Shown here one piece after another: positions 1 through 64,000 of a DNA stretch of 64,000 nucleotides (positions within the stretch are counted from its first letter, which is position 1; every line of letters starts with the position of its first letter). The stretch lies in sequence record NC_052657.1, one strand, 5' to 3'. Position numbers and translations under genes: made by a program. The DNA is from Escherichia phage muut. Below the pieces are notes generated by a model. That model made no database searches. It was not told the origin of the DNA and worked only from the letters and a program-made list of their open reading frames with translations.

Positions 1-101
1 ACAAAAAAGGGTATGTTTCTGTTGACAATGGTGTTACGTGGGTACAAAATGGCACTTCAGAACAACTGATCAAGGCTTTACCTTACTATGAGGAGGTTTA
101 A
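1..101 (+). CDS. 3' end of an upstream gene (partial, hypothetical)
   Basis: Frame open from nt 3 to TAA at 99-101, reading ...GVTWVQNGTSEQLIKALPYYEEV; stop abuts the next ATG. Confidence 0.35.
   Translation, partial: KKGYVSVDNGVTWVQNGTSEQLIKALPYYEEV
22..50 (+). promoter_or_regulatory. sigma70-like promoter candidate (TTGACA-17-CAAAAT)
   Basis: TTGACA at 22-27, 17 nt spacer, CAAAAT at 45-50; GGAGG RBS at 90-96 before ATG 102. Confidence 0.3.
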
Positions 102-425
102 ATGTCCAACAATCTGTTTAGCGTGTCAATTGCACCGCGTGTTAATATTCGCTGTCAGTTTGTTAACTTACCAGGTGTGACACATATCACTTTAGAGTAT
201 GATCCTCGTTCACAAGAGAACCCAATTACAGGCAAGATTGATTCAGCCTACGGCGACTTTCTGATGGATCACCAAGCAATCTTATGTTGTGTGCAACGCT
301 TACAAGCAGGGTCTTTATACATCTTCAAGAAATCTGTGTTCCAGGAGATTGCTCAAGCGGTTGAGAGTGGTATGGAAACACTTAACAACATGATCGAAGC
401 CGCTAACAAAAAGGAGGTTTTATGA
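102..425 (+). CDS. hypothetical early protein
   Basis: 107 aa ORF, GAGGAGG RBS, stop overlaps next start. Confidence 0.55.
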   Translation: MSNNLFSVSIAPRVNIRCQFVNLPGVTHITLEYDPRSQENPITGKIDSAYGDFLMDHQAILCCVQRLQAGSLYIFKKSVFQEIAQAVESGMETLNNMIEAANKKEVL

Positions 426-679
426 CACTTTATCATGTAACTACCGAAGGTGATTGCGAAGGTCGTACCACAAAAGATTTAGGGTATGTCGAAGCAGATT
501 CGCCTGAACATGCAATTAAGTATCTGCACTCTATTGGTAAGTATGCTTATTATGAATATTATATCCATGAAATTGAGGAAAATCCTATACAAGTAGCAAC
601 ACCTATGGTAGAGTTGGAACATCTTAAAGCAAAAGTTAAAACTGGCAGCACATCTGGATTTAAGGGGGTAGTACAATGA
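422..679 (+). CDS. hypothetical early protein
   Basis: 85 aa ORF, ATGA overlap with upstream gene. Confidence 0.5.
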   Translation: MTLYHVTTEGDCEGRTTKDLGYVEADSPEHAIKYLHSIGKYAYYEYYIHEIEENPIQVATPMVELEHLKAKVKTGSTSGFKGVVQ

Positions 680-945
680 AAATTCGTGATAATATTGCAG
701 ACTACATTGTAACTTGTGAAGATGGTACAGACGTTTTGCTTCCGCAACCAATTGTTTGGGAGGATGGTGAAATGTACCGTATAGCTACGGAACATTATAA
801 AGGTATTGACATTAAAGCTCTTTGTGCTATGCTTGTCGAAGATCAAGAATCTGATCTCTCAGTTGTAACATATCAAGATGTGTATGAAATCTGTGAAACT
901 TTACTACAAATGCATGAAGATGGACAAGAGGTGTTTCCAAAATGA
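676..945 (+). CDS. hypothetical early protein
   Basis: 89 aa ORF, ATGA overlap, acidic. Confidence 0.5.
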   Translation: MKIRDNIADYIVTCEDGTDVLLPQPIVWEDGEMYRIATEHYKGIDIKALCAMLVEDQESDLSVVTYQDVYEICETLLQMHEDGQEVFPK

Positions 946-1142
946 CAGAATGGGTAAAAGTAGAAGACCCATACGATATCCCACTAGGTGAGTATGTGGT
1001 GGTAATGGAAGATGGTGGAAAAGGGTATTGTGAAGTGCATAAAAGTATGTCTGGTAAGATTATTGTGGTGAACCATCATTTTCACTTTGATTACCCTCCT
1101 ATTGTGGCATATATGCCTTTACCTAAATATGAAGGGGATTAA
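942..1142 (+). CDS. hypothetical early protein
   Basis: 66 aa ORF, ATGA overlap. Confidence 0.45.
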   Translation: MTEWVKVEDPYDIPLGEYVVVMEDGGKGYCEVHKSMSGKIIVVNHHFHFDYPPIVAYMPLPKYEGD

Positions 1143-1289
1143 ATGTTATTCTTTAGACTTAATATTGCTTTTTGTTTGTTTGCAAACATTGCATTCTGGG
1201 TATTGGGTAGTGTAAAATTAGGCTACTTCTTTATTGTACTACAAGCTATTTGTTTAGCTGGTCAAATAATCACTAAGGGGCGAGTATGA
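1143..1289 (+). CDS. small hydrophobic membrane protein (48 aa, not in ORF track)
   Basis: ATG 1143 directly after TAA 1140-1142; translation MLFFRLNIAFCLFANIAFWVLGSVKLGYFFIVLQAICLAGQIITKGRV; TGA overlaps ATG 1286. Confidence 0.4.
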   Translation: MLFFRLNIAFCLFANIAFWVLGSVKLGYFFIVLQAICLAGQIITKGRV

Positions 1290-1714
1290 CACAACAAATC
1301 CAAGATAAATTTAATGAACTCTATCCAGCAAGCGAAAGCGGCACTCATAACGTGCGTAAATCGCTCTATAACGTCTTTAAAGCAGGATGGGAGGCTTGCC
1401 TTCAGGCTCAAGAAAAACCAGTGTCAGGGACGCGTAACGGCTTTTATATCCCGATTGTTGAAAGTGAGGAAGGATGGGGTAGCAAACATGATGGTTATAT
1501 GGTAGGATTCACCATAGAAGATCTTGAAGAACGCCGTAAAGTCTTTGAGGCAGCTAATACAGAAAAGTATGGCTACTATTATGAACGACCTGTTCGTTAC
1601 ATTCCTGTTGTGCTTAGTCCTAAAGCTGTTGAAACAATGTCTGCAACAGAAAAAGAAAGGACTCGCCATTGTGTATGGTTTGATGATATTGACGATTTTC
1701 GATTTGGAGAATAA
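1286..1714 (+). CDS. hypothetical protein
   Basis: 142 aa ORF. Confidence 0.55.
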   Translation: MTQQIQDKFNELYPASESGTHNVRKSLYNVFKAGWEACLQAQEKPVSGTRNGFYIPIVESEEGWGSKHDGYMVGFTIEDLEERRKVFEAANTEKYGYYYERPVRYIPVVLSPKAVETMSATEKERTRHCVWFDDIDDFRFGE

Positions 1715-1717
1715 TTT

Positions 1718-1990
1718 ATGAAAAATAAACACCCTTACTATCAACTATTGCATGTACTGCGCCGATTGCGCAATAAGCAGATTGAAGATTTCCGTCACTT
1801 CAAGCGTGATCGTGTGAATCGTCAATGGATGGATCATCGTTTCTTCTCTTTAACTGTACGTAAGTTCCGTGAAGAGATTAAGAAGACAGACCAGGTAATT
1901 GCAGGTGCTAAACGTGCAATCTCTATGTCAAAAATCACAGGTGTAAATCATATGTACGACTTCAAAACAGATTCTGTTGTACCTATGTAA
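1718..1990 (+). CDS. hypothetical basic protein
   Basis: 90 aa ORF, Arg/Lys rich. Confidence 0.5.
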   Translation: MKNKHPYYQLLHVLRRLRNKQIEDFRHFKRDRVNRQWMDHRFFSLTVRKFREEIKKTDQVIAGAKRAISMSKITGVNHMYDFKTDSVVPM

Positions 1991-2019
1991 AAGTATTTTG
2001 TAAAGTTTTGTGGAGAGTA

Positions 2020-2048
2020 TTGACTTTTTCAGAAAAACATGCTACCCT
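2020..2048 (+). promoter_or_regulatory. promoter candidate with TTGACTTT -35 box
   Basis: TTGACT at 2020-2025; -10 region weak (TACCCT). Confidence 0.2.
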
Positions 2049-2078
2049 AAACCTGAAAGGTGACGAGCGAAGCGAGTT

Positions 2079-2154
2079 AGTATTCTCTATAGATATTGTT
2101 CCTGTCACTCATGGAGGGGCAGGAACAGAGTATATTACTGTATAGGAGAATACT
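2079..2154 (+). promoter_or_regulatory. structured 5' leader that could sequester the RBS of the 2155 gene
   Basis: AGTATTCTC 2079-2087 is complementary to GAGAATACT 2146-2154 (covers the SD and abuts ATG 2155); nested hairpin GTTCCTG 2098-2104 / CAGGAAC 2120-2126. Confidence 0.35.
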
Positions 2155-2421
2155 ATGGATGTTACTACACTAAGGTTTATACTTCTCTTCTTACTTATAG
2201 TTATAGGTTTAATTGTTATACCATATCTATATGTCTACATGTTATCTCGTAAGTATGGTTATGATCGTATACCATTTTACTATTTAATACCTGTCTTAGT
2301 TATCTATCTATTTCTCTTTTGTAGATATTGTCCTGAACTAGTTCCTGAACACTGGAAGTTAGAACCTGTTGAAGTTTACCATTGTGAATGGAAGACAGAA
2401 TACAGATCTAACAGTAATTAG
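2155..2421 (+). CDS. small integral membrane protein
   Basis: 88 aa, two long hydrophobic segments. Confidence 0.55.
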   Translation: MDVTTLRFILLFLLIVIGLIVIPYLYVYMLSRKYGYDRIPFYYLIPVLVIYLFLFCRYCPELVPEHWKLEPVEVYHCEWKTEYRSNSN

Positions 2422-2424
2422 TTA

Positions 2425-2453
2425 TTGACTCTATCTACTAAATAATCTAGACT
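2425..2453 (+). promoter_or_regulatory. promoter candidate (TTGACT-17-TAGACT)
   Basis: TTGACT 2425-2430, 17 nt spacer, TAGACT 2448-2453, upstream of small ORF 2482. Confidence 0.25.
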
Positions 2454-2481
2454 CTATGTAAAATTTACTAAGGAGACTACT

Positions 2482-2646
2482 ATGCAAAACATTTCTATCA
2501 CTAAAACAAAAAGATCTGTACCTAAACTTACTCACTCTACATATCCTGTTATCATCCGTAAAGGAAAAGAATGGATTAAAGATGATCATGGTGGTTATGT
2601 AGAAGTGTCAAAGCTGAAAGAAGCAGAAGTTAACTTTGTACGCTAA
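2482..2646 (+). CDS. small hypothetical protein (54 aa, not in ORF track)
   Basis: AGGAGA RBS then ATG 2482; MQNISITKTKRSVPKLTHSTYPVIIRKGKEWIKDDHGGYVEVSKLKEAEVNFVR. Confidence 0.45.
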   Translation: MQNISITKTKRSVPKLTHSTYPVIIRKGKEWIKDDHGGYVEVSKLKEAEVNFVR

Positions 2647-2656
2647 GGAGTAGATT

Positions 2657-2938
2657 ATGACCGAAGAATTTAAGCAATGGTTTGATAAAACCTTCCCACC
2701 ACATATGTGGCCTAACGAAGAAGAACGTCAAGAAGTGATGATCTACACTTGGCTTGCTTGGCGGGATGGTATCCGTAGCAAAGAAGCCCAGGAAGAGGAA
2801 CCTATTGCTTACATCTTTAAACATCCAGCAGGTAAGTTGTTTTGGGCTTTAACAGATGAAAGTAATAAAGATCACAATGATGTTATTCCTGTGTATGCCA
2901 AGAACAATGTAAAGGATCAATCAGATGATAATGTATAG
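2657..2938 (+). CDS. hypothetical protein
   Basis: 93 aa ORF with RBS. Confidence 0.5.
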   Translation: MTEEFKQWFDKTFPPHMWPNEEERQEVMIYTWLAWRDGIRSKEAQEEEPIAYIFKHPAGKLFWALTDESNKDHNDVIPVYAKNNVKDQSDDNV

Positions 2939-3257
2939 CATATGGGGTAGAATGGGCGAAGACCATGATTACTATTGTTTGAAAAGTAATGTTGAACAGA
3001 CAGATGTTGATAAAATCATAAAGCACTACCTGAAAACATGGCGTGAAGTGGAGTTTAGAGAGTTTGCTATCCTCCATAGTCAAGAAGGAGAAAAGGAGAT
3101 AGACATGAGTACACTAACTAAAGCAGTACAAACGCATAAAGAATATGAGGAAGCAGTTAAAGATGAAGTAAACCACGAGGATCAACTATACAAAGATATA
3201 AAGAGTGGTTGTGGGAACAAATTCGTTGTGGTAAAATCACTCTTGAGGGTTTGTTAG
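2925..3257 (+). CDS. hypothetical protein; 3' end overlaps the next ORF
   Basis: 110 aa ORF; 49 nt overlap with 3209..3427. Confidence 0.4.
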   Translation: MIMYSIWGRMGEDHDYYCLKSNVEQTDVDKIIKHYLKTWREVEFREFAILHSQEGEKEIDMSTLTKAVQTHKEYEEAVKDEVNHEDQLYKDIKSGCGNKFVVVKSLLRVC

Positions 3258-3427
3258 AATTAGAAGGGAAAGACTTAGTTTGCTTCTGCGCACCTCAACC
3301 TTGTCATGGTGATGTGTTGGTAGCAGCGGTTGCTTGGGCTAGAACAGAGTGGGATAAAAGGCATCCTACTTACACAGATGATTATTGGATTTGGGAGGAT
3401 ATTTATGAAGACTACACAAGAAATTAA
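3209..3427 (+). CDS. small Cys/His motif protein (DUF4326-like C-terminal half)
   Basis: TTG start only; motif GKDLVCFCAPQPCHGDVL recalls the CWCxPxxCHGDVL signature of small phage proteins. Confidence 0.35.
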   Translation: MWEQIRCGKITLEGLLELEGKDLVCFCAPQPCHGDVLVAAVAWARTEWDKRHPTYTDDYWIWEDIYEDYTRN

Positions 3428-3770
3428 CGTATTTGATCTGTCAGGTTTAGATATGGAAAAAGCAACCCTGTATCATCACGATAAAGATAACATTACGTAC
3501 ATCTACATCGGAGCAGATAAATATAACATTCCTGAAAACTCCTTGGCAGTAGCGAAGAAAGGGAATATGCCTTTGCAAGAGAAGATGATTGGTTTTTCCT
3601 TTCGTCAAGATGTTAAGCTGGATGGCGTTATTGCTATCTTCCAGGTGGACGAGTTTTATATGGTTACTTTTGTCACACCAAATTTCACCAATATCAATGG
3701 GGAAGAGGCAGCAAACGATGTTATTGTTCTAAATTTGGGTAATGCCTTAAAAGATTTAGAAAACGTTTAA
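3405..3770 (+). CDS. hypothetical protein
   Basis: In-frame ATG 3405 with GGGAGG RBS (ORF track start 3330 is probably too early). Confidence 0.45.
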   Translation: MKTTQEINVFDLSGLDMEKATLYHHDKDNITYIYIGADKYNIPENSLAVAKKGNMPLQEKMIGFSFRQDVKLDGVIAIFQVDEFYMVTFVTPNFTNINGEEAANDVIVLNLGNALKDLENV

Positions 3771-3791
3771 TAAACCAATAAGGAAAATATA

Positions 3792-4307
3792 ATGTTTTTT
3801 GATGCTCAATCTCCACTTGTTGACTCTGTAAGCAGAGCGGTAATATACCCAGACTTTGATGAAAGAGAAATATGGCTTAAGGAACACCACTATGATCCAG
3901 AAAATGTCAACTGGTGTAATCTGGATGTTGGTAAGTATCCGCGAGATAAGGGCATCTTGAAATATTATGCTTGCTACACGGTGGATAACATCTATGAATA
4001 CTACGTGTTTCGTAGTTTGATTATCCATCTAAATAAATTGGGTGCTCTAACAGGGGATTCTCAATTCACTCTAGGCCACTATAAACCATTTAAAAAAGGT
4101 GGAGAGCACTTTCCAAGCAATTGGATTATACAAACATTAAAAGATAATTCTCGTGCTAGTGATGTTATACCGGACAAAAAAGAAAAGTGGACATGGCATG
4201 AGCAAATGGAGTATATTATACAACATATGCCACAACGTGTATTGTACGAGGAAAAGTTGGTCAACCGTTGTGCCGAGTTAATACAAATTGTTAAGGGGTT
4301 TTACTAG
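3792..4307 (+). CDS. hypothetical protein
   Basis: 171 aa ORF, AGGAAA RBS. Confidence 0.55.
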   Translation: MFFDAQSPLVDSVSRAVIYPDFDEREIWLKEHHYDPENVNWCNLDVGKYPRDKGILKYYACYTVDNIYEYYVFRSLIIHLNKLGALTGDSQFTLGHYKPFKKGGEHFPSNWIIQTLKDNSRASDVIPDKKEKWTWHEQMEYIIQHMPQRVLYEEKLVNRCAELIQIVKGFY

Positions 4308-4315
4308 GGGGAAAT

Positions 4316-4792
4316 ATGTCTAAACGTTTTGGTCGTAATCAAAAAAGAAAGTTAAGTGCTCAACTAGCAGCTTTGCAAAAAGAGGTTAACACTTTACAAA
4401 AAAGTGTTTGTGAACTTAAGGAACAAAACCAACTTGAAAAAGAGTGTATCCAGCTTACACAGGAAGTTATTGGTGAGTATTTTCCTTCACTAGTTCCTAA
4501 GAAGGTGGCTCTTAGGGAAAATCTACCTTTTACCTTGTCCTTGATGCAAGCAAATAATAGATTCCAAACTGAAACTGATGATTTGATGTTTGCAATGCAT
4601 CAATTACATGGTTTAGAATATACAGCACAAGTGGATAAACTTCGTAACATGTTATATGTGCGGGTAGAAACACCTAAAGGTGAGACAGTAGCTTTTAATT
4701 ATAATTTCCAACAGCTACCTGATCATATTATTGAACAAATTTTAAAACGAGATTTTGTTCCTATGCTTGTTAAACAAATTAAGAGAGGTTGA
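4316..4792 (+). CDS. hypothetical protein with coiled-coil N-terminus
   Basis: 158 aa ORF. Confidence 0.55.
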   Translation: MSKRFGRNQKRKLSAQLAALQKEVNTLQKSVCELKEQNQLEKECIQLTQEVIGEYFPSLVPKKVALRENLPFTLSLMQANNRFQTETDDLMFAMHQLHGLEYTAQVDKLRNMLYVRVETPKGETVAFNYNFQQLPDHIIEQILKRDFVPMLVKQIKRG

Positions 4793-4793
4793 A

Positions 4794-7568
4794 ATGGCTA
4801 AGAAAGAGTTGAGCTTCACTCCAACAGAAGAGCAAACAGCTATTAAGGAGGCTTTTCCAGACCATCGCTTTTTAACTATCCAAGCTAAATCTGGATCAGG
4901 CAAAACGTCAACACTTTATTTGCTGGCTAACAGTACAGAAGATCGCATTCTTTACTTAGCTTTCAATAAAAGCATGGCAGAAGAAGCACGACGTAAGATG
5001 CCACCAAATGTAGAATGCCGTACATTGCATTCTATTTGCTATCAATTCCTGGATCATCGTTTACGTGCAAAACTGTCACGACCAGAAGGACAGTATGTTA
5101 ACGTTGCAGGTACAGGTAGTGAGATAGCAAAGAAATTTAAGATTAATAATCTTATTGATAAACGAGGGAAAACACTTTTAACTCGTGCCATGATTGGTTT
5201 AATGATCAAGCAAACAGTAGGTAAGTTTGAATTTTCGGATGATCCTTTTATCAGCCGTAAACATTTTCCTAGTGTACATCTTGCAGATATTAAAAGAAAA
5301 GGTATTAACGAACACAAACTAATTACAGAAGTAGTTAAGTATGCAAAACAATTGTGGCGAGAGCGCATTGATCCTAATACAGATACTTTGATGACGCATG
5401 ACACCTATGTAAAATTGTTTGAATTGTCTGGTGCTGATCTTGGTTATGATATTATTTTTGGTGATGAATTCCAGGATGTTAACCCTGCATTCTTGTCTAT
5501 TTTGCGAAATGCTAAATCTGCAAAACAAATTGTGGTAGTTGGCGATGAATTCCAATGTGTGTCAGAAAACACGGTACTTAATACCGAGAATGGTCAGGTT
5601 ACAATGAAAGACCTGCAAATCGGTGATAAGGTAGAGTCTTATTCTAATGGTAAAGTTACATTTAGAAAAGTAACAAATAAAACTTTATCTACACGTACAA
5701 AAGGTAGGAATATTATTACTACTAAAGGTAAAACTTTAGATATGACACATAATCATCGTATTTGGGCTTCACCTTATGTTCTGAAAGATGATCAAATGGT
5801 GGTATATCTAATGTGGAGGAAAGATTTAGGTTTCCGAGTAGGAATTACTAACAAATTCGATGATAAAGAAGGTTTTTCTAAACTGGGGCAACGTACACGT
5901 TCTGAAAAAGCACAGAAATTATGGGTGTTGGATATTGTTGAAAATCGCGAAGCTGCTATGGAAAAAGAAATGGCATACAGTTTACAATATGGCATTCCTA
6001 CTTGTGTATTTGAAGCAAGTTCACGCGGCATTAATCAAGAAAGGATCAATAACATCTTTGAACAATTCGGACAAAATGGTTTTAAACTTTTAGAGGATAA
6101 AGATTATCATTTTGCTTATCCACACTGGCACAGCATCAATTGTGCAGTAGATGAAAGAAAAATGCTAACAGTGACTTTGCGAGCACAAGGTTGTAAAGGA
6201 ACACAAGTTAGTTTTGAGTGGACAGAAAGTGAAATGCCGATCTATTCTTCACTGATTAAAGCAGGTGTAAGCGTAAGTGCTGCTAAATTGGAAGGTCGTT
6301 ACCGTGTACGTAAATATTTCAATTCTTATCGTGAAGCATTGAGTTTTGCACAAAAGATCCTTGAAATAGTTCCGTTTGCATCTTTAAAAGAATGCATGTC
6401 CTCTGTGAACAGTGCCAAATATAACTTAATTCCGGCAGCGGGTTTGTTTAAAGGCATGTCTGTGTTGGTAAAAGATGGTGATACTGTAACGGCAGAAGAG
6501 ATTGTGGACATTGTAGATAGTGAGGGTATCTATTATGATATTGAAGTAGAGGATACTGCTAACTTCTTTGGCAATGAAATTCTTAGCCACAACTGCATTT
6601 ATCAATTTAGAGGTAGCTCTAATATGATGATTGAAACAGCTAAGTATGGGGCAGAACTTCCATTAACTGCTTGCTTCCGTTTTGGCCCCAAAGTGGCAAA
6701 CATTGCCAATATGATTTTAAGCGATAAAGAACCTTTGCGTCATCCTTTGGTTGGTAAAGGCTTTGATACTGTAGTAGGTAGCTACAAATCAGATGTTGTA
6801 GACTATACAAAACCTTACACTATCATCTTTCGCAAGAATTTAACCTTGCTTATGGAGGCAATGGATCGTATTGCAGATGGGGAAGAAATTATTATTAACG
6901 TAGATACCAGGGATTTTATCTCTATGGTAGATAGTGTTAATGCTCTTCGGAGAGGAGATATTGAGAAAGTAAAACATGAAACTGTATTACCTTACGCAGA
7001 CTGGGATGAATTTGTTGAGTGTGCAGAGGCTGATCCAGATGCTAAACGCTTGTTAAACATCGTAGTTTCTGGTAAGGCGAACACTATAGCACATACACTT
7101 AGAACGCATAGAAATTCTCCTACAGCAAAAGTCACACTTACTACAGCACACAAGTCTAAAGGTTTGGAGTGGGATCAGGTTATTGTTGCTAATGATTTTC
7201 CTTCCAACTATGATAAAAAGACTGGTGAATGGGTAGGACTGGAAGAGGCAGAGCGAAACCTACTGTATGTAGCGCATACCCGTTGTGTTAAATGCTTACA
7301 ATGGAACACAACCGTACAGGAGATTATAGATATCAATCGTGTTGCAACAGAGAAAGTACCAACAAGCACCACTTTACCGATCAATGGTATTAAACTTGGT
7401 GTATTTGGCGCTGGCACATCTCGAAAAACTGTAGAAAAATTTGTTGCAGATTCTTTTGATGGTAACTATAATCATGCACAAGCATATGAGAGTTGGCTAG
7501 AGGAAGGTGAAGGTGATTTCTTAGGTGAAATAAATCTTTTACCAGACATAAATAAACTGGTAAACTAA
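4794..7568 (+). CDS. SF1 UvrD/Rep-like DNA helicase precursor, interrupted by an intein
   Basis: Motif I AKSGSGKTS, motif II FGDEFQDVN, motif III split as VVVGDEFQ / CIYQFRGSS, TAHKSKGLEWDQVIV, YVAHTRC; ATG 4794 with AGAGAGG RBS. Confidence 0.8.
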   Translation: MAKKELSFTPTEEQTAIKEAFPDHRFLTIQAKSGSGKTSTLYLLANSTEDRILYLAFNKSMAEEARRKMPPNVECRTLHSICYQFLDHRLRAKLSRPEGQYVNVAGTGSEIAKKFKINNLIDKRGKTLLTRAMIGLMIKQTVGKFEFSDDPFISRKHFPSVHLADIKRKGINEHKLITEVVKYAKQLWRERIDPNTDTLMTHDTYVKLFELSGADLGYDIIFGDEFQDVNPAFLSILRNAKSAKQIVVVGDEFQCVSENTVLNTENGQVTMKDLQIGDKVESYSNGKVTFRKVTNKTLSTRTKGRNIITTKGKTLDMTHNHRIWASPYVLKDDQMVVYLMWRKDLGFRVGITNKFDDKEGFSKLGQRTRSEKAQKLWVLDIVENREAAMEKEMAYSLQYGIPTCVFEASSRGINQERINNIFEQFGQNGFKLLEDKDYHFAYPHWHSINCAVDERKMLTVTLRAQGCKGTQVSFEWTESEMPIYSSLIKAGVSVSAAKLEGRYRVRKYFNSYREALSFAQKILEIVPFASLKECMSSVNSAKYNLIPAAGLFKGMSVLVKDGDTVTAEEIVDIVDSEGIYYDIEVEDTANFFGNEILSHNCIYQFRGSSNMMIETAKYGAELPLTACFRFGPKVANIANMILSDKEPLRHPLVGKGFDTVVGSYKSDVVDYTKPYTIIFRKNLTLLMEAMDRIADGEEIIINVDTRDFISMVDSVNALRRGDIEKVKHETVLPYADWDEFVECAEADPDAKRLLNIVVSGKANTIAHTLRTHRNSPTAKVTLTTAHKSKGLEWDQVIVANDFPSNYDKKTGEWVGLEEAERNLLYVAHTRCVKCLQWNTTVQEIIDINRVATEKVPTSTTLPINGIKLGVFGAGTSRKTVEKFVADSFDGNYNHAQAYESWLEEGEGDFLGEINLLPDINKLVN
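5556..6593 (+). mobile_element. intein (346 aa) inside helicase motif III
   Basis: Starts CVSENTVL (block A), LDMTHNHRIW (block B, TxxH), IYYDIEVEDTANFFGNEILSHN (blocks F/G) followed by Cys +1; about 250 aa insert between B and F with no recognisable LAGLIDADG. Confidence 0.75.
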
Positions 7569-7578
7569 GGGGGTTAAA

Positions 7579-7830
7579 GTGGCAGGGTATCATCTGAAGG
7601 AGATTAGCAAAGAGGAATATGGTTCTGTTGCTAAGATTCAAGAAGAGCTTTATGAACTTCAGGATGCTATTGATCAAGATTGCAAGCTGATGCAACTTAT
7701 TGAGTTATCAGATATTGTAGGCGCTGTTGAAGGTGTTCTTGAACAGCATTTTCCTGATATGACGCTTCAAGATTTGATCACTATGTCGAACATTACTAAA
7801 CGTGCATTCCGCAATGGAGGTCGCTCATGA
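7579..7830 (+). CDS. small MazG/HisE-like NTP pyrophosphohydrolase (tentative)
   Basis: 83 aa all-helical, acidic EExxE-type pattern (KIQEELYELQDAID ... ELSDIVGAVEGVLEQ). Confidence 0.3.
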   Translation: MAGYHLKEISKEEYGSVAKIQEELYELQDAIDQDCKLMQLIELSDIVGAVEGVLEQHFPDMTLQDLITMSNITKRAFRNGGRS

Positions 7831-8399
7831 ATGTTGAAGTAATAGCTCAAGCTATTGATTACTATGGTCGGTTTGCACAAATGTTGGAAGTTCCATATCT
7901 CGTGGATGCTGATATACTGGCGTACACACTACCAGAAAATAAAGAGGATCGCCCATTAGGGCATCCTAACGGTAAATATTATGTAGCCAGTGCAGAACAA
8001 TCTTTCCTGCAAATGGAGAAGGATGGTTTTGAATTTGCAGCAGGTAATCCTTATATGGCACTAACACCATGTTACCGTACAGAAGAAAATTTAGATGATA
8101 CTCATTTTAATATTTTCTTGAAATTGGAGTTGATTGAGTTCTATCCTGATGCTACAATTGAAGAGTATGCTAACTCTATGCGCTGTTTCTTCTCTACTTA
8201 CTATGGAGTTAAAACATATTTAGTACCCACTAATATTGGGGTTGACGTAGAAGATGAATATGGTTTAGAATTAGGTTCATTCGGTATAAGGGAGTCTCCA
8301 AAAGGTCATCCTTATATCTATGCAACAGGTATTGCGGAGCCTAGGGCTTCACTGGCAATAAACCGTGTTGTAAATAAGATTCAAAGCATTAGCAAATAA
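7827..8399 (+). CDS. class II aminoacyl-tRNA synthetase-like minimal core (AspRS/AsnA-like, tentative)
   Basis: CYRTEENLDD...LELIEF resembles class II motif 2 (CFRDEDL...EF); ELGSFGIRE resembles motif 3 / AsnA SSMGIRVD. Confidence 0.3.
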   Translation: MNVEVIAQAIDYYGRFAQMLEVPYLVDADILAYTLPENKEDRPLGHPNGKYYVASAEQSFLQMEKDGFEFAAGNPYMALTPCYRTEENLDDTHFNIFLKLELIEFYPDATIEEYANSMRCFFSTYYGVKTYLVPTNIGVDVEDEYGLELGSFGIRESPKGHPYIYATGIAEPRASLAINRVVNKIQSISK

Positions 8400-8411
8400 G
8401 AGGAGAATAGA

Positions 8412-8846
8412 ATGTCTATTGTGACACAAATGAAAGCAGATCGTATCTTAGCACGTACAACCGATAAGGGTGCTTTTGCTTTGTTAACTAATATTATTGG
8501 TGAGTTTGACCTTGCTCGTACTCAAAAGGCAAATCTAAATAAATCAGAAGATGATATTATGATTAACATTGTTAAGATTGGTATTGCACACGCTAAAGAG
8601 GAACTAGACTCGCTTAAGAAAGTTAATGCCTCCATTAGCAAATGTGAGCGAGCTATGCGTGATATCACCATTCTGGAAAAATATTTGCCAGAAATGCTAT
8701 CTGAAGATGATCTTCGAGCTATTGCTGAAGAATTTGCCTTGACAGGCAAGAAAATGCCAGATATGATGAAACACCTTAAAGCAGAGTATCCGAATCAATA
8801 TGATGGAAAACTTGCTTCTACCATTGCAAAAGAAATTTTAAACTAA
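8412..8846 (+). CDS. GatB/YqeY domain protein
   Basis: 144 aa; ILEKYLPEMLSEDDLRAIAEEFALTGKKMPDMMKHLKAEYPNQYDGKLASTIAKEIL matches the YqeY pattern. Confidence 0.6.
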   Translation: MSIVTQMKADRILARTTDKGAFALLTNIIGEFDLARTQKANLNKSEDDIMINIVKIGIAHAKEELDSLKKVNASISKCERAMRDITILEKYLPEMLSEDDLRAIAEEFALTGKKMPDMMKHLKAEYPNQYDGKLASTIAKEILN

Positions 8847-8863
8847 TTTAGAAGGAGAACATA

Positions 8864-9814
8864 ATGATTGCATTTTACGCTAATAAACTGGAAGTTAAAA
8901 AAGCAGCAGAAGAGATGGGTATCCTGCATATTCTTAACGAAGCAATTCACAAGAGTTTTGGTTACACAACTGAAGCAGAAATCAATGATCTGATTCACAG
9001 TGTTAATGATTTGTTCTTCTACCCTAACTTTCTACAGCAGTTAGATGGTTGTGGATTTGAATATATGGAGCTTCATCCTGAATATACATTTATGGAAGTA
9101 ACACCTGAAGGTTTTCTGGAGATTATTCGTACTGAATATCTTGCTAAAGAGGATAAAGAAAAAGATATGGCTGAAAAAGTACAACTGACTGTGCATAATA
9201 CGTGTTTCCTGGATACTGAGGCCACGGAAGAAAATATTAATTATCTGCTTTCCGTTTGTAATCCTCGTTGTCCACAACCACATTGGAAAAATGCAGATCA
9301 TTATCTAATGTATTCAACTGAAGAAAACATTACTTTCTTCGATGAAAACAGTGGTATTAATGGTGCACATAAGAATTCTCCATATAGGAAAGATCGGTTT
9401 GTAGTTGATGTAAAAACATTTACTAAACTGTTTGAGGAGTATTATTCAAAAAATGAAAGTAAGACTGAATCTTCACCAAAACCACGTTTTCGCCGACCGC
9501 GTAAACCTGTGCCTACTCGTTCTGTAAGTTATGTTCGTATCATTTACACTACGCAGCAGGTATATACTCTTAAGAACGTAAGCACTCTTACTGTACAAGA
9601 AGATGTAATTAATATTGTGCGTAATAATGTTATTACAGAGGGTATTGAGGAAAAGATTATGTCTGTTATCGATCCTAAACTTGTTATGGCAATCATTATT
9701 AATGAACCAAAAGGTGTAACAACATTGTTCCGAAATATTCATGGTACTTGGGAAACTCAAGTTGACGGTTTGACTTCTGACGGTTGTACACGTATTACCA
9801 AAAACCTTGACTAA
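8864..9814 (+). CDS. hypothetical protein
   Basis: 316 aa ORF, AGGAGA RBS. Confidence 0.55.
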   Translation: MIAFYANKLEVKKAAEEMGILHILNEAIHKSFGYTTEAEINDLIHSVNDLFFYPNFLQQLDGCGFEYMELHPEYTFMEVTPEGFLEIIRTEYLAKEDKEKDMAEKVQLTVHNTCFLDTEATEENINYLLSVCNPRCPQPHWKNADHYLMYSTEENITFFDENSGINGAHKNSPYRKDRFVVDVKTFTKLFEEYYSKNESKTESSPKPRFRRPRKPVPTRSVSYVRIIYTTQQVYTLKNVSTLTVQEDVINIVRNNVITEGIEEKIMSVIDPKLVMAIIINEPKGVTTLFRNIHGTWETQVDGLTSDGCTRITKNLD

Positions 9815-9862
9815 GATCAAGGACAATCTTACGAAAAAGATTTAAAATAAAGATCCACCCTA

Positions 9863-9890
9863 AAGCCAGCTTAATGCTGGCTTTTATTTT
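9863..9890 (+). terminator. rho-independent terminator
   Basis: AAGCCAGC-TTAAT-GCTGGCTT then TTATTTT. Confidence 0.6.
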
Positions 9891-9903
9891 CCACGGAGGA
9901 TTA

Positions 9904-11703
9904 ATGACCCAAAAACTATATGAGGATGTAATCGGATTCCTCGAACAAACATCCGAAGAATTTACTCGTGAAAATGCAAACAAACCTGCAATGATTGTTA
10001 ATACTCACCGAGACTTACTAGCAGGTATCCTAAGCAAGCACATGGCAATGACCCATATTTTACCGGAAGATCTAGCAGAATGGCATAAAAGTGGGTATGG
10101 TCACATTCACGATTTAGATTATTTACTCTCACCTCTAACTAATTGTTGCCTGGTAAATTACCAAGATATGCTTGAGAACGGTTTCCGTATTGGTAATGCA
10201 CATATTGAAAAACCAAAATCTATTGGCGTAGCAACTACTGTCCTAACTCAAATTATTCAAGCAGTAGCTTCTAGCCAATATGGTGGACAAACTTGTGCAC
10301 ATATTGATACTGGGCTTAGTCAATACGTTAAAGCAAGTTTTAACAAAATATATGCCGATGTTGGCGATTATGATATTGCTATGCGTATGGTAGATAAACA
10401 GGTTTACGATGCAATGCAAACTTTAATCTACCAGGTGAACACCCTAATGAGTGTAAATGGTCAGTCACCTTTTATAACAATTAGTTTAGGTTTGGATACC
10501 TCTGCTTTTGGTAGAATGATCACTAAAAACTACCTAATGGTGCACAAACAAGGATTAGGAAAAGATAGGGTAACTCCTGTGTTTCCTAAAGTTATCTTCT
10601 TCTTGGAAGATGGTGTTAACATGAAAGCTGGCGATCCAAACTATGATTTGAAGCAACTGGCAATGGAGTGTTGTGCTGAACGCATTTATCCTGATTTTAT
10701 CTCTGTACCTTTAAACAAAGAAGTTACAGGATCTTCAGATGGTCGCGTCACAAGCATGGGTTGCCGTAGTTTCTTGTCATACTATGCAACAGAGCAAGGT
10801 GAAAAATATGATGGTCGTTTCAATTTAGGCGTAGTTTCTTTAAACTTACCTATCATTGCAGCAGAGTCCCGTGAAAAGGGCATCTTATTTACTGAACTGT
10901 TGGAACAACATATGGAGATGGCGTATAAGGCACATATGCTACGTGTTAACCGTATTAGACATACCAAAGCATCTCAAAACCCTACATTGTTTATGGAAGG
11001 GGCTTTAGCTCGACTAGAAGCTAATGAAGAGATTGGTAAACTATTCGAAGGTGGTTATGCCTCTATTAGTATCGGTTATGTAGGTTTAGCAGAAGCTATG
11101 GAGATTTTATACCCAGGTAACACCAATCCAAAAGCAATGGGTAAAAACATCCTTCAATATATGAAGGATATCTGTGGCACATTTAAAGAACGTTCTGGTT
11201 TAGCTTTTAGTTTGTATGGAACACCAGCAGAATCCTTGTGCTATAAATTTGCCAAAGCATTAAATGATCGCTATCCTGGTTCTATTGATCGTGACTACTT
11301 GACAAACTCTTTCCATCAACCTGTGTGGATGCACACTACCCCGTTCCAAAAGTGGGATTATGAGGAAGGTTTTGCACAAATCAGTAATGGTGGGAACATA
11401 GGTTATGTAGAAACACCAAACCTTAAAAATAACTTGCAAGCACTGGAAACTCTTGTAGATTATGCCTACAACAAAATTCCTTATTTTGGCGTGAACCAAC
11501 CTGTAGATCAGTGTTTCAAATGTGGTTTTCATGGTGAATTTAAGGCAACAGCTAAAGGCTTCGAGTGTCCAAGTTGTGGCAATCATGAGGAAGAATCTAT
11601 ATCTGTAATCAGAAGAGTGTCAGGATATCTTTCTGCCCCTAACTCTCGCCCTTATAATAAAGGTAAAATGCAAGAGGTATTAGAAAGGGAGAAACATTTT
11701 TGA
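9904..11703 (+). CDS. nrdD: anaerobic ribonucleoside-triphosphate reductase
   Basis: About 600 aa; C-terminal glycyl-radical motif RVSGYL and CxxC zinc ribbon (CFKCG...CPSCG); ATG 9904 with GGAGGA RBS. Confidence 0.85.
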   Translation: MTQKLYEDVIGFLEQTSEEFTRENANKPAMIVNTHRDLLAGILSKHMAMTHILPEDLAEWHKSGYGHIHDLDYLLSPLTNCCLVNYQDMLENGFRIGNAHIEKPKSIGVATTVLTQIIQAVASSQYGGQTCAHIDTGLSQYVKASFNKIYADVGDYDIAMRMVDKQVYDAMQTLIYQVNTLMSVNGQSPFITISLGLDTSAFGRMITKNYLMVHKQGLGKDRVTPVFPKVIFFLEDGVNMKAGDPNYDLKQLAMECCAERIYPDFISVPLNKEVTGSSDGRVTSMGCRSFLSYYATEQGEKYDGRFNLGVVSLNLPIIAAESREKGILFTELLEQHMEMAYKAHMLRVNRIRHTKASQNPTLFMEGALARLEANEEIGKLFEGGYASISIGYVGLAEAMEILYPGNTNPKAMGKNILQYMKDICGTFKERSGLAFSLYGTPAESLCYKFAKALNDRYPGSIDRDYLTNSFHQPVWMHTTPFQKWDYEEGFAQISNGGNIGYVETPNLKNNLQALETLVDYAYNKIPYFGVNQPVDQCFKCGFHGEFKATAKGFECPSCGNHEEESISVIRRVSGYLSAPNSRPYNKGKMQEVLEREKHF

Positions 11704-12170
11704 ATTACGCCGGATATGAACCTGTTGACATGCTCAACGGTGACGGTGTAAGATGCTCTTTGTGGGTGAGCGGTTGTAGCCACGGTTGCCGTGGCTGCTT
11801 TAACCAGAAAGCCTGGTCGTATAACTACGGACAAGAGTTCACTACTGAAACATTAGATCTTATCTTGAAAGATTTATCTCGACCTTTCATTAAAGGATTA
11901 ACAGTTTTAGGTGGTGAACCTCTTGACAAAGAGAACATTGACACTGTAGCGTATGTTCTTGAGAAGGTAAGAGATTGTTTTGGAAACAAAAAAGATATTG
12001 TCTTATACACAGGATATCTTTTTGAAGAAATTCCAGAGAAAATTAAAAAACTGGTTGACATAGTGATAGATGGTAAGTATGATATGAATCAACCAACAAC
12101 GAAACGTTATAGAGGCTCAGATAATCAACGAATGTGGGTTAAGAAAGACAACATTTGGGAATCTGACTAA
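11700..12170 (+). CDS. nrdG: anaerobic RNR activating protein (radical SAM)
   Basis: CSHGCRGC 4Fe-4S motif, 156 aa, start overlaps nrdD stop. Confidence 0.85.
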   Translation: MNYAGYEPVDMLNGDGVRCSLWVSGCSHGCRGCFNQKAWSYNYGQEFTTETLDLILKDLSRPFIKGLTVLGGEPLDKENIDTVAYVLEKVRDCFGNKKDIVLYTGYLFEEIPEKIKKLVDIVIDGKYDMNQPTTKRYRGSDNQRMWVKKDNIWESD

Positions 12171-12190
12171 ATTAAATAGAGGAGAAAACT

Positions 12191-13351
12191 ATGTTTACAG
12201 TATTCGGCAATCAAATCTTCCTGCGTCAGAAATCTGGTACAGATATTGAAGAAATTCCAGCAGGAACTTTTGGTGTAGGTGTTACTCAAAGTGGTGAGTT
12301 CTTCCTGTATCCTAAAAACGATATGGAAGTGCCTTCAGTAACATACGGTGATACTGATGATAAATCAGAACGTATTATCAAAACGTTCCTTAGCCGCAAA
12401 GGTAAAAACACAGGTGTTCTCCTTGAGGGTACGAAAGGTAGCGGTAAAACTTTGCAAGCTAAAATGCTGTCTTCTGCTCTTCGTGAAATGGGTATTCCTA
12501 CTATTTCTATCGGCAGTGCTTTTAATGGCGAAGGTTTTATCAATTTTATGTCTAAAATCACACAACCTGTGATGATTATGATCGATGAATTTGATAAACT
12601 GTATGCTGAAAAAGATGCACAAGATGGTTTGCTTACCCTGTTGGATGGTGTTGGTGGCTACGACAAACTGTTTGTATTGACTAAAAATGATGGTTATGTA
12701 TCAGAATTTTTGCGTAATCGTCCTAGCCGTATTTTCTACAGTTTTAGCTATAAGAAACTACCTAAAGCTACTATGGATGATTATCTGGCTAAAAATCTGG
12801 AGAACAAAGCCTTCTTACCAGATTTTGAAACGCTTTATAATCTCTCCGTGGATTTGAACTTTGATATTGTTCAGTCATTAGTAGAAGAACTTAACCGTTA
12901 CCCTAATGACAAATTCTCTGATGCACTTGCATTGATGGGTATCAGTATTACTGAACACCGCTATGCTGCAAAAGAGGTTAAACTTCTGAAAGTTAACGGT
13001 GTAGATCGTACAGGAGATGTTTCGTCAGATACCGATATTGACGGTATGACAGCACAAGGTTTGTTTAGCGGTAATCGTTATGTTGTAGCTGTAGACCATA
13101 AACTAGGTGAAGAGCATCTTCCTGAAATGGAAGGGATTGTTACCGTAGAAGATAAAGATGAAGAAGGTGACTACTACTGGGGTGTAGACCGTATCTTGCT
13201 AACGTATGATGAAAAACACATTCGTACAATGGGTGGTGACGGTTATCACTTTATGTTCACCGATGATAAAGGTAACAACATTGAAGTTGTTATTAAAAAC
13301 AAAGAACGTAAAAACTACACAGAGTATGTGTTTGGTGGTCGTTCTTACTAA
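12191..13351 (+). CDS. AAA+ family ATPase
   Basis: Walker A GTKGSGKT, Walker B IMIDEFD; 386 aa. Confidence 0.6.
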   Translation: MFTVFGNQIFLRQKSGTDIEEIPAGTFGVGVTQSGEFFLYPKNDMEVPSVTYGDTDDKSERIIKTFLSRKGKNTGVLLEGTKGSGKTLQAKMLSSALREMGIPTISIGSAFNGEGFINFMSKITQPVMIMIDEFDKLYAEKDAQDGLLTLLDGVGGYDKLFVLTKNDGYVSEFLRNRPSRIFYSFSYKKLPKATMDDYLAKNLENKAFLPDFETLYNLSVDLNFDIVQSLVEELNRYPNDKFSDALALMGISITEHRYAAKEVKLLKVNGVDRTGDVSSDTDIDGMTAQGLFSGNRYVVAVDHKLGEEHLPEMEGIVTVEDKDEEGDYYWGVDRILLTYDEKHIRTMGGDGYHFMFTDDKGNNIEVVIKNKERKNYTEYVFGGRSY

Positions 13352-13358
13352 GTGATAA

Positions 13359-13384
13359 AAGGAGGCGAAAGCCTCCTTTATTTA
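13359..13384 (+). terminator. rho-independent terminator (GAAA tetraloop)
   Basis: GGAGGC-GAAA-GCCTCC then TTTATTT. Confidence 0.6.
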
Positions 13385-13385
13385 T

Positions 13386-13589
13386 ATGGAGGGTATTATG
13401 GATCATTATTTTGTTTTTAAAGATAAAGTTGATACCGCAGGTGGTCACGTTGCTAAAAATGATCGTGACATTAAAGAAGTATTAGGAGATCTGATTAACA
13501 TTTTAGAACAAAAAGAGTTGCTTTTAGATAAGGATATTGCTAGACTTCTGGGTGTGGGGATAAGTGACATACAAAGATTACCATTCTAA
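13386..13589 (+). CDS. small hypothetical protein
   Basis: 67 aa ORF; alternative ATG at 13398. Confidence 0.4.
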   Translation: MEGIMDHYFVFKDKVDTAGGHVAKNDRDIKEVLGDLINILEQKELLLDKDIARLLGVGISDIQRLPF

Positions 13590-13600
13590 AGGGGAAGAAA

Positions 13601-13756
13601 ATGCTTACAGATGATGAATATAAAGCTATCCAGGAAAAACTAACGGAGCTTGAAATTCTTGCTGTCAATATTAAAGATCAATCACATGCTGGAAAGTTAC
13701 TACAGCAAGAGATCAATAAAATTAAGCAGATGATATTCTTTTGGACGGAGGATTAA
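13601..13756 (+). CDS. small coiled-coil protein (51 aa, not in ORF track)
   Basis: ATG 13601 after GGGGAAG RBS; MLTDDEYKAIQEKLTELEILAVNIKDQSHAGKLLQQEINKIKQMIFFWTED. Confidence 0.4.
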   Translation: MLTDDEYKAIQEKLTELEILAVNIKDQSHAGKLLQQEINKIKQMIFFWTED

Positions 13757-13758
13757 AA

Positions 13759-14415
13759 ATGACTGTTAAGCATATTTCTTTTGATGTATGGAATACTCTT
13801 ATTACTGCTAATCCTTTGTATGCAGAAGAACGCAACAAGGTTATTGCCGAGTATGCCTCTTGTTCTGAGGTAGAAGCAGCTACCGTATATAAAGAGGTAA
13901 AAACTCTCCTGGATTTAAAAGCAGAAAAAGGTATTTGTGGAACATCTAGGCATGCTTGGGAAACACTTTCTGCTCATTTGAACATTGATCTTGATAAGGT
14001 GGATGGGTTAAAAAGAGACTGTTTAGCAATGTTTATAAAACATCCTCCAACATTAAACCCTGAACTTTGCAAGAAGTTGGAAGAGCTAAGTTCAACCTAT
14101 TCTTTGAGTATTAAAAGCAATACTAATTTTGTACCTGGTAGTTTTTTAGCTGTATATTCTGGCTTGACAAAATTACCATTCGACTTTATGCATTTTTCTG
14201 ACGAGTTTTGCTTGTGTAAACCAGATCCTAGGTTTTTTAAACTCTCTTTTGATGAAATGGTAACGTTTGATCTCGCACCAGAGGAGATCTTACACGTTGG
14301 AGATAGTTTGATCTATGATGGAAAAGCTGTTGACATAGGGATGAAGTTCTGTCATATTATTAATCCAGAAGACTTGTTGGCTAAACTTAAAAAAGAGGAA
14401 CTTATTAATGCGTAA
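13759..14415 (+). CDS. HAD-like hydrolase (variant motif I)
   Basis: ISFDVWNTLI (motif I with W in place of the second Asp), HVGDSLIYDGKA (motif IV); ATG 13759 with GGAGGA RBS; 3' end overlaps next gene. Confidence 0.45.
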   Translation: MTVKHISFDVWNTLITANPLYAEERNKVIAEYASCSEVEAATVYKEVKTLLDLKAEKGICGTSRHAWETLSAHLNIDLDKVDGLKRDCLAMFIKHPPTLNPELCKKLEELSSTYSLSIKSNTNFVPGSFLAVYSGLTKLPFDFMHFSDEFCLCKPDPRFFKLSFDEMVTFDLAPEEILHVGDSLIYDGKAVDIGMKFCHIINPEDLLAKLKKEELINA

Positions 14416-15265
14416 TCAAATTCAACATTTTGCTAATACTTTTACTAACCTGAAGGAAGCAAAATTTAACATTGCAGATTATTCCAAGCTAAAGTTTGGT
14501 AGTAACCAGGCAGCAAAAAGAATGGGGCGCATTCTGGCTGAAAGTTTCTTTTCCAAGTATGAAGAACGACTGGTAAATGAAAGTTTTGTTGTTATTCCAT
14601 CTCCATATAACTATGTGAAAAATGCAGCTACAGTGTTATCTGAACATTTTGTAGATCACCTCAACTACCTAATCTCTATCAAAGGAGGTAAAGCAGTGGA
14701 GTGGGATATCGTTCATCGTAAAGTGAGCTATATCAATGATTATGGATTTCTTAGCAAAGAAGATCGTAAGGCTTTGATCGATGGTGACACTTTCTCTATC
14801 AATCGTGATTTCTGGGGTAATAAAACTCTGATTTTCATTGATGATGTTAATATTACAGGAACGCACGAAGAAAAACTTATTGAAATTTTAGACAAAGAAG
14901 GTGTTGAAAACGATACGTTTTTCCTGTACTTTGCAAAGTATGAAGGTACAGAAGCCAATACCGAAGCTGCACTTAACTTCAACTATATCAATAACCTGGC
15001 AGCTTTTATTAAAATGATTAAACAAGAAACTGATGCTAAATGTTTGGTTCGTCCTATTAAGTATCTAATGAGTCAAAGCGAAGTTGATTTTAAAATTGCA
15101 CTTTCACAGCTTCCTTTGTATTATGTAGAACAACTGTTCTTTGGTTGCCTTGCAGAAGGCTACAATAACATTGAAAAATATAAAGAGAACTTTGATTTCC
15201 TACGTCAATTTTTTGAAAGCAACATTATCAACAAATCTAATGTTAAAGGGGATTATTATGTCTAA
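14408..15265 (+). CDS. phosphoribosyltransferase-like protein
   Basis: LIFIDDVNITGTH matches the type I PRTase PRPP-binding loop; overlaps both neighbours. Confidence 0.5.
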   Translation: MRNQIQHFANTFTNLKEAKFNIADYSKLKFGSNQAAKRMGRILAESFFSKYEERLVNESFVVIPSPYNYVKNAATVLSEHFVDHLNYLISIKGGKAVEWDIVHRKVSYINDYGFLSKEDRKALIDGDTFSINRDFWGNKTLIFIDDVNITGTHEEKLIEILDKEGVENDTFFLYFAKYEGTEANTEAALNFNYINNLAAFIKMIKQETDAKCLVRPIKYLMSQSEVDFKIALSQLPLYYVEQLFFGCLAEGYNNIEKYKENFDFLRQFFESNIINKSNVKGDYYV

Positions 15266-15974
15266 TAAAGTAATGACTTTCGGAGATCCTATCACCAATA
15301 TTACAGAAAAAGATTTTGGGCGTGTAGCAACAGATAAAGATGGTGTCTTAAGAATTCGTGTACAAGGTATTACAGCACAGGATGAATATGCTGTGTATGT
15401 TTCAGGTCTTAACTATATTGATGATCGCATTACACAAAACTTTGCACTGATCGGTGGTGTAGAGAAAATGTATTGGGAAGATGAAATTGTAACAAGTTAT
15501 CCGGCAGGTATCATTGAGGTATACGGTGATCTTTTAGCAGCAGCCGAGAGAGGCGATATAGACGCTATAGCACACTGCTGTAACTGTTTTTGCACTATGG
15601 GTAGTGGTATTGCACCAAAAATTAAAAGCAAGTGGCCTGGTGCGTTTAAAGCAGATTGTGCCACTAAACGTGGTGATTATAAAAAATTAGGTACGTTTAC
15701 CAAATATATAGAAAACAATTTGACAATTTATAATTTATATGGACAATATGGTTATAGTCGTCGTGAGGAAGGTAAGCGTGACCTGAATTATGAAGCTATC
15801 TACAATGCGTTAGATAGTATGGGAGACGATGTTGTATCTTCAGGCGGTAAAATTGTAGGTTTACCAATGCTTGGTTGTGGTTTGGCTGGAGGTTCTTGGA
15901 GTATTGTAAAACTTATGATCGAAGAAACTCTAGTAAACAAAGGTTTAAATGTAATTGTTTACAAACTGAAATAA
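15258..15974 (+). CDS. macro domain protein with an N-terminal extension of about 90 aa
   Basis: DAIAHCCNCFCTMGSGIAPKI and VGLPMLGCGLAGGS align with macro-domain blocks (DVIVNAAN..GGGGVDGAIH; FPAISTGVYG); ATG 15258 overlaps upstream stop. Confidence 0.5.
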   Translation: MSNKVMTFGDPITNITEKDFGRVATDKDGVLRIRVQGITAQDEYAVYVSGLNYIDDRITQNFALIGGVEKMYWEDEIVTSYPAGIIEVYGDLLAAAERGDIDAIAHCCNCFCTMGSGIAPKIKSKWPGAFKADCATKRGDYKKLGTFTKYIENNLTIYNLYGQYGYSRREEGKRDLNYEAIYNALDSMGDDVVSSGGKIVGLPMLGCGLAGGSWSIVKLMIEETLVNKGLNVIVYKLK

Positions 15975-15983
15975 GGAGAAAGT

Positions 15984-16190
15984 ATGGCAGGTGTTTTAGC
16001 AGTATTAGGTTGTTTTATTGTTGTGTTTTTGATTGTGTTAATCCCTAGTTGGCTACTGCTTTTAGCATACAACTATATGATTGACATTATCGGCTTAGAC
16101 TGGCATCATGTTCCTGTAACGTTTTGGAGTGTAGTCTGTGTGACGTTCATTCTTGCGGTACTTCGTGGTATCTTTCAATCTAACAAATAA
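15984..16190 (+). CDS. small membrane protein
   Basis: 68 aa, two hydrophobic helices. Confidence 0.5.
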   Translation: MAGVLAVLGCFIVVFLIVLIPSWLLLLAYNYMIDIIGLDWHHVPVTFWSVVCVTFILAVLRGIFQSNK

Positions 16191-16204
16191 GAGAGGATTT
16201 TTAT

Positions 16205-16453
16205 ATGCGTAAAGTAAATGTTGAAGTGCTTGAAAAATTTAGAAACACTCGTGATTGTACTATCGGCAAGGTTTACGAGGCTATTCTCCTTGAAGATGGA
16301 GATCAAGTTCCTGCCCCGTATCACGCCTTTAATGGTCAAATCAGCAAAGTGGAAGGTGGTCTTGCTATTTGCTTTATTGATGACGTAGGTGATGCTGTAG
16401 CTTTCCCTGTCATTAACAAAGAAGATAAACTTAAAATTACAGAACTGAACTAG
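16205..16453 (+). CDS. hypothetical protein
   Basis: 82 aa ORF. Confidence 0.45.
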   Translation: MRKVNVEVLEKFRNTRDCTIGKVYEAILLEDGDQVPAPYHAFNGQISKVEGGLAICFIDDVGDAVAFPVINKEDKLKITELN

Positions 16454-16483
16454 TTGACTTTCTTTAAAAACAGTTTATAGTAT
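16454..16483 (+). promoter_or_regulatory. promoter candidate (TTGACTTT -35, TAGTAT -10) upstream of terC-like gene
   Basis: TTGACT 16454-16459, 18 nt spacer, TAGTAT 16478-16483. Confidence 0.35.
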
Positions 16484-16493
16484 AAGACATAGA

Positions 16494-16512
16494 GCGGAGG
16501 ATTGTCCTCCGC
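16494..16512 (+). promoter_or_regulatory. 5' leader hairpin that includes an anti-SD-like CCUCC
   Basis: GCGGAGGA-TTG-TCCTCCGC, no U tract, 18 nt before ATG 16531. Confidence 0.3.
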
Positions 16513-16530
16513 ATTAAAGAGGAGAAAAGA

Positions 16531-17508
16531 ATGCAACTGGGTTTCCCAATTATTGATGTGGTTGTTTTAGTGGGTATTTTAGTCTTGTCGATTTGTATTG
16601 ACTTCTTTGGACACAGAGAAAACAAAGAAATTTCATTTAAATCTGCAATTGGCTGGTCAATTTTCTGGATTGGGGTATCATTAGCCTACTATGGTTTTGT
16701 ATACTTCCAACACGGTGCTGATTTTGCGAGCTTGTTCTTGAGTGGGTATGTGTTGGAGAAATCTCTTTCTGTAGATAACTTAGTAGTATTTGTAGCAGTA
16801 TTCGCAAGTTTTGGTATTAAAAGCACACACTTGCAGCACAAGATTCTACTTTGGGGTATTGCAGGTGCGATTGTCTTCCGAGGTGTGTTTGTAGCAGTAG
16901 GCACTTACTTGTTGAGTTTGGGCTGGTATGTTAATATCTTCTTCGGTGCTGTCATCCTTTTCTGTGCGGCTAAAATGGTATTCGCTGGAGATAATGATGC
17001 AGAAGTTGATTACTCTAAACACTGGGCTACTCGCATTGTTCGTAAGCTGTTCCCTGTATCTGATCAGATGGATGGTGAGAAGTTCTTCACAATCAAAAAT
17101 GGTGTTCGTGTAGCAACTCCGGCTCTGGTTTGTGTGTTTGTAATGGAAATGGTTGACGTAATCTTTGCAGTAGACTCTGTTCCAGCAGTAATTGCAGTGA
17201 CACAAGAACCTCTGCTTGTATTTTCTTCAATGCTGTGTGCAATTTTAGGTCTACGTGCTCTGTTCTTTGTACTTAGTGTTGCACTGAAATATTTGGTTCA
17301 TCTGGAGAAAGCAGTTATCGTAGTCCTGGTGTTTGTGGGTGTAAAACTGATGTATCATCCGTTTGCAGAAACTCTGCACGCAAAAGTGAGTTTCCTACCA
17401 GCACACATTGATCCGACGATCAGTATGTATATTGTGTTAGGTACTCTTGGGTTGGGTGTTATTGCAAGTTTAATCTTCCCTGAAAAAGAAGACCAGACTG
17501 TTGCTTAA
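16531..17508 (+). CDS. terC: TerC family integral membrane protein
   Basis: Multi-pass membrane protein with both TerC signature repeats: EKSLSVDNLVVFV and EMVDVIFAVDSVPAVIAVT. Confidence 0.8.
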   Translation: MQLGFPIIDVVVLVGILVLSICIDFFGHRENKEISFKSAIGWSIFWIGVSLAYYGFVYFQHGADFASLFLSGYVLEKSLSVDNLVVFVAVFASFGIKSTHLQHKILLWGIAGAIVFRGVFVAVGTYLLSLGWYVNIFFGAVILFCAAKMVFAGDNDAEVDYSKHWATRIVRKLFPVSDQMDGEKFFTIKNGVRVATPALVCVFVMEMVDVIFAVDSVPAVIAVTQEPLLVFSSMLCAILGLRALFFVLSVALKYLVHLEKAVIVVLVFVGVKLMYHPFAETLHAKVSFLPAHIDPTISMYIVLGTLGLGVIASLIFPEKEDQTVA

Positions 17509-17513
17509 TTCAT

Positions 17514-17536
17514 TAAGCCCCTTCGGGGGCTTTGTT
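17514..17536 (+). terminator. rho-independent terminator (UUCG tetraloop)
   Basis: AAGCCCC-TTCG-GGGGCTT then TGTT. Confidence 0.65.
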
Positions 17537-17547
17537 GAGGTGATCTG

Positions 17548-17754
17548 ATGGTGGTTTTACGTGTTCTTTGGATTCTGTTTGAAAATATTTGTTTTGCTCT
17601 AGGGTTGTTTTGTTTGATTTTTATCTTGACAACATATATTGATAACCATACAATTACTATCAACAGGAACGGAGAACAGATGTATTGTTTCTCTAGGGAT
17701 TTTAAAAATTGTGTTGAGACTTTAAATGAGAGGGTTACAAATGAAAAACATTAA
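17548..17754 (+). CDS. small membrane protein
   Basis: 68 aa, hydrophobic N-terminus. Confidence 0.35.
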   Translation: MVVLRVLWILFENICFALGLFCLIFILTTYIDNHTITINRNGEQMYCFSRDFKNCVETLNERVTNEKH

Positions 17755-18331
17755 ATCTTTTATTGTTGCAGTTGTTTTAGGTAGTGTATTGCTGGTAGGT
17801 TGTGATGATTCTGAAAATGTACAAAATCAACGTTACCAGCAAACACCAAATCAGATGGTAGATGAGCAATATGTAAATCAACCTGCACCTCAAGTTGTTC
17901 AAGCAGCACCTGCACAACCTTCAACAGTTGTTGTTCAAGGAGGCGGCAGTGGTTCTTCTGGCGTAGGTGAGTTCGCTACAGGTATGCTTCTTGGTCATAT
18001 GTTGAGTGGTAATAGTGGCGGTGGTGGTTATAGAGATGGCGGTAGCAATACAACAATTATCAATAACAACGCTGCTCCTACAACTAATAGTAAAGCATAT
18101 ACAACACAAAAGCATAGTTTTTATGATAAACAAGGAAATACATATACAACCACTAAACAAAACACAATTAAGCAGCAAAGTGTACAAACGTATTCACGCC
18201 CATCAACAACAAAAGTGAATAGTAATTACTCTGCTCGTAAGTCTTACTCAAGCCCTATTAGCTCTTATAGTAAGTCTTCGAAAAGTTATTCTTCGTCGAA
18301 ACGTAGTTTTAGTAGCTCACGTCGTCGTTAA
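17741..18331 (+). CDS. lipoprotein with glycine-zipper segment and Ser/Tyr-rich tail
   Basis: Signal peptide with lipobox LLVGC; GEFATGMLLGHMLSGNSGGGG; tail SYSSPISSYSKSSKSYSSSKRSFSSSRRR. Confidence 0.6.
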   Translation: MKNIKSFIVAVVLGSVLLVGCDDSENVQNQRYQQTPNQMVDEQYVNQPAPQVVQAAPAQPSTVVVQGGGSGSSGVGEFATGMLLGHMLSGNSGGGGYRDGGSNTTIINNNAAPTTNSKAYTTQKHSFYDKQGNTYTTTKQNTIKQQSVQTYSRPSTTKVNSNYSARKSYSSPISSYSKSSKSYSSSKRSFSSSRRR

Positions 18332-18366
18332 TAATTTAATACAGATTAAATAAGAAGGAGAAACAG

Positions 18367-19218
18367 ATGAAACTAGAAGTTGGTAAAGTATATCGCCTGG
18401 AAGGTTGGATCTTTAATCAAGAAATTCTTGAGAAGAATAAAGATGGTTTTGAGTTTGTTGGTACTACCAAGGAAAGTATGCACAATGACGAATACTGTAA
18501 ATTCGTTGGTAAAAATACAGGTCAAGAACAATTTTGCTTTAAGAGCGCAATCGGTGATTATGCTTCTGTAATGCCAACACCAGAAAAAACTCCGAAGCAA
18601 TATACTGTCTTTGGTGTAAAACTTGAAGAACTTGTAGAACACCCACGTTTTGAAGAGTTCAAGGTTGCTGCAATGCGCAAGCATTCTGAAATTAAAATAC
18701 ATAATTTGTTTGATTTAGAAGATCGGTTTGATATCTTTATGTATGATCGCAGGGAAAAGCATTTTGATGCAACGACTTCAAAATTTGCTGCAACAGAGGA
18801 TATTAAAATCCTTGATGTTGATACCTTTCTTCACAATGTATCGTTTGTATTCATTCCTAAATACAAAAAACGTAGTGATCATAAACGTGTGAAAGGAACT
18901 CCTCGTAAAAAACGTACTGTAAACAAAGCAACTTTGCACTTCACTTCTGGTGATAAGTATACTCTCAAAGGGTTTGAAAGTGTTTTGTATGATGCTGGAA
19001 CGGGTAATATCAAGTTTATCATTAAGGCAACCTACAAAGGTACGGTATTGCACGAAGAGGCTGTTACACTACCTGTATTCGATATCTCTCGTGTTGAGGT
19101 ACGGGGTGTTAAAGAGTCCTTCGATCTGGATTTCTTAACCACTAATGCTACTGGTTATGTTAATCTGGAAGCAGATGGAGCCTTTATTACTACAAATTAT
19201 TTAGATATGTTTGTTTAA
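18367..19218 (+). CDS. hypothetical protein
   Basis: 283 aa ORF, AGGAGA RBS. Confidence 0.55.
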   Translation: MKLEVGKVYRLEGWIFNQEILEKNKDGFEFVGTTKESMHNDEYCKFVGKNTGQEQFCFKSAIGDYASVMPTPEKTPKQYTVFGVKLEELVEHPRFEEFKVAAMRKHSEIKIHNLFDLEDRFDIFMYDRREKHFDATTSKFAATEDIKILDVDTFLHNVSFVFIPKYKKRSDHKRVKGTPRKKRTVNKATLHFTSGDKYTLKGFESVLYDAGTGNIKFIIKATYKGTVLHEEAVTLPVFDISRVEVRGVKESFDLDFLTTNATGYVNLEADGAFITTNYLDMFV

Positions 19219-19286
19219 TACTTAATTTGTGTTATGATGGTGGTACAGAGGTATCACCATCTACTAAAGAATATGGAGGAAATTGA

Positions 19287-20390
19287 ATGTCCAGTCCTTT
19301 TATCAGTGCCGTAAAAAGCAAACCGTCTGAAATGAGTGTATTCACGGCAACAACAGAAAAAAGTAAGTCTTTGTTTGCTCCAAGTGCTATGGATGCAAGC
19401 CCTGTATATGCCCCTGCTGTTGCACGACCTGTACAAATGCTGCCTCCAATGTCTCGTGAAGAGATTGAACAAGTTGGTGCTGATGCAGGACTTACTCTTC
19501 GTAACCTTAATGCTGAAGTGCTTAAACACCAGCGTTCATCTCAGGGGGATGAAATGAGTGAACGTTTAACTGCACTTATTAAGCAAGCAAAGCAACTTGA
19601 TCCTAACTCTATTAAACAATCTAAAGGCTTAGGTAAACTAGTTAAGAAAGTATTAGGTATGAAAGAAGATTTGTTTGGTGAATTTGACACCATCAATAAT
19701 CGTATTGAAGGTTTGGTAAAGACACTACAAACAGACTTGAAAAAAGAAGAAGATTCTTTACGATATCTGCAACGTTTAGAAGAGGCTATTGCAAAATATG
19801 CTCTTAGCTTAAACAGGGATATAGAGCTTCTAACAGCTACTTATGAAAAAGAAGAAGTTCGCCTTAATACACTACCTGAAAATGAAGTAGAAGAGCGTCA
19901 ACGTACTCGTGATACTATGGATCTGCTTGAAATTCGTATTGCAGACCTGAAAGCCTTGCGTTTACTGTGTGTTCAGATGGGGCCACGTGTACAAAGTATG
20001 CAGAAAGTATCTGCAAGTTTGATGCGATCAGCCCGTAATATTGTGAATAATGTTATCCCTGCTTACTCTGCAAACTTTTCTATGTATATTGAAAGTCTAC
20101 GCCAGAAGAAAGCAGCCGATACACAGAACAATGTGCTGAATGAATTTAATGCTGCTATTGCAATGGGTAGTGATCTGGCTGCACAAAACCAAATTGAAGC
20201 TACACAACTTGCTAATCGTCAAGTATTGGATATTGAAACATTACGTCGCGATCAAGAAAACTTAGTTAAAATGTTGGAAGAAACTAACCGAATCAACACT
20301 GAAGCCCGTGCTGCGCGTATTGATTACATTCAAGAAGTGCAATCTCTTGAAGATGGTATGATTCAAACTGTTAAACGTGGTCTACTTTAA
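19287..20390 (+). CDS. TelA/KlaA-like toxic anion resistance family protein
   Basis: 367 aa coiled-coil protein; C-terminal LDIETLRRDQENLVKMLEETNRINTEARAARIDYIQEVQ resembles the TelA block. Confidence 0.5.
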   Translation: MSSPFISAVKSKPSEMSVFTATTEKSKSLFAPSAMDASPVYAPAVARPVQMLPPMSREEIEQVGADAGLTLRNLNAEVLKHQRSSQGDEMSERLTALIKQAKQLDPNSIKQSKGLGKLVKKVLGMKEDLFGEFDTINNRIEGLVKTLQTDLKKEEDSLRYLQRLEEAIAKYALSLNRDIELLTATYEKEEVRLNTLPENEVEERQRTRDTMDLLEIRIADLKALRLLCVQMGPRVQSMQKVSASLMRSARNIVNNVIPAYSANFSMYIESLRQKKAADTQNNVLNEFNAAIAMGSDLAAQNQIEATQLANRQVLDIETLRRDQENLVKMLEETNRINTEARAARIDYIQEVQSLEDGMIQTVKRGLL

Positions 20391-20403
20391 GGAGAAATAT
20401 ATT

Positions 20404-20610
20404 ATGAATATTAAAATTTACAAACTGTCTGGTTCTATGATTGCTGTTCAGTATGACAATGAAGATCGTTATGTTCTCCTCCAGGATGCTTGGTTAGATG
20501 ATCCTAATGTATTCACTGTCCTGCGAGAACTACGCTCTGTCTATACCTATTCTTCTAAAGATGGTTTTGATAGTTCAACGATGGAATTGGTAAAAGAGGA
20601 GAATGTGTAA
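20404..20610 (+). CDS. hypothetical protein
   Basis: In-frame ATG 20404 after AAGGAGA RBS. Confidence 0.45.
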   Translation: MNIKIYKLSGSMIAVQYDNEDRYVLLQDAWLDDPNVFTVLRELRSVYTYSSKDGFDSSTMELVKEENV

Positions 20611-20810
20611 TGAGTAAAGATATTCACTTAACTCGTGAAGAATTGCAAACCATTATGGAAGATGCTTTCATTGATGGTTGGAAACAAGGTCAAGAATCAG
20701 ATTGGTATGATGCCGAAGATTTTTTGTATTATCATATGACTGCACCTGTAGACGAGCAAACACACTCTGAAACAACTTTGGCTTTAATTGATCTTAAGGC
20801 TGGTGTATAA
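20610..20810 (+). CDS. hypothetical acidic protein
   Basis: 66 aa ORF. Confidence 0.45.
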   Translation: MSKDIHLTREELQTIMEDAFIDGWKQGQESDWYDAEDFLYYHMTAPVDEQTHSETTLALIDLKAGV

Positions 20811-21373
20811 TGGGGTGTTTTAGTTTCTTGTGCAAAGAGTCTGGTAATGCTGCTCTTTCTACCTCTTTCGATGGCTCTCCTTGCTACCTATTTCTTTTGA
20901 AAGGTGGTAAGGTTGTCGAAGAGATGTATGGGAATTATGATAGCTATGGTAGTGTTTTCTCTAACGAAGAAGATAAACATGGCAATCGTAAAAGATTCAA
21001 GTGGTCTATGCCTTGGGAAGAAGTTTGTAATTTGATGTTCTCTTCCGATCTTGGAGATGGGATTGCTCTGGTATTAGAAGAACACTTTACAGGTGAGATC
21101 CCAACAGAAAGATCTGAAGAAGACCCTAACCAGGGTTGGGGTGATGGAGAAGAAGATCCAGATTGCTTCTTCAGCACTGAAAATAATAAATTTAAACGTG
21201 TTGACAATCCTTACCACAAAGTGCATAATACTTGCATTGAGACAGAAGAAGACTCAAAGCTAGAAATTGAAGATGATTTAGTTGTAACTATCTCTTTAAA
21301 CGATTTGCAAAAAATCACTAGAGAGGCTTTCTATTTAGGCTTGAGAGCAGGTAAAGGAGAAGACAGTGCTTAA
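20810..21373 (+). CDS. hypothetical protein
   Basis: 187 aa ORF. Confidence 0.5.
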   Translation: MGCFSFLCKESGNAALSTSFDGSPCYLFLLKGGKVVEEMYGNYDSYGSVFSNEEDKHGNRKRFKWSMPWEEVCNLMFSSDLGDGIALVLEEHFTGEIPTERSEEDPNQGWGDGEEDPDCFFSTENNKFKRVDNPYHKVHNTCIETEEDSKLEIEDDLVVTISLNDLQKITREAFYLGLRAGKGEDSA

Positions 21374-21635
21374 ATTTAATATCAAAGACGACAAATCAGA
21401 TGAACCTAAATGTTTTGGAGAACTTGACACAGGTGATACATTCGTATATTATGTTGCCTATCGAGATGCTGGTTTAGATACGTTCAGAAACTTAGTGTTT
21501 ATTAAGGTTAATACAAACCAAGCAATGTGTCTTAACGGTTCACAAAGAGGTCAACTTAACTGTATTTTATATGATACAGAAGTGGTAGAAGTGGATTTAG
21601 AAGTTACTAACATTACAGTCAGAAAGGAGAAATAA
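21366..21635 (+). CDS. hypothetical protein
   Basis: 89 aa ORF. Confidence 0.45.
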   Translation: MLKFNIKDDKSDEPKCFGELDTGDTFVYYVAYRDAGLDTFRNLVFIKVNTNQAMCLNGSQRGQLNCILYDTEVVEVDLEVTNITVRKEK

Positions 21636-21636
21636 T

Positions 21637-22431
21637 ATGTCCAATAAAATCAGTCTTAAAAAACGTCAAGAAACTCTTACTGTATCCCTGCGTAAGAAAA
21701 AGATTAACGATGTTGTTCTTCGTGTAGGTAGCGCCTTAGATATTTCGGGTAGTATGTGTGAGCTGTATCGTGATGGCACTGTTAGCGATTTTGTAGGTAA
21801 ACTGCTGCCGTTTGGTATGAAGTTTGATGATAATGCACAGATTGACATGTGGGCTTTCAATAGTTCTTCTTTTGAACTGCCTCCTGCAACGGCTGATGTG
21901 TATGATGATTATGTCGGCTCTTGCATGTCTAATGTTTGCATCAACGGTGGTACTGCTTATGCTCCAGTAATGCAAGAGATCTATGATACATACTTCGGTA
22001 GTGTACCTATGAAAAATATTACACGCGAAGTCGTTGAGTATGAAGAAGTTCCGGCTAAAGGTTTCCTTGCTAAACTAACTGGTAAAAAAGAACTTGTAGA
22101 AGTAACACGTACTGTTGTAGAACAGGTTGTAGATACTGATGCACAAGTTGATCGTACTCCTGCAATGATTTTCTTCCAAACTGACGGGGAGAACATGGAT
22201 ACTTCAGCAGTACGTAGCTTACTGAACAAACACCGCAATACGCCTGTTTACTGGTTTATGGTTGGTGTAGGTAATGCAAACTTTAAATTCCTGAAAGACT
22301 TGGCAAAAGAATACGATAATGTTGATTTTATCGGTATTGCAGATTTGTCCTTGTCTGACGAAGAACTTTACGATAAACTGCTATCTGAAGAGTTTGGTGA
22401 GTGGGTTAAAAAATTTGGAGCAAAAGCGTAA
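21637..22431 (+). CDS. vWA domain protein (TerY-like) with TerD-like N-terminal tag
   Basis: MIDAS DISGSM, GGTAYAP, FFQTDGE; N-terminus ISLKK..LTVSLRK parallels the TerD start. Confidence 0.55.
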   Translation: MSNKISLKKRQETLTVSLRKKKINDVVLRVGSALDISGSMCELYRDGTVSDFVGKLLPFGMKFDDNAQIDMWAFNSSSFELPPATADVYDDYVGSCMSNVCINGGTAYAPVMQEIYDTYFGSVPMKNITREVVEYEEVPAKGFLAKLTGKKELVEVTRTVVEQVVDTDAQVDRTPAMIFFQTDGENMDTSAVRSLLNKHRNTPVYWFMVGVGNANFKFLKDLAKEYDNVDFIGIADLSLSDEELYDKLLSEEFGEWVKKFGAKA

Positions 22432-22438
22432 AAAACGC

Positions 22439-22466
22439 TTGACTTTGTAGAAAAGATTAGTAAAAT
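22439..22466 (+). promoter_or_regulatory. promoter candidate (TTGACTTT -35, TAAAAT -10) upstream of terD-like gene
   Basis: TTGACT 22439-22444, 16 nt spacer, TAAAAT 22461-22466. Confidence 0.4.
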
Positions 22467-22503
22467 AGACAACGTAAATTAACAACAAAGGAGATAATAA
22501 ATT

Positions 22504-23100
22504 ATGACTCAGAAAATTTCCCTGAAAAAAGGTTCTAGCGAAAAAGTTTCTCTGAAAAAGATTGCACCAGCACTGAAACGCATTCGTCTGGAATTCTCTT
22601 GGAAATCTAACGAAAAACTGGATCTGGATGTTAGTGCTCTGATTTGCCGACACAATGCATCTGGTCTGCCGGAACTGTTGTCTCCTCGTCACCTGGTGTG
22701 CTACGCGCAGAAATTTGATCCTGAACGTTCTACTTTTGCAGGTGAAGATGTTCGTGATGGTGTAGGACAGATGGAGCAGATTGATGTTACACTGGATAAT
22801 ATCTCTGCTGAAGCACAGGAAATTGCATTCGTAATTACTATTGATGACGAAACGGGTAAGAAACGCCTTGGTCACGCTACCGAAGGTTTCCTTAAAATCT
22901 TCGATGATGAACGTAATGTTGAACTGCTGGACTTTGACTTCTTGGCTCCAGAACTTGCAGGTAACACCATTTGCCACGTTGCCTCCCTGGTGCGAGAAGA
23001 TAGCGAATGGAAACTGAAAGCATATGGTGTGGGTAAAGCTGGGCTTGACATTTACGATGTAGTTAAAGCGTTTGGCGCTGGCGACGATTGGTTCGAGTAA
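22504..23100 (+). CDS. terD: TerD family protein
   Basis: ISLKKGSSEKVSLKK, LDLDVSALI, EIAFVITID, EWKLKAYGVGKAGL align with TerD blocks (VSLSKGGNVSLSK, FDLDASAFL, KIIFVVTIH, EWKFRAVGQGYAGGL). Confidence 0.8.
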   Translation: MTQKISLKKGSSEKVSLKKIAPALKRIRLEFSWKSNEKLDLDVSALICRHNASGLPELLSPRHLVCYAQKFDPERSTFAGEDVRDGVGQMEQIDVTLDNISAEAQEIAFVITIDDETGKKRLGHATEGFLKIFDDERNVELLDFDFLAPELAGNTICHVASLVREDSEWKLKAYGVGKAGLDIYDVVKAFGAGDDWFE

Positions 23101-23107
23101 TAAATCA

Positions 23108-23132
23108 TAGCGCCCTTCGGGGCGCATATTTT
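23108..23132 (+). terminator. rho-independent terminator (UUCG tetraloop)
   Basis: GCGCCC-TTCG-GGGCGC then ATATTTT. Confidence 0.65.
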
Positions 23133-23152
23133 AAATAAAAGAGGAGAAAACA

Positions 23153-23755
23153 ATGGGTATTACTTTAGAAGGTCAAAAACTTATTCGTAGCGGCAATTTT
23201 CTTGTGGATGTTGACAACAATCAAGATTATGCTGTAGAAGTTAGTGATGTACTGTTTGATGCTTTGCAGTCTGGTTTCAATTTTGAAGTTTATGAAGTAA
23301 TCCGTGGAACTAAACTCAGAGAAACCCTTGGATCAACTAGTGATGTTTATTCTGCGATCTGGCAATATTTCGGGTTAATGGATGGTAAGACATACCTTAC
23401 TGATAGTTATTCTGAAGATGTTGTTTATCTTGATATGGAAGAGTTTCGTCGTCTGTTCAAAAGTGAAGAAAATGAAGAAGAGGGTGAACTTTTTGAAGGA
23501 ATTATTCTCGAAGGTAATGTTGAAATTGTGTACAAAGCAGGAAAAACATTCCACCTACGCGAAAACGGTAAAGCGAAAGTTGATTTTGTAAACAAGACAG
23601 TGACAACCGAACATAATTATCTTAAAGATGGTCAACCAGCTTTTGAACGTGTAAAAATTAAATTTAAAGTGTTGTCTGCACTAGTTACGGATCAAGAACG
23701 TATTGATTTTGTAGAAGATGGTGTAGTAACTCATACGAAGGTTTACAATATCTAA
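23153..23755 (+). CDS. hypothetical protein
   Basis: 200 aa ORF, GAGGAGA RBS. Confidence 0.55.
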   Translation: MGITLEGQKLIRSGNFLVDVDNNQDYAVEVSDVLFDALQSGFNFEVYEVIRGTKLRETLGSTSDVYSAIWQYFGLMDGKTYLTDSYSEDVVYLDMEEFRRLFKSEENEEEGELFEGIILEGNVEIVYKAGKTFHLRENGKAKVDFVNKTVTTEHNYLKDGQPAFERVKIKFKVLSALVTDQERIDFVEDGVVTHTKVYNI

Positions 23756-23786
23756 CAGAGTGTAAGAGGGGGATAATCCTCCTCCA

Positions 23787-23815
23787 CTTGCAAAACAGCC
23801 TCTTCTGTGTTACAA
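23787..23815 (+). promoter_or_regulatory. promoter candidate (TTGCAA-17-TACAAT)
   Basis: TTGCAA 23787-23792, 17 nt spacer, TACAAT 23810-23815. Confidence 0.4.
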
Positions 23816-23847
23816 TAAAAGTTCGTTTAACAAAATAGGAGGCAAGT

Positions 23848-24357
23848 TTGTCAATAAAAACCTTTGTCGCAATTGCGTTACTATCCTTAACTGCTTTTAC
23901 ATTTACACCTGTTGTGGCGCAAGCCGAAGCTGCAAACGTAAAAACTGCTAAAGTAGTTCACAAGTGTACAAAGCGTGATAGTAAAGAAAATCTATTAGCT
24001 TGTGCAATCTATGCAGAAAGTCGTAATCAAGGAAAGCGCGGTATGTCTGCTGTTGGTAATGTAGTATTGAATAGGGCTAGAGATTCATATTTCCCTGATA
24101 CTATAAAAGAAGTTTTGTTTCAAAAAGGACAATTCTCTTACACAAAGACATTCAACGTTATGGAACGTGATAAGTGGAAGGAAGCTAAGGCTATAGCAGA
24201 ACGTCTACTTTATCTCGATACGCATTTTCCAGAATTACGAATTGCATTAGATATTACAAAAGGAGCATTATACTTTAAAAAATCTACAATAAGAGCACAC
24301 TGGGAAAAAGATATGGTTCTAGTGTACCGCTACAAAGAACATCAATTCTATCGCTAA
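23848..24357 (+). CDS. secreted cell wall hydrolase (SleB/Hydrolase_2 family), possible endolysin
   Basis: TTG start 7 nt after GGAGG; signal peptide ending AQA; CAIYAESRNQG...AVGNVVLNRA...FPDTIKEVLFQKGQFSYT. Confidence 0.6.
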   Translation: MSIKTFVAIALLSLTAFTFTPVVAQAEAANVKTAKVVHKCTKRDSKENLLACAIYAESRNQGKRGMSAVGNVVLNRARDSYFPDTIKEVLFQKGQFSYTKTFNVMERDKWKEAKAIAERLLYLDTHFPELRIALDITKGALYFKKSTIRAHWEKDMVLVYRYKEHQFYR

Positions 24358-24367
24358 GGAGATATAG

Positions 24368-24646
24368 ATGAAAGATGGCGTTATCGTTGCAAGTTATCTT
24401 GTTATTGGTCTTACAGAAGAGGATGTACATTACATTAGGAAACATTTAGAACAGTTTGCAATGATGTTCATCGAAGACGAAGACAATGTGGATGTTTATT
24501 CAATTGAAATGATCAATGATAACGTCTATCCTTGTATAGCTTTACGAGTCGATGAAGATGTTTGGGAACGTTTTTCACGTAGTCACGATAATGTTGAATG
24601 TTCTATGGTTATGTCACAAAGCAACATACTGGGAGTGTTACACTGA
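24368..24646 (+). CDS. hypothetical protein
   Basis: 92 aa ORF. Confidence 0.45.
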   Translation: MKDGVIVASYLVIGLTEEDVHYIRKHLEQFAMMFIEDEDNVDVYSIEMINDNVYPCIALRVDEDVWERFSRSHDNVECSMVMSQSNILGVLH

Positions 24647-24876
24647 TGGCTGATGTTATTGAAGTTAACTTTAAAACAAAAAAGAAAGTTGATAAGTATA
24701 CAATCTTAAAAAATATTTGCGTTGTGTGCTTCAATTCTGTAATATATGACTCACGTAAGGGCGAAAATGAAAATGAACCTTACATCCAGATTTCTAAAGG
24801 TAAAGGGCAGTGTATCTGCAAAAACTGTGCTGTAGCAATTAAGGAGGTTGTAGATGAAAACCATTGGGATCAATGA
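24646..24876 (+). CDS. small zinc-ribbon protein
   Basis: CVVCF...CICKNC pair; ATG 24646 overlaps upstream TGA. Confidence 0.4.
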   Translation: MADVIEVNFKTKKKVDKYTILKNICVVCFNSVIYDSRKGENENEPYIQISKGKGQCICKNCAVAIKEVVDENHWDQ

Positions 24877-25048
24877 TACTGGTGAAGTTGTAAAATCTTG
24901 GGATGATCTTAGTGGTATCCCTACAGATAAACTGATTAAACTGCGTGATGTTTGTCGTGATCATCTTAATGAAACATATAAAGAGTATATGGAAGCACGA
25001 GATCACAGTTTAGCTATCCAAATGGAACTCGCAAAACGTAATCAATAG
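24854..25048 (+). CDS. hypothetical protein
   Basis: 64 aa ORF. Confidence 0.4.
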   Translation: MKTIGINDTGEVVKSWDDLSGIPTDKLIKLRDVCRDHLNETYKEYMEARDHSLAIQMELAKRNQ

Positions 25049-25105
25049 GTAAAACCATTTGGACTTTTTAGTCTAAAAATGCTAAAGTAATAATACGGAG
25101 GGAGT

Positions 25106-25669
25106 ATGATATTTCACATAACTCCCTATCTTTCTGGAGATATTGGAAAAGGTATCAATGACACAATAAGTGTCTTACCAGAAGATAGTTGGATTTGCCT
25201 AAGAGACATTGATACAATGTTTCTTCTTCCAGAACAACCTGCTTGGCTGGAATCAATTGTCCGTTCAAATCCTGATTTTGATGTTCTTGGTGCATCTTGT
25301 AACAGATTGGGATCAACATATCAATTATTTAATAATGAAAGAAGTGAAGATCCGAATATATTACACCACATTGAGATTGCAAAAAGAGCACATCTAGAAT
25401 GGGGAAACTCAATAGAGGAAGTACCTACAGATGCTATCTTAGCAGGATTCTTTCTTCTCTTTCGTAAGAGTCTGTGGAATGAAATTCCTTTTGAGGAAAG
25501 ATCAATACAGTTTGATATAATTTTCTCTAAAGCATTGCACGCTAACAATAAAAGGCTAGGTTTACTACGTGGGTTATATTTATTTCACACATACCGTTTA
25601 GGTAATGATGATCCTAGAAAAGCTGTTTCACACCTTTTACATTGTCAAGACATGAATAAAATTATTTAA
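25106..25669 (+). CDS. glycosyltransferase (GT-A-like, DxD)
   Basis: RDIDTMF DxD motif, GFFLLFRKSLW. Confidence 0.5.
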   Translation: MIFHITPYLSGDIGKGINDTISVLPEDSWICLRDIDTMFLLPEQPAWLESIVRSNPDFDVLGASCNRLGSTYQLFNNERSEDPNILHHIEIAKRAHLEWGNSIEEVPTDAILAGFFLLFRKSLWNEIPFEERSIQFDIIFSKALHANNKRLGLLRGLYLFHTYRLGNDDPRKAVSHLLHCQDMNKII

Positions 25670-25678
25670 GGAGTTATT

Positions 25679-26365
25679 TTGGAAAATACAAAAATTGGTG
25701 TTGGTGTTATTACTGTAGGTAAGCGTCCTCTTAAAGATTATCTTGTGACTGATCCTAGTGCTACTTTTGTTGTACAGTATGATCGGGAACGAAAAGGTGT
25801 TGCATATGCTCGTAATGAACTGATGAAAAAGTTTTATGATGAAGGATATGATTACTGGTTTATTTTTGATGATGATTGCTATCCTGTTGTTCAAGGTTGG
25901 GAAACATATTTTGTAAAACAGGCGAAGGAAAATGGTTGGGATTTCTTTGGTATGCCTGAATACTTTAAAGATAAAGTAAAAGGTATTGAAGGGGAAGTGG
26001 TTATTTGGGAGCTAGGAATGTGCCAGTTTGGTATGTATTCCCGTGCAGTTATTGAGAAAGCTGGCTATTTCCGCTCATACACCCACGGCTATGGGTATGA
26101 AGATGCAGAGTGGATTCATCGCGTCCCACTGGCAGGTTTGAACCGAGGTATTCAAGGCGTACCATGTCCTATTCGAATTATGGCGTTTATCCATCCTGAT
26201 GATGTATTTGGAGACAATCCTTTACCTTTTGCGAATCTGTCAAAAGAAGAGAAAGAACAGGGGATTGGTGTAAACTGGGAACAATATAAACAATCCCTGG
26301 AGGATCTTCGCAATGGTAAAACTTTTATCTCTTATGAGGAGGCTCAAAAATATGGTAAATCCTAA
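25679..26365 (+). CDS. glycosyltransferase family 2-like
   Basis: FIFDDDCYP DxD motif, YGYEDAEW. Confidence 0.55.
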   Translation: MENTKIGVGVITVGKRPLKDYLVTDPSATFVVQYDRERKGVAYARNELMKKFYDEGYDYWFIFDDDCYPVVQGWETYFVKQAKENGWDFFGMPEYFKDKVKGIEGEVVIWELGMCQFGMYSRAVIEKAGYFRSYTHGYGYEDAEWIHRVPLAGLNRGIQGVPCPIRIMAFIHPDDVFGDNPLPFANLSKEEKEQGIGVNWEQYKQSLEDLRNGKTFISYEEAQKYGKS

Positions 26366-27326
26366 TACTCCTGTACTTAAGTGTGATAATAAGTTAGGCA
26401 GTGGTTGTGATTACCATCGTATTGTAATGCCATTTGCTGGAAATACGTTTAAACCTAAGAAAGACGTTTTAGTTTTTAATAGAGTGTATTCTCGTGGATC
26501 AGACGAAGTTAAACGCCTGAAGGCACAAGGTGTTAAGATTATTGTTGATTTAGATGATTTTTATTCGCTTAATCCTGAACATTATATGGCTGGCGTATTT
26601 ACTAATCACTCAAAGACTATTGTAGAGATGATTAAGTTAGCAGATGTGGTTACTGTAACAACAGAATACCTAGCTTACAAAATTCGTCATTTAAATCGTA
26701 ATGTTGTCGTTATTAGAAACGCACTACCTTACGACGAAGGTCAATTTACTTTGACAAAAGACCGTTATTCTGACACGCCTATTATTTGGGCGGGAGGAGC
26801 AAGCCATGAACCTGATTTATCTCTTGTAGCTAATACATTTGATGATACGCTATTGACAATTGCAGGGTATGAAGTGTATCCTTCTGCACCTGTTGGAAAT
26901 AATAGTCAGTATCTAACTACTGCGGAGTGGGTTAAAGTAAAACGTAAAATTCCAAATGCACAGTATAAACCAGCTATTAAAAATTTAGGTGAGTATATGT
27001 CTGTGTATGACGGTCACAGTATTGCAATTGCTCCTCTGGTAGATAATGACTTCAACAACTGTAAAAGCAATTTGAAGATTTTGGAAGCAGGTGCAAAGGG
27101 TCTTCCTATTATCTGTTCTCCTGTGCTGCCGTACTTCAATCCGGTAGATGCAAAGGCTGTTATCTATGCAGACTCTAAAGCATCTTGGCATTATGAAGTT
27201 GTCAAGCTAATGAGGAACCCTAGATACACAGAAGATCGTGGTATGATGCTTGCAGAACACGTTCGTCTTAATTATAATCTTGCAGATGCTAATGAACTGC
27301 GTCGTCAAGTTATTGAAAGTCTTTAA
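26352..27326 (+). CDS. glycosyltransferase (GT-B-like), paralog 1
   Basis: KSNLKILEAGAKGLPIICSP; shares blocks with next gene; ATG 26352. Confidence 0.5.
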   Translation: MVNPNTPVLKCDNKLGSGCDYHRIVMPFAGNTFKPKKDVLVFNRVYSRGSDEVKRLKAQGVKIIVDLDDFYSLNPEHYMAGVFTNHSKTIVEMIKLADVVTVTTEYLAYKIRHLNRNVVVIRNALPYDEGQFTLTKDRYSDTPIIWAGGASHEPDLSLVANTFDDTLLTIAGYEVYPSAPVGNNSQYLTTAEWVKVKRKIPNAQYKPAIKNLGEYMSVYDGHSIAIAPLVDNDFNNCKSNLKILEAGAKGLPIICSPVLPYFNPVDAKAVIYADSKASWHYEVVKLMRNPRYTEDRGMMLAEHVRLNYNLADANELRRQVIESL

Positions 27327-27337
27327 TAAGGAGCTAT

Positions 27338-28282
27338 ATGCCTAATATTATTCTTGACACACGCGGAAATGAAAAGTATAGTGTATGTGATTTTCATAGA
27401 ATCATTTTGCCATATAAACGCAAACTGACCATTAATCCTAAGCATAATATTTTTGTGTTCAATGGAGTACCAACACGTGGAAAGCCAGGTTTCCTGGCTC
27501 TTAAACAACTTGGGTTTAAATTGGTAATGGATCTGGATGATTCTTTAATTATTCCTGAAGGGCATATGCTTGAAGGATTATTTGAAAATCAAATCCGAGA
27601 TGACCTAAAATGGTTCCTTGAAAGAAGTGATCTTGTAACTACAACAACTCCGGCATTAAAGGTTGAATTAAGCCAATACAATGATAATGTACATATTGTG
27701 CCTAACGGACTACCTTTTGATGAAGGACAGTTTGTTCTTACTAAAGATCGTTATTCTAAAAGTCCACTGGTTTGGGCGGGAAGTGAAACACATAAACATG
27801 ATTTAGCAATTCTTCCTGATTTTGGTAAAGATTTAACTTTATGTGGATTTCGTAGAGATCACGAAGAGTTGAGTAGTGCTCAATGGTTGCAAATTAAAGA
27901 AGATATTCAACCAGATTGTGTTTATGAAGGTATTCGTCCTTATGAGTGTTATATGGAAGCATACGATGGTCATCAAATCTCCATAGCTCCGTTAGTAAAT
28001 AATCATTTTAATAATGCCAAAAGTAATTTAAAAATTCTTGAAGCTGGTGCTAAAGGTTTGCCACTCGTTTGTTCACCACGAGAGAACTACTATACTGAAG
28101 AATTTAAAGATCTAATCTTCTTTGCTGATTCAGTTAAAGAGTGGAAAGATATTGTAGAATACTTAATCGAATCTCCTGATGTTTGTATTGAGAAAGGATT
28201 AGCTCTTGCTAAGTATGTAAGAGATAACTACAATATTGATGATTTAAATGAAACCCGCAGACTGCTTATCGAGGATTTATAA
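27338..28282 (+). CDS. glycosyltransferase (GT-B-like), paralog 2
   Basis: CDFHRIILPY, LTKDRYSKSPLVWAGSETHKHDL, KSNLKILEAGAKGLPLVCSP paralogous to the upstream gene. Confidence 0.5.
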   Translation: MPNIILDTRGNEKYSVCDFHRIILPYKRKLTINPKHNIFVFNGVPTRGKPGFLALKQLGFKLVMDLDDSLIIPEGHMLEGLFENQIRDDLKWFLERSDLVTTTTPALKVELSQYNDNVHIVPNGLPFDEGQFVLTKDRYSKSPLVWAGSETHKHDLAILPDFGKDLTLCGFRRDHEELSSAQWLQIKEDIQPDCVYEGIRPYECYMEAYDGHQISIAPLVNNHFNNAKSNLKILEAGAKGLPLVCSPRENYYTEEFKDLIFFADSVKEWKDIVEYLIESPDVCIEKGLALAKYVRDNYNIDDLNETRRLLIEDL

Positions 28283-28551
28283 TGAACACTTTTGATTTTG
28301 AGTATAAACAAGATAATAAAGAACCTATTATTGTTGAAGTAGATTACTATTATGAAGAACCTAACCCTTTCTCACGAGAAAGTGATTGGGATTATTATGG
28401 TGGTCTTATTGTTGATGGTATTAGATTTTATTCTGGTACAAAAGAACTTTTTGATATAGATATTTCCCCATCGGAAATTGTTTACCAATTTAAGAAACAT
28501 ATGGAAGATTTGGAAATGCAATATATTATGGAGACAAACGAATCATTTTAG
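28282..28551 (+). CDS. hypothetical acidic protein
   Basis: 89 aa ORF, ATGA overlap. Confidence 0.45.
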   Translation: MNTFDFEYKQDNKEPIIVEVDYYYEEPNPFSRESDWDYYGGLIVDGIRFYSGTKELFDIDISPSEIVYQFKKHMEDLEMQYIMETNESF

Positions 28552-28563
28552 TAGGAGAATCCT

Positions 28564-30336
28564 GTGTCTTATGTTGTAAATAAATATGGGTATAACATTG
28601 ATCTAAGTCAAGAAGGACATACTGGGTGTCCTCGTTGTATGAAAGGAGGGCGTGATCGATCACAAAACAATTTGATGGTATATGGCTTAGATGCCGATGA
28701 AGACCATCGAGGCGCACATTGTTTTTCTTGTGGCTTTACTATCCCTGATCAAAAATGGTTAAATGCGCACGGCGAAGAAATTGAAGAGGAGGATATCTTG
28801 GGTAGTGAGTTTAATCCAGAAGTACATGATAAACTAAAAGCCAGCACTGGAACTAATCCAAAAGGTTATCGCGGTATTCGTGAAGATATCTCTAAGCCTT
28901 TCGGTGTACGCTATATGTACGATGAAGCTACTGGCGAAGTAATTTCAACACTATACCCTACAACTAAAGATTACAATATTGCTGGGTATAAACAACGTAT
29001 CGATCCAAAAGATTTCTCACATCCTATCGGTGAAACAGGAAAGGATTGTGATCTTTTTGGGGAGTTTAAATATCGTAACCACAGCGGTACTATTCTAATC
29101 GTTGGTGGTGAACACGATATGCTGGCTGCAACACAGATGCTAAAAGATTATAACAAGGGTGGTAAATATCCTGTTCCTGCTGTAGTATCTGGTACTTGTG
29201 GCGAAACATCTCTGCATAAGCAGCTTCAACATCGTTATAAATTCTTAGATCAATTTAAAAAGATTGTTCTATGTATGGATAATGATGAAGCTGGACGTGC
29301 AGCAGTTGAGAAATGTGTTAAAATCTTACCACGTAATAAAGTTTACGTGATGGAACTAACGGATGTTAAAGATCCTAACCAGGCACTAGTAGAAGGAAAA
29401 ATTGATCATTTTATTGATCGCTTTTTCAAAGCTAAATTGTACACACCTGCTGGTGTTTACGCTTCTAACGTACTGTATGAAGCAGCCTTGGAATGCCTGG
29501 AAGCTAAAATGATCACCCTTCCTCCATTCATGCGTGTTGCTTCTAATATGTTAGGTGGAGGCTTGGTAGAAGAAGAAATTACTGTTATACTTGCAAAAAC
29601 AAGTATCGGTAAGACACTGTTGGTTAACGAGATTACAAAGCACATTATTCTTGCACATCCAGAACATACTCTTGGTATTTTATCTTTGGAGGCAACGTAT
29701 AAGAAGTATTCTCGTAACTTACTGTCTTCATTCTTGCATATCCCTCTTCACCGTAAAACGAAAGAAGAGAAGGAAAAGATTTTAAAAGATAATGAAGAAA
29801 AGATTCGTGATTTTTACGAACGAGAAGATGGAACACCACGTTTCTATGTTTGTGATGATCGTGGAGCTAACGTAGATGTGATTAAAGAGAAGGTTCTGGA
29901 AATGATTATTTATTTCGGAGTAACCATTCTTGTTATCGACCCTTATTCTGATTTGCTTTCTGGTATGGACGTGTCACAACAAGAGGAACTTGCGACGTGG
30001 CTGAAACGCATTATGAAAGAGTATGCAATAACCATTGTTGTAATTTCACACGTTAAAAAGTCTTCTAACAATAGTAATGAACATATTGTAGAAGATGATG
30101 CAATGGGTAGTAGCTTCCTTGCTAAAGGTGCTGGTATCACAATTGCGCTGGAGCGTGATAAACAAGCTGAAGATCCTATGGAACGTAACCGCACATATTG
30201 CTACATTCTAAAGAACCGTGAGTTCTCAGAGACTGGTGCAGCAGGTAGTTTCTTCTATGAGATTAAAACAGCTACACTTCACGATTACGATCAATACACA
30301 AGTAACCCAGAGAACATCTCTGCTGGTTCTTATTAA
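28564..30336 (+). CDS. bifunctional DNA primase / DnaB-like helicase (T7 gp4-like)
   Basis: GTG start after AGGAG; zinc finger CPRC...CFSC; helicase Walker A AKTSIGKT; 590 aa. Confidence 0.75.
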   Translation: MSYVVNKYGYNIDLSQEGHTGCPRCMKGGRDRSQNNLMVYGLDADEDHRGAHCFSCGFTIPDQKWLNAHGEEIEEEDILGSEFNPEVHDKLKASTGTNPKGYRGIREDISKPFGVRYMYDEATGEVISTLYPTTKDYNIAGYKQRIDPKDFSHPIGETGKDCDLFGEFKYRNHSGTILIVGGEHDMLAATQMLKDYNKGGKYPVPAVVSGTCGETSLHKQLQHRYKFLDQFKKIVLCMDNDEAGRAAVEKCVKILPRNKVYVMELTDVKDPNQALVEGKIDHFIDRFFKAKLYTPAGVYASNVLYEAALECLEAKMITLPPFMRVASNMLGGGLVEEEITVILAKTSIGKTLLVNEITKHIILAHPEHTLGILSLEATYKKYSRNLLSSFLHIPLHRKTKEEKEKILKDNEEKIRDFYEREDGTPRFYVCDDRGANVDVIKEKVLEMIIYFGVTILVIDPYSDLLSGMDVSQQEELATWLKRIMKEYAITIVVISHVKKSSNNSNEHIVEDDAMGSSFLAKGAGITIALERDKQAEDPMERNRTYCYILKNREFSETGAAGSFFYEIKTATLHDYDQYTSNPENISAGSY

Positions 30337-30346
30337 GGAGAAAAAT

Positions 30347-30742
30347 ATGAAAGACAACGAAAACATCCTCTATGGGGTATGCCCTTCTGCTTTAGCGTAT
30401 GATTATACGAAAACTATTGCTAAGTTTAAATTTCAAGACGGATCAGAATTAGAACCATACGGTTATGCTTATGGTGAACATTTGTGGTTTGAGGATGGTT
30501 GTCTATACCTTCTCATTCAAACTACCAGTGGTTTTGTGGGAGAGCTTGTAGATCGTATGTTGAAAAATGTCAGTGATAAAGTTATTCTTGATATCACTAG
30601 TAAGGATGAAAACATTAATAACATTGTTTCCACTTTTAATGGTTTGACAGGCACTGTTAAAATTGAACGTGTAGGCTTGAGAAATACCAATGGTGTCCCT
30701 AATTGCCTTATTAAAGTACAACTAAGTGCTGACAATAAATAA
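30347..30742 (+). CDS. hypothetical protein
   Basis: ATG 30347 after AAGGAGA RBS (track start 30218 lies inside the primase gene). Confidence 0.5.
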   Translation: MKDNENILYGVCPSALAYDYTKTIAKFKFQDGSELEPYGYAYGEHLWFEDGCLYLLIQTTSGFVGELVDRMLKNVSDKVILDITSKDENINNIVSTFNGLTGTVKIERVGLRNTNGVPNCLIKVQLSADNK

Positions 30743-30746
30743 CAAG

Positions 30747-30766
30747 AAGGGGCGAAAGCCCCTTTA
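30747..30766 (+). terminator. terminator-like hairpin (GAAA tetraloop, weak U tract)
   Basis: GGGGC-GAAA-GCCCC then TTTAC. Confidence 0.4.
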
Positions 30767-30774
30767 CAAAACAA

Positions 30775-30804
30775 TTAATTTGTGGTACAGTATTAACAAA
30801 TTAA
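30775..30804 (+). promoter_or_regulatory. perfect 9 bp inverted repeat, operator-like, upstream of DNA polymerase
   Basis: TTAATTTGT 30775-30783 / ACAAATTAA 30796-30804, 12 nt spacer. Confidence 0.35.
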
Positions 30805-30832
30805 GACTTTAGAAATATTTTAAGGAGGGAGA

Positions 30833-33412
30833 ATGGGAGCTTTTACTTTCGACATTGAAAGTAACAACTTGCTTAATGACGAAAGTGTAGATTACTTGGC
30901 AAGTCCATATCGTTTAAAAGATAGTTTTGCAATGCACTGTATTGTGTGCGAAAGTCATGATACTGGAGAGATTATTGCTTTCCATGATGGTGATAAATAT
31001 CTTTTCGATGGTCGTCCGTATGTTGAGACTGACGGAAAGTATGAATACCGACTGGAGGAATATGAGCATTTAGAATATACCCATTTCCCTCTTAAAGATT
31101 TTCCTGATTTTGTAAATGGAACAGGTAAATTTAAAGGTAATTCAAACTATAAAATTACCAAAGTAGTTGGACATAACATCATTAACTTTGACTTACTGGC
31201 AATTAAATTATTTTTTAAACTCAACTACAGTATTAAGTACAATACTTGGGGTAATAGTAACATTGAAATTTGTGATACTATGATCTTAAGCAAGACACTA
31301 AACCCTGATCGCTTCGGTGGTCATAGTCTGGCAGAGTTATCTAAGAAAGCTGGAGGGGATGTTAAAATTGATTTTAGAAAAAACATCCCTGAAACTGAAA
31401 GATTTAAAACATTTGCAGCAGATATGCTGTATTACTGTATTTACGATAACAAAGCTAACACCGCAGTGTTCCGTTATTTGATGGAAGAGTGGGGTGATTA
31501 TAATAAGTGGTCTGAACCATTTAACTTAGAACAACGTGTAGCTGATATTATTACACGTCAAGAGCACCGTGGCTTTGCTTTCAATATGAAACAAGCAGAA
31601 GATAATATTCGTGATCTGGATGCTCGAATGGAAGCATGTCGTTTAGAGGCAGAACCTGTGCTACCTCCTAAACCTGCTACCAAAGGTTATTTGAAATCAT
31701 TCATTCCACCTAAACTACAGTTTAAAAAGAATGGTGAACCTTCAAGTAACATGATAAAGTTTGCAGAGAAACATTCTGGTGAACTTGTACAAAAAGAAGA
31801 TGGTTGGTGGTTATTTGCACTAGGTAAAGAGTTTAAACTACCTATTCCAGCAGAAGAACCTATTTGTGATCCTACAGTACCTGCTACTTTAGACGACACT
31901 ACACATATTAAAAACTGGTTAGTTGGTTTAGGTTGGAGTCCATCTGAATATAAAGATAAAGATATCACTCTTAAATCTGGCACTAAGATTAAGAAAGATG
32001 AAGCACAAATGGAGAAAGCTATTCGTGACTATGTTGATCAAACGTTAGCATCTAATTTCTGCCAGGACAGATGTGATCATCTGGAGTGCACACCAGAAAC
32101 TTTGGAATGGAAACTAAGAGATCGTATTGCTAAAGCTAAAGGTCGTGGTGTTAAAGTGCTTACTAACCCTTCCTTTACAAAAGGGCAAGAGAAAGATATT
32201 TGTCCTAACTTGGAAGCACTAGGTGAAAAGTTTCCTTATGCTACGCAGATTGTGCAGTATCTTACGTATAAACACCGTAGGAACTCTATTCTAGGGGGTG
32301 GTGCTGATTGGGAAGAAGATGAAGAGGATTATGATAAAGGTTATCTGGCAGCAGTAAGGGCTGATGGTCGTATACCAACTCCTGCTGCAACGTGTGATGC
32401 AGCTACATCTCGTATGAAACATAGGTTAGTAGCAAATATCCCACGTGTAACATCTCTGTACGGATATGAAATGCGTAACTTATTTGGTGTAGAAGTTCCA
32501 AAATACTTCCAAATTGGTTATGACTTTGATTCTCTTGAGGCAAAAATAGAATCACACTACTGTTGGCGGTACGAGCAGGAACCACACGAATATTGTAATG
32601 CTCTATTATTGGAAAAACCTAATGATGTTCATACAATGATGGCTCGACGTATTTCTGATACTATTGGGCGTAAGTTTGAACGAAGCCCTGCTAAATCTGT
32701 TAAGTATGGTATTACTTATGGTGCTCAAGCTGCAAAAGTAGCAAAAACTATAGGTAGTGATATGTATACAGGACAGCTTGTATACGATGCTTTCTGGGAA
32801 GCTGCAAAACCTCTTGCACTTCTTAAAGAACGTCTGCATGATTTTTGGGTTAAAACAGGTAAGAAATACATTCTTGGTATTGATGGTAGAAAAGTACCTA
32901 CACGATCTGCACACGCAATACTTAACTCTCTGTTTCAGAGTGGTGGTGTTATTTGTGCAAAAAGAGCAATGGTTATCTACGACGATCTTATCGAAGAAGA
33001 AGGATTAGCTGTTGACTTTTTTGTTGATGACTGGAAAAATAAGTCATTCGTTCAACAAATGATTGCATATCACGATGAAGCACAGCTTGAAGTAACTCGT
33101 GATCTGGTGCATTTTAAATGGTTCTCTAAAGAATCTTTAGGTTGGACTCAAGTTGATGATCCAGATGAACAAAAGAAAATTGATAAAGAATGTTTGGATA
33201 AAGTTAATGCCTGGAAAGAAGAGGAAGAGAAACGTACTGGCAAGATTTGGGCTAACGTACATGAGTCTCCAAAAGGTGGTTGGTTTACAGCCTACAGTCG
33301 TGCTGGAGAATTAGCATCTATCGCTGTTAATAAAGCTGGTGAGTATTACAATCTTAATGTACCTCTCACTGCTGGTTACGATGTTGGTAACTCATGGGCC
33401 AGTTGTCACTAG
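30833..33412 (+). CDS. family A DNA polymerase with 3'-5' exonuclease domain
   Basis: 859 aa; exo motif FDIESNNL, motif B KSVKYGITYGA, motif C YHDEAQLE. Confidence 0.8.
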   Translation: MGAFTFDIESNNLLNDESVDYLASPYRLKDSFAMHCIVCESHDTGEIIAFHDGDKYLFDGRPYVETDGKYEYRLEEYEHLEYTHFPLKDFPDFVNGTGKFKGNSNYKITKVVGHNIINFDLLAIKLFFKLNYSIKYNTWGNSNIEICDTMILSKTLNPDRFGGHSLAELSKKAGGDVKIDFRKNIPETERFKTFAADMLYYCIYDNKANTAVFRYLMEEWGDYNKWSEPFNLEQRVADIITRQEHRGFAFNMKQAEDNIRDLDARMEACRLEAEPVLPPKPATKGYLKSFIPPKLQFKKNGEPSSNMIKFAEKHSGELVQKEDGWWLFALGKEFKLPIPAEEPICDPTVPATLDDTTHIKNWLVGLGWSPSEYKDKDITLKSGTKIKKDEAQMEKAIRDYVDQTLASNFCQDRCDHLECTPETLEWKLRDRIAKAKGRGVKVLTNPSFTKGQEKDICPNLEALGEKFPYATQIVQYLTYKHRRNSILGGGADWEEDEEDYDKGYLAAVRADGRIPTPAATCDAATSRMKHRLVANIPRVTSLYGYEMRNLFGVEVPKYFQIGYDFDSLEAKIESHYCWRYEQEPHEYCNALLLEKPNDVHTMMARRISDTIGRKFERSPAKSVKYGITYGAQAAKVAKTIGSDMYTGQLVYDAFWEAAKPLALLKERLHDFWVKTGKKYILGIDGRKVPTRSAHAILNSLFQSGGVICAKRAMVIYDDLIEEEGLAVDFFVDDWKNKSFVQQMIAYHDEAQLEVTRDLVHFKWFSKESLGWTQVDDPDEQKKIDKECLDKVNAWKEEEEKRTGKIWANVHESPKGGWFTAYSRAGELASIAVNKAGEYYNLNVPLTAGYDVGNSWASCH

Positions 33413-33440
33413 TATCTATTTGATTTTAAAGGAGTTTTAT

Positions 33441-33480
33441 GTGGAACAATCTGTGATTGCCAAGGTTGTTCCGCACTTTT
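33441..33480 (+). terminator. terminator-like hairpin after the DNA polymerase gene
   Basis: GTGGAACAA ... TTGTTCCGCAC then TTTT; large loop. Confidence 0.35.
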
Positions 33481-33494
33481 AAACCATTTCATAA

Positions 33495-33512
33495 TTAGAT
33501 GTTTGAACATCT
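33495..33512 (+). promoter_or_regulatory. palindrome, operator-like, upstream of nucleotidyltransferase gene
   Basis: TAGATGTT-TG-AACATCTA, 8 bp perfect arms. Confidence 0.3.
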
Positions 33513-33548
33513 AGAATAACGCAAAGACCATAAGAGATAGGAGAAAAT

Positions 33549-34142
33549 ATGAATATTGAAGATCAAAAAGTACGAGCTTTAGAAGTATTACGTATGTGCC
33601 AACTGGTAGATCCGTTTGCAATTGTAGCTGGCGGCGCTGTACGTGATTGGCGATTAGAGAAACCTGCGCAAGATATTGATATTTACTTGCGTATGCCTAA
33701 CCACAATACACTCGTACTAGTAGAGAAATTTTTGATGTTGGGTGTTGGTGCACGTAATGTTAAACAACTTACTAAGCAAACAGAACACACTTATGCCGAA
33801 CTACCACATTTGAAATGGGTATTTGAAGCATACTATAAAGATCTTAAGTTTAACTTTATGATCATGGAAGAAGGTGTACGCAGTGAAATCGTATGGAACT
33901 TTGATGTAGCTATTTGCCTGTGTTACTGGGATGGTCAAAATTATGTATATCATCCAGATTTTGAATTTGCACTGAAAACTAATATTTGTACTATTAATCA
34001 CCGCTACACAGGTAAAGAAGCACACGTCCGTAAAATGGCAGAACGTTTCCCTATGTTCCGCTTTGTAAAAGACGTTTTCATTCCCAAAGAACCAGAAGTA
34101 CGTACACTGGATTCATTTAACAACGAAGAATTTAAGATTTAA
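33549..34142 (+). CDS. minimal Pol-beta superfamily nucleotidyltransferase (CCA/poly(A) polymerase head-like)
   Basis: AGGAGA RBS; IVAGGAVRDWRLEKPAQDIDIYL matches the GGxVRD...DxD head motif; 197 aa. Confidence 0.55.
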   Translation: MNIEDQKVRALEVLRMCQLVDPFAIVAGGAVRDWRLEKPAQDIDIYLRMPNHNTLVLVEKFLMLGVGARNVKQLTKQTEHTYAELPHLKWVFEAYYKDLKFNFMIMEEGVRSEIVWNFDVAICLCYWDGQNYVYHPDFEFALKTNICTINHRYTGKEAHVRKMAERFPMFRFVKDVFIPKEPEVRTLDSFNNEEFKI

Positions 34143-34145
34143 GTG

Positions 34146-34175
34146 TTGACAAACATTATAATTATGTGTTATTAT
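34146..34175 (+). promoter_or_regulatory. promoter candidate (TTGACA, extended -10 TGnTATTAT)
   Basis: TTGACA 34146-34151, TG at 34167-34168, TATTAT 34170-34175. Confidence 0.4.
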
Positions 34176-34185
34176 GAGGACTTGA

Positions 34186-34584
34186 ATGACAGATAATCGT
34201 TCTAAAATCTTAGTCGAGACGTTCTACAGTAGAGAAACTAATCGTCTTGAGCTAACTAAAAAAGATGTTGAACCTCAAGATAATACCTTTTTTATTCAAA
34301 TACTATGTCTCTTTGGTGGATACAATCGTTTAACAGTGAGAGTAGAAAACAAAGAGATATCTGAAACCACTATCACAAAACGTGAACTAATGCTACTACA
34401 GGATACAATACGAGATGTTTTGGATAATCCTGGAAAAGCAAAAGTAATTAACCTTGGTGGAGAAAAGATACAAATCCTCCATTTCGAAAGTGGTGAAATA
34501 GGATTTGGTATTGGTCTTGGTAAATACCTGTTGGAAGAAACTGACGCTACTCTTTTACGAGAGTTTTGTGTTAAAGTAATGTAA
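34186..34584 (+). CDS. hypothetical protein
   Basis: 132 aa ORF. Confidence 0.5.
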   Translation: MTDNRSKILVETFYSRETNRLELTKKDVEPQDNTFFIQILCLFGGYNRLTVRVENKEISETTITKRELMLLQDTIRDVLDNPGKAKVINLGGEKIQILHFESGEIGFGIGLGKYLLEETDATLLREFCVKVM

Positions 34585-34600
34585 TTATAGAGGAGAATTT

Positions 34601-35548
34601 ATGCCAGTAATTAATTCTGAAATCGACCGTCGTACTAAAAAAGAAGCATTCTGGGCTGAAGGTATCGTTGAATATGTCAAACTAGATAAGTTTGATGAAA
34701 TGAAAGTCTCTTATATTAAGGTTGCAGGTCAGCCAGATAAGAAAATTGAATCAACTCACAAAGCATCCCTGCTTATTAAAGAGAAAGGTGCTGGTGCTGA
34801 TGATAAAGGTGTTTGGGTTAGCCTAGGTGAAGTTAAACTGCACCCAGAACATGAAAACCTGCAAGTTAAAGATGGTGATAAGTGGATTACTATCGAAAAA
34901 GGTGTAGAAGTAACTATGGATGTTAAACCTTCCGAATGGAATGGCAAAACATACTACAACTCCTCTAAAGGTAAAATCACTGTTCTTTCAACAGAAGGTG
35001 TTCAGCAAGCACAATCTTCTTCAAAAGGTGGAAATAAGCCATCTAATAACGAAGGTAGCAAGCCTAACTACAAAAAACGTGATACCGTAGGGATTGAAAC
35101 AGGACACGCTGTAAACGGCGCTCTGGAGCTTCTACGTGCTGGTGTGAAAGGTGATGCTTTCGACTTGGCTGGTGTGGTACAATCTGCAACTGTTACTCTG
35201 AAAGCAGAAATTGCTAAAGATCGTGGCGTTGATGTGACTGACTATGATCTTGGTGCTTCAGTTGGACACGCAATTCTTAACGCTTGTCGTGATCATACAG
35301 GTAAAACTGTAACGGCAGAAGAGATTATTGAAGCTGCTCGTGAAGTTCTTGCTTTGTCTGATAAAGTAGCTGCTGCTATCCGTGGAATGTCTACCCCAGT
35401 ACAAGAAGTTAAGAAAGAAACTAAAAAAGTAGAGAAAAAAGAGCCAGCACCGAAAGAACCAGAACCTGTTGTTCAAGATTTCGATGATGATATCCCATTT
35501 GCTCCTATTGGTTTGCAGTATGGTCGAAATTTCCTGCACTGTTTCTAA
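34601..35548 (+). CDS. putative ssDNA-binding protein with SSB-type acidic motif
   Basis: DFDDDIPF at 35477-35500, 15 codons before the stop; Gly/Ser-rich linker. Confidence 0.4.
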   Translation: MPVINSEIDRRTKKEAFWAEGIVEYVKLDKFDEMKVSYIKVAGQPDKKIESTHKASLLIKEKGAGADDKGVWVSLGEVKLHPEHENLQVKDGDKWITIEKGVEVTMDVKPSEWNGKTYYNSSKGKITVLSTEGVQQAQSSSKGGNKPSNNEGSKPNYKKRDTVGIETGHAVNGALELLRAGVKGDAFDLAGVVQSATVTLKAEIAKDRGVDVTDYDLGASVGHAILNACRDHTGKTVTAEEIIEAAREVLALSDKVAAAIRGMSTPVQEVKKETKKVEKKEPAPKEPEPVVQDFDDDIPFAPIGLQYGRNFLHCF

Positions 35549-35570
35549 TAGTTAAATATTGTGTGAATAT

Positions 35571-35596
35571 AAGGAGCCTAACGGCTCCTTTTCTTT
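35571..35596 (+). terminator. rho-independent terminator
   Basis: AGGAGCC-TAAC-GGCTCCT then TTTCTTTG. Confidence 0.65.
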
Positions 35597-35608
35597 GAAG
35601 GAGATATA

Positions 35609-36340
35609 ATGAGCGAATTTGTAAACAACACCGCATTAAACTACCTGCAAACCCTCGAAAGCAATAGTGTAGATTTGATTCTTACTGACCCACCATATGC
35701 TATTTCTCGTGACACAAATTTTCAGTCTGGAGAGCCTACTGGAAAAGATACGGATAGATTCCGTGTATCTTACAACTTCGGTGATTGGGATGTTGTAGAT
35801 ATTCCTTACTTTAAAGAAGTATTCAAAGAAGCCTACAGGGTGCTTAGAAAAGGTGGTACTTGCATAGTTTGGTATGATATCTGGAAGATCCAGGAACTAC
35901 GTGAAATCCTTGAACCGCTTGGTTTTCGTATGTTCCGTACCATCGAATGGATTAAAACAAACCCTGTACCCATCAACAGTGGTGTTAACTACCTTAGTAA
36001 CGCTAAAGAGATGGCTATTGTTTGTGTTAAAGGTTCGAAACCAACCTTCAATGCTTCCTACCATAAGGGTGTGTTTGAGTATCCTATCTATCAAGGAGCA
36101 GATCGTTTTCATCCAACACAAAAACACTTGACTTTGTTTTGTGACCTTATTAATATACACACCAACGAAGGAGATGTAGTCTTAGACTTCTTCTCTGGAA
36201 GTGCAACAACACAAGTTGCGGCACTTTTAACAGGTAGAGAATACTTAGGCTGTGAAGCCGATGTAAATATTTTTAAGCAAGCGGAGGAACGACTAAATGA
36301 GTACACTGAACAGCAAAATCACCCTGAAAGCACTGATTAA
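35609..36340 (+). CDS. DNA methyltransferase (N6-adenine or N4-cytosine, beta class)
   Basis: DPPY motif (ILTDPPYAI) ahead of AdoMet-binding VLDFFSGSATT. Confidence 0.75.
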   Translation: MSEFVNNTALNYLQTLESNSVDLILTDPPYAISRDTNFQSGEPTGKDTDRFRVSYNFGDWDVVDIPYFKEVFKEAYRVLRKGGTCIVWYDIWKIQELREILEPLGFRMFRTIEWIKTNPVPINSGVNYLSNAKEMAIVCVKGSKPTFNASYHKGVFEYPIYQGADRFHPTQKHLTLFCDLINIHTNEGDVVLDFFSGSATTQVAALLTGREYLGCEADVNIFKQAEERLNEYTEQQNHPESTD

Positions 36341-36728
36341 CAATGGTATGAACCTGGACTCTGGTCTGTCTCCAAAGATTTCTATGGCACGACTGGAACA
36401 AGTTACTGGTCTTCGTCAAGTAAGTAATGGCGGTAAGATTATTCGTGATGACGCTGTACCTTTTAATAAGTTTCAGATTGAACGTCATTACGATCCTGTA
36501 ACTGCAAGCCTCACTGGTGTAACTTTCTCAGGTTATCGTACTGCCGGATACCAGCGTAAAGTTGTAGCTGAACGTATTAAGAGTCGCAAACAGAAAATTG
36601 CGACATTGAAGAAACTGGTAGAGAAAGATGTTTCAGAACTTCTTAACCTGTATGAAACTCTTGAGACAAAAGGTGAAGATCATAAACTCTTCTCTAAAGA
36701 AGATGTAAGCGTAATTTTCACTGATTAA
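36297..36728 (+). CDS. hypothetical protein
   Basis: 143 aa ORF overlapping the methyltransferase 3' end. Confidence 0.4.
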   Translation: MSTLNSKITLKALINNGMNLDSGLSPKISMARLEQVTGLRQVSNGGKIIRDDAVPFNKFQIERHYDPVTASLTGVTFSGYRTAGYQRKVVAERIKSRKQKIATLKKLVEKDVSELLNLYETLETKGEDHKLFSKEDVSVIFTD

Positions 36729-36735
36729 GATAAAA

Positions 36736-36765
36736 GAAAAGGAGCCTAATGGCTCCTTTTTGTTT
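36736..36765. terminator. bidirectional terminator between convergent + and - transcription units
   Basis: AAAAGAAAA AGGAGCC-TAAT-GGCTCCT TTTTGTTT; A tract and T tract flank the hairpin. Confidence 0.7.
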
Positions 36766-38650
36766 ATGTAACATTGACTGTAAATCTGACAAGAGGTGAT
36801 AACACGTCATTATCAGCATCATAGTGTGCAACATCAAACACTGTTGTACCTGCTGCAAATCCATATTGTTCAACCTGATCTGCATAAGTAAATGTGTAAG
36901 TGTTAGTATCCAGGGTTTGTTCTGTAAGAATTGCTGCTGTGAGGACGTTTACATTTCGGAAGTAATGTTTAGTATATCCTGCTGGTTCCCAAGAGACAAT
37001 TGCATCTTGGTTAGCTTGTCTTACAGCGGCTCCTCCTGTTGGAACAGACATATCAACCCAAACAGGTGACGCTGATGTTAAGTCTGTACCGTCTGCTGCC
37101 GATTTAGCAAGTTTTGTAGCTGCTGTTTGATATACAGAAGAAATATAATGGATACGACCATCAATACCTTCTTCATAAACATAACCACTGTAACGTTCAG
37201 CACCATCTACCCAAGAACCAATTATAACATCATCACGTGCTGTAGAGATGGTTCTTTGTACATTTCTGTACTTCTGCCAATCCACACCATTAACTTCTAC
37301 ACCATATAAATAAGAACGTCCTAGGATCTGCCAAACAATTTTTGCTTGAGAAGCAGGAACTATTGTACGCATCTTATCAAAGATAGCTATCGTAGCATCA
37401 TGGTAACGTGTAGTGTTACTGTACCTACCTGCAACAGTCGAAGATGCTGATACAGCATCATTTTCACCTTGTCCCCAAATAATTGCTTTAACCTTACTTG
37501 CATAAGGTGTGACTTTAGTGATAAAGTTAGTTAAGCATGGCCCATCTGCTGTGTTATCCAGATCATACCAGTAGTTGTCTGGTGTTCCTGTTCCGGCTTT
37601 ATCATCTGCATATTTATCTGCTGCTGATGATCCAGAAGCTGCATTTAACGGAAGAACTTCAGCATTTGCTAAACCACGTTGCGTAGCATATGCATTACGG
37701 GCTGTTGTGCTACTCATTGCTGCTTTATTTGCACCAGATAGTTCTGTAAAGTGTGCATTTACGTTATCTTGTCCAGCAAAGACAATAACTTCTTTAATGA
37801 ATGAATCATCTGTAGCTATTGAGCTATTAAAGATAACGGCTGCTGCTTTGGTGCTCTTAACGCTAATTTTAAGGTATGTTGGAGCAAACCCATAAAGAGG
37901 AATAGAGTCAGAGATATCAAAGTAGGCGTAAGTATTTGTGGTTGTTGTAGTCCACTGGACACTATTATCACTTAAATCTAATACTTCTACAGTATAAGTA
38001 TCACCATCTAGCGGATCAGTTACATCCCAAGCAACACGAACGTCTCCATAACTGTTTGCCACGGCTGTTACATTAGAAATAACAGGAATAGCATTAACAC
38101 CTAAATAAGAACTATCAGAGGCCACAACTGTTCCTTGATACGTTGCAGTACAACCTATACGGCAATTGCCATCTTTAAGAGCAGTTATTAATCCTGTAGG
38201 GCTTACAGTAGCTACTTCTGGATCTGTTGTGGTGTATGTAATTACCATATCTGGAAGGTCTTTAGCACCTTCTGGACTGATTGTAGCAACCAACTGTTGA
38301 GTAGTGCCTACATCCATAGCCGATAGACTTTCAGTGTACACACTTAATTCTGAAGCATAACCACCAGATTGATCAGTTAAGACAGCACCTAAATTATTTT
38401 TAGCTGTCATTATTGCATCAAAACCACCTTCGGCAACAAACTCCATCATACCACTATTATCTATAACCATTTTGGTATTATCTGAAGATGAAAAAGCTAT
38501 ATCAAATAACGCACCATCTTCGGGTGTAACTGTGTATGTCAGTTGTTTTTTACTACCAACTATGGCAATACCAATAGAGGAAGTAGTTATAGATGTAGCT
38601 GTTACTACTGAAGCTGATGTTGTTGACATAAATAAAGGAATAGGATACAT
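36764..38650 (-). CDS. tail fibre / receptor-binding protein with SGNH-type esterase domain
   Basis: 628 aa; VIVFAGQDNVN and IIWGQGENDA resemble sialate O-acetylesterase/SGNH blocks. Confidence 0.5.
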   Translation of the reverse strand: MYPIPLFMSTTSASVVTATSITTSSIGIAIVGSKKQLTYTVTPEDGALFDIAFSSSDNTKMVIDNSGMMEFVAEGGFDAIMTAKNNLGAVLTDQSGGYASELSVYTESLSAMDVGTTQQLVATISPEGAKDLPDMVITYTTTDPEVATVSPTGLITALKDGNCRIGCTATYQGTVVASDSSYLGVNAIPVISNVTAVANSYGDVRVAWDVTDPLDGDTYTVEVLDLSDNSVQWTTTTTNTYAYFDISDSIPLYGFAPTYLKISVKSTKAAAVIFNSSIATDDSFIKEVIVFAGQDNVNAHFTELSGANKAAMSSTTARNAYATQRGLANAEVLPLNAASGSSAADKYADDKAGTGTPDNYWYDLDNTADGPCLTNFITKVTPYASKVKAIIWGQGENDAVSASSTVAGRYSNTTRYHDATIAIFDKMRTIVPASQAKIVWQILGRSYLYGVEVNGVDWQKYRNVQRTISTARDDVIIGSWVDGAERYSGYVYEEGIDGRIHYISSVYQTAATKLAKSAADGTDLTSASPVWVDMSVPTGGAAVRQANQDAIVSWEPAGYTKHYFRNVNVLTAAILTEQTLDTNTYTFTYADQVEQYGFAAGTTVFDVAHYDADNDVLSPLVRFTVNVT

Positions 38651-38663
38651 TTAATCTCCTTAA

Positions 38664-38688
38664 ACAATAAGCCCCCGAAGGGGCTTTG
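38664..38688 (-). terminator. rho-independent terminator (UUCG tetraloop)
   Basis: On - strand AAGCCCC-TTCG-GGGGCTT then ATTGTTT; same core as 17514-17536. Confidence 0.55.
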
Positions 38689-38689
38689 A

Positions 38690-40651
38690 TTATGTGCGTT
38701 TAGCAACAATAGCATCCACGTAATCACCAACACCACAATATGTTAGTTGTAGTATTGTTACTCCGTTAGGATCTGTATTAATATCACTAGAACCAATTAC
38801 TTTGTAAGATGGATCTAAAGTAACAGTACGACCCCCAGTGGCATCTTGGATAAGATAAACTATTGCAGAGAATGGTTTAGGTTTTGTGCTATCTTCGACA
38901 CCAGGCCATGCTTTTATAGTAGAGTTACCAGTAAGATTCAACACATTCATGTTATGTGTTCCTGGAGGTGTCCAGTCCCCTGTAACAGATTTGTTGGTGT
39001 ATGCTGTAACCTCTATAAAATTAGTTGTTACTTTTGTTGGAACTATATCTTGACCATCTACAGAACTAGTGAGTTCTTCCCATGCTCCATCTTTACGAGC
39101 ATAGATTTTACCATCACTAGGTGCATCTGTGATGCTAGGTAGTGTACCTTGAGAAGTCCAGACAGTTGCAGATGTTTTTAAGAACACCTCGCCAGTGGAG
39201 ATATTAAAGGCATAATCCCCTTGTTTACCATCACTAGAGATTGGATCTGTTGTTTTAACAATCCAAGTTGCACCATCCGTACCGTTAGTACCAGCGTCAC
39301 CTTTCTCACCCTTATCACCTTTCAAGCTACCCATATCTACATATTCAGCAGTTTGAGTTTGTTCATCATAGGTGTAAATGTAAAGATGACCTGTATCTTC
39401 CGTCAGATAAGCATCACCGTAATTGGATGTAGGAGGAAGTGCACTTGCAGACGCAACGTGTCCTTTTGCAGTGATTGGAGTACCAGCTAAACGACCAACA
39501 TTTGTCCACTGTGTGGCTCCTTGCAACCAAACCCAAAGTTCATTATTGATCAGATAACCATCACCATCTTCTCCAGTTTGTGGTAGTTCAGAAGTGTCAG
39601 TCAGAATATCAATAATGGTCAACCCTGCACCAGTTGGCCCCGTCAAGCCTTGTATACCCTGCTCACCTTGATCACCCTTGTCTCCCTTATCACCTTTTTC
39701 TCCTTTCAGAGAGGCAATATATTCGTCAATAGTACCAACGTTACCAGCGTTTAACCAGACTTGATAAGCTGAATCACCAGTGTTACCCTTATCTCCTTTG
39801 TCGCCTTTATCTCCTTTTGGCCCCACTATAGCGCCCATATTGATCCATTCTACACCGTTTGACACGTATAGATATGTACCAATACTCCATGCTTGAGATG
39901 TGTTTCCAGGAGATGCAGAAGGAAGATCTGAAACGGAATTAGCTGCACCTTGGTAATCAAAACCATTAGCATTGTTACCTGGCACACCTTGTGGCCCCTC
40001 TGGGCCAGGCTCCCCTTTATCACCTTTAATTGAAGCAAGATAATCTAGTTCTGTACCTTGGTTTCCTGCTGCAAGCCAAACTTGATAAGCTGATTTACCT
40101 TCTGGCCCCTGTGAGTTTACTTTTCTCCAAGCAGTACCATCCCAAGCATACATATTCTCGCCTACAATCCATGCATCTCCTGCATTGTTTCCAGTTGTAG
40201 GTAATTGGTTGGTATTAGATAGCGTCCCTAGCAGCTTTAATGGAGCACCTGGATCACCTTTTAAAGAAGCCAACCAGTCTGTCTCAGTGCCTTGGAAACC
40301 ATTGTCTACGGCAATCTGGTAAGCTGATTTACCAGCTTCTGGAATGGATTCTCTAAGATCTTCAATTTCAGCTTCAATAGCATCTAATTCTGATTCTATT
40401 TGAGCAATGTCATCTGCATTACCCACATTTTTCCAAGCTGTATCTGAAATCCCTCCAGTAGATGTAGGAGTAGAGTTAGCAGGTACAACTTTAGGTAGAG
40501 AACCTTTCCACTGATAGTAGTTACCGTCAGTTTCAAAGAGCAATGCTTCACGAGCATCTCTTAAGGTAAAACCACTTGCAAAACTTCTACGCTTTCTATA
40601 GCGAGACTCTACCATGTCTGCAATGGCACTATTTGGACGTGTTAAAATCAC
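38690..40651 (-). CDS. tail fibre protein with collagen-like Gly-X-Y repeats
   Basis: 653 aa; KGDKGDKGDKGNTG, KGEKGDKGDKGDQGEQGIQG, GEPGPEGPQG; recurring SAYQVW..G..GT..YxASxKG modules. Confidence 0.65.
   Translation of the reverse strand: MILTRPNSAIADMVESRYRKRRSFASGFTLRDAREALLFETDGNYYQWKGSLPKVVPANSTPTSTGGISDTAWKNVGNADDIAQIESELDAIEAEIEDLRESIPEAGKSAYQIAVDNGFQGTETDWLASLKGDPGAPLKLLGTLSNTNQLPTTGNNAGDAWIVGENMYAWDGTAWRKVNSQGPEGKSAYQVWLAAGNQGTELDYLASIKGDKGEPGPEGPQGVPGNNANGFDYQGAANSVSDLPSASPGNTSQAWSIGTYLYVSNGVEWINMGAIVGPKGDKGDKGDKGNTGDSAYQVWLNAGNVGTIDEYIASLKGEKGDKGDKGDQGEQGIQGLTGPTGAGLTIIDILTDTSELPQTGEDGDGYLINNELWVWLQGATQWTNVGRLAGTPITAKGHVASASALPPTSNYGDAYLTEDTGHLYIYTYDEQTQTAEYVDMGSLKGDKGEKGDAGTNGTDGATWIVKTTDPISSDGKQGDYAFNISTGEVFLKTSATVWTSQGTLPSITDAPSDGKIYARKDGAWEELTSSVDGQDIVPTKVTTNFIEVTAYTNKSVTGDWTPPGTHNMNVLNLTGNSTIKAWPGVEDSTKPKPFSAIVYLIQDATGGRTVTLDPSYKVIGSSDINTDPNGVTILQLTYCGVGDYVDAIVAKRT
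39625..39835 (-). repeat. collagen-like triplet repeat block inside tail fibre gene
   Basis: Runs of GGn-GAy-AAr codons (GDKGDKGDKG) seen as CCTTTATCTCC repeats on + strand. Confidence 0.6.
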
Positions 40652-40666
40652 TTTACTACTCCTTTT

Positions 40667-40690
40667 ATAAAGGGGCTTTCGCCCCTTTTT
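40667..40690 (-). terminator. rho-independent terminator (GAAA tetraloop)
   Basis: On - strand AGGGGC-GAAA-GCCCCT then TTTAT; same core as 30747-30766. Confidence 0.5.
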
Positions 40691-40692
40691 AA

Positions 40693-43107
40693 TTAAGCAT
40701 TATTGACAGTAACAAAAGTAACAGGGTTCAGAGCTTTAATTTGTGTATTCTCTGCTGTAGGTGTTACAATTGGATCTGCAATATCTATTGTGTACAAACT
40801 ATTTGTCACGTATGTAGCACGTGCTATAGTTGTCACAAGATCGCCGCCATTTGCACCTGCACCTGGAATAACAATCTTAGTACCTGCTGCTTTAGCGTAG
40901 CCATTACTAGCCCAGTTTAAAGCATTAGACTGTAGATAGGTTTGACCTGTAACAGTTGCTTTTATTTTCTCGTTGGCACTAAAGAAAGCACCACCTACTG
41001 TAACAACATGTTTTTTACCGCTTGCACAATGAATAACTGTTCCAGTAGGGAATTCACGCCCACCTGGGAATTCATCATAAGCTGTAAAATATTGTTCAGA
41101 AATAGTAGTTAAAACTGGCCCACGATGACCTGTACCATCAACAGCAGTTGGAACACCAAAGTTATTTCCAACCTGATCGCAACGATCCGTGTAGATTTTA
41201 GCAAAAGAAACTGTTGTTTCATCTCCGCTAAGTGCTGTACATCCTACCCACTTCATATACGTGAATTGGCTGCGAGTATAGAAACCGCCACCACTTCCTT
41301 CTCCGCTTCCATGTTGACCAATAAAGTCAATACTACGGCAACGAATATTATTAAAGGTAGAGCTAGATGGTAGTCCACGCCATTTAAAAACATTACAATT
41401 GATATTACTAACAATTGTAGAGTTTTCCCAGGCATCTGATCCAGATGTTGCAATCTCAATTGAAGATTCTGGAATATCCAAATTCTTAATTGTAAAGTTA
41501 ATTGGTGGCCCCGCATATCTGCCACTGTTAACACCCCAATCAATAAAGACCATGCGTGTTGAAACAGACGGATCATTAAGCAGATAACCAGTTAAACCAT
41601 CAACTTCAAAATCTTGGCATCCGTATAATGCAACACCACAAGTAGTTAAACCTGTACCTGTTGAAACTGCTGTGTTAGGATAAACTTCATTATCACGTAT
41701 TGTGAAGTTTTTACCCATTTCAACGTGTAAACATTGACGGCAATTGTAAACCCTATTCCCAACGATACTGAAGTTACGTACATATTGTGAATCAGGAACA
41801 TCAACACCATATGGGCCACTACCTGCTACACCAATACCAATACCCCAGTTTGCACCTTGTCCAGAAGCATCTACGTTAGCAATGTGGTTATTCTCGATAA
41901 TCAAACCTTCAGTGTAGTGTTTTTGAACTACGTTAAGTTCAATAGCATCACCTTTGATATCGTGAATATAGTTGTTAGAGTAACGCCCGTAGGTCATTAC
42001 TTCTCCAGTACCTTGTTGCAGGATCGCATATTTACAACCATACATTTCGTTGTAACTGAAGTCCAACGTACCTTCACTTGTCATTGCTTGCATTAAGAAT
42101 GCTGCTGTAGATGTTGCGTTGGAGAAGATATTACGATAGAATCGGCAATCACCACCTAACATCTTAACATAACATTTTTCAAAGCGAACGTTTTCCATCC
42201 AACAGGACACAGTAGAAATCATTGTTCCACCGTTACCAGTGAATGTACCTCCATACCAACGAATACCAGACATAGCAATTGAGCTTGTGAATCTATAATT
42301 CTTATCTGCACGTACTTGAATGTTATTCGTGTTAGCGAAAGTAATGGTTTTTAAAATTGCTTGAGTATCATCGGTAACTCCATCACCAATTGCACCAAAC
42401 TGCTCAGGCGTTACAAAGTATTGAGCTTGTAACAGGTTGCCTCCAGATGGAAGACCAACCATTGCTGCACCAGTGGTAGATGACAAAAGGTTTTTCTCTA
42501 CGTAAGAAGTAGAGGCTGTTGTTTTACCAATAAAAGCAAACAATTTGTTAGGTAGACCAGTAGACGGATCTAAACCTAATGGTTCTGCCAGAATAATTTT
42601 ACTATCTTTGATAGTAAATGCTTCACCTTGAATCTGAATTACACCGTTAATGGTGACAATAGCATTATCAAAGATATAAGGAGGACTGATTTCTGTTTCG
42701 TATCCTGTAGCACCTTTAAAATACCAAGGATACACATCTGAAGCTAACTGTTCAGTTTTAAGAGCGTACAGAGTCCAGTTACTGTCTCCTACAGGTGTAC
42801 CCTGCATAGGTACAGGGTTCGCAGTAGTGGCAGATGGGGCATAATAGTACCCACTCAAGATACCGTTTTCAAAATAACGTAACTGGTTAAATACAGTTTC
42901 AGTTGATCCTGCTGACCAAGCAACAGGACTCTTAAAGAAGAAGTTATCAACAAGTGCTTTACGCAGTGTAGGTATTAAACCTGTTTCGGTTTCTACAGTT
43001 GCTGTAGCATCTCCATTAATAACATCATGCATCTGGTTAGACGAGAATATAACCAGATCAACACCTTGTTCTAGTGTCGTAGCAGGATATGTTGGAAAAT
43101 TCGCCAT
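40693..43107 (-). CDS. tailspike with right-handed beta-helix (depolymerase-like)
   Basis: 804 aa; periodic Asn/Gly/Val-rich rungs (IENNHIANVDASG, VGNRVYNCRQC, IRDNEVY). Confidence 0.5.
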   Translation of the reverse strand: MANFPTYPATTLEQGVDLVIFSSNQMHDVINGDATATVETETGLIPTLRKALVDNFFFKSPVAWSAGSTETVFNQLRYFENGILSGYYYAPSATTANPVPMQGTPVGDSNWTLYALKTEQLASDVYPWYFKGATGYETEISPPYIFDNAIVTINGVIQIQGEAFTIKDSKIILAEPLGLDPSTGLPNKLFAFIGKTTASTSYVEKNLLSSTTGAAMVGLPSGGNLLQAQYFVTPEQFGAIGDGVTDDTQAILKTITFANTNNIQVRADKNYRFTSSIAMSGIRWYGGTFTGNGGTMISTVSCWMENVRFEKCYVKMLGGDCRFYRNIFSNATSTAAFLMQAMTSEGTLDFSYNEMYGCKYAILQQGTGEVMTYGRYSNNYIHDIKGDAIELNVVQKHYTEGLIIENNHIANVDASGQGANWGIGIGVAGSGPYGVDVPDSQYVRNFSIVGNRVYNCRQCLHVEMGKNFTIRDNEVYPNTAVSTGTGLTTCGVALYGCQDFEVDGLTGYLLNDPSVSTRMVFIDWGVNSGRYAGPPINFTIKNLDIPESSIEIATSGSDAWENSTIVSNINCNVFKWRGLPSSSTFNNIRCRSIDFIGQHGSGEGSGGGFYTRSQFTYMKWVGCTALSGDETTVSFAKIYTDRCDQVGNNFGVPTAVDGTGHRGPVLTTISEQYFTAYDEFPGGREFPTGTVIHCASGKKHVVTVGGAFFSANEKIKATVTGQTYLQSNALNWASNGYAKAAGTKIVIPGAGANGGDLVTTIARATYVTNSLYTIDIADPIVTPTAENTQIKALNPVTFVTVNNA

Positions 43108-43448
43108 TAATTTTTGTCCTTACTTTGTGTGCGCTTTGTAATCTCCTCTAGCATTAATTGAACAGGAGCATTTTTTAAATCCATTATTTTTTCAATCTTC
43201 TGTTCTAAGGCAGTATTATTTGCCATTAATGTAGAGTTGATCTGGTTAAGCATTTGAGCAAGTTCTGCTTTGGTAGCATAAGTGGATTCAACAAACACCA
43301 ACTTCTTTTCTAGTTCGCGGTATTTGTCTTCCATTTTATCCAAATCACTTGCCATATCATCTATCTTCTGTTTGAAGACCACCCAGATTACGCCAATAAG
43401 AGGGATAATCGCCTCTTTAGCGATATCCCATACTTCTGTTAGCTCCAT
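43107..43448 (-). CDS. membrane-anchored coiled-coil protein (i-spanin-like or fibre accessory)
   Basis: 113 aa; N-terminal TM (IIPLIGVIWVVF) then coiled coil. Confidence 0.3.
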   Translation of the reverse strand: MELTEVWDIAKEAIIPLIGVIWVVFKQKIDDMASDLDKMEDKYRELEKKLVFVESTYATKAELAQMLNQINSTLMANNTALEQKIEKIMDLKNAPVQLMLEEITKRTQSKDKN

Positions 43449-43457
43449 ACATTGCCC

Positions 43458-44009
43458 CTATTTCTTAGGTCTTGTAGGCCAAGTTATATTAGGTGCATCT
43501 TCAACGTTAATTTGAATTAATGTTGCACGATAGAGTTTAACTTTTCCTAACCAATCTTTTTGTTCTTCAGATAAACCTTGTAATTCCTCTAAATCTTGAA
43601 TCGCAGACACTTGATTCGTAGCCCAAGTTAGCTCCTTTTCTAACTTAAGAGTAGCATCTTCAATAGCAAGATTATTGTGAGGAACAAACTTACCTTCAAC
43701 ATATTGCCAAGAGCCAATATTACTTTCATCTTCTATTTTATCTGGTACATTATATGTAACTAAAATAGATTGTCCGGCAGGGAAATAGGTAGTAACATCT
43801 TTAGTAGCACCACGTACAATATTATTATCATCTAAGGTAATAAAATAAGCATCTGGATATTCTACCATCAAAGTTTTTTGAAGCTGATACCAGTCGTTAC
43901 CATCTTTGTCTTGCAAAAAACCACCACCAACAGAAAGATAAAGAATATTTTCTTCTGTTAATTCTGGTTCATACAATTCAAAACCTGTAAAAATAACGTC
44001 TTTTTTCAT
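43458..44009 (-). CDS. putative tail fibre assembly protein
   Basis: 183 aa, placed between fibre genes. Confidence 0.3.
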   Translation of the reverse strand: MKKDVIFTGFELYEPELTEENILYLSVGGGFLQDKDGNDWYQLQKTLMVEYPDAYFITLDDNNIVRGATKDVTTYFPAGQSILVTYNVPDKIEDESNIGSWQYVEGKFVPHNNLAIEDATLKLEKELTWATNQVSAIQDLEELQGLSEEQKDWLGKVKLYRATLIQINVEDAPNITWPTRPKK

Positions 44010-44018
44010 AGACTCTCC

Positions 44019-45002
44019 TTACGAAACGTTGGTTACTGTTATCCAGCTACCATTAATATAATATTGTAGCGGAGCTGACCAATACCAAGCACCACGAAGT
44101 TCTTTCTTGTCACCAAAACCCCAACCTGTGATCACGTGACCAGCATAGAAACGAGACTCAGACACACCAGCTTGGATACGTGTTCCAAGACGGATAGCAG
44201 ACACAACAGAAGAAACTCTATTGTTAATGCTATTAATTTGGCCTTGCAAGTTACTATTAACGTTGTTAATATTATTTTGCAGTGTGCTTTGCAATGAGTT
44301 TAGTCTGGAGTTAAGATAGTCTAATCTTACAAGAGCATTACCATTACCAGTATCTTGACCAGAATTAGAACGAGGGTTGTCTATTAAAACATAACCTGCA
44401 TCATATAAACGGACTGCACAAGATGTTCCTCCAGTTGATGGGTTCATTCTATAAATATAGAGTTGACCACCTGCACCTGGTTCAGAGGACATATTACCTA
44501 CTGTTTGTCCGTTGTAGTTTCTAAAAAATAATGTTGCAGGATCTGTAGCACCTGTACCACAGGTATAAATATCGCCTGCATAGATAGCACCACCATTATC
44601 ACGCTTAACAAGGACATTCCCTACAACTTGGTTTGATGTTGCGTCTGTAATGTTAGCTGATAAGTGATTATGGCTGTTATCTACGACTTGAATAGATAAT
44701 GTTACAGCAGCATTACCATTCCATGTAACTTCACCTGTAGCATCACCTGCCATTGTAATTTTAGTACCGACTATAGGAAGATATGTAGTAGGCAATGTTG
44801 GGAAGAATTCATCTTGCATATAGCGAATCCAAGACCCAATATTGTTTAAGATCCAGTTCATTTCTTCACAAGTCATAATCTGACCAAAGTCCATACCAAC
44901 ATTACGGATGGTTTCTTTTGGTCTAATCTTGTTTGTGTTTCCCGTTCCTGGGAGGGTTACTGTTTGTGTCGCCCAGTCAGGGTAGTATTGTGGCTTTGCC
45001 AT
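44019..45002 (-). CDS. tail fibre / baseplate-distal structural protein
   Basis: 327 aa, Asn/Gly/Ser-rich with N-N-x-N-S repeats. Confidence 0.4.
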   Translation of the reverse strand: MAKPQYYPDWATQTVTLPGTGNTNKIRPKETIRNVGMDFGQIMTCEEMNWILNNIGSWIRYMQDEFFPTLPTTYLPIVGTKITMAGDATGEVTWNGNAAVTLSIQVVDNSHNHLSANITDATSNQVVGNVLVKRDNGGAIYAGDIYTCGTGATDPATLFFRNYNGQTVGNMSSEPGAGGQLYIYRMNPSTGGTSCAVRLYDAGYVLIDNPRSNSGQDTGNGNALVRLDYLNSRLNSLQSTLQNNINNVNSNLQGQINSINNRVSSVVSAIRLGTRIQAGVSESRFYAGHVITGWGFGDKKELRGAWYWSAPLQYYINGSWITVTNVS

Positions 45003-45015
45003 TAAGAGTAACTCC

Positions 45016-45645
45016 TTATTCTATTTGAGCTATCAGCATAGTCATTCGCCCTGTATCATCTCCTTCAGCCTCTGTGTAAAGAGAACCTAAACCACCTATA
45101 CCATGAGGTGGAGTTGTGGCATAATAGGAAGTGAAACCAAAGGCTGCACCCGCTTTCGCACCTAAGCGATAACTACTTAGGATCGGGAAAACGTTAAGTA
45201 ACTGTGCTACTGCCTGATCGGATTGTAGACACAAATTATAAAAGAATACGTCGAATGTTTTATTTAATCCAACGTATGTATTAATCGTTTCTTTTTCTGT
45301 TCCTGTAAAACGAGCGAACATATCAATGATATCATCTCGCGTACCAGAAGACGCAACACGATAAGCCCTGATTTTTAATATTGTACGATACTCTTCATCT
45401 GTAGCACCATTTCTTTCCATCCCCATCTCTTCACCAATAAGATCTAAATACTTACCAGTTGCAGTAGAGATTAAGCGGTGTTTGGCAAGATAGATCATTG
45501 CCTGATCTATCTTTTGTTTTTCGCTAGAAATGATATAGAGTAGTTTGACAATGTTCGGAGAAGATTTAAAATCTTCAATCAGTAGGTCTTTAACATCTTC
45601 ATTGATACTATCCCACGTTGTCACATGGTCAACACTCACTGCCAT
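45016..45645 (-). CDS. baseplate structural protein (hypothetical)
   Basis: 209 aa ORF in tail module. Confidence 0.4.
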   Translation of the reverse strand: MAVSVDHVTTWDSINEDVKDLLIEDFKSSPNIVKLLYIISSEKQKIDQAMIYLAKHRLISTATGKYLDLIGEEMGMERNGATDEEYRTILKIRAYRVASSGTRDDIIDMFARFTGTEKETINTYVGLNKTFDVFFYNLCLQSDQAVAQLLNVFPILSSYRLGAKAGAAFGFTSYYATTPPHGIGGLGSLYTEAEGDDTGRMTMLIAQIE

Positions 45646-45647
45646 TT

Positions 45648-47135
45648 TTAGACTCCGTACTCGTAGGAAATATTATCAAGGTCAAAGGATGGTACAACAT
45701 TGTACGCTGGAGTGATATCTCCCTCATTATATTTACTGTCATCCTCAGTATTAAGTTTAACATAAACACGGAGAGAAGTCAAGCGTCCGAACGCAAGTGC
45801 AGAATAAATTACACCTTTTATCTGATCGTTAGTTACTGTTGACCCTAACTCAAAATAAGCCTGTAGATTTGAAAGAGCAGAAACAATATTTTCTCTTTCT
45901 GTTGTACTTAACACACTACCATTGCCAGTTTGATATACTAGTTTAAGTGAATATTCAGCATTGTCACCAGGAGAAAAACGAATTACTTCTTGACCACCAT
46001 CTTCTGTTACGATAGTAATTGCTGTTGTACCATAGGTTAGGGTGTTAATAGGCTTAGTATTATAAATAACCTGTGCAACTTCTTCTGCTGTACCACCATA
46101 CACAATAGTCTGGAATGTCATAGCTGGAGCATGTTCCTGATCATGTAATGTAGGGTTATCATAAATCTTAACCTTTGTCACACCATCTGTCAGTAGCAGA
46201 GCTTTAACAATAGCAGCACGAGTAGCAGCATTAGCTTCATCCATATTATCATTGAAACGAGAACGGAATTCTGCATCTGTTTCAACATCTGTACCTGGAG
46301 AGAATGGATAGAAGTTACCTGTATCTAAAAAGCCTGTAAACGTTGAAGAAATACCTGTGATACTTTCTGTACCTACTGGATTATAACCAACGTCTGAACA
46401 CGTAACTGGAATTTCACTCCATTTTGTACCTATTGCAATAGATGCATAAAATTTCACTGGTGTTACTAGACCTATTGGGTTAACATTATCTTCTGGATTA
46501 TAACCCATGTAAACATTACTAGCATCATTCCATACTAAAGCACGATCTGTTGTTGATACGTTAGCTTTAATGAAATTCGTGAGATCTAAAATAAAGTTTG
46601 TATTGCTAGGACTTAGTGTTTTACTGTTAAGACCACCATCAATAGCACTTTGAATGTAGAAAGTAATAGAAGTTTCACCAGAAGCTGTTGCGTTTGCTTT
46701 AGAAATGGTATATGCTCCAATCTTAGCATTCAACATTGTTGGTGCACTGACATAATATGTCAAATCGTTATCGGCGTTAAAATAAACATCTGTACTTAGC
46801 TCATAAGTCCAAGCTGCCTTATTGTTAGATTTAACATAAGCATAACCACTACCAGCAGAAGCAGCTTTACGATAAAAACCCCTTTTAGAGAAAATTTCAT
46901 CAAGGTAAATACCTTCTGCACCATCTAAGGTTTGGGTATTGTAAACACCTTGCATACCTTCCCAAAGGGTGTAATCTGTATATGCAATAATACGAAACAG
47001 TTGACCAAAGACAGTATCTTCAGATGTAGCTGTATCTGCACCGAAAGTGTTTTTCAATGCTGTCATATAATTATTTAGAATATCATCAAACGTTGGAATG
47101 ACAAAACCAGCATCTGTTAAACCATAATCTGCCAT
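45648..47135 (-). CDS. baseplate wedge structural protein (hypothetical)
   Basis: 495 aa ORF in tail module. Confidence 0.4.
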   Translation of the reverse strand: MADYGLTDAGFVIPTFDDILNNYMTALKNTFGADTATSEDTVFGQLFRIIAYTDYTLWEGMQGVYNTQTLDGAEGIYLDEIFSKRGFYRKAASAGSGYAYVKSNNKAAWTYELSTDVYFNADNDLTYYVSAPTMLNAKIGAYTISKANATASGETSITFYIQSAIDGGLNSKTLSPSNTNFILDLTNFIKANVSTTDRALVWNDASNVYMGYNPEDNVNPIGLVTPVKFYASIAIGTKWSEIPVTCSDVGYNPVGTESITGISSTFTGFLDTGNFYPFSPGTDVETDAEFRSRFNDNMDEANAATRAAIVKALLLTDGVTKVKIYDNPTLHDQEHAPAMTFQTIVYGGTAEEVAQVIYNTKPINTLTYGTTAITIVTEDGGQEVIRFSPGDNAEYSLKLVYQTGNGSVLSTTERENIVSALSNLQAYFELGSTVTNDQIKGVIYSALAFGRLTSLRVYVKLNTEDDSKYNEGDITPAYNVVPSFDLDNISYEYGV

Positions 47136-47380
47136 TAGTTATCCTCCTTATCAGGGGCAGGTGATCTGCCCCAACGTAAATCTATTAAATTCTTCATTAG
47201 TCTGGATGGTGTGATCATAAAAACAAAAGCCCAGCCCATCCATTCAGGAATTTCTTTATCAATTCCCAAATAAATAAACATACTGGACATAACAATCATA
47301 CCAATAGCATTCCAAACTTTAGTAGAACTGACTTTATTATCAGGATATGTACAAAACATACCTATTAAAAATTTTCTCAT
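47135..47380 (-). CDS. small two-TM membrane protein (holin-like)
   Basis: 81 aa, two hydrophobic helices, charged C-terminus. Confidence 0.3.
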   Translation of the reverse strand: MRKFLIGMFCTYPDNKVSSTKVWNAIGMIVMSSMFIYLGIDKEIPEWMGWAFVFMITPSRLMKNLIDLRWGRSPAPDKEDN

Positions 47381-47391
47381 ACTAGAGATCC

Positions 47392-49467
47392 TTAAGAAGA
47401 AACATATACTGTATCTTGTAAAAAGACATTCAGAGGTACGTTACCCATATAAAAAACTTGGGATTTTGAATTAAGAACAGTTAATGAATCTGCCATAATT
47501 TGTGGATAAGCCCATATGTATTGATACAAACCAACAAACTTCTGGTCATTCAATACAATATTACCTATAATCATTTTCCACAAATATGTTCTGTAGTCTG
47601 ATTCAGGATCAAAGCCATATAATGGTGCTAGAGTTGCATCTGGAACAAACCCTGCAAGATAATGTATCTTATCATAACTAAAACCTAGTTGCTCATTAGG
47701 TATTTTAATAGCGTCGAAAGATCTTTCCATCTGACCTTCCAACAACCAGTCATAACATTCTGAACAATAAAAGTCAAAGTTTTCTGGGATATAATAATCT
47801 TTAGGGAAGTTAACAAACTCCATCATACCGTTACCTAAAATGGATGGCACAAATGGTAATAATGTAACTTTAGCCCCAGGATATGCTAATCTAGTATCTG
47901 TTGCAAATTTAGCAACACGCAGTCCTAATGTTTTAGATAGGAATGCATAATATTCATCATATGGTGTACCAGTTTTATAATTCTTAACTGTACCAACATC
48001 TTGTGCATATAATCCAGTTTCATTATTAAATGCAACTTTGGTTGTATAATCATAAATACACGGTAGATTGGTAGCTGTGTTATACCACCACCACGGTTCA
48101 CCAACCTGAATAATAACAGGAAGATCATTGGCAGCGGATATAGAAGCTATCTTATTTATTACACCTTGTAAATAATTCATCCCTTCATCAATTGAAGGAG
48201 ATAAAACATAACTTGGTGGCTCATAACCTGTAGCAGCCAGATCATCATTCCAAGTATGTTGAACCCATTCTACAGGACACACTGTACTCATAAGTTCAAA
48301 ACTTAAGGAGTTCATTACTGTGTAGCCCATAGCTTTTGCATTAGCGTGGAAATTATCAAACCATGCTTCTGTTGCTGGGTTTAAATATTCTGTTCTATTC
48401 AAAACCCATTTATTAGAACCAGCATCCCAACTAAACTGATAATAGTGTGACATACCATTATAATGGTTAATCATATCCCTATAACCTAATCTGTAGGTGT
48501 TAGAAATAACTCGCTCTGGGGTCAGGTTATACATATCATCATAAGATGTACACATTCTTATGGTGTGTGCTGGAACATTTAAATTACCCATATTCATCAT
48601 ACTGTAACCAGTATCAGGCTCCAGTATGGTAAACTTAAAGGAAAGATCCACATTGTCTACAGGAATAATATCTTCAATTTCTTGATACCTTGTGGAGATC
48701 AAGGAGAAGAACATATTATCTATCTGTGTAGTGTCAACAACAATATCATTTTCTGACCCAGATTTTAAATTTGAGAAATCTAATTTTATTGTTGCTGTTT
48801 TACCATCCTCTGAAACTTCTTCTGCATAAAAGTTTAGAGATACATAATGAACTGTTTCATCCTTCAGTGTCACTGTTAAGGATGGCAATAATTTTTCTTC
48901 TTTTAATCCAGGAACACCTTGACTAAGTTCCATTTTAAACCAAAGTTTCTCTTTACTTAAGTCAGAATGTTCTTGGTAGCCTAATCCTTTGTGATCATAT
49001 TTATCGTAAGTTGACCAAATAATCCCAGCAAGACCAGCCACTGTCCTATTAACCATTCTTGCTGTGAAAGAATCACCATTAGAGATAATAGAACAACTTT
49101 CTGTTGCTTGAGAATCTATTGTCCAAAACTTAGGATCAAACATTCTAGACTTCACAACAGGCCAAGTTAGCGGGGTTGTATTCGATTGATCAGTCGTAAT
49201 AACACAACGAATTTCTTCATTGATCATCATGTTATTTTGACTTATGCTAGTAATCTCAAGAGTAAAATAAAGATCTAAAGAGTTTGCCGGACGTTCATAT
49301 ACATCAACCACTACAGTAGCAGAATCTGCATCAGAAGGGAACGTTACTGTTCCCTGTTTAGCTACATAATCTCTACCAGCGACCGCCGTTCCATCGACGG
49401 TCTTATAGCTGAATGAACTGGCATTTACTCTCGTATTTCGAGTTACAGTAAAAATAGCCTGTTTCAT
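47392..49467 (-). CDS. large tail/baseplate structural protein
   Basis: 691 aa ORF. Confidence 0.45.
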   Translation of the reverse strand: MKQAIFTVTRNTRVNASSFSYKTVDGTAVAGRDYVAKQGTVTFPSDADSATVVVDVYERPANSLDLYFTLEITSISQNNMMINEEIRCVITTDQSNTTPLTWPVVKSRMFDPKFWTIDSQATESCSIISNGDSFTARMVNRTVAGLAGIIWSTYDKYDHKGLGYQEHSDLSKEKLWFKMELSQGVPGLKEEKLLPSLTVTLKDETVHYVSLNFYAEEVSEDGKTATIKLDFSNLKSGSENDIVVDTTQIDNMFFSLISTRYQEIEDIIPVDNVDLSFKFTILEPDTGYSMMNMGNLNVPAHTIRMCTSYDDMYNLTPERVISNTYRLGYRDMINHYNGMSHYYQFSWDAGSNKWVLNRTEYLNPATEAWFDNFHANAKAMGYTVMNSLSFELMSTVCPVEWVQHTWNDDLAATGYEPPSYVLSPSIDEGMNYLQGVINKIASISAANDLPVIIQVGEPWWWYNTATNLPCIYDYTTKVAFNNETGLYAQDVGTVKNYKTGTPYDEYYAFLSKTLGLRVAKFATDTRLAYPGAKVTLLPFVPSILGNGMMEFVNFPKDYYIPENFDFYCSECYDWLLEGQMERSFDAIKIPNEQLGFSYDKIHYLAGFVPDATLAPLYGFDPESDYRTYLWKMIIGNIVLNDQKFVGLYQYIWAYPQIMADSLTVLNSKSQVFYMGNVPLNVFLQDTVYVSS

Positions 49468-49475
49468 TATTTTCC

Positions 49476-52352
49476 TTATTTGGTTACATCAACACTAATA
49501 TCATTCATAGTTAGAACAGTTAGTGTTGGTATGTTACTATTATCCAAAATTGGTAAAGCGTTTTGAGGGTTTAGTTTACGATACAAGGCATATAAACCAA
49601 AACCACGTAATAGTTCTCCAGCATGGAAACCAAAGAACATTCCGTTATCTGAATCTGGGCGTGGTGCAACACTCCAGCAACCATTCATCGGATGGTTAGG
49701 GGAAAGCACAATATAGTTTTGCTGAATCAGATCAAAACATCTGTCTGCTACAATACCAATGTTTGGAATTTGTGAATCATAACCTGCCAAGCCCATGATT
49801 GAACAACCAGCCATAAACAGTGCAGACATATGACTAGTAAAGTCATCAATAGGTGCAAGAACTGTACCATCTGGGTTAAAGATAGTTGGTGTTCTTCCAT
49901 CATTATTGTCTTGGAACCATTTAAGGTAGTTGATCCAATTTTTACAAACAGTTACTAGTTTTTCAGGAGGTGTTTCTCCTCTTTGTACAAGTTCGTATAC
50001 AGTATGACAAGCACAGTAGAATGCACGAGCTTCATAACCATCCCACGCTTTTTCATTCCAGTGTTTCATTGTAAACGTATTAGGTTCACCGTATTTTCTT
50101 GCATCCCAACGATCCCACACATATGCTTGTGCCATAGGCCCAGGCATCACAGGATCAAACGTGTTATAAAACCACATTTGAGCATCATACAAGAAATCAA
50201 TACTGTTGTTTAAACGTGTCCAATCAATATTCCTACCTGCGAAACAGTATAAGGAAGGATACTGGTATCCTGGGTATGGAATACCACGCCATCCATCGTA
50301 TAATGCAGTGTTTGGGTCACTGATATTAGAGAATGGAATTATTCCTGGTGTGTAATTAAGACTATTTAACTTATAGTCAATAATAGTACAATCACCTAAC
50401 TTAGCAGTATGAGGACTTGAAGCCTGTACAGTAATACGGAAGTACATGGTATAATCATCACCAGAAGATGACGAATATCTTTCAGGTACATCGTTAATAC
50501 AATAGAAATCTATTGTTCCTGTTAAACCATTGACAGGAGCCGTATCAAGAACTAAATTTACCTGATCTACAGCAGTAAGATTTATTGCTGAAGGTTTAGG
50601 ATCTGTTTCTGGATGATTAGGCTGGTAAGCACTTAACTTAAAAGCAGAGGCTGATAAAGTCTTCGTACTCCATGCCCCTTGCGTTTTAGGCAGCATAGCC
50701 CACCATCTCCAACCTTGATCATCCGTGATAGTCATGTTAAAGTCATCTTCATATGTTCTATATGTAATAGACTTAACATTAGCTTTTGATGTAGGAGTTA
50801 ACCAAAAACCAACAGTAACACCACCATCCGTATCCATTGATGCAGTAACAATCTGGTCATTATTAGTTCCAGCAATACCTGTTACATACTTATATTGTAC
50901 CACAGTATTGTCACCCCAGTCAACAATAATTCGCGGATCTGCGATAATATATGTTCCACCACTAGGAGGGGTACTTCTCATAAAGCTGGATAGTGGAATA
51001 TCCATGCTTGTCATATTAGCTGTACCTAGTGGTAAGCCACAGCGGTAAGTTACTATGTTATTTTCATCTTTGGTCTTACTTAATTCCAACTCTGGACGGA
51101 AAAGAATACCATGTCCTGCGTCATCTACACCTTGAAACTGGACTCGTAACTTAGAGTTCTGATCAACTTTAAACCAAATGGCTTGCTGTTCTAATGTTGT
51201 TTGAGCAGCAACATCTTGTCTAATAACAATATAGCCTAAAGTATCTCTTGAATATTTAGGTATTGCTGTAGATGGATACGAATAATCGTAAGAGATGCCA
51301 TCTGTAAACGGGATAGTTGCATATGTAGACTTACGGAAGAATTTATCAAACATATCAATGTTTGAGTAATCTTGACACACTAACAGTGAAGACTGCCAGC
51401 ATAGCCAATATTTTCTTTCTCCTGTAATTTGGTACATCAGGTAATTAGCATCACACCACCAAGTTTCAGCATCTGACGCATTATCCTGAAAGCCCATTTC
51501 TACCGGAACGTTAACTGGTCTGTTATGCCACATAGTGTTACGCTCCATTAAATAACCACCGTGTTCAACAGGGTTACAAGTCGCGTAGTTAAATTTATAT
51601 GTACCGTTTACAGAAGTATTTTTTAGTTGAACTGTTCCGTATTGAGATGTTGGAAAACCTTCTTCTAAGATATTCCCATCCCAGTCAACTTTACGTCCTA
51701 GACGATCAATGATCCAATCAACATCCCATTGATCTCCCTTCTTAGACCAATCTGTTGTACCATCTGCATTAACAGCATACACTGTAGCGTTTACAGAGTT
51801 CCATCCTAGATTACCATTAAAAGCAAACCATGCTTTGTCAAGGTATTCTCCCCAATGAGGAGCACCATGAGGAATAACTGTTCTGCCGTTAGTCCACGTC
51901 ATTAAGCTACCCTTAAAACCTCCGTGTGTAGGGTAGCCATCATCTGTAAGAGGATAGTGCGCAAGACGTGGTTCTTTACCGTTAATAATCCAGTTAGGGC
52001 GATATTTTGCTGGCGGATCTGGGATAGGTTGACCACCAAAGAAGTAATCTATATAGGCTTGCCAATATTTTTTAGCAGAGTCTAAATACTTTGTATCGCC
52101 GGAAGCCAGGTATGCATAAGCGCAACCAAGAATAAGCACGGATTGACCTTCTGTTGTAGCATCCCCGTTTGGTTGCCCTTCTTGAGCAGTCCAGTTTATA
52201 AAGTGTCTGTTATTAGCTAGAACGTTTTGTGGGTTTAATACATAGTGTTGCACTGTAGGATCTACAGTTAAACCTGTATTACGATCTAAGAACTGAATAT
52301 GTCCATCGATCAGTTGAAAAACATTGTCAATTCTGTGCTTAATTCTTGACAT
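49476..52352 (-). CDS. large tail/baseplate structural protein
   Basis: 958 aa ORF. Confidence 0.45.
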   Translation of the reverse strand: MSRIKHRIDNVFQLIDGHIQFLDRNTGLTVDPTVQHYVLNPQNVLANNRHFINWTAQEGQPNGDATTEGQSVLILGCAYAYLASGDTKYLDSAKKYWQAYIDYFFGGQPIPDPPAKYRPNWIINGKEPRLAHYPLTDDGYPTHGGFKGSLMTWTNGRTVIPHGAPHWGEYLDKAWFAFNGNLGWNSVNATVYAVNADGTTDWSKKGDQWDVDWIIDRLGRKVDWDGNILEEGFPTSQYGTVQLKNTSVNGTYKFNYATCNPVEHGGYLMERNTMWHNRPVNVPVEMGFQDNASDAETWWCDANYLMYQITGERKYWLCWQSSLLVCQDYSNIDMFDKFFRKSTYATIPFTDGISYDYSYPSTAIPKYSRDTLGYIVIRQDVAAQTTLEQQAIWFKVDQNSKLRVQFQGVDDAGHGILFRPELELSKTKDENNIVTYRCGLPLGTANMTSMDIPLSSFMRSTPPSGGTYIIADPRIIVDWGDNTVVQYKYVTGIAGTNNDQIVTASMDTDGGVTVGFWLTPTSKANVKSITYRTYEDDFNMTITDDQGWRWWAMLPKTQGAWSTKTLSASAFKLSAYQPNHPETDPKPSAINLTAVDQVNLVLDTAPVNGLTGTIDFYCINDVPERYSSSSGDDYTMYFRITVQASSPHTAKLGDCTIIDYKLNSLNYTPGIIPFSNISDPNTALYDGWRGIPYPGYQYPSLYCFAGRNIDWTRLNNSIDFLYDAQMWFYNTFDPVMPGPMAQAYVWDRWDARKYGEPNTFTMKHWNEKAWDGYEARAFYCACHTVYELVQRGETPPEKLVTVCKNWINYLKWFQDNNDGRTPTIFNPDGTVLAPIDDFTSHMSALFMAGCSIMGLAGYDSQIPNIGIVADRCFDLIQQNYIVLSPNHPMNGCWSVAPRPDSDNGMFFGFHAGELLRGFGLYALYRKLNPQNALPILDNSNIPTLTVLTMNDISVDVTK

Positions 52353-52825
52353 TAAATCACTCCTGCCATCACTAAACTACCTATCCAGGTAGCTCCATTA
52401 TCATAACTAACAAATTCAAAAATATCTGTAGCTCCCTGTTTATAACTCAAAACAGGAGCGCGACCAAAACTCCATTTAACAGATTGAGGCCACGTTACTT
52501 TATTTGCTCCACTGCCTTGACGTAGGGATAGAGTAAAGTTTTGAACAATGTTAGTTGTAACTGGAACATTACTAAATGAAATACTGCAAGTTGGACTAGA
52601 TAAAGTGGCAGAGAAATACTCTGCCGTGCTAATATCTAAAGCTAGGGTATTTGTAACAGTACCCCTTGCAGAAAGACGATTTCGTGTAACACCAGCACCC
52701 GCAAGAAGAACACGTAATGATGTTTTCTTAGTGATGCCTGATTGATCTGTTACAAAATAATCTGTGTCTGAAACAGATGTTGTTACAGGTAGATCAGACA
52801 CCTTGATTGTAGTTAAATCAGCCAT
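52352..52825 (-). CDS. tail/baseplate protein (hypothetical)
   Basis: 157 aa ORF, start overlaps upstream stop. Confidence 0.4.
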   Translation of the reverse strand: MADLTTIKVSDLPVTTSVSDTDYFVTDQSGITKKTSLRVLLAGAGVTRNRLSARGTVTNTLALDISTAEYFSATLSSPTCSISFSNVPVTTNIVQNFTLSLRQGSGANKVTWPQSVKWSFGRAPVLSYKQGATDIFEFVSYDNGATWIGSLVMAGVI

Positions 52826-53453
52826 TATTATTTGTAGCTCCCATTGTTGCTGTTATAGCATAGTTGTAATTGGTTGCAAGACCTTTATTGGCTTCGTTAA
52901 CAAGGTATTTTTCAATCAATGCCTCGTTAGACCACTCATTCCACCAAGTAGAATAAGTATCTTTAGGAAGACCAACAATGTTAATAAAGCGATAGAGTCT
53001 ATTTGCAGATTCAACAATTTCAAATGCTTCACAAGTGATTGCTGCATTATCATCACCAGCTTCTGGATAAATATATTCTTCAGACGGCTGTGTACTGAAT
53101 AGCGCACTAACAACTTGTTCACCAACTGTAACAGTAACGTTCATTGAGTAATACCTATCATCTCTATCATAAGAGGAAGTGTAGGAATTAATATTATCTA
53201 TATAAACATTACTTGCGATAGTTGATAAGAAAATGCGATCAACAATCTCTTTCTTCTTGGCAACACCAATAATCTCTTGCAGATATGGAACCCCAAAATT
53301 AGAATTGAGGAACCATTCTCCACGGAAAGTTCTAAGTGTTATTCCAAGCGTCTGTGCTGCAATTTCACTTTTAGTTGTGGTTAGTGTTAAATCACCATCC
53401 ACCATTACTAAATCGTTAGAACCATCAAGTTTTAAATCAAATGGTATTCCCAT
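52818..53453 (-). CDS. baseplate wedge protein (gp25/GpW-like)
   Basis: N-terminal DLVMVDGDLTLTTTKSEIAAQTLGITLRTFRGEWFLNSNFGVPY resembles the gp25/W fold. Confidence 0.45.
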   Translation of the reverse strand: MGIPFDLKLDGSNDLVMVDGDLTLTTTKSEIAAQTLGITLRTFRGEWFLNSNFGVPYLQEIIGVAKKKEIVDRIFLSTIASNVYIDNINSYTSSYDRDDRYYSMNVTVTVGEQVVSALFSTQPSEEYIYPEAGDDNAAITCEAFEIVESANRLYRFINIVGLPKDTYSTWWNEWSNEALIEKYLVNEANKGLATNYNYAITATMGATNNNG

Positions 53454-53456
53454 CTG

Positions 53457-54194
53457 TTAACCTCCATTTGGTTTGTCGGAAGTAACAGTGCTACCACCAG
53501 TTTCAACACCGCGCACAGGGTGTGTATGTGTGTGTAAACCAATGCCACCACTATCTTTCATACGACCGTCAGGTGTGATTGTTAAACCGTTTAAATTTAC
53601 AGTACCACCTTTATATGTCATAGTCCCACCTTGCAGTGTAAGTTTTCCTCCTCCTGCATCAGTAAGAACGATACTGTTTGGTGTCATATCTATTTTCATA
53701 CCTTGTGTGTTGTACACAGATATATTACCGTTAGGATCAAACGAAGCGTAAGTTTGCTTATTATTTGAGATAACAACTTTTTCAGAATCTACTTCTTCTG
53801 AAGAATCTGTAGCTGTTGCTATCTTAGGAATAAAACAGGCTGGATACAAACCACAAGGTTGAATTAATGTTCCGCTGCTGGCTGTATCTCCGTCTGTCTG
53901 GAAAGCATTCGACGGATCTCTTTCTGAAAAGACAACAACACCAATATCTCCTGCTTTAATTGGAAATGAAATTCTACCTGTACCACCACCATTTACCATA
54001 AAAGGAACATCGTGGAATGTTGGGTAATCTATTTCATCTTCAGTAGATCTGGTATTTTTTACGATAGATTCTAAAGTTACTGTCTTAGATCCATAATCTA
54101 CACCAATTACCCTTACAGGTAAAGATGTATGTACTTCCGCAACTTGCTCGTTGATTAGTCCACGGATTGCTGTTACAAAATTTAAAGCATCCAT
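53457..54194 (-). CDS. baseplate spike protein (gpV/gp5-like)
   Basis: OB-fold-like N-terminus (VRVIGVDYGSKTVTLE...IKAGDIGVVVFSERD); Gly-rich C-terminus with HTHTH. Confidence 0.45.
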   Translation of the reverse strand: MDALNFVTAIRGLINEQVAEVHTSLPVRVIGVDYGSKTVTLESIVKNTRSTEDEIDYPTFHDVPFMVNGGGTGRISFPIKAGDIGVVVFSERDPSNAFQTDGDTASSGTLIQPCGLYPACFIPKIATATDSSEEVDSEKVVISNNKQTYASFDPNGNISVYNTQGMKIDMTPNSIVLTDAGGGKLTLQGGTMTYKGGTVNLNGLTITPDGRMKDSGGIGLHTHTHPVRGVETGGSTVTSDKPNGG

Positions 54195-54196
54195 TT

Positions 54197-55207
54197 CTAG
54201 CCCTTCTTAATAATTGCAGATACAGATACAGACTCTACTTCAGTTGTCCAGTCTTTACCTTCCCTATCACCTGTATGAACAACAGACACCACCTTAAAAC
54301 CACCATCGTAGTTATGGCTCTTGAGCCAAACAGTTTTTTCTGGTAAGATAGCACCGTTCATTTCACATCTGAACTTAACACCATCTGTAGGCTTTTTAGC
54401 TTTCTTAGAAGATTTAGTTACTTTTTGTGTCGGTTTAATATCGTTGTGGAAAGGTTCTGGACTACCAATTAAACCTGTTTCTGCACTAATATATGCGCAT
54501 CTTGCACTAGACATTTGTGATCTTGGTGTCACGTAAACAGATCCATCTTGTATCGACACATTGTGATCAATACCTTTACAGATACTTTCTAAGTAATGTG
54601 ATGTGTTACCACACATAGCTGTTGCAGATGATAAAGTTTTCTCTGTGTCTACGTGAATATTACCTTCTGTAGTACCTAAATCTTTAACTAAGTCTTTAAC
54701 AACCTTACTTACTTTTGTACCTTTCGGATAACTTCGGCTTGTCCTTGCTTCGGAGATGTTAATACCACCATCCAGACAATGTAACACTGTACGTCTGTCT
54801 GTATTGTTAAAAGTATCACTCACCCATTGCACCGTTCCCTTAAAGATCATAATTAACTCTTGACCTTCATAACCTACTGCCAAAGCAACAGCCAAGTTGT
54901 TACGAATACCTTTGTTAATATAATTAACAGTATCATCACTTAGGTTATAAATAGTTATCTCGGCTTGATTAGGATCTTTATTATTATCTTTTCTTATTGT
55001 GAAAGATATTTGGTGCTCCGTAATAACATACAAATTAGGGGTTGATTTTTTAGCATCCCCTAGTTTAGTATCTAAGTCTACTGTAGATTTGAAAGAGGAA
55101 TTTTTTGTCCTTTTTTCTTTAGTATTAGTAGCTGTACCTATTAATAGTTTGTATGCTCTGTTTAGATTGGGTGCAGGAGCTTTTGTGTAATTTCTTTCTT
55201 CTGCCAT
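54197..55207 (-). CDS. baseplate hub / tail protein (hypothetical)
   Basis: 336 aa, position between spike and tape measure. Confidence 0.35.
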   Translation of the reverse strand: MAEERNYTKAPAPNLNRAYKLLIGTATNTKEKRTKNSSFKSTVDLDTKLGDAKKSTPNLYVITEHQISFTIRKDNNKDPNQAEITIYNLSDDTVNYINKGIRNNLAVALAVGYEGQELIMIFKGTVQWVSDTFNNTDRRTVLHCLDGGINISEARTSRSYPKGTKVSKVVKDLVKDLGTTEGNIHVDTEKTLSSATAMCGNTSHYLESICKGIDHNVSIQDGSVYVTPRSQMSSARCAYISAETGLIGSPEPFHNDIKPTQKVTKSSKKAKKPTDGVKFRCEMNGAILPEKTVWLKSHNYDGGFKVVSVVHTGDREGKDWTTEVESVSVSAIIKKG

Positions 55208-55223
55208 TTAAAAACTCCTTTTA

Positions 55224-55643
55224 TCATGCTTGATATGGAAGAGCGTCGATATAAACCAAAGCAAATCTTTTATCTACACCTGTGTCATAGTAATTAGGTC
55301 TACCGTTTATTTTAACAGTATCTACCAAATAGAGTTGACCATCCGGCACAGATTCTATATACTTATATGGTTCTAGAAGATCTAAACCATTGGTTACTTT
55401 AAAAGTTACACTAGGATTGTCTCCTGATAATCCTAATTGCATTTGCCACGCTTGATCTCTTGTGTTCCATCTCAAACGTATATCATAATCTACTCCATCG
55501 AGAGTTACTGTATATGTTTGGTCTGGGTACTGTTCTGTAGGTAAGTACCAAGAATAATAACCTAAATTTCGATCAATAAATACTGCATTGTAGCCACTAT
55601 TAGATGTGCTTCTACTGATCTTTGAATAAGATGAAATAGCCAA
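55224..55643 (-). CDS. tail protein (hypothetical)
   Basis: 139 aa ORF. Confidence 0.4.
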   Translation of the reverse strand: MAISSYSKISRSTSNSGYNAVFIDRNLGYYSWYLPTEQYPDQTYTVTLDGVDYDIRLRWNTRDQAWQMQLGLSGDNPSVTFKVTNGLDLLEPYKYIESVPDGQLYLVDTVKINGRPNYYDTGVDKRFALVYIDALPYQA

Positions 55644-55654
55644 AAATTTTCTCC

Positions 55655-56365
55655 TTATTTTTTACCATCTGCACTGTGATCACTAAGATGTTCTGTACCA
55701 GTTGCTTTCCCTGTTCTTGCATCCAAATCAGCATCTGGACTAGTACCTTTCTTGTTTTTAACACCTGTATTCTTATTTGGTTTTGTCTTAAGTGCAATAG
55801 CATTTGTTTCCCCGTAAGAAACTAATCTTACTTGTTCAAATTCCAAGTCAAATTGCATTGCATATTCTGTTTGATATTCATATGATATGCCTTTCAAAAT
55901 AACATTCTCATACACCTTATGTTCTGTTATTAAAATAATAGGCTGTCTTTCATCAAATATTTTATCTAAGTAAGTAATTGCTTGACTGATACGAGTACCG
56001 TTAACACCAGCACTATATAGCATATCTCGCATTAATCTTACAGGTGTCTCTGTAATCATTCCTGATAAAGAGAAAGTATTATTCTTAACTTGAACGTGAT
56101 CCGATACATTAGCACCATTTTCTACAGGATAGCTAGTAACATCTGCTTGACGTTTTACACCGATATTTGGAACAGCATCAAAAACTATAGCTTGGTAGTT
56201 TTGAATATATTGATCACTTGCACTATTGTAAACACTTGCTAAAATACAAAAACCATTCTCCCCTTTCACAGTAGAGGCAGAGTTATTTGTGTTTTTTGTA
56301 GAATTTATATCTTGTTCCGCTTTATAAACCGCTTGAACGTGTTGTTCTGGAGTGTTTGCTGCCAT
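55655..56365 (-). CDS. tail protein (hypothetical)
   Basis: 236 aa ORF. Confidence 0.4.
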   Translation of the reverse strand: MAANTPEQHVQAVYKAEQDINSTKNTNNSASTVKGENGFCILASVYNSASDQYIQNYQAIVFDAVPNIGVKRQADVTSYPVENGANVSDHVQVKNNTFSLSGMITETPVRLMRDMLYSAGVNGTRISQAITYLDKIFDERQPIILITEHKVYENVILKGISYEYQTEYAMQFDLEFEQVRLVSYGETNAIALKTKPNKNTGVKNKKGTSPDADLDARTGKATGTEHLSDHSADGKK

Positions 56366-56412
56366 ATAATTTTACCTCTTAATGTGATAAGAAACATTCT
56401 CCCTTATCACTC

Positions 56413-56442
56413 ATTTTATCACGAAAAACAACTCTTTGTCAA
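56413..56442 (-). promoter_or_regulatory. promoter candidate on - strand (TTGACA-18-TAAAAT)
   Basis: On - strand TTGACA (56442-56437), 18 nt, TAAAAT (56418-56413). Confidence 0.35.
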
Positions 56443-56445
56443 GAC

Positions 56446-56474
56446 AAATAAAAAGCCCCGCCGAAGCGAGGCTT
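56446..56474 (-). terminator. rho-independent terminator after tape measure gene
   Basis: On - strand AGCCTCGC-TTCG-GCGGGGCT then TTTTATTTG. Confidence 0.55.
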
Positions 56475-56480
56475 TATGCA

Positions 56481-58463
56481 TTAACCACCAGTAGAAGATT
56501 GTCCACTGCTTAACTGAAGAGTTAAACCTTGTGAGAAGTTACTAAAACTGGTATTCATTGTCGCATCTAGATAATTACTAAAACCATAGCCATCTGGAAT
56601 AACATTAATCTGGAATGCGTTATCTGGGATAACAACCGTATTCTCTACACTTAATGGTACTGGAACACCTTGGCGTGGTGTTAGCATAGATGCTGTTAAA
56701 TCAGGTCTATTGTAACCGATACTAGAAGCACTTGGGTTTAAGGCACTAGTTAAGAAACTACTATCAAAGTCACCTAAAGGTTGATTTTCAGGTTTATATT
56801 GATCTCTTCCAATAGGCCAATAAGCCCAAGGATTACCACCAACCTGTGCATCGTACCCATACTGCGTACCATTATAATAATCTCTTACAGCTTCTTTAGT
56901 ATTGTTTTTTGGCCCAACCTTATTTGAAAAATCAAGGAAATATTTCGCAATTTTTGCAAGGCTACTTACAATACTACCAGACATTTCACCAAGACCACGA
57001 GCAGCTTCTTGGAAAGTTTTCATATTCTCTGCAAAATCTGGTGCAGATTTTAAACCATCCATGAATCCTATAAGTAAGTTATTGGTAAAACCTTCTCCTG
57101 CTGCACTAATTTGTGCTCTTAGCTTAACAAAATCTTGTGCTGCTTTGATGTTTTCATCGTTAAGAGTTGCTCCTGAATTTTTTAACATATCCAAGACTTT
57201 CATGTACTCTTTACCGTTATCCAAAAACATACGTTGGTAGTGCATTAAGTCATCACCAAGGTTTTCCATCAAACGACCAATTTGCGCGGAGTTCATTCCT
57301 CTTTTTTGACCTTCATTAACAAGTGCTTGAACAAAGTCTAAAGGTCTGTTCTGGAATTTAGCAACGTCTTCTTTTGACCAACCAAATTGGTTCATGATTT
57401 CATTAATACCACTATCTCCACCTTTCCATTTACCTGATTTTTCATCAAATTCAGAGTGGAGTACAGTATTACCTAAACGTTCACGAACGTCTTTAATATT
57501 GTCAATGGCTTTAATAATGCTGGCAGAGTCTACACCGTTCATCTCACCCCAAGTACGCATTGTTAAAATTGCATTAGGGTTTACCTGTACGTTCTGACCA
57601 CCTTTACTAACCATATTAATACGTTCTGCCGCAGTTGTGATACTTTCAGCTATTTTGCTTATACCTTGATATAAACCAGCACCTAAAAGAGCAGCACCAA
57701 ACATAGCAGGGTTAAGAGCAATAGCAGCATTACCTACACCAGATAGCTTACGTTGTCTATCTCGTTGTCTTGCTTCTTTCTCTCTTCTTTGCTGACGTTC
57801 GAAATCCTTTCTTTCTCTTTCTCGGATACGCTGTCTTCTTTTATCTTCTGCTTCTTGCAGACGGGCAATTCTACGTCTAGCTCTCTCTTCATCAAGAAGT
57901 TGTGCATTCTTCTCTCTATGAGATCTGCGTAGTTCTTCTAACTGTCTAGCCAAAGTATTATTCATTTGTTGGCTAGTGATTACACCTTTACGATAAAGTT
58001 CAACAGTTTCTTCTACAATCTTTTTAGATTTTTCTAGAATTCTGCTGTCTGCTTTTGTAAAAGGCATAGCTTTAAAACTAAAATCGTCTTGCTTCATATT
58101 AGCAAGTGCTGCACGTTTAGCGGCGGCTTCTGCGGCTCTTTCCTCTGGTGTCTTACGTCCTCCAGAAGATCCAGAACCACCTCTACCACTTCCTCCTTTT
58201 CCACCACCACCACTTGAACCTCCGGTTGGTGGGATTGGTGGAGGATTACCGCCGCCAAGACCTGACATTTGCTGCCTTATTCTTTTAGCATACTCTTCCA
58301 TACTTTTAAACTGACGACGCATTTTAGTCATATTTAAAGATGGTTCAATAGATTCTGTAAAAGTTTTAAGGTTTTTAATTGCGTCTTTAGTATTTTTTAA
58401 ACTGTCTTTATCTACAGTAAACGTTACTGTATTCTTAATCTTGGAAGTGTTAATTTCTAACAA
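56481..58463 (-). CDS. tail tape measure protein
   Basis: 660 aa; Gly/Pro-rich region, coiled-coil RRQR repeats, hydrophobic segment; follows chaperone pair. Confidence 0.65.
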   Translation of the reverse strand: MLEINTSKIKNTVTFTVDKDSLKNTKDAIKNLKTFTESIEPSLNMTKMRRQFKSMEEYAKRIRQQMSGLGGGNPPPIPPTGGSSGGGGKGGSGRGGSGSSGGRKTPEERAAEAAAKRAALANMKQDDFSFKAMPFTKADSRILEKSKKIVEETVELYRKGVITSQQMNNTLARQLEELRRSHREKNAQLLDEERARRRIARLQEAEDKRRQRIRERERKDFERQQRREKEARQRDRQRKLSGVGNAAIALNPAMFGAALLGAGLYQGISKIAESITTAAERINMVSKGGQNVQVNPNAILTMRTWGEMNGVDSASIIKAIDNIKDVRERLGNTVLHSEFDEKSGKWKGGDSGINEIMNQFGWSKEDVAKFQNRPLDFVQALVNEGQKRGMNSAQIGRLMENLGDDLMHYQRMFLDNGKEYMKVLDMLKNSGATLNDENIKAAQDFVKLRAQISAAGEGFTNNLLIGFMDGLKSAPDFAENMKTFQEAARGLGEMSGSIVSSLAKIAKYFLDFSNKVGPKNNTKEAVRDYYNGTQYGYDAQVGGNPWAYWPIGRDQYKPENQPLGDFDSSFLTSALNPSASSIGYNRPDLTASMLTPRQGVPVPLSVENTVVIPDNAFQINVIPDGYGFSNYLDATMNTSFSNFSQGLTLQLSSGQSSTGG

Positions 58464-58482
58464 GGGTAATCCTCCGTATTAC

Positions 58483-59240
58483 TTATGAATCTGGAATTAA
58501 TTTTTTCATAGCCGTATCCAGTTCTCTTATTGTTCTCTGTTGACCACGTTTAATATCCGCATCTTTAACGTGAAGATCTTGTACATAATCTTCGAATGTT
58601 AAATATTCATAAATTTTAAGTAGATAATCTACACCATAATTATCTAACGAGGACAAGGTTTCGGAGGTATTCTTAATTACCTTACAAAGAATTACTTCAT
58701 ACCATGTCAAGCTAAGGGTTTGTGAGGCAATTTCAATTGCTGATTTAATTGCCGGACTTAACTCTTCGCTAGAGTCTCTATTCCTTGAAATTGGGTCAAC
58801 AGTTTTCCGAAACCTCGTTTGAAAAAAGGGGCATAGTTCACCTCAAGAACTTTTGCAGCTAAGTCAACAACTAATTCTGGGTGAGCAAAAAACAATTCAT
58901 CAAAATTATCGGAAACACTGTGACCTGCTTCTGTGTAAACTTCATCTAAAATTTTACGTAAGAATGCGGCTAAGTTTTTTTCTTCCAGACCACTGAATAA
59001 CTGGATCAGCGCCATAGCAATACGAGCTTCTAGATCTTCATCTGCTGACATAAGAGCAGTATTATACATTGTCATAGGAACAGCTAGTACACTACCTAGT
59101 TCTGGAATCCTTTCAAAAACTTTAGTTGGACTCCACTTGAGAACTCTAAATTTTACACTGCGTCCTTCATCCAGATCAATTTCAACCATTACTTCTGGAC
59201 GAGCAAATTTTGCAATAGTATTATCTTTTTGTTGTTCCAT
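58483..59240 (-). CDS. tail assembly chaperone GT-like fusion by programmed -1 frameshift
   Basis: Slippery T-TTT-TTC at 58821-58827; -1 frame open from there through the 75 aa ORF (TTG-only start) to stop at 58483. Confidence 0.5.
58758..59240 (-). CDS. tail assembly chaperone (G-like, zero-frame product)
   Basis: 160 aa ORF between tube and tape measure; slippery heptamer 61 nt before its stop. Confidence 0.6.
   Translation of the reverse strand: MEQQKDNTIAKFARPEVMVEIDLDEGRSVKFRVLKWSPTKVFERIPELGSVLAVPMTMYNTALMSADEDLEARIAMALIQLFSGLEEKNLAAFLRKILDEVYTEAGHSVSDNFDELFFAHPELVVDLAAKVLEVNYAPFFKRGFGKLLTQFQGIETLAKS
58821..58827 (-). promoter_or_regulatory. -1 ribosomal frameshift slippery heptamer (T TTT TTC)
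   Basis: On - strand C CCT TTT TTC AAA in zero frame; X XXY YYZ with X=T, Y=T, Z=C. Confidence 0.5.
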
Positions 59241-59262
59241 TATTTCCTCTCTCTTTAAAAAT

Positions 59263-59287
59263 AAAGGGCATTTCTGCCCTTTTTATT
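59263..59287 (-). terminator. hairpin/terminator between tube and chaperone genes
   Basis: AGGGCA-GAAA-TGCCCT with T/A tracts on both sides. Confidence 0.45.
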
Positions 59288-59765
59288 ACTGAATAGTTAG
59301 AGCACTAATAGAGTTAAGTGCGTTAACACCAACACCTACAGTAGAACGAAGTAGGCTTGCATCTTTAAGACCAATTACCCATTGGTTTTCTTGAATAGTT
59401 TCACCAATAGTATCGTCCGGTTGGCTTTGAATCCAACCAATTGTGCTGATATAATATCCGCGAGGGTCTTCTAGATATACGCTAAATGCTACTTGACGAG
59501 TAGAATACATCGTTTGTGCATAAGCAGCAAGAACTTCGTTTGCTGGGGAAGTACGTTGCAGTGACATTGTTAGCGTACCTAAGCGGTTACGACTAAGCGC
59601 CAAGGAAACGTCACCATCAGTACCTGAATATGGGTTGATGATATCGTTAGTTTTGTTAATAACAATTTTGGTATCTGCGGCGAAACCCCAAGGTTCCCAA
59701 CCACCCAAAGACAGGATTACTTGAGAAGGATCATAGGCCATTACGCCAGTAAGCATTTTATCCAA
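59286..59765 (-). CDS. tail tube protein
   Basis: 159 aa, directly downstream of sheath and upstream of chaperone/tape measure. Confidence 0.5.
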   Translation of the reverse strand: MDKMLTGVMAYDPSQVILSLGGWEPWGFAADTKIVINKTNDIINPYSGTDGDVSLALSRNRLGTLTMSLQRTSPANEVLAAYAQTMYSTRQVAFSVYLEDPRGYYISTIGWIQSQPDDTIGETIQENQWVIGLKDASLLRSTVGVGVNALNSISALTIQ

Positions 59766-59796
59766 AGTGGATCTCCTTTTATACTACTTTTCATAT

Positions 59797-59816
59797 AAGC
59801 GGGGTTGCCCCCGCTG
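59797..59816 (-). terminator. hairpin between sheath and tube genes (attenuator-like)
   Basis: GCGGGG-TTG-CCCCCGC; weak U tract. Confidence 0.35.
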
Positions 59817-59823
59817 CTTTTAA

Positions 59824-61230
59824 TTATGAAGATACAGTAGAGCTATTGGAATTCTGGCTATTTGCAGTGCGGTTCGTCAGAACGTTTACCTGCACTTTAA
59901 CATAGTGGAAGAATCCAGCATATACGTATTCAATAACCATACCATCAACCAAACGTGCATTGATTTGAGCATCAGTCATATCTGCACGAGATGGGATATA
60001 GATAGTAGGTTTAAGGCTTACCAGAAGTCCTGTTTCCTCTGAAGTTACTACCTCATTGGCAATAGAACCATTGTTAATACCTACTTGGATTGGGTTTGCA
60101 GTAACAGCCTGACGAATCAAAGCAAGACCAGCAGAAGTTGCTCTAACACCGCTACCAAGCATAGATTGCTGTTTAAATAGAGTGAACAGAGATTCTTCTA
60201 CGCGAGCTTTGAACCACAGAGCGTGTACCACATAGTCAACATAGAAACCACTAACCATGAAACCATCACGGTAGAACAGAACACCGTGTTCTTTACGGTA
60301 AATATTACCATTCTGTTGAACGATAAAGTTTTCTGCTGTCTGACCAAGTTTTTCAATCTCGATACCAACAAGGGTTTTACCATGCAGGGTAGTAGTACCT
60401 GGTGTTGCAGAGCAGATAGAACCAACTACAGCAGCCTCTGGGAACACTGTATCAGCGTTAGTCATCCACAATGCCATACAAGTGTTATTGTAGCCCATAT
60501 CACCTAAGCGTTCTAGAATGTTATCTTCTTCTTTAGTTAGAACACCTGGTTGCGAGGTAGAGAAGAAATACACTTTATCATGCTCTTCTACATAACCTGC
60601 TAGATCGATAATATCTTGTTCTGCGTGAGAATCAGATAGTAACCAGAACCAACTGTTTTCATAATCTGCAATTTTAGTAATATCTTCTAAGATATCATTT
60701 GCATATTCTACTTTAGTTGTGAATCCTGAACTATCCATAGTAGCGTATTTACCTGCAACTGGGGTTACAGTGATAACACTACCATCATTTGATACAGTGA
60801 AGAATTCTTTATACACTGTGTCTGCGTTGATCATTTCTGTTAAACCAACAACAATCTCTTGCGCAGTTGCAGTATCATCGGCAACAAACTTGAAGTCCTT
60901 GCTTTTTGAATTTGCTTTAATAGTGATAACGTAAGTTGCACTATCTTCAACTACTGGAGTTAGAGTCGTTTTAGAAACATCACGCTTACCGACGATAACT
61001 TGTTCTGGTGCGAACAGACCGTCAAATAGTAGTTTTGCCATTTTATAAGCTGGATCGGCAGTGCCAAAACCTGCTTGCAGAAGTGCGTCTGAAGAAGTGA
61101 AATAATCTACAAGATTGCCAGTAACGTTATGCCCTGTAAGAATTAGAGGGATATCAAACTGTGTTTCACTAATTGAAGTAGCACCGTAGGTAAGGGTTAC
61201 GGAAACTACCTTATCACGAAAAGTTGCCAT
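59824..61230 (-). CDS. tail sheath protein
   Basis: 468 aa, first gene of the sheath-tube-chaperone-tape measure order. Confidence 0.55.
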   Translation of the reverse strand: MATFRDKVVSVTLTYGATSISETQFDIPLILTGHNVTGNLVDYFTSSDALLQAGFGTADPAYKMAKLLFDGLFAPEQVIVGKRDVSKTTLTPVVEDSATYVITIKANSKSKDFKFVADDTATAQEIVVGLTEMINADTVYKEFFTVSNDGSVITVTPVAGKYATMDSSGFTTKVEYANDILEDITKIADYENSWFWLLSDSHAEQDIIDLAGYVEEHDKVYFFSTSQPGVLTKEEDNILERLGDMGYNNTCMALWMTNADTVFPEAAVVGSICSATPGTTTLHGKTLVGIEIEKLGQTAENFIVQQNGNIYRKEHGVLFYRDGFMVSGFYVDYVVHALWFKARVEESLFTLFKQQSMLGSGVRATSAGLALIRQAVTANPIQVGINNGSIANEVVTSEETGLLVSLKPTIYIPSRADMTDAQINARLVDGMVIEYVYAGFFHYVKVQVNVLTNRTANSQNSNSSTVSS

Positions 61231-61250
61231 TTATGCTCCTGTTAGAAACT

Positions 61251-61952
61251 TTATTCCAATGAATTATCCGTTGGGATATACTTAATTAATGATCCATCAT
61301 CAGTCGTCGTAAAGTAATAAGTTTTACTTCTGTGAGCAACAATGTAAATCTTATCCAAAGGAAGATCTATTGGAGTAGGATCATCGTAATCATCTCTGAA
61401 CGAATGAATGTTCATATTAATTGCTTCAATTTCGGTAGTTACTAAATCCTCAATAACCATCGTAGTATTGAATGTAAGAAATATTCTCGCTCTTTGTTCA
61501 GTTTTATCTCCATCCAGAACAGTGTTAGCCTGTGCAACATTTGTTGCAGATAAGAAGCTAATACCTTTGGAATAAAGATACTGGTATTTTAATTCATCTG
61601 CACCACGAAGTGCCGCAAGAACATAACTTAAAAGTGTCATGGGTCTTCCTCTAAAAGCCATAAGTTCTATTTCATACTTATTGTCCATTAGATAGGAAAA
61701 CACATCTTCACTAAAAGAATATTTTTGTGACCAACCACCTGAATCATCAGATGATACAATACGTAATGTCAGATATGGGGTTGTTGGTTTAACAAATGGT
61801 TTATCCATAGCATAAACCGGAAGCCCCACTAGTCTTTGTAAGAACTTAGCGATATTTAATAATATCGTATTTTCATACAATTCAATTTGTTCATAGATAT
61901 TAGCCAAAATTACCACCCTCCTCAGAATATGAATAGGTGTTATTCTGGTCAT
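61251..61952 (-). CDS. neck / tail completion protein (hypothetical)
   Basis: 233 aa ORF; start uncertain (overlaps upstream ORF by 53 nt). Confidence 0.4.
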   Translation of the reverse strand: MTRITPIHILRRVVILANIYEQIELYENTILLNIAKFLQRLVGLPVYAMDKPFVKPTTPYLTLRIVSSDDSGGWSQKYSFSEDVFSYLMDNKYEIELMAFRGRPMTLLSYVLAALRGADELKYQYLYSKGISFLSATNVAQANTVLDGDKTEQRARIFLTFNTTMVIEDLVTTEIEAINMNIHSFRDDYDDPTPIDLPLDKIYIVAHRSKTYYFTTTDDGSLIKYIPTDNSLE

Positions 61953-62316
61953 CTAGAATAGCAACACAATGTGTGTGTATTAAGAAAGATGTTCTTGTCC
62001 AGTCTTTCAAAGAATAAATGGAAAACCATTGTCCATCTATTAGTATTTGGTCAGATAATTGATCTGATCCTTGCTGGATGCCTCTGATTTCTGTTTTTGT
62101 CCAGAAGCTATATTGTGCCTTAGATCTGTATCCTTCTGGCAGTGCTTGAAGTGTTCTACCTGATATTGGTTGCAAACTTGCAGCCTCTATTGTAAAGTCT
62201 TCGTATGCTACTGTATTACCCATATTGGAAATTGGCGAATCAGGATCTTGAACATAGGTTCTTTTACGACCCTGATACGTTGTAAGATCAAGGAGAGTAA
62301 ATTGGTCTAATAGCAT
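61900..62316 (-). CDS. neck / head-tail joining protein (hypothetical)
   Basis: 138 aa ORF. Confidence 0.4.
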   Translation of the reverse strand: MLLDQFTLLDLTTYQGRKRTYVQDPDSPISNMGNTVAYEDFTIEAASLQPISGRTLQALPEGYRSKAQYSFWTKTEIRGIQQGSDQLSDQILIDGQWFSIYSLKDWTRTSFLIHTHCVAILDDQNNTYSYSEEGGNFG

Positions 62317-62360
62317 TGTATCTCCTTTTTAGTATACATCAAAAACAGACTTATTGCAAG

Positions 62361-62849
62361 TTATTTTTTAGAACGACCCTTCTTGATTTCTGATTCAATA
62401 CTGTTAATTAAGTGTCCAGTATCAATAAGAATATGAGAAGAGTAGTTACCTTTATTTCTACGGATTTTAATAGTCACAGGAGATAGTGGTCTATAACGTT
62501 GCAGAGCAATCGCTTTAGCAATAGATTCTCGTGAAACTTTTGCAATAGGTTCAAAGGCAGCTAAACCCCTTCCACGAAGTAAATAATTTCTAAACACTTC
62601 ATCAAAATGTTTAGGTATTTCTTTGCTGGCGTGGACTGCACCATCCGTTAAAAACGGACGTGCAGGAGTATTGTTTGTTTCATTACCAAATTGTTGTATG
62701 GCAGCAATTGCAGGGATAGTGAGATCTGATTCTGGATGGCGAACAGCAGTAAGAAAACCAGCATCTATTTCTATATTATCCAGAGCCAGCATTTTACTAA
62801 AATATTCATCTAACGACATATCATTGCCACGTTTGATCTCACATTTCAT
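62361..62849 (-). CDS. HK97 gp10-like tail completion protein
   Basis: C-terminal HILIDTGHLINSI resembles the gp10-family DTG motif. Confidence 0.45.
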   Translation of the reverse strand: MKCEIKRGNDMSLDEYFSKMLALDNIEIDAGFLTAVRHPESDLTIPAIAAIQQFGNETNNTPARPFLTDGAVHASKEIPKHFDEVFRNYLLRGRGLAAFEPIAKVSRESIAKAIALQRYRPLSPVTIKIRRNKGNYSSHILIDTGHLINSIESEIKKGRSKK

Positions 62850-63397
62850 TATTTATCCCTTCTGTAGTAACCAATGGGGCCATAGTTTCTGGCATACTTG
62901 ATATTTCTCGTGTGTCGATCTACACTGCCAACACCACCTAAACCATTTACTGAATTAGGATCACTGTTGACACGATCAATTTCACGAGCATCAACACCAC
63001 CAACTAATACTTTACTCGTTACACCTCTACCAGAAGTACAACCAGGTATCATCATATCACCATCAAGATATCCTTTATAGATATTTTCCCAAGGTGAGAT
63101 GTATTCTGTCTGTCCAGTACCAAAGGTTACTTCAACCTGTACTTCGCCAACTTTCTCTTTTCTAGAAAGAGCACCACCTGTCTGTGTATTATGATTTAGT
63201 ACGTCTGTATTCCACAAATATTCAAGTACAGAGATCAGACTGTTCCACAATACGGCACATTTATTGGCATCATCATTTCCTAGCACATCTATCCACGTTT
63301 GAATGATCTGTTCAATCATTGCATCAGGAAGCGTTTCTTGTGAAGGATTAAACACCAATATGCGGATCATAGGTACAAGGTCACTAGCTACAAGCAT
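62849..63397 (-). CDS. head-tail adaptor protein (hypothetical)
   Basis: 182 aa ORF, start overlaps upstream stop. Confidence 0.4.
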   Translation of the reverse strand: MLVASDLVPMIRILVFNPSQETLPDAMIEQIIQTWIDVLGNDDANKCAVLWNSLISVLEYLWNTDVLNHNTQTGGALSRKEKVGEVQVEVTFGTGQTEYISPWENIYKGYLDGDMMIPGCTSGRGVTSKVLVGGVDAREIDRVNSDPNSVNGLGGVGSVDRHTRNIKYARNYGPIGYYRRDK

Positions 63398-63409
63398 GTA
63401 AACCTCCTG

Positions 63410-63760
63410 TTACTTTTTAGTGCGCTGTGCACGTTTCTTTGCTGGTGTGTCTACTGCTTTAACTTCAATTTTATCTTGCGTTTTTAATTCTACAGGGGCA
63501 TAATCTTCATAGCTAACGAGATAGTAGCCAGGATGTTCTTCACTTCCGAAAGGATGAACCTGAATCCCTGTCTCTTCACGTAGACGAACTAAGAAGTGAA
63601 TAAAGTTACCGCCAAGGGCTACTCTACCATCTGTAGTATAGAATGACATAGGTGGAGCAACACTAAGTGTCTTACCTGCATCTAAGGCAGGAGATAGTGA
63701 AGCAAAATCCATAATCATTTCATGGTAGCTAAAATATGTTTTCAGTACAGCGTTACCCAT
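63410..63760 (-). CDS. head-proximal protein with basic C-terminus (hypothetical)
   Basis: ATG at 63760 preceded by GAGAGG; the track start 63778 contains that RBS. Confidence 0.45.
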   Translation of the reverse strand: MGNAVLKTYFSYHEMIMDFASLSPALDAGKTLSVAPPMSFYTTDGRVALGGNFIHFLVRLREETGIQVHPFGSEEHPGYYLVSYEDYAPVELKTQDKIEVKAVDTPAKKRAQRTKK

Positions 63761-63797
63761 AATCGTGTTTCCTCTCATTGTTAGTGGGACACATAAT

Positions 63798-63830
63798 AAA
63801 AAAGCCCACCCGCAAGGGGCAGGCTTTTTA
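63798..63830 (-). terminator. rho-independent terminator after a gene entering from beyond the window
   Basis: GC-rich hairpin with A tract and T tract; on - strand followed by TTTTTTATTATG. Confidence 0.6.
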
Positions 63831-63865
63831 GAATCCCGTTAAGGATTAAGCAGTAGTCAGTTTAA

Positions 63866-64000
63866 CTACCAGTTCTGGACGGGTATTAACCGCCAGCAGG
63901 GAGAATTCAGACTGTAGCTGTACAGTGCGGTGTTCAGATACCATAAAGGTATACAGATCACGAGCAACAGTGTTAGCCAGTTATCCGCTGGAGCATAGTG
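63866..64000 (-). CDS. 3' end of an upstream - strand gene (partial; possibly a head gene)
   Basis: - strand frame open from window edge to TAG at 63868-63866; locally GC-richer than the rest. Confidence 0.35.
   Translation of the reverse strand, partial: HYAPADNWLTLLLVICIPLWYLNTALYSYSLNSPCWRLIPVQNW

Follow-up and report, generated by a model that had tools for sequence, protein, structure and literature searches.

To our knowledge, virion glycosylation has been shown experimentally only in actinobacteriophages and, among eukaryotic viruses, in giant viruses. Chloroviruses and giant viruses encode cytoplasmic glycosyltransferases that build the glycans of capsid proteins, an example being A064R of PBCV-1, and chlorovirus capsid glycans contain rhamnose. 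A comparable cellular system glycosylates the spore crust of Bacillus subtilis by means of CgeB, SpsA, and the Sps dTDP-rhamnose genes; it comprises many more enzymes, and its likeness to the locus treated here lies at the family and fold level only. The mycobacteriophage Che8 cassette (gp108–gp110, with variants in TChen and Che9c) is likewise a phage cluster of several soluble glycosyltransferases, and its gp110 is reported to be essential for capsid glycosylation (PMC12363180). Phage DNA is the acceptor for the enzymes of T-even phages, RB69, and DLP3, among them T4 AGT and BGT, GT4-like arabinosyltransferases, and TAGT.

Four Tandem Glycosyltransferases in Escherichia Phage muut

A preliminary description of a 64,000-nucleotide stretch of the genome of muut, a phi92-like phage (NC_052657.1), called the window below, recognized four tandem glycosyltransferases: GT1 (25106..25669), GT2 (25679..26365), GT3 (26352..27326), and GT4 (27338..28282). 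All four open reading frames are present on the plus strand, profile, structure-prediction, and fold-search tests agree on their class, and we regard them as almost certainly active enzymes. Public annotation already names the four genes as glycosyltransferases; what is new here is a link to rhamnose donor genes, the recurrent contexts of a GT-A/GT-B pair, and a link to mycobacteriophages. The genes are closely packed in a single transcription unit that runs on into the primase/helicase gene, and the cluster lies in the replication module and outside the structural one; a promoter and terminator scan gave counts no higher than in shuffled sequence. An acidic ORF of 89 residues (28282..28551, plus strand; pI 4.1; phrog_4240, E = 8.4e-35) follows with a 1-base overlap with the GT4 stop codon. 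Its homologues lie directly 3′ of the GT-B gene in all six loci that have one, all from close relatives, and Klebsiella phage KP13-26 has an equivalent in the same position. It is a possible accessory of the cluster; a role as universal partner or acceptor was rejected because its conservation is limited to close relatives.

GT1 (187 aa) and GT2 (228 aa, TTG start) each consist of one Rossmann-like alpha/beta/alpha domain with matches among solved GT-A structures, and the DxD motifs first noticed in them proved invariant: D34-I-D36 of GT1, a minimal GT-A enzyme, across 33 aligned sequences, and D64-D65-D66 of GT2 across 17. The fold of GT1 resembles those of RmlT, TarP, and SpsA. GT2, of the GT7/GT2-like type, displays an R16...D64-D65-D66...E141-D142 signature in which F63-D64-D65-D66 and G139/E141 are invariant in the family alignment, and it matches phrog_2456 (E = 3.5e-79) and phrog_1579 (E = 7e-11). 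Searches of PDB sequences with single proteins found nothing useful; the GT2 family profile had its best match, a weak one (E = 0.016), in beta4GalT7, where the DxD and WG-ED motifs line up. GT2 is probably an inverting glycosyltransferase.

GT3 (324 aa) and GT4 (314 aa) have two Rossmann domains, matching solved GT4 enzymes, and their proposed paralogy is borne out by 41% identity (E = 4e-83). The start of GT3 at 26352 is preceded by a GAGGAGG Shine–Dalgarno sequence and agrees with a cluster of 324-aa homologues; public records give a longer form of 337 aa that starts at 26313. GT3 (phrog_7162, E = 3.7e-149) carries every invariant residue of the GT-B family alignment and is 65% identical to the sole GT-B enzyme of KP13-26, identifying it as the paralogue retained as a single copy in Klebsiella relatives. 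GT4 is distributed among Justusliebigvirus, Phapecoctavirus, and their close relatives. GT4 exceeds the gathering threshold of PF13524 (26.8 vs 25), while GT3 exceeds none in Pfam (14.7 and 18.1 bits), its Pfam GT1 matches being below cut-off. The nearest solved structures of the GT-B pair include PglA/WlaC, PimA, TarM, WbnH, WaaG, and WaaB; BshA, sucrose-phosphate synthase, tetrahydrobiopterin glucosyltransferase, and SenB are also structural neighbors, as are, for GT4, CgeB-like GT-B proteins of giant viruses.

A Probable Rhamnose Donor

The phage Eryne, which is 99.1% identical to muut over the glycosyltransferase region, encodes RmlD (254 bits, cut-off 224), RmlC (260, cut-off 156), and RmlB (412, cut-off 365), all above the equivalog cut-offs. 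RmlA is represented only by its C-terminal half (profile positions 156–284), fused to RmlB, and host RmlA would therefore be required. These Rml genes lie approximately 70 kb from the glycosyltransferase cluster, outside the window. The 130 or so Stephanstirmvirinae records that contain RmlC are about the same set as those with GT1, a co-occurrence within one clade and hence phylogenetically non-independent. With genuine RmlB, RmlC, and RmlD encoded by the phages themselves, dTDP-L-rhamnose is a probable donor for the cluster.

The GT-A/GT-B Pair in Other Genomes

Pairs of a GT2-type GT-A and a GT-B enzyme were found in many unrelated phages, often directly 5′ of terminase, portal, and capsid genes, with a GT2-family GT-A gene no more than three genes away from the GT-B gene in 12 of 18 independent clusters. 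On a 36-kb phage contig the pair immediately precedes terS, terL, portal, MuF, protease, and capsid genes, and four Pseudomonas prophages share the order Big_2 protein, GT2-like, GT-B, metallopeptidase, terS, terL, portal, MuF. In Streptomyces phage KimJongPhill, a UDP-glucose dehydrogenase, a methyltransferase, and a GT-B homologue directly precede terS/terL/portal, and Cellulophaga phages carry a GT1 homologue between the portal and capsid genes. A Burkholderia homologue follows a gene for an intimin/invasin-type adhesin, a hint of a protein acceptor. A neighborhood tally over 13 distant lineages gave a mixed picture, and since a location 5′ of terS fits DNA-modifying enzymes as well, such contexts are only suggestive of virion proteins. 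The GT-B family is essentially phage-borne: it gave at least 550 viral-contig matches, against seven loci in a scan of 185,579 species genomes, of which four or more belong to prophages. That scan used a narrower pattern, so a strict comparison of the two counts is not warranted. Its cellular matches all lie outside O-antigen and capsule clusters.

Candidate Acceptors

The preliminary description had left the substrate open, a caution that holds: the acceptor is named neither by the present analyses nor by the literature, in which a search found no paper reporting a substrate of the cluster. Indirect evidence favors virion proteins over phage DNA, and our leading reading, to which we assign a probability of roughly 0.35, is that the cluster is a soluble glycan-assembly module with phage virion proteins as its acceptor. 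GT1 to GT4 would work in the cytoplasm, probably one after another, assembling a short hetero-oligosaccharide from host UDP-sugars and from dTDP-L-rhamnose that phage RmlB, RmlC, and RmlD would make using host dTDP-glucose. The acceptor would most likely be one or more virion proteins that receive the glycan in the cytoplasm while particles assemble, on the pattern of Che8, and the outcome would be a glycan coat on the particle. Duplication of the GT-B gene and gain of GT2 would then lengthen or branch a simpler glycan made by relatives that have GT1 and one GT-B enzyme.

The link to mycobacteriophages, which carry the nearest outside relatives of GT2, comes from 27% identity between this enzyme and the N-terminal, GT-A portion of TChen gp98 (E = 3e-14). 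TChen gp98 and Che9c gp82, the GT2 matches at this E-value, are encoded directly 5′ of orthologues of Che8 gp110 (52% and 48% identity, respectively). The systems also differ. GT2 is unlike gp108 and gp109, and direct homology of the muut enzymes to gp108, gp109, or gp110 was rejected after BLAST and hhalign comparisons; for a gp110-type initiating enzyme there was no BLAST match, and the hhalign probability was 0.2% for GT1 and 0.1% for GT2. In addition, muut infects a Gram-negative host and comes with a dTDP-rhamnose pathway, and its system is known from its genes, whereas glycosylation in Che8 is proven. The position of the muut cluster in the replication rather than the structural module counts against virion proteins as acceptor.

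DNA glycosylation and remodeling of host glycans retain some probability because proven DNA arabinosyltransferases have the same fold and tandem layout. The muut enzymes share with the T-even, RB69, and DLP3 systems the GT4-like GT-B fold, the same top structural match (6kih), tandem GT-B paralogues, and a location among replication genes, here directly 5′ of the primase/helicase and DNA polymerase genes in a layout repeated in a distant relative; the R...DDD...ED signature of GT2 is that described for DNA GT-A enzymes. Stepwise addition of rhamnose or other sugars to a hydroxylated base, already speculated in print as DNA modification (PMC7552041; PMC10844046), would also suit a genuine C5-cytosine methyltransferase encoded about 60 kb from the cluster, as well as weak matches of GT2 to Pfam TAGT and to the PHROG of T6 beta-glucosyl-HMC-alpha-glucosyltransferase. 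The TAGT match, however, spans residues 26–79 only and fails the cut-off of PF20691 (22.1 vs 27.5 bits), and phmmer comparisons with AGT, BGT, and arabinosyltransferase of T4 and RB69 produced no E-value below 0.4 in any pair, leaving a likeness at the fold level only. The preliminary description had seen no base-modification enzyme in the window; this stands for hydroxymethylases and fails for a Dam-like N6/N4 DNA methyltransferase at 35609–36340 (PF01555, E = 1.9e-30). Pfam and NCBIfam searches of a close relative's genome, at their sensitivity, found no ThyA-type hydroxymethylase or 5hoC synthase and no TET/JBP dioxygenase among eight neighbors of the C5 methyltransferase; a "thymidylate synthase" was rejected as hydroxymethylase, the sole such enzyme being a divergent ThyX. 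The cluster also lacks the adjacent dCTPase or dNMP kinase gene that RB69 and DLP3 have, and neither ThyA nor TET is among the top neighbor families in the 13 distant lineages. The phi92-like phages Bas60–62 are, moreover, "exceptionally susceptible" to restriction–modification systems (PMC8594841). ARMADA II and, less strongly, Druantia III target Bas61 and Bas62 yet give no protection against hypermodified Straboviridae, and the authors suggest action on unmodified DNA (PMC13463889). No nucleoside analysis of phi92-like virion DNA was found in the literature. GT1, GT2, and GT4 are acidic (pI 5.1–5.6), a property dropped as an argument against DNA binding since T4 AGT (pI 6.1) and RB69 AraT2 (pI 6.3) are acidic too. 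On balance, we consider DNA hypermodification unlikely.

We judge it similarly improbable that the enzymes, acting with RmlBCD, synthesize or modify a host glycan, either lipid-linked or at the cell surface (LPS core, O-antigen, ECA, or NGR), which could mask receptors, block superinfection, or keep progeny off cell debris. Enzymes of lipid-linked or envelope glycans do figure among the closest solved structures of the GT-B pair, GT1 resembles RmlT, TarP, and SpsA, Rml genes are typical of O-antigen loci, and these phages recognize surface glycans; "putative disaccharide synthase" is the label given to GT3 and GT4 by BASEL annotators. The phage has a strictly lytic life cycle, however, and the four proteins contain no strongly hydrophobic segment (maximum 19-residue Kyte–Doolittle mean of 1.2 or less). 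No initiating phosphoglycosyltransferase, flippase, polymerase, or ligase was seen near the cluster in the window or in a close relative's annotated genome, and the phage-borne GT-B family has its cellular matches outside O-antigen and capsule clusters. Even less probable is another soluble acceptor, be it a host protein, RNA, or a small molecule such as a nucleoside-like Ter/PRTase/HAD/Macro product. Small-molecule enzymes are among the structural neighbors of the GT-B pair, and a Ter-type module (TelA, TerD, vWA-TerF, ComF-like PRTase, HAD, and Macro) lies 2–11 kb upstream on the same strand. Its PRTase/HAD genes (13741–15974), first described as neighboring, are approximately 9 kb and some 20 ORFs away, and in distant lineages no Ter, PRTase, or HAD family was found beside the GT pair. 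Four glycosyltransferases with a dedicated deoxysugar pathway better suit the assembly of an oligosaccharide on a macromolecule.

Implications

Justusliebigvirus and Phapecoctavirus phages infect a very wide range of hosts and are part of therapeutic cocktails; were their virions glycosylated, antibody recognition, stability, and adsorption could be affected. Virion proteins as acceptor would extend virion glycosylation beyond actinobacteriophages and giant viruses. More specifically, and with considerable doubt, we propose that the capsid, tail, or numerous tail fibers of phi92-like and phAPEC8-like virions bear a rhamnose-containing glycan made by the four-enzyme module, which would be the first virion-glycosylation system to be described for phages with Gram-negative hosts, and that the GT-A/GT-B pair is a widespread phage "self-glycosylation" cassette. 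If it is instead the DNA that is modified, the phages would possess a hypermodification route that lacks a known hydroxylase and gives no protection from classical restriction. Either acceptor would resolve a contradiction in the literature, namely the presence of "glycosylation machinery" in highly restriction-sensitive phages.

The glycosyltransferase cluster

Four tandem genes of Escherichia phage muut, present as the preliminary description had placed them, encode two GT-A enzymes (GT1, 25106–25669; GT2, 25679–26365) and two paralogous GT-B enzymes (GT3, 26352–27326; GT4, 27338–28282); the observation is real, and its interpretation was judged sound. The region 25000–28600 displays 100% identity to Escherichia phage vB_EcoM_ZYD and 98–99.7% identity to >50 Justusliebigvirus genomes (phi92-like, Stephanstirmvirinae), including phi92 and the BASEL phages EmilieFrey (Bas61) and PaulScherrer. 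RefSeq annotates phi92 gp163–166 as four glycosyltransferases, and in the BASEL annotation two of the four are "putative glycosyltransferases" and the other two "putative disaccharide synthases"; that the genes exist, and what they broadly are, is therefore already public. All four were thus annotated before and belong to known enzyme superfamilies, while no characterized member of the proteins' own families was found.

GT2 carries two motifs, YG-ED and an invariant F-D-D-D, which align to WG-ED and DVD in beta4GalT7, respectively (E=0.016), and Pfam Glyco_transf_7C is present in one GT2 homologue. GT3 and GT4 each retain all 15 residues invariant across 43 family members, so neither looks degenerate. 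The genes are spaced by 9–12 nt or overlap, each is preceded by a Shine-Dalgarno sequence, and no terminator-like site was found inside the cluster, which fits one transcription unit running on into an acidic 89-aa ORF (28282–28551, plus strand; pI 4.1, phrog_4240) and the primase/helicase. This ORF shares one base with the GT4 stop codon and always directly follows the GT-B gene in close relatives; homologues are absent in distant lineages. Approximately 750 bp upstream of GT1, among early/middle genes, lies a SleB-like cell-wall hydrolase (23848–24357, plus strand; PF07486, E=6.5e-20) with a signal-like hydrophobic N-terminal segment.

Two sets of records stand apart. OZ035770.1 (Justusliebigvirus alia) holds a single GT-B match (46205–47140) with only 65.6% identity to GT3, so that the cluster may have been replaced or exist there in a naturally variant form; other Justusliebigvirus genomes carry two GT-B copies at ≥98% identity. 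Unannotated "Campylobacter phage" records A150 (MG065639) and C3 (MG065656) encode proteins ~97–99% identical to those of E. coli Justusliebigvirus, whereas B15 (MG065650) matches at the Phapecoctavirus level; mislabeled hosts or contaminated samples are the probable explanation.

Sugar donor

A dTDP-rhamnose pathway was noted in phi92-like and phAPEC8-like phages by Olsen et al., who speculated that hydroxymethylated bases are rhamnosylated (PMC7552041). In Eryne (PQ529420), a close relative of muut, the Rml genes are separated from the glycosyltransferase genes by ~70 kb and fall outside what the window covers. RmlD, RmlC, and RmlB all score above NCBIfam equivalog cut-offs; RmlA is represented by its C-terminal half only (profile positions 156–284), fused to RmlB, the dTDP-glucose 4,6-dehydratase (115716–117026; 15716–17026 in stretch L004). 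Consequently, dTDP-glucose must be host-supplied, and a full RmlA seems to be missing in Justusliebigvirus from the rhamnose pathway that the literature calls "complete". RmlC and GT1 share approximately the same set of 130 Stephanstirmvirinae records; all of these belong to a single clade, and the co-occurrence does not count as independent evidence. KP13-26, a divergent Klebsiella phage, encodes RmlC together with just GT1 and one GT3-like GT-B, identifying these two glycosyltransferases as the conserved core within the subfamily, to which GT2 and GT4 are additions.

Distant relatives

The GT-B family yielded at least 550 matches in viral contigs and, by a narrower search pattern, seven loci among 185,579 species of cellular genomes, four of them Pseudomonas prophages. 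In 12 of 18 dereplicated clusters, a GT2-family GT-A gene is found no more than three genes away from the GT-B gene, which makes the GT-A plus GT-B pair the unit that is widely conserved. The head-morphogenesis operon of several unrelated small phages begins with, or contains, either this pair or a lone homologue. Examples include Streptomyces phage KimJongPhill, a 36-kb contig in which the pair directly precedes terS, terL, portal, MuF, protease, and capsid genes, and Cellulophaga phages, where the homologue is of the GT1 family. The Pseudomonas prophages (two complete chromosomes and two draft contigs, L099–L102, about 6600–15800) encode, in order, a Big_2 Ig-like protein, which is a candidate acceptor, a GT2-like GT-A, a GT-B, a phage metallopeptidase, terS (DUF2280), terL, portal, and MuF.

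A pooled Pfam scan of 137 neighbors from 13 distant lineages retrieved further glycosyltransferases (six GT2-family, two PLOD-type), three hexapeptide acetyltransferases, two C5 DNA methylases, and, in several loci, packaging and head genes; neither ThyA nor TET is among the 25 families listed. In Burkholderia dolosa (JAIMDN010000082.1, L010 2968–8440), a 411-aa GT3/GT4 homologue lies downstream of genes for an intimin/invasin-type inverse autotransporter adhesin (IAT_beta, Big_1, Invasin_D3) and a 571-aa protein without a Pfam family, a locus that may serve as an operon for adhesin glycosylation. On a 41-kb phage-like ENA metagenome contig (L013, 10001–17873), the GT-B homologue is surrounded by a much larger sugar cluster, whose second GT-B, GT2-family enzyme, epimerase/dehydratase, radical SAM/SPASM enzyme, and DegT aminotransferase suggest elaborate glycans of phage make.

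The acceptor

DNA is a less likely acceptor than a virion protein, even though the cluster sits among replication genes, GT2 shares the R...DDD...ED signature common to TET-associated DNA GT-A enzymes, and GT2 weakly matches TAGT (PF20691) and the T6 enzyme. To our knowledge, every DNA-glycosylation pathway requires a hydroxylated base, and no known enzyme making one was found. Contrary to the preliminary description's remark that the window shows no hydroxymethylase or other base-modification enzyme, a Dam-like N6/N4 DNA methyltransferase is present there (35609–36340, plus strand; PF01555, E=1.9e-30), although a hydroxymethylase is not. The sole thymidylate synthase is a divergent ThyX. No TET-like neighbor was detected at the genome's C5-cytosine methyltransferase, a genuine one located outside the window (Eryne, L004 4258–5247; PF00145, E=2e-43) and adjoining a Sir2-family gene; several other "DNA methyltransferase" annotations in the Eryne record correspond to NADAR, XkdF-protease-like proteins, or no Pfam match. 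In favor of DNA, the arabinosyltransferases that modify it in RB69 and DLP3, recently characterized, are GT4-like GT-B enzymes occurring as tandem paralogues, and their best structural match, 6kih, is also that of GT4 in the cluster (PMC13326640). Given this likeness in fold and layout, and acidic DNA enzymes, fold, duplication, and charge cannot tell DNA from other acceptors; the argument from charge was dropped because T4 AGT and RB69 AraT2 are also acidic. Unlike the RB69 genes, the cluster is not flanked by a dCTPase or dNMP kinase. Furthermore, Bas60–62 have been described as "exceptionally susceptible" to restriction-modification systems, and this "despite a putative dTDP glycosylation machinery" (PMC8594841). 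ARMADA II and, to a lesser degree, Druantia III act against Bas61 and Bas62; these two systems do not protect against hypermodified Straboviridae, and the authors of that study suggest that they recognize unmodified DNA (PMC13463889). Sparse or non-protective DNA modification would still be compatible with these observations.

A host envelope glycan appears about as likely as DNA. Rml genes are classic O-antigen genes, and many envelope-glycan enzymes are among the structural neighbors, but the four proteins lack hydrophobic segments, neither the surroundings of the cluster in the window nor the annotated genome of the close relative showed an initiating transferase, flippase, or ligase, and the GT-B family is almost confined to phages. 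Upstream, this lytic phage carries a Ter-type module on the plus strand, comprising a HAD hydrolase (13741–14415), a ComF-like PRTase_3 (14408–15265, E=1e-41), and a Macro-domain protein (15141–15974), then TelA (19287–20390), a vWA-TerF-like protein (21637–22431), and TerD (22504–23100). It resembles the Ter-associated "nucleoside-like metabolite" systems that Anantharaman, Iyer, and Aravind reportedly predicted in 2012. Another soluble acceptor, such as a small molecule, is less likely still, as ~20 ORFs separate this module from the cluster and it does not accompany the glycosyltransferase pair in the 13 distant lineages. Part of the probability is assigned to none of the acceptors considered.

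The nearest GT2 relatives outside the subfamily are ~350 mycobacteriophage proteins, and in TChen and Che9c the GT2-homologous domain is encoded immediately upstream of an orthologue of Che8 gp110, an enzyme on which capsid glycosylation is reported to depend (PMC12363180). Homology to Che8 gp108, gp109, or gp110 was not detected for any of the four proteins; the system is therefore not a member of the Che8 cassette family and shares with it at most a similar way of working. Although the contexts of the distant relatives are associations only, and a site upstream of terS is also possible for DNA-modifying genes, they jointly lean towards protein, specifically virion, glycosylation, and a virion protein ranks first among the acceptors, with a probability of roughly 35%.

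Follow-up and report, generated by a model that had tools for sequence, protein, structure and literature searches.

The distal tail-fibre genes of a phi92-like Escherichia phage include an SGNH-fold tail protein without the nucleophile serine

The window analysed here, a stretch of 64,000 nucleotides from Escherichia phage muut (NC_052657.1), derives from a Justusliebigvirus, a phi92-like myophage. Three open reading frames lie on its minus strand, at 36764-38650 (gene A), 38690-40651 (gene B) and 40693-43107 (gene C), exactly where the first-pass annotation had placed three receptor-binding proteins; coordinates below refer to the minus strand unless stated otherwise. The genes close a minus-strand structural block on which plus-strand replication genes converge, and the sign of the GC skew flips at about 36-38 kb. 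With positions 36000-47200 as query, 52 records in total reached a coverage of at least 80%; Escherichia phage vB_EcoM_ZYD (ZYD) was 100% identical at the nucleotide level, and the rest of the best 40 of these 52 phage records were 96.7-99.2% identical. The annotation of phage Paula allows the cluster to be matched gene by gene with phi92 gp145-gp155. Genes A to C are the distal end of the phi92-like tail-fibre gene cluster, a well-known "Swiss-army-knife" set in this group of E. coli phages. With a deposited phage identical to the window and a crystal structure available for gene C, the locus is not new; it is ordinary and already described, and the one modest new point is the loss of the nucleophile Ser in gene A.

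Gene C (804 aa, ATG start) is the orthologue of phi92 gp150, a colanidase tailspike. Over residues 180-804 it shares about 99% identity with the solved 'Bacteriophage Phi92 gp150' (PDB 6E0V/6E0W; 1430 bits), which bears out the tailspike first proposed, and the protein matches PHROG 6117 'colanic acid degradation' (E 5e-270). The beta-helix first proposed is putative, the repeat matches in the sequence being weak. Residues 704-792 correspond to TSP_Ig-like (Pfam), and homology to WcaM of the host extends over residues 358-553 (E 6.5e-29). Published work reports that phi92 gp150 cleaves colanic acid, and the gene C product is probably a trimeric tailspike with the activity shown for this near-identical protein. 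At the N-terminus, residues 12-126 (42730-43074) match the fibre chain of phiTE ('putative tail fiber protein' aa 15-130, 9CUY/9MJN; E 9.4e-18), and in the phiTE virion structures the N-terminal parts of the fibres are modelled on the baseplate. This stretch is a putative attachment region, and the N-terminal 130-180 residues probably anchor gene C to the baseplate.

Gene B (653 aa) is a collagen-like fibre gene and the orthologue of phi92 gp151, as also annotated in phage Paula (Phi92_gp151 homologue). It starts with GTG, with AGGAG 7 nt upstream, matches PHROG 15437 'tail fiber protein' over its full length, and has full-length orthologues in Phapecoctavirus at the same genomic position (59% identity). 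The N-terminal Tail_spike_N domain (aa 11-77, 40421-40621; Pfam PF18668, E 3.6e-21) matches the N-terminal domain of solved tailspikes including CBA120 TSP1/3/4 and G7C gp63.1. In the repeat region that follows (39266-40336), the collagen-like tracts and SAYQ modules noticed at first pass were recovered by regular expressions: four Gly-X-Y tracts at aa 210-227, 277-294, 317-343 and 445-462 (6, 6, 9 and 6 triplets) and three SAYQ modules starting at aa 109, 187 and 294, interleaved with 'LPxxG...W' modules. Pfam Collagen scored 32.5 bits against a cut-off of 27.2. A foldon-like motif at aa 502-529 (39065-39148; ...DGKIYARKDGAWEEL...) gave weak matches to Pfam Fibritin_C (E 0.0011; 19.5 bits, under the 21-bit cut-off) and to the T4 fibritin foldon in PDB 8UDN (E 0.052). 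The C-terminal tip domain (aa 531-653, 38693-39061) matches the C-terminus of PHROG 4549 (E 6e-39), and over residues 557-652 it shares about 50% identity with the C-termini of rV5-like tail fibres. The product would be a trimeric fibre that docks through its tailspike-type N-terminal domain and ends in a C-terminal tip of the type common to rV5-like fibres; in the shaft between them, collagen-like triple helices would alternate with small modules, some SAYQ helical and others foldon-like beta-hairpins. The repeats had also been proposed as sites of recombination and host-range change. Their DNA repeat families share just 60-80% mutual identity, and the differences among seven orthologues consist of 26 scattered substituted positions and one Gly-X-Y triplet insertion, present in one of the seven, so that the repeats show no sign of being host-range hot spots.

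Gene A (ATG start) is the short allele, encodes 628 aa and matches PHROG 32204 'tail protein' over its full length. Tandem Ig-like domains (aa 16-188, 38087-38605) are supported by Pfam Big_2 (aa 112-170) and by an all-beta structure model with pLDDT 80-92; the pair is 58% identical to that of the Phapecoctavirus protein in the equivalent genomic slot. An FN3 domain, an SGNH-fold (CE6/SASA-like) domain at about aa 285-522 (37085-37796) and a C-terminal FN3-like domain identified through Foldseek matches to FN3 domains (aa 538-628, 36767-37039) complete the protein. Both an esterase-type fold and the expected tailspike are found in the trio, so that the refuting observation named at first pass does not overturn the finding. 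In BLASTP, residues 192-613 are collinear with FN3, SGNH-like and FN3 domains of N4 gp65 (aa 619-1062); the match to gp65 in the PDB has E 8.6e-24, the structure model aligns with TM 0.80 (Foldseek, E 4e-25), and aa 1082-1276 of gp65 repeat the C-terminal FN3-like domain of gene A. To call this product a fibre was an overstatement, given that an Ig/FN3/SGNH chain like the monomeric N4 gp65 is no obvious trimeric fibre. The protein would rather resemble beads on a string, in which a short conserved N-terminus and the five domains succeed one another and the distal half is homologous to the C-terminal part of gp65, the receptor-binding 'sheath' protein of N4.

A hairpin lies downstream of all three genes, as first described, but only the last one is convincing as a terminator. 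The hairpin after gene C (40669-40688; AAAGGGGC-GAAA-GCCCCUUU; dG -17.9 kcal/mol, z -4.1) has a stem followed by only three U and was not flagged by the terminator scan, and that after gene B (38669-38686; AAGCCCC-UUCG-GGGGCUU) is terminator-like in the scan, with dG -13.3 and z -1.8, 13 of 200 shuffles being equally stable. The hairpin after gene A (36737-36760) also serves ORF 36297-36728, which converges on it from the plus strand, was picked up on both strands (minus, dG -17.4, z -5.6; plus, dG -20.6, z -6.4) and is an annotated terminator in phage Paula. The terminator-like consensus was found only in the hairpins after genes B and A, and the number of scan hits in the region, 6 against 5.6 expected, is not above chance. 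Genes A, B and C are probably co-transcribed late, the two small hairpins acting at most as attenuators or RNA stabilisers and the one after gene A as a genuine bidirectional terminator.

The trio is present as proposed, but three is an undercount of the receptor-binding genes in the block, which also holds homologues of phi92 gp147, gp142 and gp141. A gp147-like short tail fibre (44019-45002) and its gp148-like chaperone (43458-44009) were recognised through PHROG 4465 and 136 and Pfam Caudo_TAP; in phi92, cryo-EM led to the assignment of gp147 to fibre III. The gp142-like protein (47392-49467) carries Calx-beta, NCTSP_N and a TIM barrel (Pfam PF23845, E 7.6e-82; PF23844, E 3.4e-21), is 30% identical to N4 gp64 (E 2e-32) and also matches the gp65 N-terminus; this gene, 9 kb upstream, holds the half of the N4 gp64/gp65 domain set that gene A lacks. 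The large gp141-like fibre protein (49476-52352, 958 aa) had no Pfam match and is annotated as a Phi92_gp141 homologue in Paula.

Comparison of the locus across about 59 relatives, as the first-pass annotation had suggested, revealed variation in gene A but almost none in genes B and C; besides gene A, a tailspike slot farther upstream is where real variation is found. Gene A occurs as the short allele, as a long allele with 311 additional residues, and as disrupted copies in phi92, where a 218-nt deletion shifts the frame, and in Salmonella phage UAB_1. These two disruptions indicate that gene A is dispensable on at least some hosts. Its product was not seen in the cryo-EM maps of phi92, in which the gene is disrupted.

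The esterase assigned to gene A at first pass is confirmed in its fold but not in its catalytic residue. Codon GAT at 37766-37768 places Asp295 at the position of the family nucleophile Ser (GQSN to GQDN), and because it differs from AGT at two bases a sequencing slip is not the explanation. Ser is found here in 44 of 58 aligned homologous domains, a count that omits gene A itself, and Asp in all of the 35 closest proteins, out of 36, in which the motif pattern was matched (GQDN/GGDN). Homologues at 44-46% identity have Ser or Ala, and distant and second-copy domains Val, Met or Leu, a spread expected once catalysis no longer constrains the site; the second, best-aligned domain of N4 gp65 likewise has no nucleophile Ser. 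Block III (WGQGENDA) and His501 are kept, yet the His is replaced by Gln in two of four homologues of about 42-46% identity. Gene A homologues match Pfam SASA, and the gene A protein itself gave no match to SASA or GDSL. It is unlikely, in our view, that gene A is an active O-deacetylase that would act on a surface glycan (O-antigen, colanic acid or NGR) like gp63.1 of phage G7C, as assumed at first pass and in the GenBank records of phages ALITA and KMB37 ('tail carbohydrate esterase' is among the annotators' wordings). The clear SGNH/CE6-SASA fold, the retained residues and the invariant block I Asp, which suggests functional importance, speak for such an enzyme, but with the SGNH-defining Ser missing throughout the clade the label describes the fold only and esterase activity is doubtful. 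With Asp invariably in place of this Ser, and with a catalytic His that varies within the nearest clade, the domain is most likely glycan-binding, and would bind an (acetylated) surface glycan without hydrolysing it. The strict conservation of Asp could alternatively reflect a non-canonical catalytic role instead of lost function.

One may also speculate that gene A encodes an Ig-domain protein that decorates the tail or baseplate in an accessory role, adhering weakly and non-specifically to glycans or mucus, so that infection is possible without it. The N-terminal Big_2 domains are nearest to siphophage major tail protein and 'structural protein with Ig domain' families, phi92 and UAB_1 are viable with a broken copy, and no trimerisation motif was found in the gene A sequence or model. 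The homology of the distal half to a receptor-binding protein makes this improbable, as does the position in a fibre cluster slot whose distal modules are exchangeable across the subfamily (Phapecoctavirus has an RCC1-like propeller there, and the long allele its 311-aa extra module), which is typical of host-recognition proteins; gene A is moreover intact in about 50 of 59 matching records. Still less probable is that gene B encodes a head or neck fibre and not a baseplate fibre. In the 2026 phi92 study, neither gp150 nor gp151, as predicted, was a good fit to any of the three resolved fibre densities; predicted gp151 was a poor fit to all baseplate fibre densities and resembled gp52, a 'head spike' of phage Pa223. 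The foldon-like and collagen-like elements are reminiscent of T4 fibritin, a neck fibre. The tailspike-type N-terminus, common in tail-attached spikes, the tip common with rV5-like tail fibres and the conserved synteny between two tail genes argue for a tail fibre.

The branched, multivalent adsorption apparatus read from the modular layout is one for which this phage family is known; that of phi92 (gp141-gp151) has been known since 2012 (Schwarzer et al. 2012). Taking the proposed gene roles together, it is likely that the distal fibre cluster encodes three different proteins of such an apparatus that recognise the host surface. For the products of genes A and B, we infer the oligomeric state and the attachment sites.

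Gene set and order are as in phi92 and other Justusliebigvirus phages (96-100% nucleotide identity), gene C corresponding to the crystallised gp150 and gene B to gp151. In phi92, however, gene A is split into gp152 and gp153, whereas the window has the intact short allele, and the variable tailspike slot between gp142 and gp144 holds the endosialidase gp143, whereas here it holds no gene. Gene B shares Gly-X-Y triple-helix tracts with collagen-like phage fibres and a C-terminal hairpin motif with the T4 fibritin foldon, but its tracts are short and broken by SAYQ and hairpin modules, and its foldon match lies under the Pfam threshold.

The CE6/SASA-type SGNH carbohydrate esterases (PF03629; 1ZMB, 2APJ, NanS 3PT5) have the same block III (QGExD) as gene A but the Ser of GQSN where gene A has Asp, and gene A, unlike its homologues, falls below any Pfam SASA score. 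In G7C, the esterase tailspike gp63.1 is trimeric and has an active Ser as its nucleophile. Gene A has neither the Ser nor a sign of trimerisation, and the Tail_spike_N domain common to gp63.1 and gp66, the partners of the branched G7C complex (PDB 4QNL), is found on gene B and not on gene A. With the 'non-contractile sheath' heterodimer gp64/gp65 of N4 (PDB 9LC0, 9YF4), gene A shares the collinear distal part of gp65 at only about 22% identity; it has a single SGNH-like domain, against two in gp65, and a different N-terminus with Ig-like domains. The gp142-like protein corresponds to the gp65 N-terminus plus gp64 (NCTSP_N and TIM barrel), so that in the window two genes lying 9 kb from each other divide the domain set between them, in a myophage baseplate cluster instead of a podophage tail sheath. 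A requirement for wecB/nfrB, and hence for the NGR glycan pathway, is common to phi92-like phages and N4.

The three open reading frames (ORFs) of the receptor-binding locus lie on the minus strand exactly where the first-pass annotation had placed them: gene A at 36764-38650 (628 aa), gene B at 38690-40651 (653 aa, with a GTG start codon preceded by AGGAG) and gene C at 40693-43107 (804 aa). The multivalent apparatus of several distinct receptor-binding proteins suggested for them agrees with the published 'Swiss army knife' of phi92-like phages, but counting three fibre or spike genes was too low, since the cluster holds at least six. The original observation is accurate, while specific interpretive points need correction. 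The phage carries the phi92-type multi-receptor toolkit, which is the source of the unusually broad host range of phi92-like phages, has uses in phage therapy and engineering, and has been on record since 2012. What is added here is modest: gene A, annotated as 'esterase', probably lacks canonical esterase action; it is a candidate for the missing half of a receptor-binding unit like that of phage N4 gp65; and within the trio it is gene A that is polymorphic, not the collagen-like fibre.

The locus is not categorically new: a genome already deposited matches the region exactly, and a crystal structure exists for one of the three proteins. Over positions 36000-47200 the identity is 100% to Escherichia phage vB_EcoM_ZYD and 96.7-99.2% to the other phage records among the top 40 matches listed, and 52 records in total reach a query coverage of at least 80%. 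The matching records are those of phi92-like phages (genus Justusliebigvirus, subfamily Stephanstirmvirinae). In the curated annotation of phage Paula the neighbourhood maps gene by gene to phi92 gp141-gp159, with gene C as gp150, gene B as gp151 and gene A as a 'putative tail component protein'. Some database labels deviate from this picture. The ZYD record (PQ110661) is filed under Vequintavirinae/Vequintavirus although the phage is a Justusliebigvirus; it annotates gene B from an internal ATG (641 aa) instead of the GTG with its good ribosome-binding site, and labels the gp142-like gene 'capsid and scaffold' and the short fibre 'tail sheath protein'. Four records named 'Campylobacter phage A150/C3/A110a/A145' (MG065639, MG065656, MG065689, MG065645) are about 98.7% identical to the locus, and their host labels look doubtful.

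Genes A, B and C form the end of a minus-strand structural block. On the plus strand, genes for replication and modification (DNA polymerase, methyltransferase) run towards this block, and the GC skew changes sign where the two converge. The last plus-strand ORF (36297-36728, 143 aa, phi92 gp154-like) shares 44 nt, in a different frame, with the end of the methyltransferase gene (35609-36340, plus strand). At the other side of the trio, the fibre chaperone gene and the colanidase gene are separated by a small gp149-like ORF (43107-43448, minus strand, 113 aa), whose first base overlaps the final base of the gene upstream and which gives weak PHROG matches to lipoprotein and Rz-like spanin families. 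A promoter scan yielded no excess over shuffled sequences (31 found, 25.9 expected).

A terminator hairpin of its own had been assigned to each of the three genes. A hairpin does follow each of them, but a clear terminator follows gene A alone. The hairpin after gene C (40669-40688, minus strand; AAAGGGGC-GAAA-GCCCCUUU, dG -17.9, z -4.1) is trailed by just three U and then A, too little for a terminator, and was left unflagged by the terminator scan. The one after gene B (38669-38686, minus strand; AAGCCCC-UUCG-GGGGCUU, dG -13.3) was flagged by the scan and is borderline, with a z of merely -1.8. Ribosome-binding sites lie directly behind these two hairpins, where read-through with attenuation or RNA stabilisation would be more likely than full termination. 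The hairpin after gene A (36737-36760) has a stem of 10-11 bp, U-runs on both strands, dG values of -17.4 and -20.6 and z values of -5.6 and -6.4, and qualifies as a bidirectional terminator. The convergent ORF shares it, and the Paula annotation marks it as a terminator.

On the strength of its sequence, gene C is identified as the orthologue of the crystallised and enzymatically characterised colanidase tailspike gp150 of phi92. Residues 180-804 share about 99% identity with 'Bacteriophage Phi92 gp150' in PDB entries 6E0V/6E0W (1430 bits and a handful of substitutions against 6E0V chain A), the gene occupies the same genomic position as the gp150 gene in the Paula annotation, and PHROGs returns 'colanic acid degradation' with an E-value of 5e-270. 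According to experiments cited in a 2026 phi92 paper, gp150 cuts colanic acid at its beta-1,4 glucose-fucose bond. The central domain (aa 358-553) is homologous to WcaM, a protein of the Escherichia coli colanic-acid biosynthesis cluster (E 6.5e-29), and the enzyme module may thus be host-derived or shared. Residues 12-126 match the N-terminal end of a fibre chain modelled in the virion map of phage phiTE (E 9.4e-18), so a role in baseplate attachment is suggested for this end, and the C-terminus is a Pfam TSP_Ig-like domain. The identity of gene C as a tailspike holds. Profile searches for its beta-helix gave weak matches only (para_beta_helix, E 0.081; Pect-lyase_RHGA_epim, E 0.037). We take 6E0V to be a beta-helix, and the right-handed parallel beta-helix fold of gene C is assumed from that structure. 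The central domain, used as a query against PDB sequences, matched 6E0V alone, with no other beta-helix relatives, and papers citing 6E0V gave no description of its fold.

The description of gene B as a collagen-like fibre with Gly-X-Y tracts and SAYQ modules proved right. Three SAYQ modules start at aa 109, 187 and 294, four uninterrupted Gly-X-Y tracts comprise 6, 6, 9 and 6 triplets, 'LPxxG...W' modules are interleaved among them, and the Pfam Collagen family (PF01391) is matched with 32.5 bits against a cut-off of 27.2. The N-terminus is formed by the Pfam domain Tail_spike_N (PF18668, cut-off 25 bits), matched with 75.5 bits and E 3.6e-21; in a PDB search it matches solved tailspikes including CBA120 TSP1/3/4 and G7C gp63.1. 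This domain and published statements on phi92 are the pointers to a possible branched complex of the CBA120/G7C type, in which dedicated N-terminal domains would let one spike dock onto another. A foldon-like motif, DGKIYARKDGAWEEL, scores 19.5 bits with Pfam Fibritin_C, under the 21-bit cut-off, and E 0.052 against the foldon peptide 8UDN. At the C-terminus, the tip shares about 50% identity with the ends of rV5-like tail fibres, and a full-length orthologue with 59% identity occupies the same position in Phapecoctavirus.

Assigning gene A to an esterase family required an indirect route. Its only Pfam match is the Ig-like Big_2 domain; profile searches of Pfam and NCBIfam returned no esterase family, and Pfam SASA (PF03629) did not match the protein at E <= 0.01. 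Since gene A itself matched no such family, the link was made through homologues and is transitive: eight of ten distant homologues tested score above the SASA cut-off. Among PDB sequences, gene A matched the 'non-contractile tail sheath' gp65 of phage N4 (phmmer E 8.6e-24, four matched stretches). A first, full-length structure model built on 10 aligned sequences had a pLDDT of 30-50 in the esterase region and was discarded for that domain. The second, covering aa 271-628 and built on 40 homologues from an exhaustive search, reached a pLDDT of 95.7 and a pTM of 0.91. Searched with Foldseek, this model found N4 gp65 (TM 0.80) and then many GDSL/SGNH esterases, and its last 90 residues matched FN3 domains. 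The modelled region has the three-layer alpha/beta/alpha SGNH fold, and on this point the first-pass annotation, which had staked its claim on an esterase fold being found, was borne out.

The fold is thus that of an esterase, but the catalytic nucleophile is replaced. Among 63 homologous domains aligned to gene A, 58 align at the nucleophile column of block I, where the family consensus is AGQSNAxGHF and 44 of the 58 carry Ser. Gene A reads FAGQDN, with an Asp codon (GAT) at the nucleophile position in place of the serine of GDS or GQSN. The motif pattern was matched in 35 of the 36 closest proteins, some with only 42-46% identity, and all 35 have Asp; Ser or Ala is found at this position in relatives at 44-46% identity. 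The nucleophile Ser is likewise missing from the second SGNH-like domain of N4 gp65, the best collinear match to gene A. Block III (WGQGENDA) and the block V histidine (His501) are present, and the latter is Gln in two of the four clade members at 42-46% identity. These residues suggest that gene A, though annotated as 'esterase', is probably unable to act as a canonical one, and that it most likely carries an esterase-derived domain with a binding and not a cleaving role. As the Asp is strictly conserved, an unusual, non-canonical esterase chemistry reflected in this residue is conceivable, though we regard it as improbable. Of the 'SGNH esterase fibre' proposed for gene A, the fold stands, the esterase activity is doubtful, and the fibre gives way to what looks like a monomeric module of the gp65 type.

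Gene A is also where the locus varies. Across 59 records matching 36297-40700, genes B and C are essentially invariant and gene A is polymorphic: about 23 have the short 628-aa form found here, and about 27 a long 939-aa form with 311 extra C-terminal residues, a module without a Pfam match. This module, at 3768-4700 of the Paula sequence (L002), is absent from the window after 36764; the deletion or insertion has a clean junction at ...NVT, and both alleles are followed by the same terminator. In phi92, the gene has lost its first FN3 domain to a 218-nt frameshifting deletion and is annotated as two genes, gp152 and gp153 (region 1068-2730 of the phi92 sequence, L003), so that structural work on phi92 cannot show the gene A protein. 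Salmonella phage UAB_1 has a larger deletion. In the same slot, Phapecoctavirus Mt1B1_P17 encodes a protein with the same N-terminus (MFPIPIF vs MYPIPLF) and Ig pair (58% identity), an inserted RCC1-like propeller and a C-terminus unlike that of gene A. Variation also occurs between gp142 and gp144, in a tailspike slot that is empty here (47135-47392) and filled in many relatives. This slot holds the endosialidase gp143 in phi92, and two-piece matches reveal insertions of 2-3 kb in many relatives. Given these two variable slots, modular exchange in the cluster is real, and it takes place there and not at the collagen repeats. The proposal that the repeats of gene B are sites of recombination and host-range change was rejected: the DNA repeats are short and merely 60-80% identical, and seven orthologues keep the same architecture with 26 scattered substituted positions, the sole length change being one extra KGE triplet in phage PD06.

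The comparison with N4 places gene A in a wider context. N4 gp65, the receptor-binding protein of that phage, is collinear at aa 619-1062 with aa 192-613 of gene A (BLASTP E 6e-15 over 462 columns), and the homology spans the SGNH-like and FN3 domains. Two parts of the N4 sheath unit, NCTSP_N and the TIM barrel, are absent from gene A but present in the gp142-like protein (47392-49467, minus strand), which combines Calx-beta, NCTSP_N and the 'non-contractile tail sheath' TIM barrel (PF23845, E 7.6e-82; PF23844, E 3.4e-21) and is 30% identical to N4 gp64 (E 2e-32). Whereas the barrel is split between gp65 and gp64 in N4, the gp142-like protein holds it complete. A link between gene A and the C-terminal part of gp65 was not found in the literature consulted, and is implicit in some automatic annotations ('non-contractile tail sheath', PHROG 15324).

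Maffei et al. and Sellner et al. described a 'glycan deacetylase' fibre common to N4 and the Vequintavirinae/phi92-like (rV5-like) phages, and homology to gp64 indicates that the gp142-like TIM-barrel protein is probably that fibre. One may tentatively propose, as a possibility still open to considerable doubt, that gene A is a pseudo-esterase, a CE6/SASA fold that has lost its nucleophile and now serves as a lectin, and that together with the gp142-like protein it would be the myophage counterpart of the N4 gp64/gp65 unit. The hypothesis of such a lectin, related to the receptor-binding protein of N4, is modest and testable, and the three additions made here open cheap, concrete tests of NGR glycan recognition by Justusliebigviruses. 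If the proposed unit is real, the short, long and disrupted alleles of gene A would tune the receptor use of a given Justusliebigvirus. An association of the long allele with NGR use, an idea from the Eryne report, was considered separately and is not supported, because the short-allele phages outra, arall, ESCO9 and ESCO32 were isolated on K-12 or DH5alpha. Both N4 and phi92-like phages need wecB/nfrB, that is, the NGR glycan, and a split module shared between them would explain their common dependence on the NGR glycan/Nfr pathway.

What the first reader, a model, noticed from the sequence alone, without database searches (positions are those of the whole stretch)
58483..59240. Programmed -1 frameshift signal in the tail assembly chaperone pair
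On the - strand the 160 aa chaperone ORF contains the heptamer T-TTT-TTC (58821-58827; C CCT TTT TTC AAA in the zero frame) 61 nt before its stop. The -1 frame is open from that point through the downstream 75 aa ORF, which has only a TTG start and no independent RBS, down to 58483. This is the conserved G/GT arrangement just upstream of the tape measure gene and would give a fusion of about 250 aa.
Basis: seen in the sequence. Interest (0 to 1): 0.55.

Follow-up and report, generated by a model that had tools for sequence, protein, structure and literature searches.

The report
Unannotated tail-chaperone ribosomal frameshift site
This phi92-like E. coli phage carries the classic "slippery" signal that lets ribosomes occasionally shift frame and make a longer version of its tail-assembly chaperone; the signal is real and strongly conserved, but it is an ordinary, well-known phage device that database annotators have missed in this group.

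Summary
On the minus strand a 160-aa tail assembly chaperone gene (58758-59240, Pfam Phage_TAC_15) contains T TTT TTC (58827-58821) in the zero frame. The -1 frame is open from there to 58483 and would give a 252-aa fusion. The gene pair lies between the tail tube and tape measure genes.

The window is a Justusliebigvirus, 99.9% identical to phage EmilieFrey.

Comparative evidence supports a programmed -1 frameshift:
- All 14 Stephanstirmvirinae and Vequintavirinae relatives, and 33 IMG/VR loci, keep exactly (CCT|TGT) TTT TTC at the homologous Phe-Phe. Other invariant Phe codons vary freely.
- The -1 frame is always open, giving fusions of 244-258 aa.
- The "TTG start" of the 75-aa ORF is an internal Leu codon (TTA/CTN in relatives) with no ribosome-binding site.
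- Sequence annotated as intergenic evolves as -1-frame coding.
- Citrobacter phage Moogle has the same heptamer at the homologous site, annotated there as a frameshift.

No conserved downstream RNA structure was found. A Shine-Dalgarno-like GAGG 10-13 nt upstream is conserved in this clade and may stimulate slippage.

None of 20 inspected relatives' records annotates the fusion.

Verdict: a new member of a known kind (lambda G/GT, P2 E/E+E'). Interest is low to moderate; the value is mainly as an annotation correction.

The parts
58758..59240 (-). Gene G: tail assembly chaperone, 160 aa (phi92 gp132 homologue), the zero-frame product
   Evidence: ATG ORF. Pfam PF21822 Phage_TAC_15 E=1.6e-22. 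phrog_3840 'tail assembly chaperone' E=4.4e-54. SD GAGAGGA upstream, duplex -8.2 kcal/mol.
58821..58830 (-). Slippery decamer CCCTTTTTTC, made of overlapping heptamers C CCT TTT (58830-58824) and T TTT TTC (58827-58821), in the zero frame of G (Pro138-Phe139-Phe140)
   Evidence: T TTT TTC is invariant in 14/14 relatives and in 33 IMG/VR loci. The same heptamer is at the homologous site of the annotated Moogle frameshift.
58839..58844 (-). Shine-Dalgarno-like GAGGTG inside G (codons Glu133-Val134). Its GAGG core lies 13 nt upstream of T TTT TTC and 10 nt upstream of C CCT TTT. Candidate 5' stimulator (inferred).
   Evidence: Anti-SD duplex -9.9 kcal/mol, as strong as real RBSs. Only 2.2% of 20-nt coding windows reach -9. 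P=0.09 under synonymous recoding. GAG is the minor Glu codon (24%). The element is <= -9.3 in 7/7 Stephanstirmvirinae, is present in Moogle, and is weak or absent in 5/7 Vequintavirinae.
58483..58821 (-). -1-frame segment translated after the shift (112 codons plus TAA). It comprises a disordered linker and a helical 'T' domain, and includes the annotated 75-aa ORF (phi92 gp133 homologue).
   Evidence: Open -1 frame. phrog_16039 (unknown function) E=3e-45. AF2 model: residues 1-16 disordered, helices at 23-35, 40-51, 56-62 and 64-108, mean pLDDT 80. Codon-position signature of -1-frame coding upstream of the annotated start.
58758..58842 (-). Overlap window in which the zero frame (G C-terminus) and the -1 frame are both open (82 nt plus the G stop codon)
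   Evidence: The -1 frame is closed upstream by TGA at 58845-58843. The decamer is the only X XXY YYZ site in this window.
58708..58710 (-). TTG that annotators use as the start of the 75-aa ORF; in fact an internal Leu codon of the fusion (Leu178)
   Evidence: Invariant Leu column encoded by TTG/TTA/CTC/CTG/CTA/CTT in relatives. No SD (+1.4 kcal/mol). Annotated and gene-caller start positions differ between records, giving products of 43-88 aa.
56481..58463 (-). Tape measure protein gene (660 aa, TTG start with GGAGG SD), the presumed client of G/GT
   Evidence: phrog_16051 full-length match. SD duplex -9.5. Annotated as TMP in relatives.
59286..59765 (-). Tail tube protein gene (159 aa), the presumed partner of the T domain
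   Evidence: PF11681 KPP10_Orf10 and phrog_280. phi92 gp131 is the tail tube protein in the cryo-EM study (PMC13450770).

Best explanation
This is the phi92-group version of the conserved G/GT (P2: E/E+E') tail-assembly-chaperone recoding cassette.

Most ribosomes translate gene G (58758-59240, minus strand) to its TAA stop and make the 160-aa chaperone. A minority slip back one nucleotide while the two tRNA-Phe (or tRNA-Pro plus tRNA-Phe) occupy the CCC-UUU-UUU-C run at 58830-58821. They then continue in the -1 frame to 58483 and make a 252-aa G-T fusion with junction ...NYAPFF|QTRFRK...

By analogy with lambda, G and the G part of GT coat the tape measure protein, while the C-terminal helical T domain recruits the tail tube protein. 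Neither product ends up in the virion. The 75-aa 'hypothetical protein' annotated downstream is not an independent gene but the C-terminal part of GT.

Slippage probably depends on the heptamer itself. The conserved Shine-Dalgarno-like GAGG 10-13 nt upstream may assist it, as in dnaX. No 3' RNA structure is needed.

Shown here: the anatomy, its conservation, the coding signature and the absence of an independent start. Inferred: that the fusion protein is made, at what ratio, its chaperone role, and the SD effect.
For: (a) Anatomy is as stated.

(b) G is a TAC-family protein, PF21822 E=1.6e-22. The gene order is sheath, tube, G, T, TMP.

(c) T TTT TTC sits at the homologous Phe-Phe in 7 Stephanstirmvirinae and 7 Vequintavirinae, whose G proteins are 26-35% identical to the window's. 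Fusion lengths are 244-258 aa. Vibrio phage S4-7 has A AAT TTT at the same place.

(d) Synonymous constraint: of 19 invariant-residue columns with degenerate codons, only F139 (TTT), F140 (TTC) and one Phe in the dual-coding overlap have an invariant codon. The other invariant Phe columns split 8:6 and 6:8. The preceding codon always ends in T (CCT or TGT).

(e) All 33 IMG/VR loci (29 non-identical) have (CCT|TGT) TTT TTC, and the -1 frame is open for 101-127 codons.

(f) The TTG 'start' is a Leu column that uses non-start codons in relatives, and no SD precedes any candidate start.

(g) The 16 codons after the G stop, annotated as intergenic, vary at pos3 0.65 against pos2 0.18 in the -1 frame. 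The same pattern holds in Vequintavirinae, 0.52 against 0.23.

(h) Of 68 in-frame slippery heptamers in the window, only this site gives a long extension. Of 48 Phe-Phe dipeptides, only this one is T TTT TTC.

(i) Moogle (Ounavirinae) carries an annotated joined CDS. Its slip site is T TTT TTC in LEANFGSFF, which aligns with LEVNYAPFF of the window (BLASTP E=5e-5). It also has the same GGAGG 13 nt upstream.

(j) Precedent: P2 E/E+E' shifts -1 at TTTTTTG in E. coli, with no downstream hairpin (PMC3091744). A -1 frameshift at a GTTTTT motif has been proposed for the sister clades Vandenendeviridae and Andersonviridae (PMC12846349).

(k) gp132 and gp133 are not among the virion proteins resolved in phi92 cryo-EM, as expected for chaperones.

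(l) No in-frame natural G-T fusion exists among 1.84 billion representatives or the 5.8 billion clusters. The two-frame arrangement is therefore always maintained.
Against: There is no direct evidence that the 252-aa protein is made: no proteomics, ribosome profiling or reporter data for any phi92- or rV5-like phage were found. U-rich heptamers are less shift-prone in E. coli than A AAA AAG (PMC5009743). No significant or conserved 3' stimulatory structure is present: z-scores are 0.19, 0.10 and 1.19, and the alifold energy is -1.22 kcal/mol with no covariation in the hairpin next to the slip site. Efficiency may therefore be low. The upstream SD-like element is not universal; it is weak or absent in 5 of 7 Vequintavirinae, and it is partly explained by the conserved Leu-Glu-Val peptide (P=0.09). 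The IMG/VR loci were retrieved with a peptide pattern that requires Phe-Phe, so only the codon choice, not the dipeptide, is an independent test there. The T domain has no detectable similarity to lambda gpT or to any solved structure, so its tube-binding role is purely by analogy.
Confidence: 0.88

Rival explanations
1. Transcriptional slippage. RNA polymerase occasionally adds one extra U on the T6 run. Standard translation of those mRNAs then gives the same G-T fusion (P-F-F-Q-T...) without any ribosomal shift.
For: A one-base insertion in the run gives exactly the same protein sequence (inference). The homopolymeric T6 and the T at the end of the preceding codon are strictly conserved, which would also suit polymerase slippage. 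No 3' ribosome-stalling structure is present.
Against: Productive bacterial transcriptional slippage is described for runs of about 9 A or T (PMC5009743). Here the run is exactly 6 in all 47 loci and is never longer. Vibrio phage S4-7 has the heteropolymeric A AAT TTT at the homologous site. That sequence supports tandem tRNA slippage but not polymerase slippage. An SD-like element at dnaX-type spacing points to a ribosomal mechanism. P2 uses TTTTTTG, and its fusion was verified as a translational -1 shift.
Confidence: 0.06
2. Two separate genes. The 75-aa ORF is translated on its own from TTG 58710, from another non-canonical start, or by termination-reinitiation after G. The heptamer is then just a Phe-Phe dipeptide.
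For: All 20 inspected GenBank/RefSeq records of relatives annotate it this way. The G stop lies only 47 nt upstream of the TTG.
Against: No SD precedes any candidate start (+1.4 and -1.4 kcal/mol). The TTG column is TTA/CTC/CTG/CTA/CTT in relatives. Annotated starts are inconsistent, giving products of 43-88 aa. Conserved residues and a -1-frame codon signature extend upstream of every annotated start, back through the 'intergenic' gap. The -1 frame is open back to the heptamer in all 47 loci. Synonymous positions of the heptamer are frozen.
Confidence: 0.04
3. The coincidence has no function. The slippery run and the open -1 frame are by-products of AT-rich composition and of a conserved peptide motif, and the downstream ORF is non-coding or decaying.
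For: The genome is 37.5% GC and in-frame slippery heptamers are frequent, about 1 per 290 codons. Phe-Phe lies inside a conserved protein motif.
Against: AT-rich sequence is rich in stop codons. The typical -1 run after a heptamer is only a few codons, against 112 here. The T region is conserved at protein level across subfamilies and has a purifying-selection codon pattern. The AF2 model is confident, with pLDDT above 90 over the helical core. Codon choice at the heptamer is invariant, unlike other Phe codons.
Confidence: 0.02

Closest known systems
Phage lambda G / GT tail assembly chaperones (Levin et al. 1993; Xu, Hendrix & Duda 2004, 2013, 2014; reviewed in PMC5009743)
   Same: Two overlapping ORFs lie between the major tail (tube) gene and the tape measure gene. 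[quoted passage not shown] The downstream ORF has no start of its own. The fusion is a minor product and neither protein is in the virion (for the lambda facts; for this locus).
   Different: There is no detectable sequence similarity to gpG or gpT. The heptamer is T TTT TTC, decoded by tRNA-Phe, rather than G GGA AAG. The host phage has a contractile tail. The ratio and binding partners are untested here.
Phage P2 E / E+E' (Christie et al. 2002, cited via PMC3091744)
   Same: P2 is a contractile-tailed E. coli phage with the order sheath, tube, chaperone pair, tape measure. Its slippery site is a U6 run (TTTTTTG) and no downstream hairpin is present. Its fusion has been experimentally verified.
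   Different: The P2 proteins are much smaller (91 and 142 aa) and belong to a different family. The last heptamer base is G, not C. No upstream SD-like element is reported.
Citrobacter phage Moogle 'tape measure chaperone' CPT_Moogle67/68 (Ounavirinae; KM236239; PMC4319497)
   Same: This is a homologous protein (BLASTP E=5e-5). T TTT TTC lies at the homologous ...LE(A/V)N(F/Y)GxFF motif, with GGAGG 13 nt upstream. It is already annotated as a joined (frameshifted) CDS. It is the closest annotated relative of this site.
   Different: The proteins are shorter (133 and 212 aa) and about 30% identical over the C-terminal half only. Moogle belongs to a different family (Andersonviridae). The frameshift there is also only predicted.
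-1 PRF at the GTTTTT motif proposed for Vandenendeviridae (Pakpunavirus Adele) and Andersonviridae TAC loci (PMC12846349, Dec 2025)
   Same: The argument is the same: a downstream 'hypothetical protein' without a start, a -1 frame open in all alleles, and a conserved poly-T motif at the 3' end of TAC-N. These clades are evolutionarily related to Stephanstirmvirinae and Vequintavirinae.
   Different: That paper did not analyse the TAC locus of Stephanstirmvirinae or Vequintavirinae. The present locus extends the pattern to them and defines the full heptamer and its frame.
E. coli dnaX and IS-element -1 frameshift cassettes with a 5' Shine-Dalgarno stimulator (PMC5009743)
   Same: An internal SD-like sequence roughly 10-13 nt 5' of an X XXY YYZ heptamer.
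   Different: dnaX also has a strong 3' stem-loop and shifts at about 50% on A AAA AAG. Here no 3' structure is found and the SD role is only inferred.

Membership tests
G/GT-type tail assembly chaperone -1 programmed frameshift (Xu et al. 2004 class) | Gene pair located between the major tail/tube protein gene and the tape measure gene, on the same strand | tested here: met
   Order on the minus strand: sheath 59824-61230, tube 59286-59765, G 58758-59240, T to 58483, TMP 56481-58463.
G/GT-type tail assembly chaperone -1 programmed frameshift (Xu et al. 2004 class) | Upstream ORF belongs to a tail assembly chaperone family | tested here: met
   PF21822 Phage_TAC_15, 80.8 bits against a cutoff of 22, E=1.6e-22. 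Four TAC PHROGs also match.
G/GT-type tail assembly chaperone -1 programmed frameshift (Xu et al. 2004 class) | [quoted passage not shown] | tested here: met
   T TTT TTC (and C CCT TTT) lies 20 codons before the G stop and is the only such site in the 82-nt overlap.
G/GT-type tail assembly chaperone -1 programmed frameshift (Xu et al. 2004 class) | Downstream ORF lacks its own functional start codon and RBS | tested here: met
   Anti-SD energies are +1.4 and -1.4 kcal/mol. The TTG is not conserved as a start codon.
G/GT-type tail assembly chaperone -1 programmed frameshift (Xu et al. 2004 class) | Arrangement (slip site, frame relation, fusion length) conserved in divergent relatives | tested here: met
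   14/14 GenBank relatives, 33/33 IMG/VR loci, and Moogle. The Vibrio phage has a different heptamer at the same place.
G/GT-type tail assembly chaperone -1 programmed frameshift (Xu et al. 2004 class) | Fusion protein actually synthesised at a low, fixed ratio to G and required for tail assembly | not testable with these tools
   No proteomic or reporter data were found for this phage group.
G/GT-type tail assembly chaperone -1 programmed frameshift (Xu et al. 2004 class) | G and GT absent from mature virions | tested here: inconclusive
   gp132 and gp133 are not in the list of proteins resolved in the phi92 cryo-EM structures. Absence from a reconstruction is not proof of absence from the virion.
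G/GT-type tail assembly chaperone -1 programmed frameshift (Xu et al. 2004 class) | T domain binds the major tail/tube protein | not testable with these tools
   The T part has no Pfam, PDB or fold match to characterised T domains. Only same-family uncharacterised phage proteins are hit.
dnaX/IS-type cassette with 5' SD stimulator | SD-like sequence about 10-14 nt 5' of the heptamer, conserved beyond what coding requires | tested here: inconclusive
   Present at -9.9 kcal/mol in the window, 7/7 in its subfamily, and in Moogle. It is weak or absent in 5/7 Vequintavirinae, and P=0.09 under synonymous recoding.
dnaX/IS-type cassette with 5' SD stimulator | 3' stem-loop or pseudoknot stimulator | tested here: not met
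   Fold z-scores are 0.19, 0.10 and 1.19. The alifold energy is -1.22 kcal/mol. The only stem near the site includes the heptamer itself and shows no covariation. Pseudoknots were not searched for formally.

The most novel reading that the evidence does not exclude
The frameshift cassette is not just a heptamer. It is a composite signal frozen at the nucleotide level: an SD-like GAGG, about 10-13 nt of spacer, the CCC-UUU-UUU-C double slip site, and the downstream GGUUUCG. This signal has been inherited across at least three large groups of virulent myoviruses (Ounavirinae, Vequintavirinae, Stephanstirmvirinae) and possibly the Pseudomonas Vandenendeviridae. In this reading, rRNA-mRNA pairing replaces a 3' RNA structure as the stimulator, making it a dnaX-like 5' stimulator in a phage G/GT site.
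Probability: 0.3. Interest if true: 0.4.

Novelty: new member of a known kind. Interest (0 to 1): 0.25.

Why it matters
The main value is as an annotation correction. In phi92-like and rV5-like phages, more than 360 database genomes carry this chaperone. Several of these phages are used or proposed for therapy or biocontrol. In all of them, the tail chaperone pair is recorded as a chaperone (or even a 'tail tube protein') plus a small 'hypothetical protein' with an arbitrary start. The real second product is most likely a fusion of about 250 aa.

The site also shows that one recoding site can be conserved to the nucleotide while the proteins around it diverge to about 30% identity. It offers a clean natural test case, in E. 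coli, for whether a U6-type heptamer with an upstream SD-like element and no 3' structure is sufficient for programmed slippage.

It does not open a new biological question.

Tried and rejected
- **Downstream stimulatory structure.** Seven single-sequence folds (window and relatives) had z-scores between -1.26 and +1.19 and no shared fold. RNAalifold on 11 divergent sequences gave -1.22 kcal/mol. The only helix near the site contains the heptamer itself and shows no compensatory changes. Rejected as a stimulator; pseudoknots were not formally excluded.
- **Natural in-frame G-T fusions.** These would have confirmed the link between the two ORFs. None appeared among 16 hits in 1.84 billion representatives or 17 hits in 5.8 billion clusters; all hits are 55-138 aa.
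- **Function of the T domain by similarity.** No Pfam hit was significant, PDB sequence search found nothing, and Foldseek against PDB found nothing. BFVD returned only same-family uncharacterised proteins.
- **Literature.** No paper links phi92, rV5, phAPEC8 or PVP-SE1 to a tail-chaperone frameshift.
- **An apparent start at ATG 58834 with a strong SD.** It came from scanning the wrong frame (corrected). It opens only a 12-codon +1-frame ORF and is absent in Tr1, phAPEC8 and PsgM04F.
- **A second 'extension' candidate.** CCCAAAC at 760 on ORF 559-846 (-) is on a spurious antisense ORF opposite a chain of plus-strand genes.
- **Phage tRNA-Phe as a modulator.** There are no tRNA genes in the window.
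Full report
**What the window is**

The region 56400-61300 is 99.9% identical to Escherichia phage EmilieFrey and 99% identical to many other Justusliebigvirus (phi92-like, Stephanstirmvirinae) genomes. Phi92 itself has identical G and T amino-acid sequences. On the minus strand the order is:
- tail sheath, 59824-61230 (DUF3383 / phrog_205)
- tail tube, 59286-59765 (KPP10_Orf10 / phrog_280)
- a 160-aa ORF, 58758-59240
- a 75-aa TTG ORF, 58483-58710
- the tape measure protein, 56481-58463 (phrog_16051)

The 160-aa protein is a tail assembly chaperone: Pfam PF21822 Phage_TAC_15, E=1.6e-22, and phrog_3840, E=4e-54.

**Checking the observation**

The sequence reads ...AAC TAT GCC CCT TTT TTC AAA CGA... 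in the frame set by the ATG at 59240. TTTTTTC (58827-58821) is therefore a canonical X XXY YYZ heptamer, T TTT TTC. Its last base is 61 nt before the first base of the TAA at 58760.

The -1 frame is closed by TGA at 58845-58843 and then open from 58842 to the TAA at 58485-58483. A shift on the heptamer gives 140 + 112 = 252 aa. The run is actually CCCTTTTTTC, which adds a second overlapping heptamer, C CCT TTT. A shift on either heptamer gives the same protein...NYAPFFQTRFRK....

**Is it more than chance?**

In-frame slippery heptamers are common in this 37.5% GC genome. There are 68 in 19,670 codons of gene-like ORFs, so one falling in a 27-codon overlap is roughly a 9% event.

What follows the heptamer is not ordinary. 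The typical -1 run after such a heptamer is only a few codons; here it is 112 codons, extending 92 codons past the zero-frame stop. The next best extension, 27 codons, lies on a spurious antisense ORF. Of 48 Phe-Phe dipeptides in the window's genes, only this one is encoded T TTT TTC. Phe-Phe otherwise prefers TTC in the first position, although TTT is the commoner Phe codon.

**No independent start for the downstream ORF**

The only canonical starts in the -1 ORF that would leave more than a few residues are TTG 58710 and TTG 58656. Their anti-SD duplex energies are +1.4 and -1.4 kcal/mol. Six of seven neighbouring annotated-type gene starts score -6.6 to -9.5 (the seventh, at 61952, scores -1.6), and the background median is -2.1.

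In a 14-sequence alignment, the TTG at 58710 falls in an invariant leucine column that relatives encode as TTA, CTC, CTG, CTA or CTT. None of these can initiate translation. Annotators and gene callers place the start at many different positions, giving products of 43 to 88 aa. That is what one expects when there is no real start.

**Comparative evidence**

I examined the locus in six further Stephanstirmvirinae: phAPEC8, Citrobacter Tr1, Klebsiella 05F01, KP2025 and phi1_175008, and PsgM04F. Their nucleotide identity to the window goes down to 65.7%. I also examined seven Vequintavirinae: Av-05, SalP219, GAP31, FV3, phiTE, pEa_SNUABM_55 and Mydo. Their G proteins are 26-35% identical to the window's.

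Every one of them has T TTT TTC at the homologous Phe-Phe of the motif LE(V/I/A)NYG(P/C)FF. Every one has an open -1 frame to a stop just before the tape measure gene (or, in phiTE, before an inserted ORF). Predicted fusions are 244-258 aa. Vibrio phage S4-7, the most distant hit, has a different heptamer, A AAT TTT, at the same place.

Among 19 alignment columns with an invariant residue and a degenerate codon, only three have an invariant codon: Phe139 (TTT), Phe140 (TTC), and a Phe inside the dual-coding overlap. The two other invariant Phe columns split 8:6 and 6:8. The codon before the heptamer is always CCT or TGT, which supplies the first T.

A scan of IMG/VR added 33 loci, 29 of them non-identical. 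All have (CCT|TGT) TTT TTC and 101-127 open -1 codons. That scan used a peptide pattern containing Phe-Phe, so only the codon choice is an independent test there.

The 16 codons just after the G stop are 'intergenic' in most records. In the -1 frame their mean pairwise differences are 0.33, 0.18 and 0.65 at codon positions 1, 2 and 3. In Vequintavirinae the values are 0.22, 0.23 and 0.52. This is the signature of protein-coding sequence in that frame.

Inside the overlap, the most variable position is the third position of the G frame. The G C-terminus therefore dominates there, and the -1 frame encodes a poorly constrained linker. AlphaFold agrees: residues 1-16 of the -1 segment are disordered. 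They are followed by a confident helical domain (helices 23-35, 40-51, 56-62 and 64-108; mean pLDDT 80, above 90 in the core).

**Link to an annotated case**

Citrobacter phage Moogle (Ounavirinae) carries a joined CDS 'tape measure chaperone', described in its announcement as having a translational frameshift. Its slip site is TTGGAGGCAAACTTCGGAAG-TTTTTTC-GAGG, inside LEANFGSFF. BLASTP aligns this motif with LEVNYAPFF of the window's G (E=5e-5).

A December 2025 paper argues for a conserved -1 frameshift at a GTTTTT motif in the chaperone locus of Vandenendeviridae and Andersonviridae. It notes that these clades are related to Vequintavirinae and Stephanstirmvirinae, but it does not analyse the chaperone locus of the latter two.

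Phage P2, a contractile-tailed coliphage, makes E+E' by a -1 shift at TTTTTTG without a downstream hairpin. The lambda paradigm is summarised in the Atkins et al. review: G and GT in about a 30:1 ratio, G binding the tape measure protein, T binding the tail tube protein, and neither present in virions.

**Stimulators**

Seven single-sequence folds downstream of the heptamer are no more stable than shuffles, with z-scores from -1.26 to +1.19, and they share no structure. RNAalifold on 11 divergent sequences gives -1.22 kcal/mol. The only helix near the site pairs the U-run itself with a downstream GGAAAA and shows no compensatory change. A 3' stimulator is therefore not supported; pseudoknots were not formally searched.

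Upstream, GAGGTG (58844-58839) pairs with the anti-SD at -9.9 kcal/mol, as strongly as genuine ribosome-binding sites here. Its GAGG core sits 13 nt before T TTT TTC and 10 nt before C CCT TTT. Several observations bear on it:
- Only 2.2% of 20-nt coding windows in the phage reach -9 kcal/mol.
- It uses the minor Glu codon GAG (24% of Glu codons).
- It is kept (<= -9.3) in 7/7 Stephanstirmvirinae while the neighbouring Leu and Val codons vary, and it is present in Moogle.
- The peptide Leu-Glu-Val by itself gives such an element 9% of the time.
- It is only moderate in three Vequintavirinae and absent in two.

5' SD stimulators are a known feature of dnaX and of many IS-element -1 frameshifts. 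I treat a stimulatory role here as a plausible but unproven hypothesis.

**Rivals**

Transcriptional slippage on the T6 run would give the same protein. However, bacterial slippage is described for runs of about 9. The run here is never longer than 6 in 47 loci. The Vibrio homologue uses a heteropolymeric heptamer, and the P2 precedent is translational. I give this rival about 6%.

Independent initiation of the 75-aa ORF (about 4%) and a functionless coincidence (about 2%) are contradicted by the start-codon, RBS, codon-position and conservation data above.

**What is not shown**

No experiment or proteomic dataset demonstrating the fusion in any phi92- or rV5-like phage was found. The recent phi92 cryo-EM study lists the virion proteins it resolved. 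Neither gp132 nor gp133 is among them, which is consistent with a chaperone role but not proof.

The T domain has no similarity to lambda gpT or to any solved structure, so tube binding is inferred by analogy. No natural in-frame G-T fusion exists in the large protein collections.

**Known or new**

None of the 20 GenBank/RefSeq records of relatives I opened annotates a joined CDS, including the CPT-annotated phages Mydo and Murica. None of the 60 spread hits to the G protein shows two chaperone features over G. Some records label G a 'tail tube protein'.

The instance is therefore unannotated in this phage group, but the kind is textbook. I file it as a new member of a known kind, with confidence 0.88 that a programmed -1 ribosomal frameshift produces a G-T fusion, and interest 0.25.

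Noticed in passing
window 59263-59282 (minus strand), between the tube gene stop (59286) and the G start (59240): There is a terminator-like hairpin, AAAGGGCAGAAATGCCCTTT, followed by ATTTTT (8 pairs). An equivalent terminator is annotated at the same place in phAPEC8 and Murica. It may attenuate read-through so that the chaperones and tape measure protein are made at lower levels than sheath and tube.
   Followed up: partly
L001 (MZ501063 EmilieFrey) bas61_0016; also JohannJBalmer: BASEL-collection records label the chaperone G as a second 'tail tube protein'. Pfam and PHROG place it clearly in tail assembly chaperone families. This looks like an annotation error that can propagate by homology.
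   Followed up: partly
GenBank MG065645, MG065689, MG065650 and other 'Campylobacter phage' records: Unannotated records named Campylobacter phage (host C. jejuni) are 99% identical to this coliphage region, or to rV5-like coliphages. They are probably mislabelled or contaminant coliphages rather than true Campylobacter phages.
   Followed up: no
window-wide gene-like ORFs: Phe-Phe dipeptides use TTC in the first codon in 32 of 48 cases, although TTT is 64% of all Phe codons. This suggests general avoidance of long T runs (slippery or error-prone) inside ordinary genes.
   Followed up: partly
window 58834 (minus strand): The internal SD-like GAGGTG is followed 4 nt later by an ATG in the +1 frame, which opens a 12-codon ORF (MPLFSNEVSENC*). 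The ATG is absent in Tr1, phAPEC8 and PsgM04F, so it is probably fortuitous. It could still sequester initiating ribosomes in this phage.
   Followed up: partly
L015 (phiTE NC_020201) 1600-2157: In Pectobacterium phage phiTE the chaperone pair is not followed directly by the tape measure gene. Instead there is an annotated terminator, a 48-aa ORF and a gene similar to one from phage JSE. This looks like an insertion between T and the tape measure gene.
   Followed up: no
L020 (OR584014 Pseudomonas phage PsgM04F): A phage reported on Pseudomonas coronafaciens carries a chaperone 83% identical to the window's, with the same slip site. It is effectively a Stephanstirmvirinae-type tail module in a phage assigned to a very different host.
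   Followed up: no
window 58463 (minus strand): The tape measure gene starts with TTG preceded by a strong GGAGG (duplex -9.5 kcal/mol), only 20 nt after the -1-frame stop of T. The tube gene also starts with TTG. Weak start codons paired with strong SDs seem to be common in this tail module.
   Followed up: no
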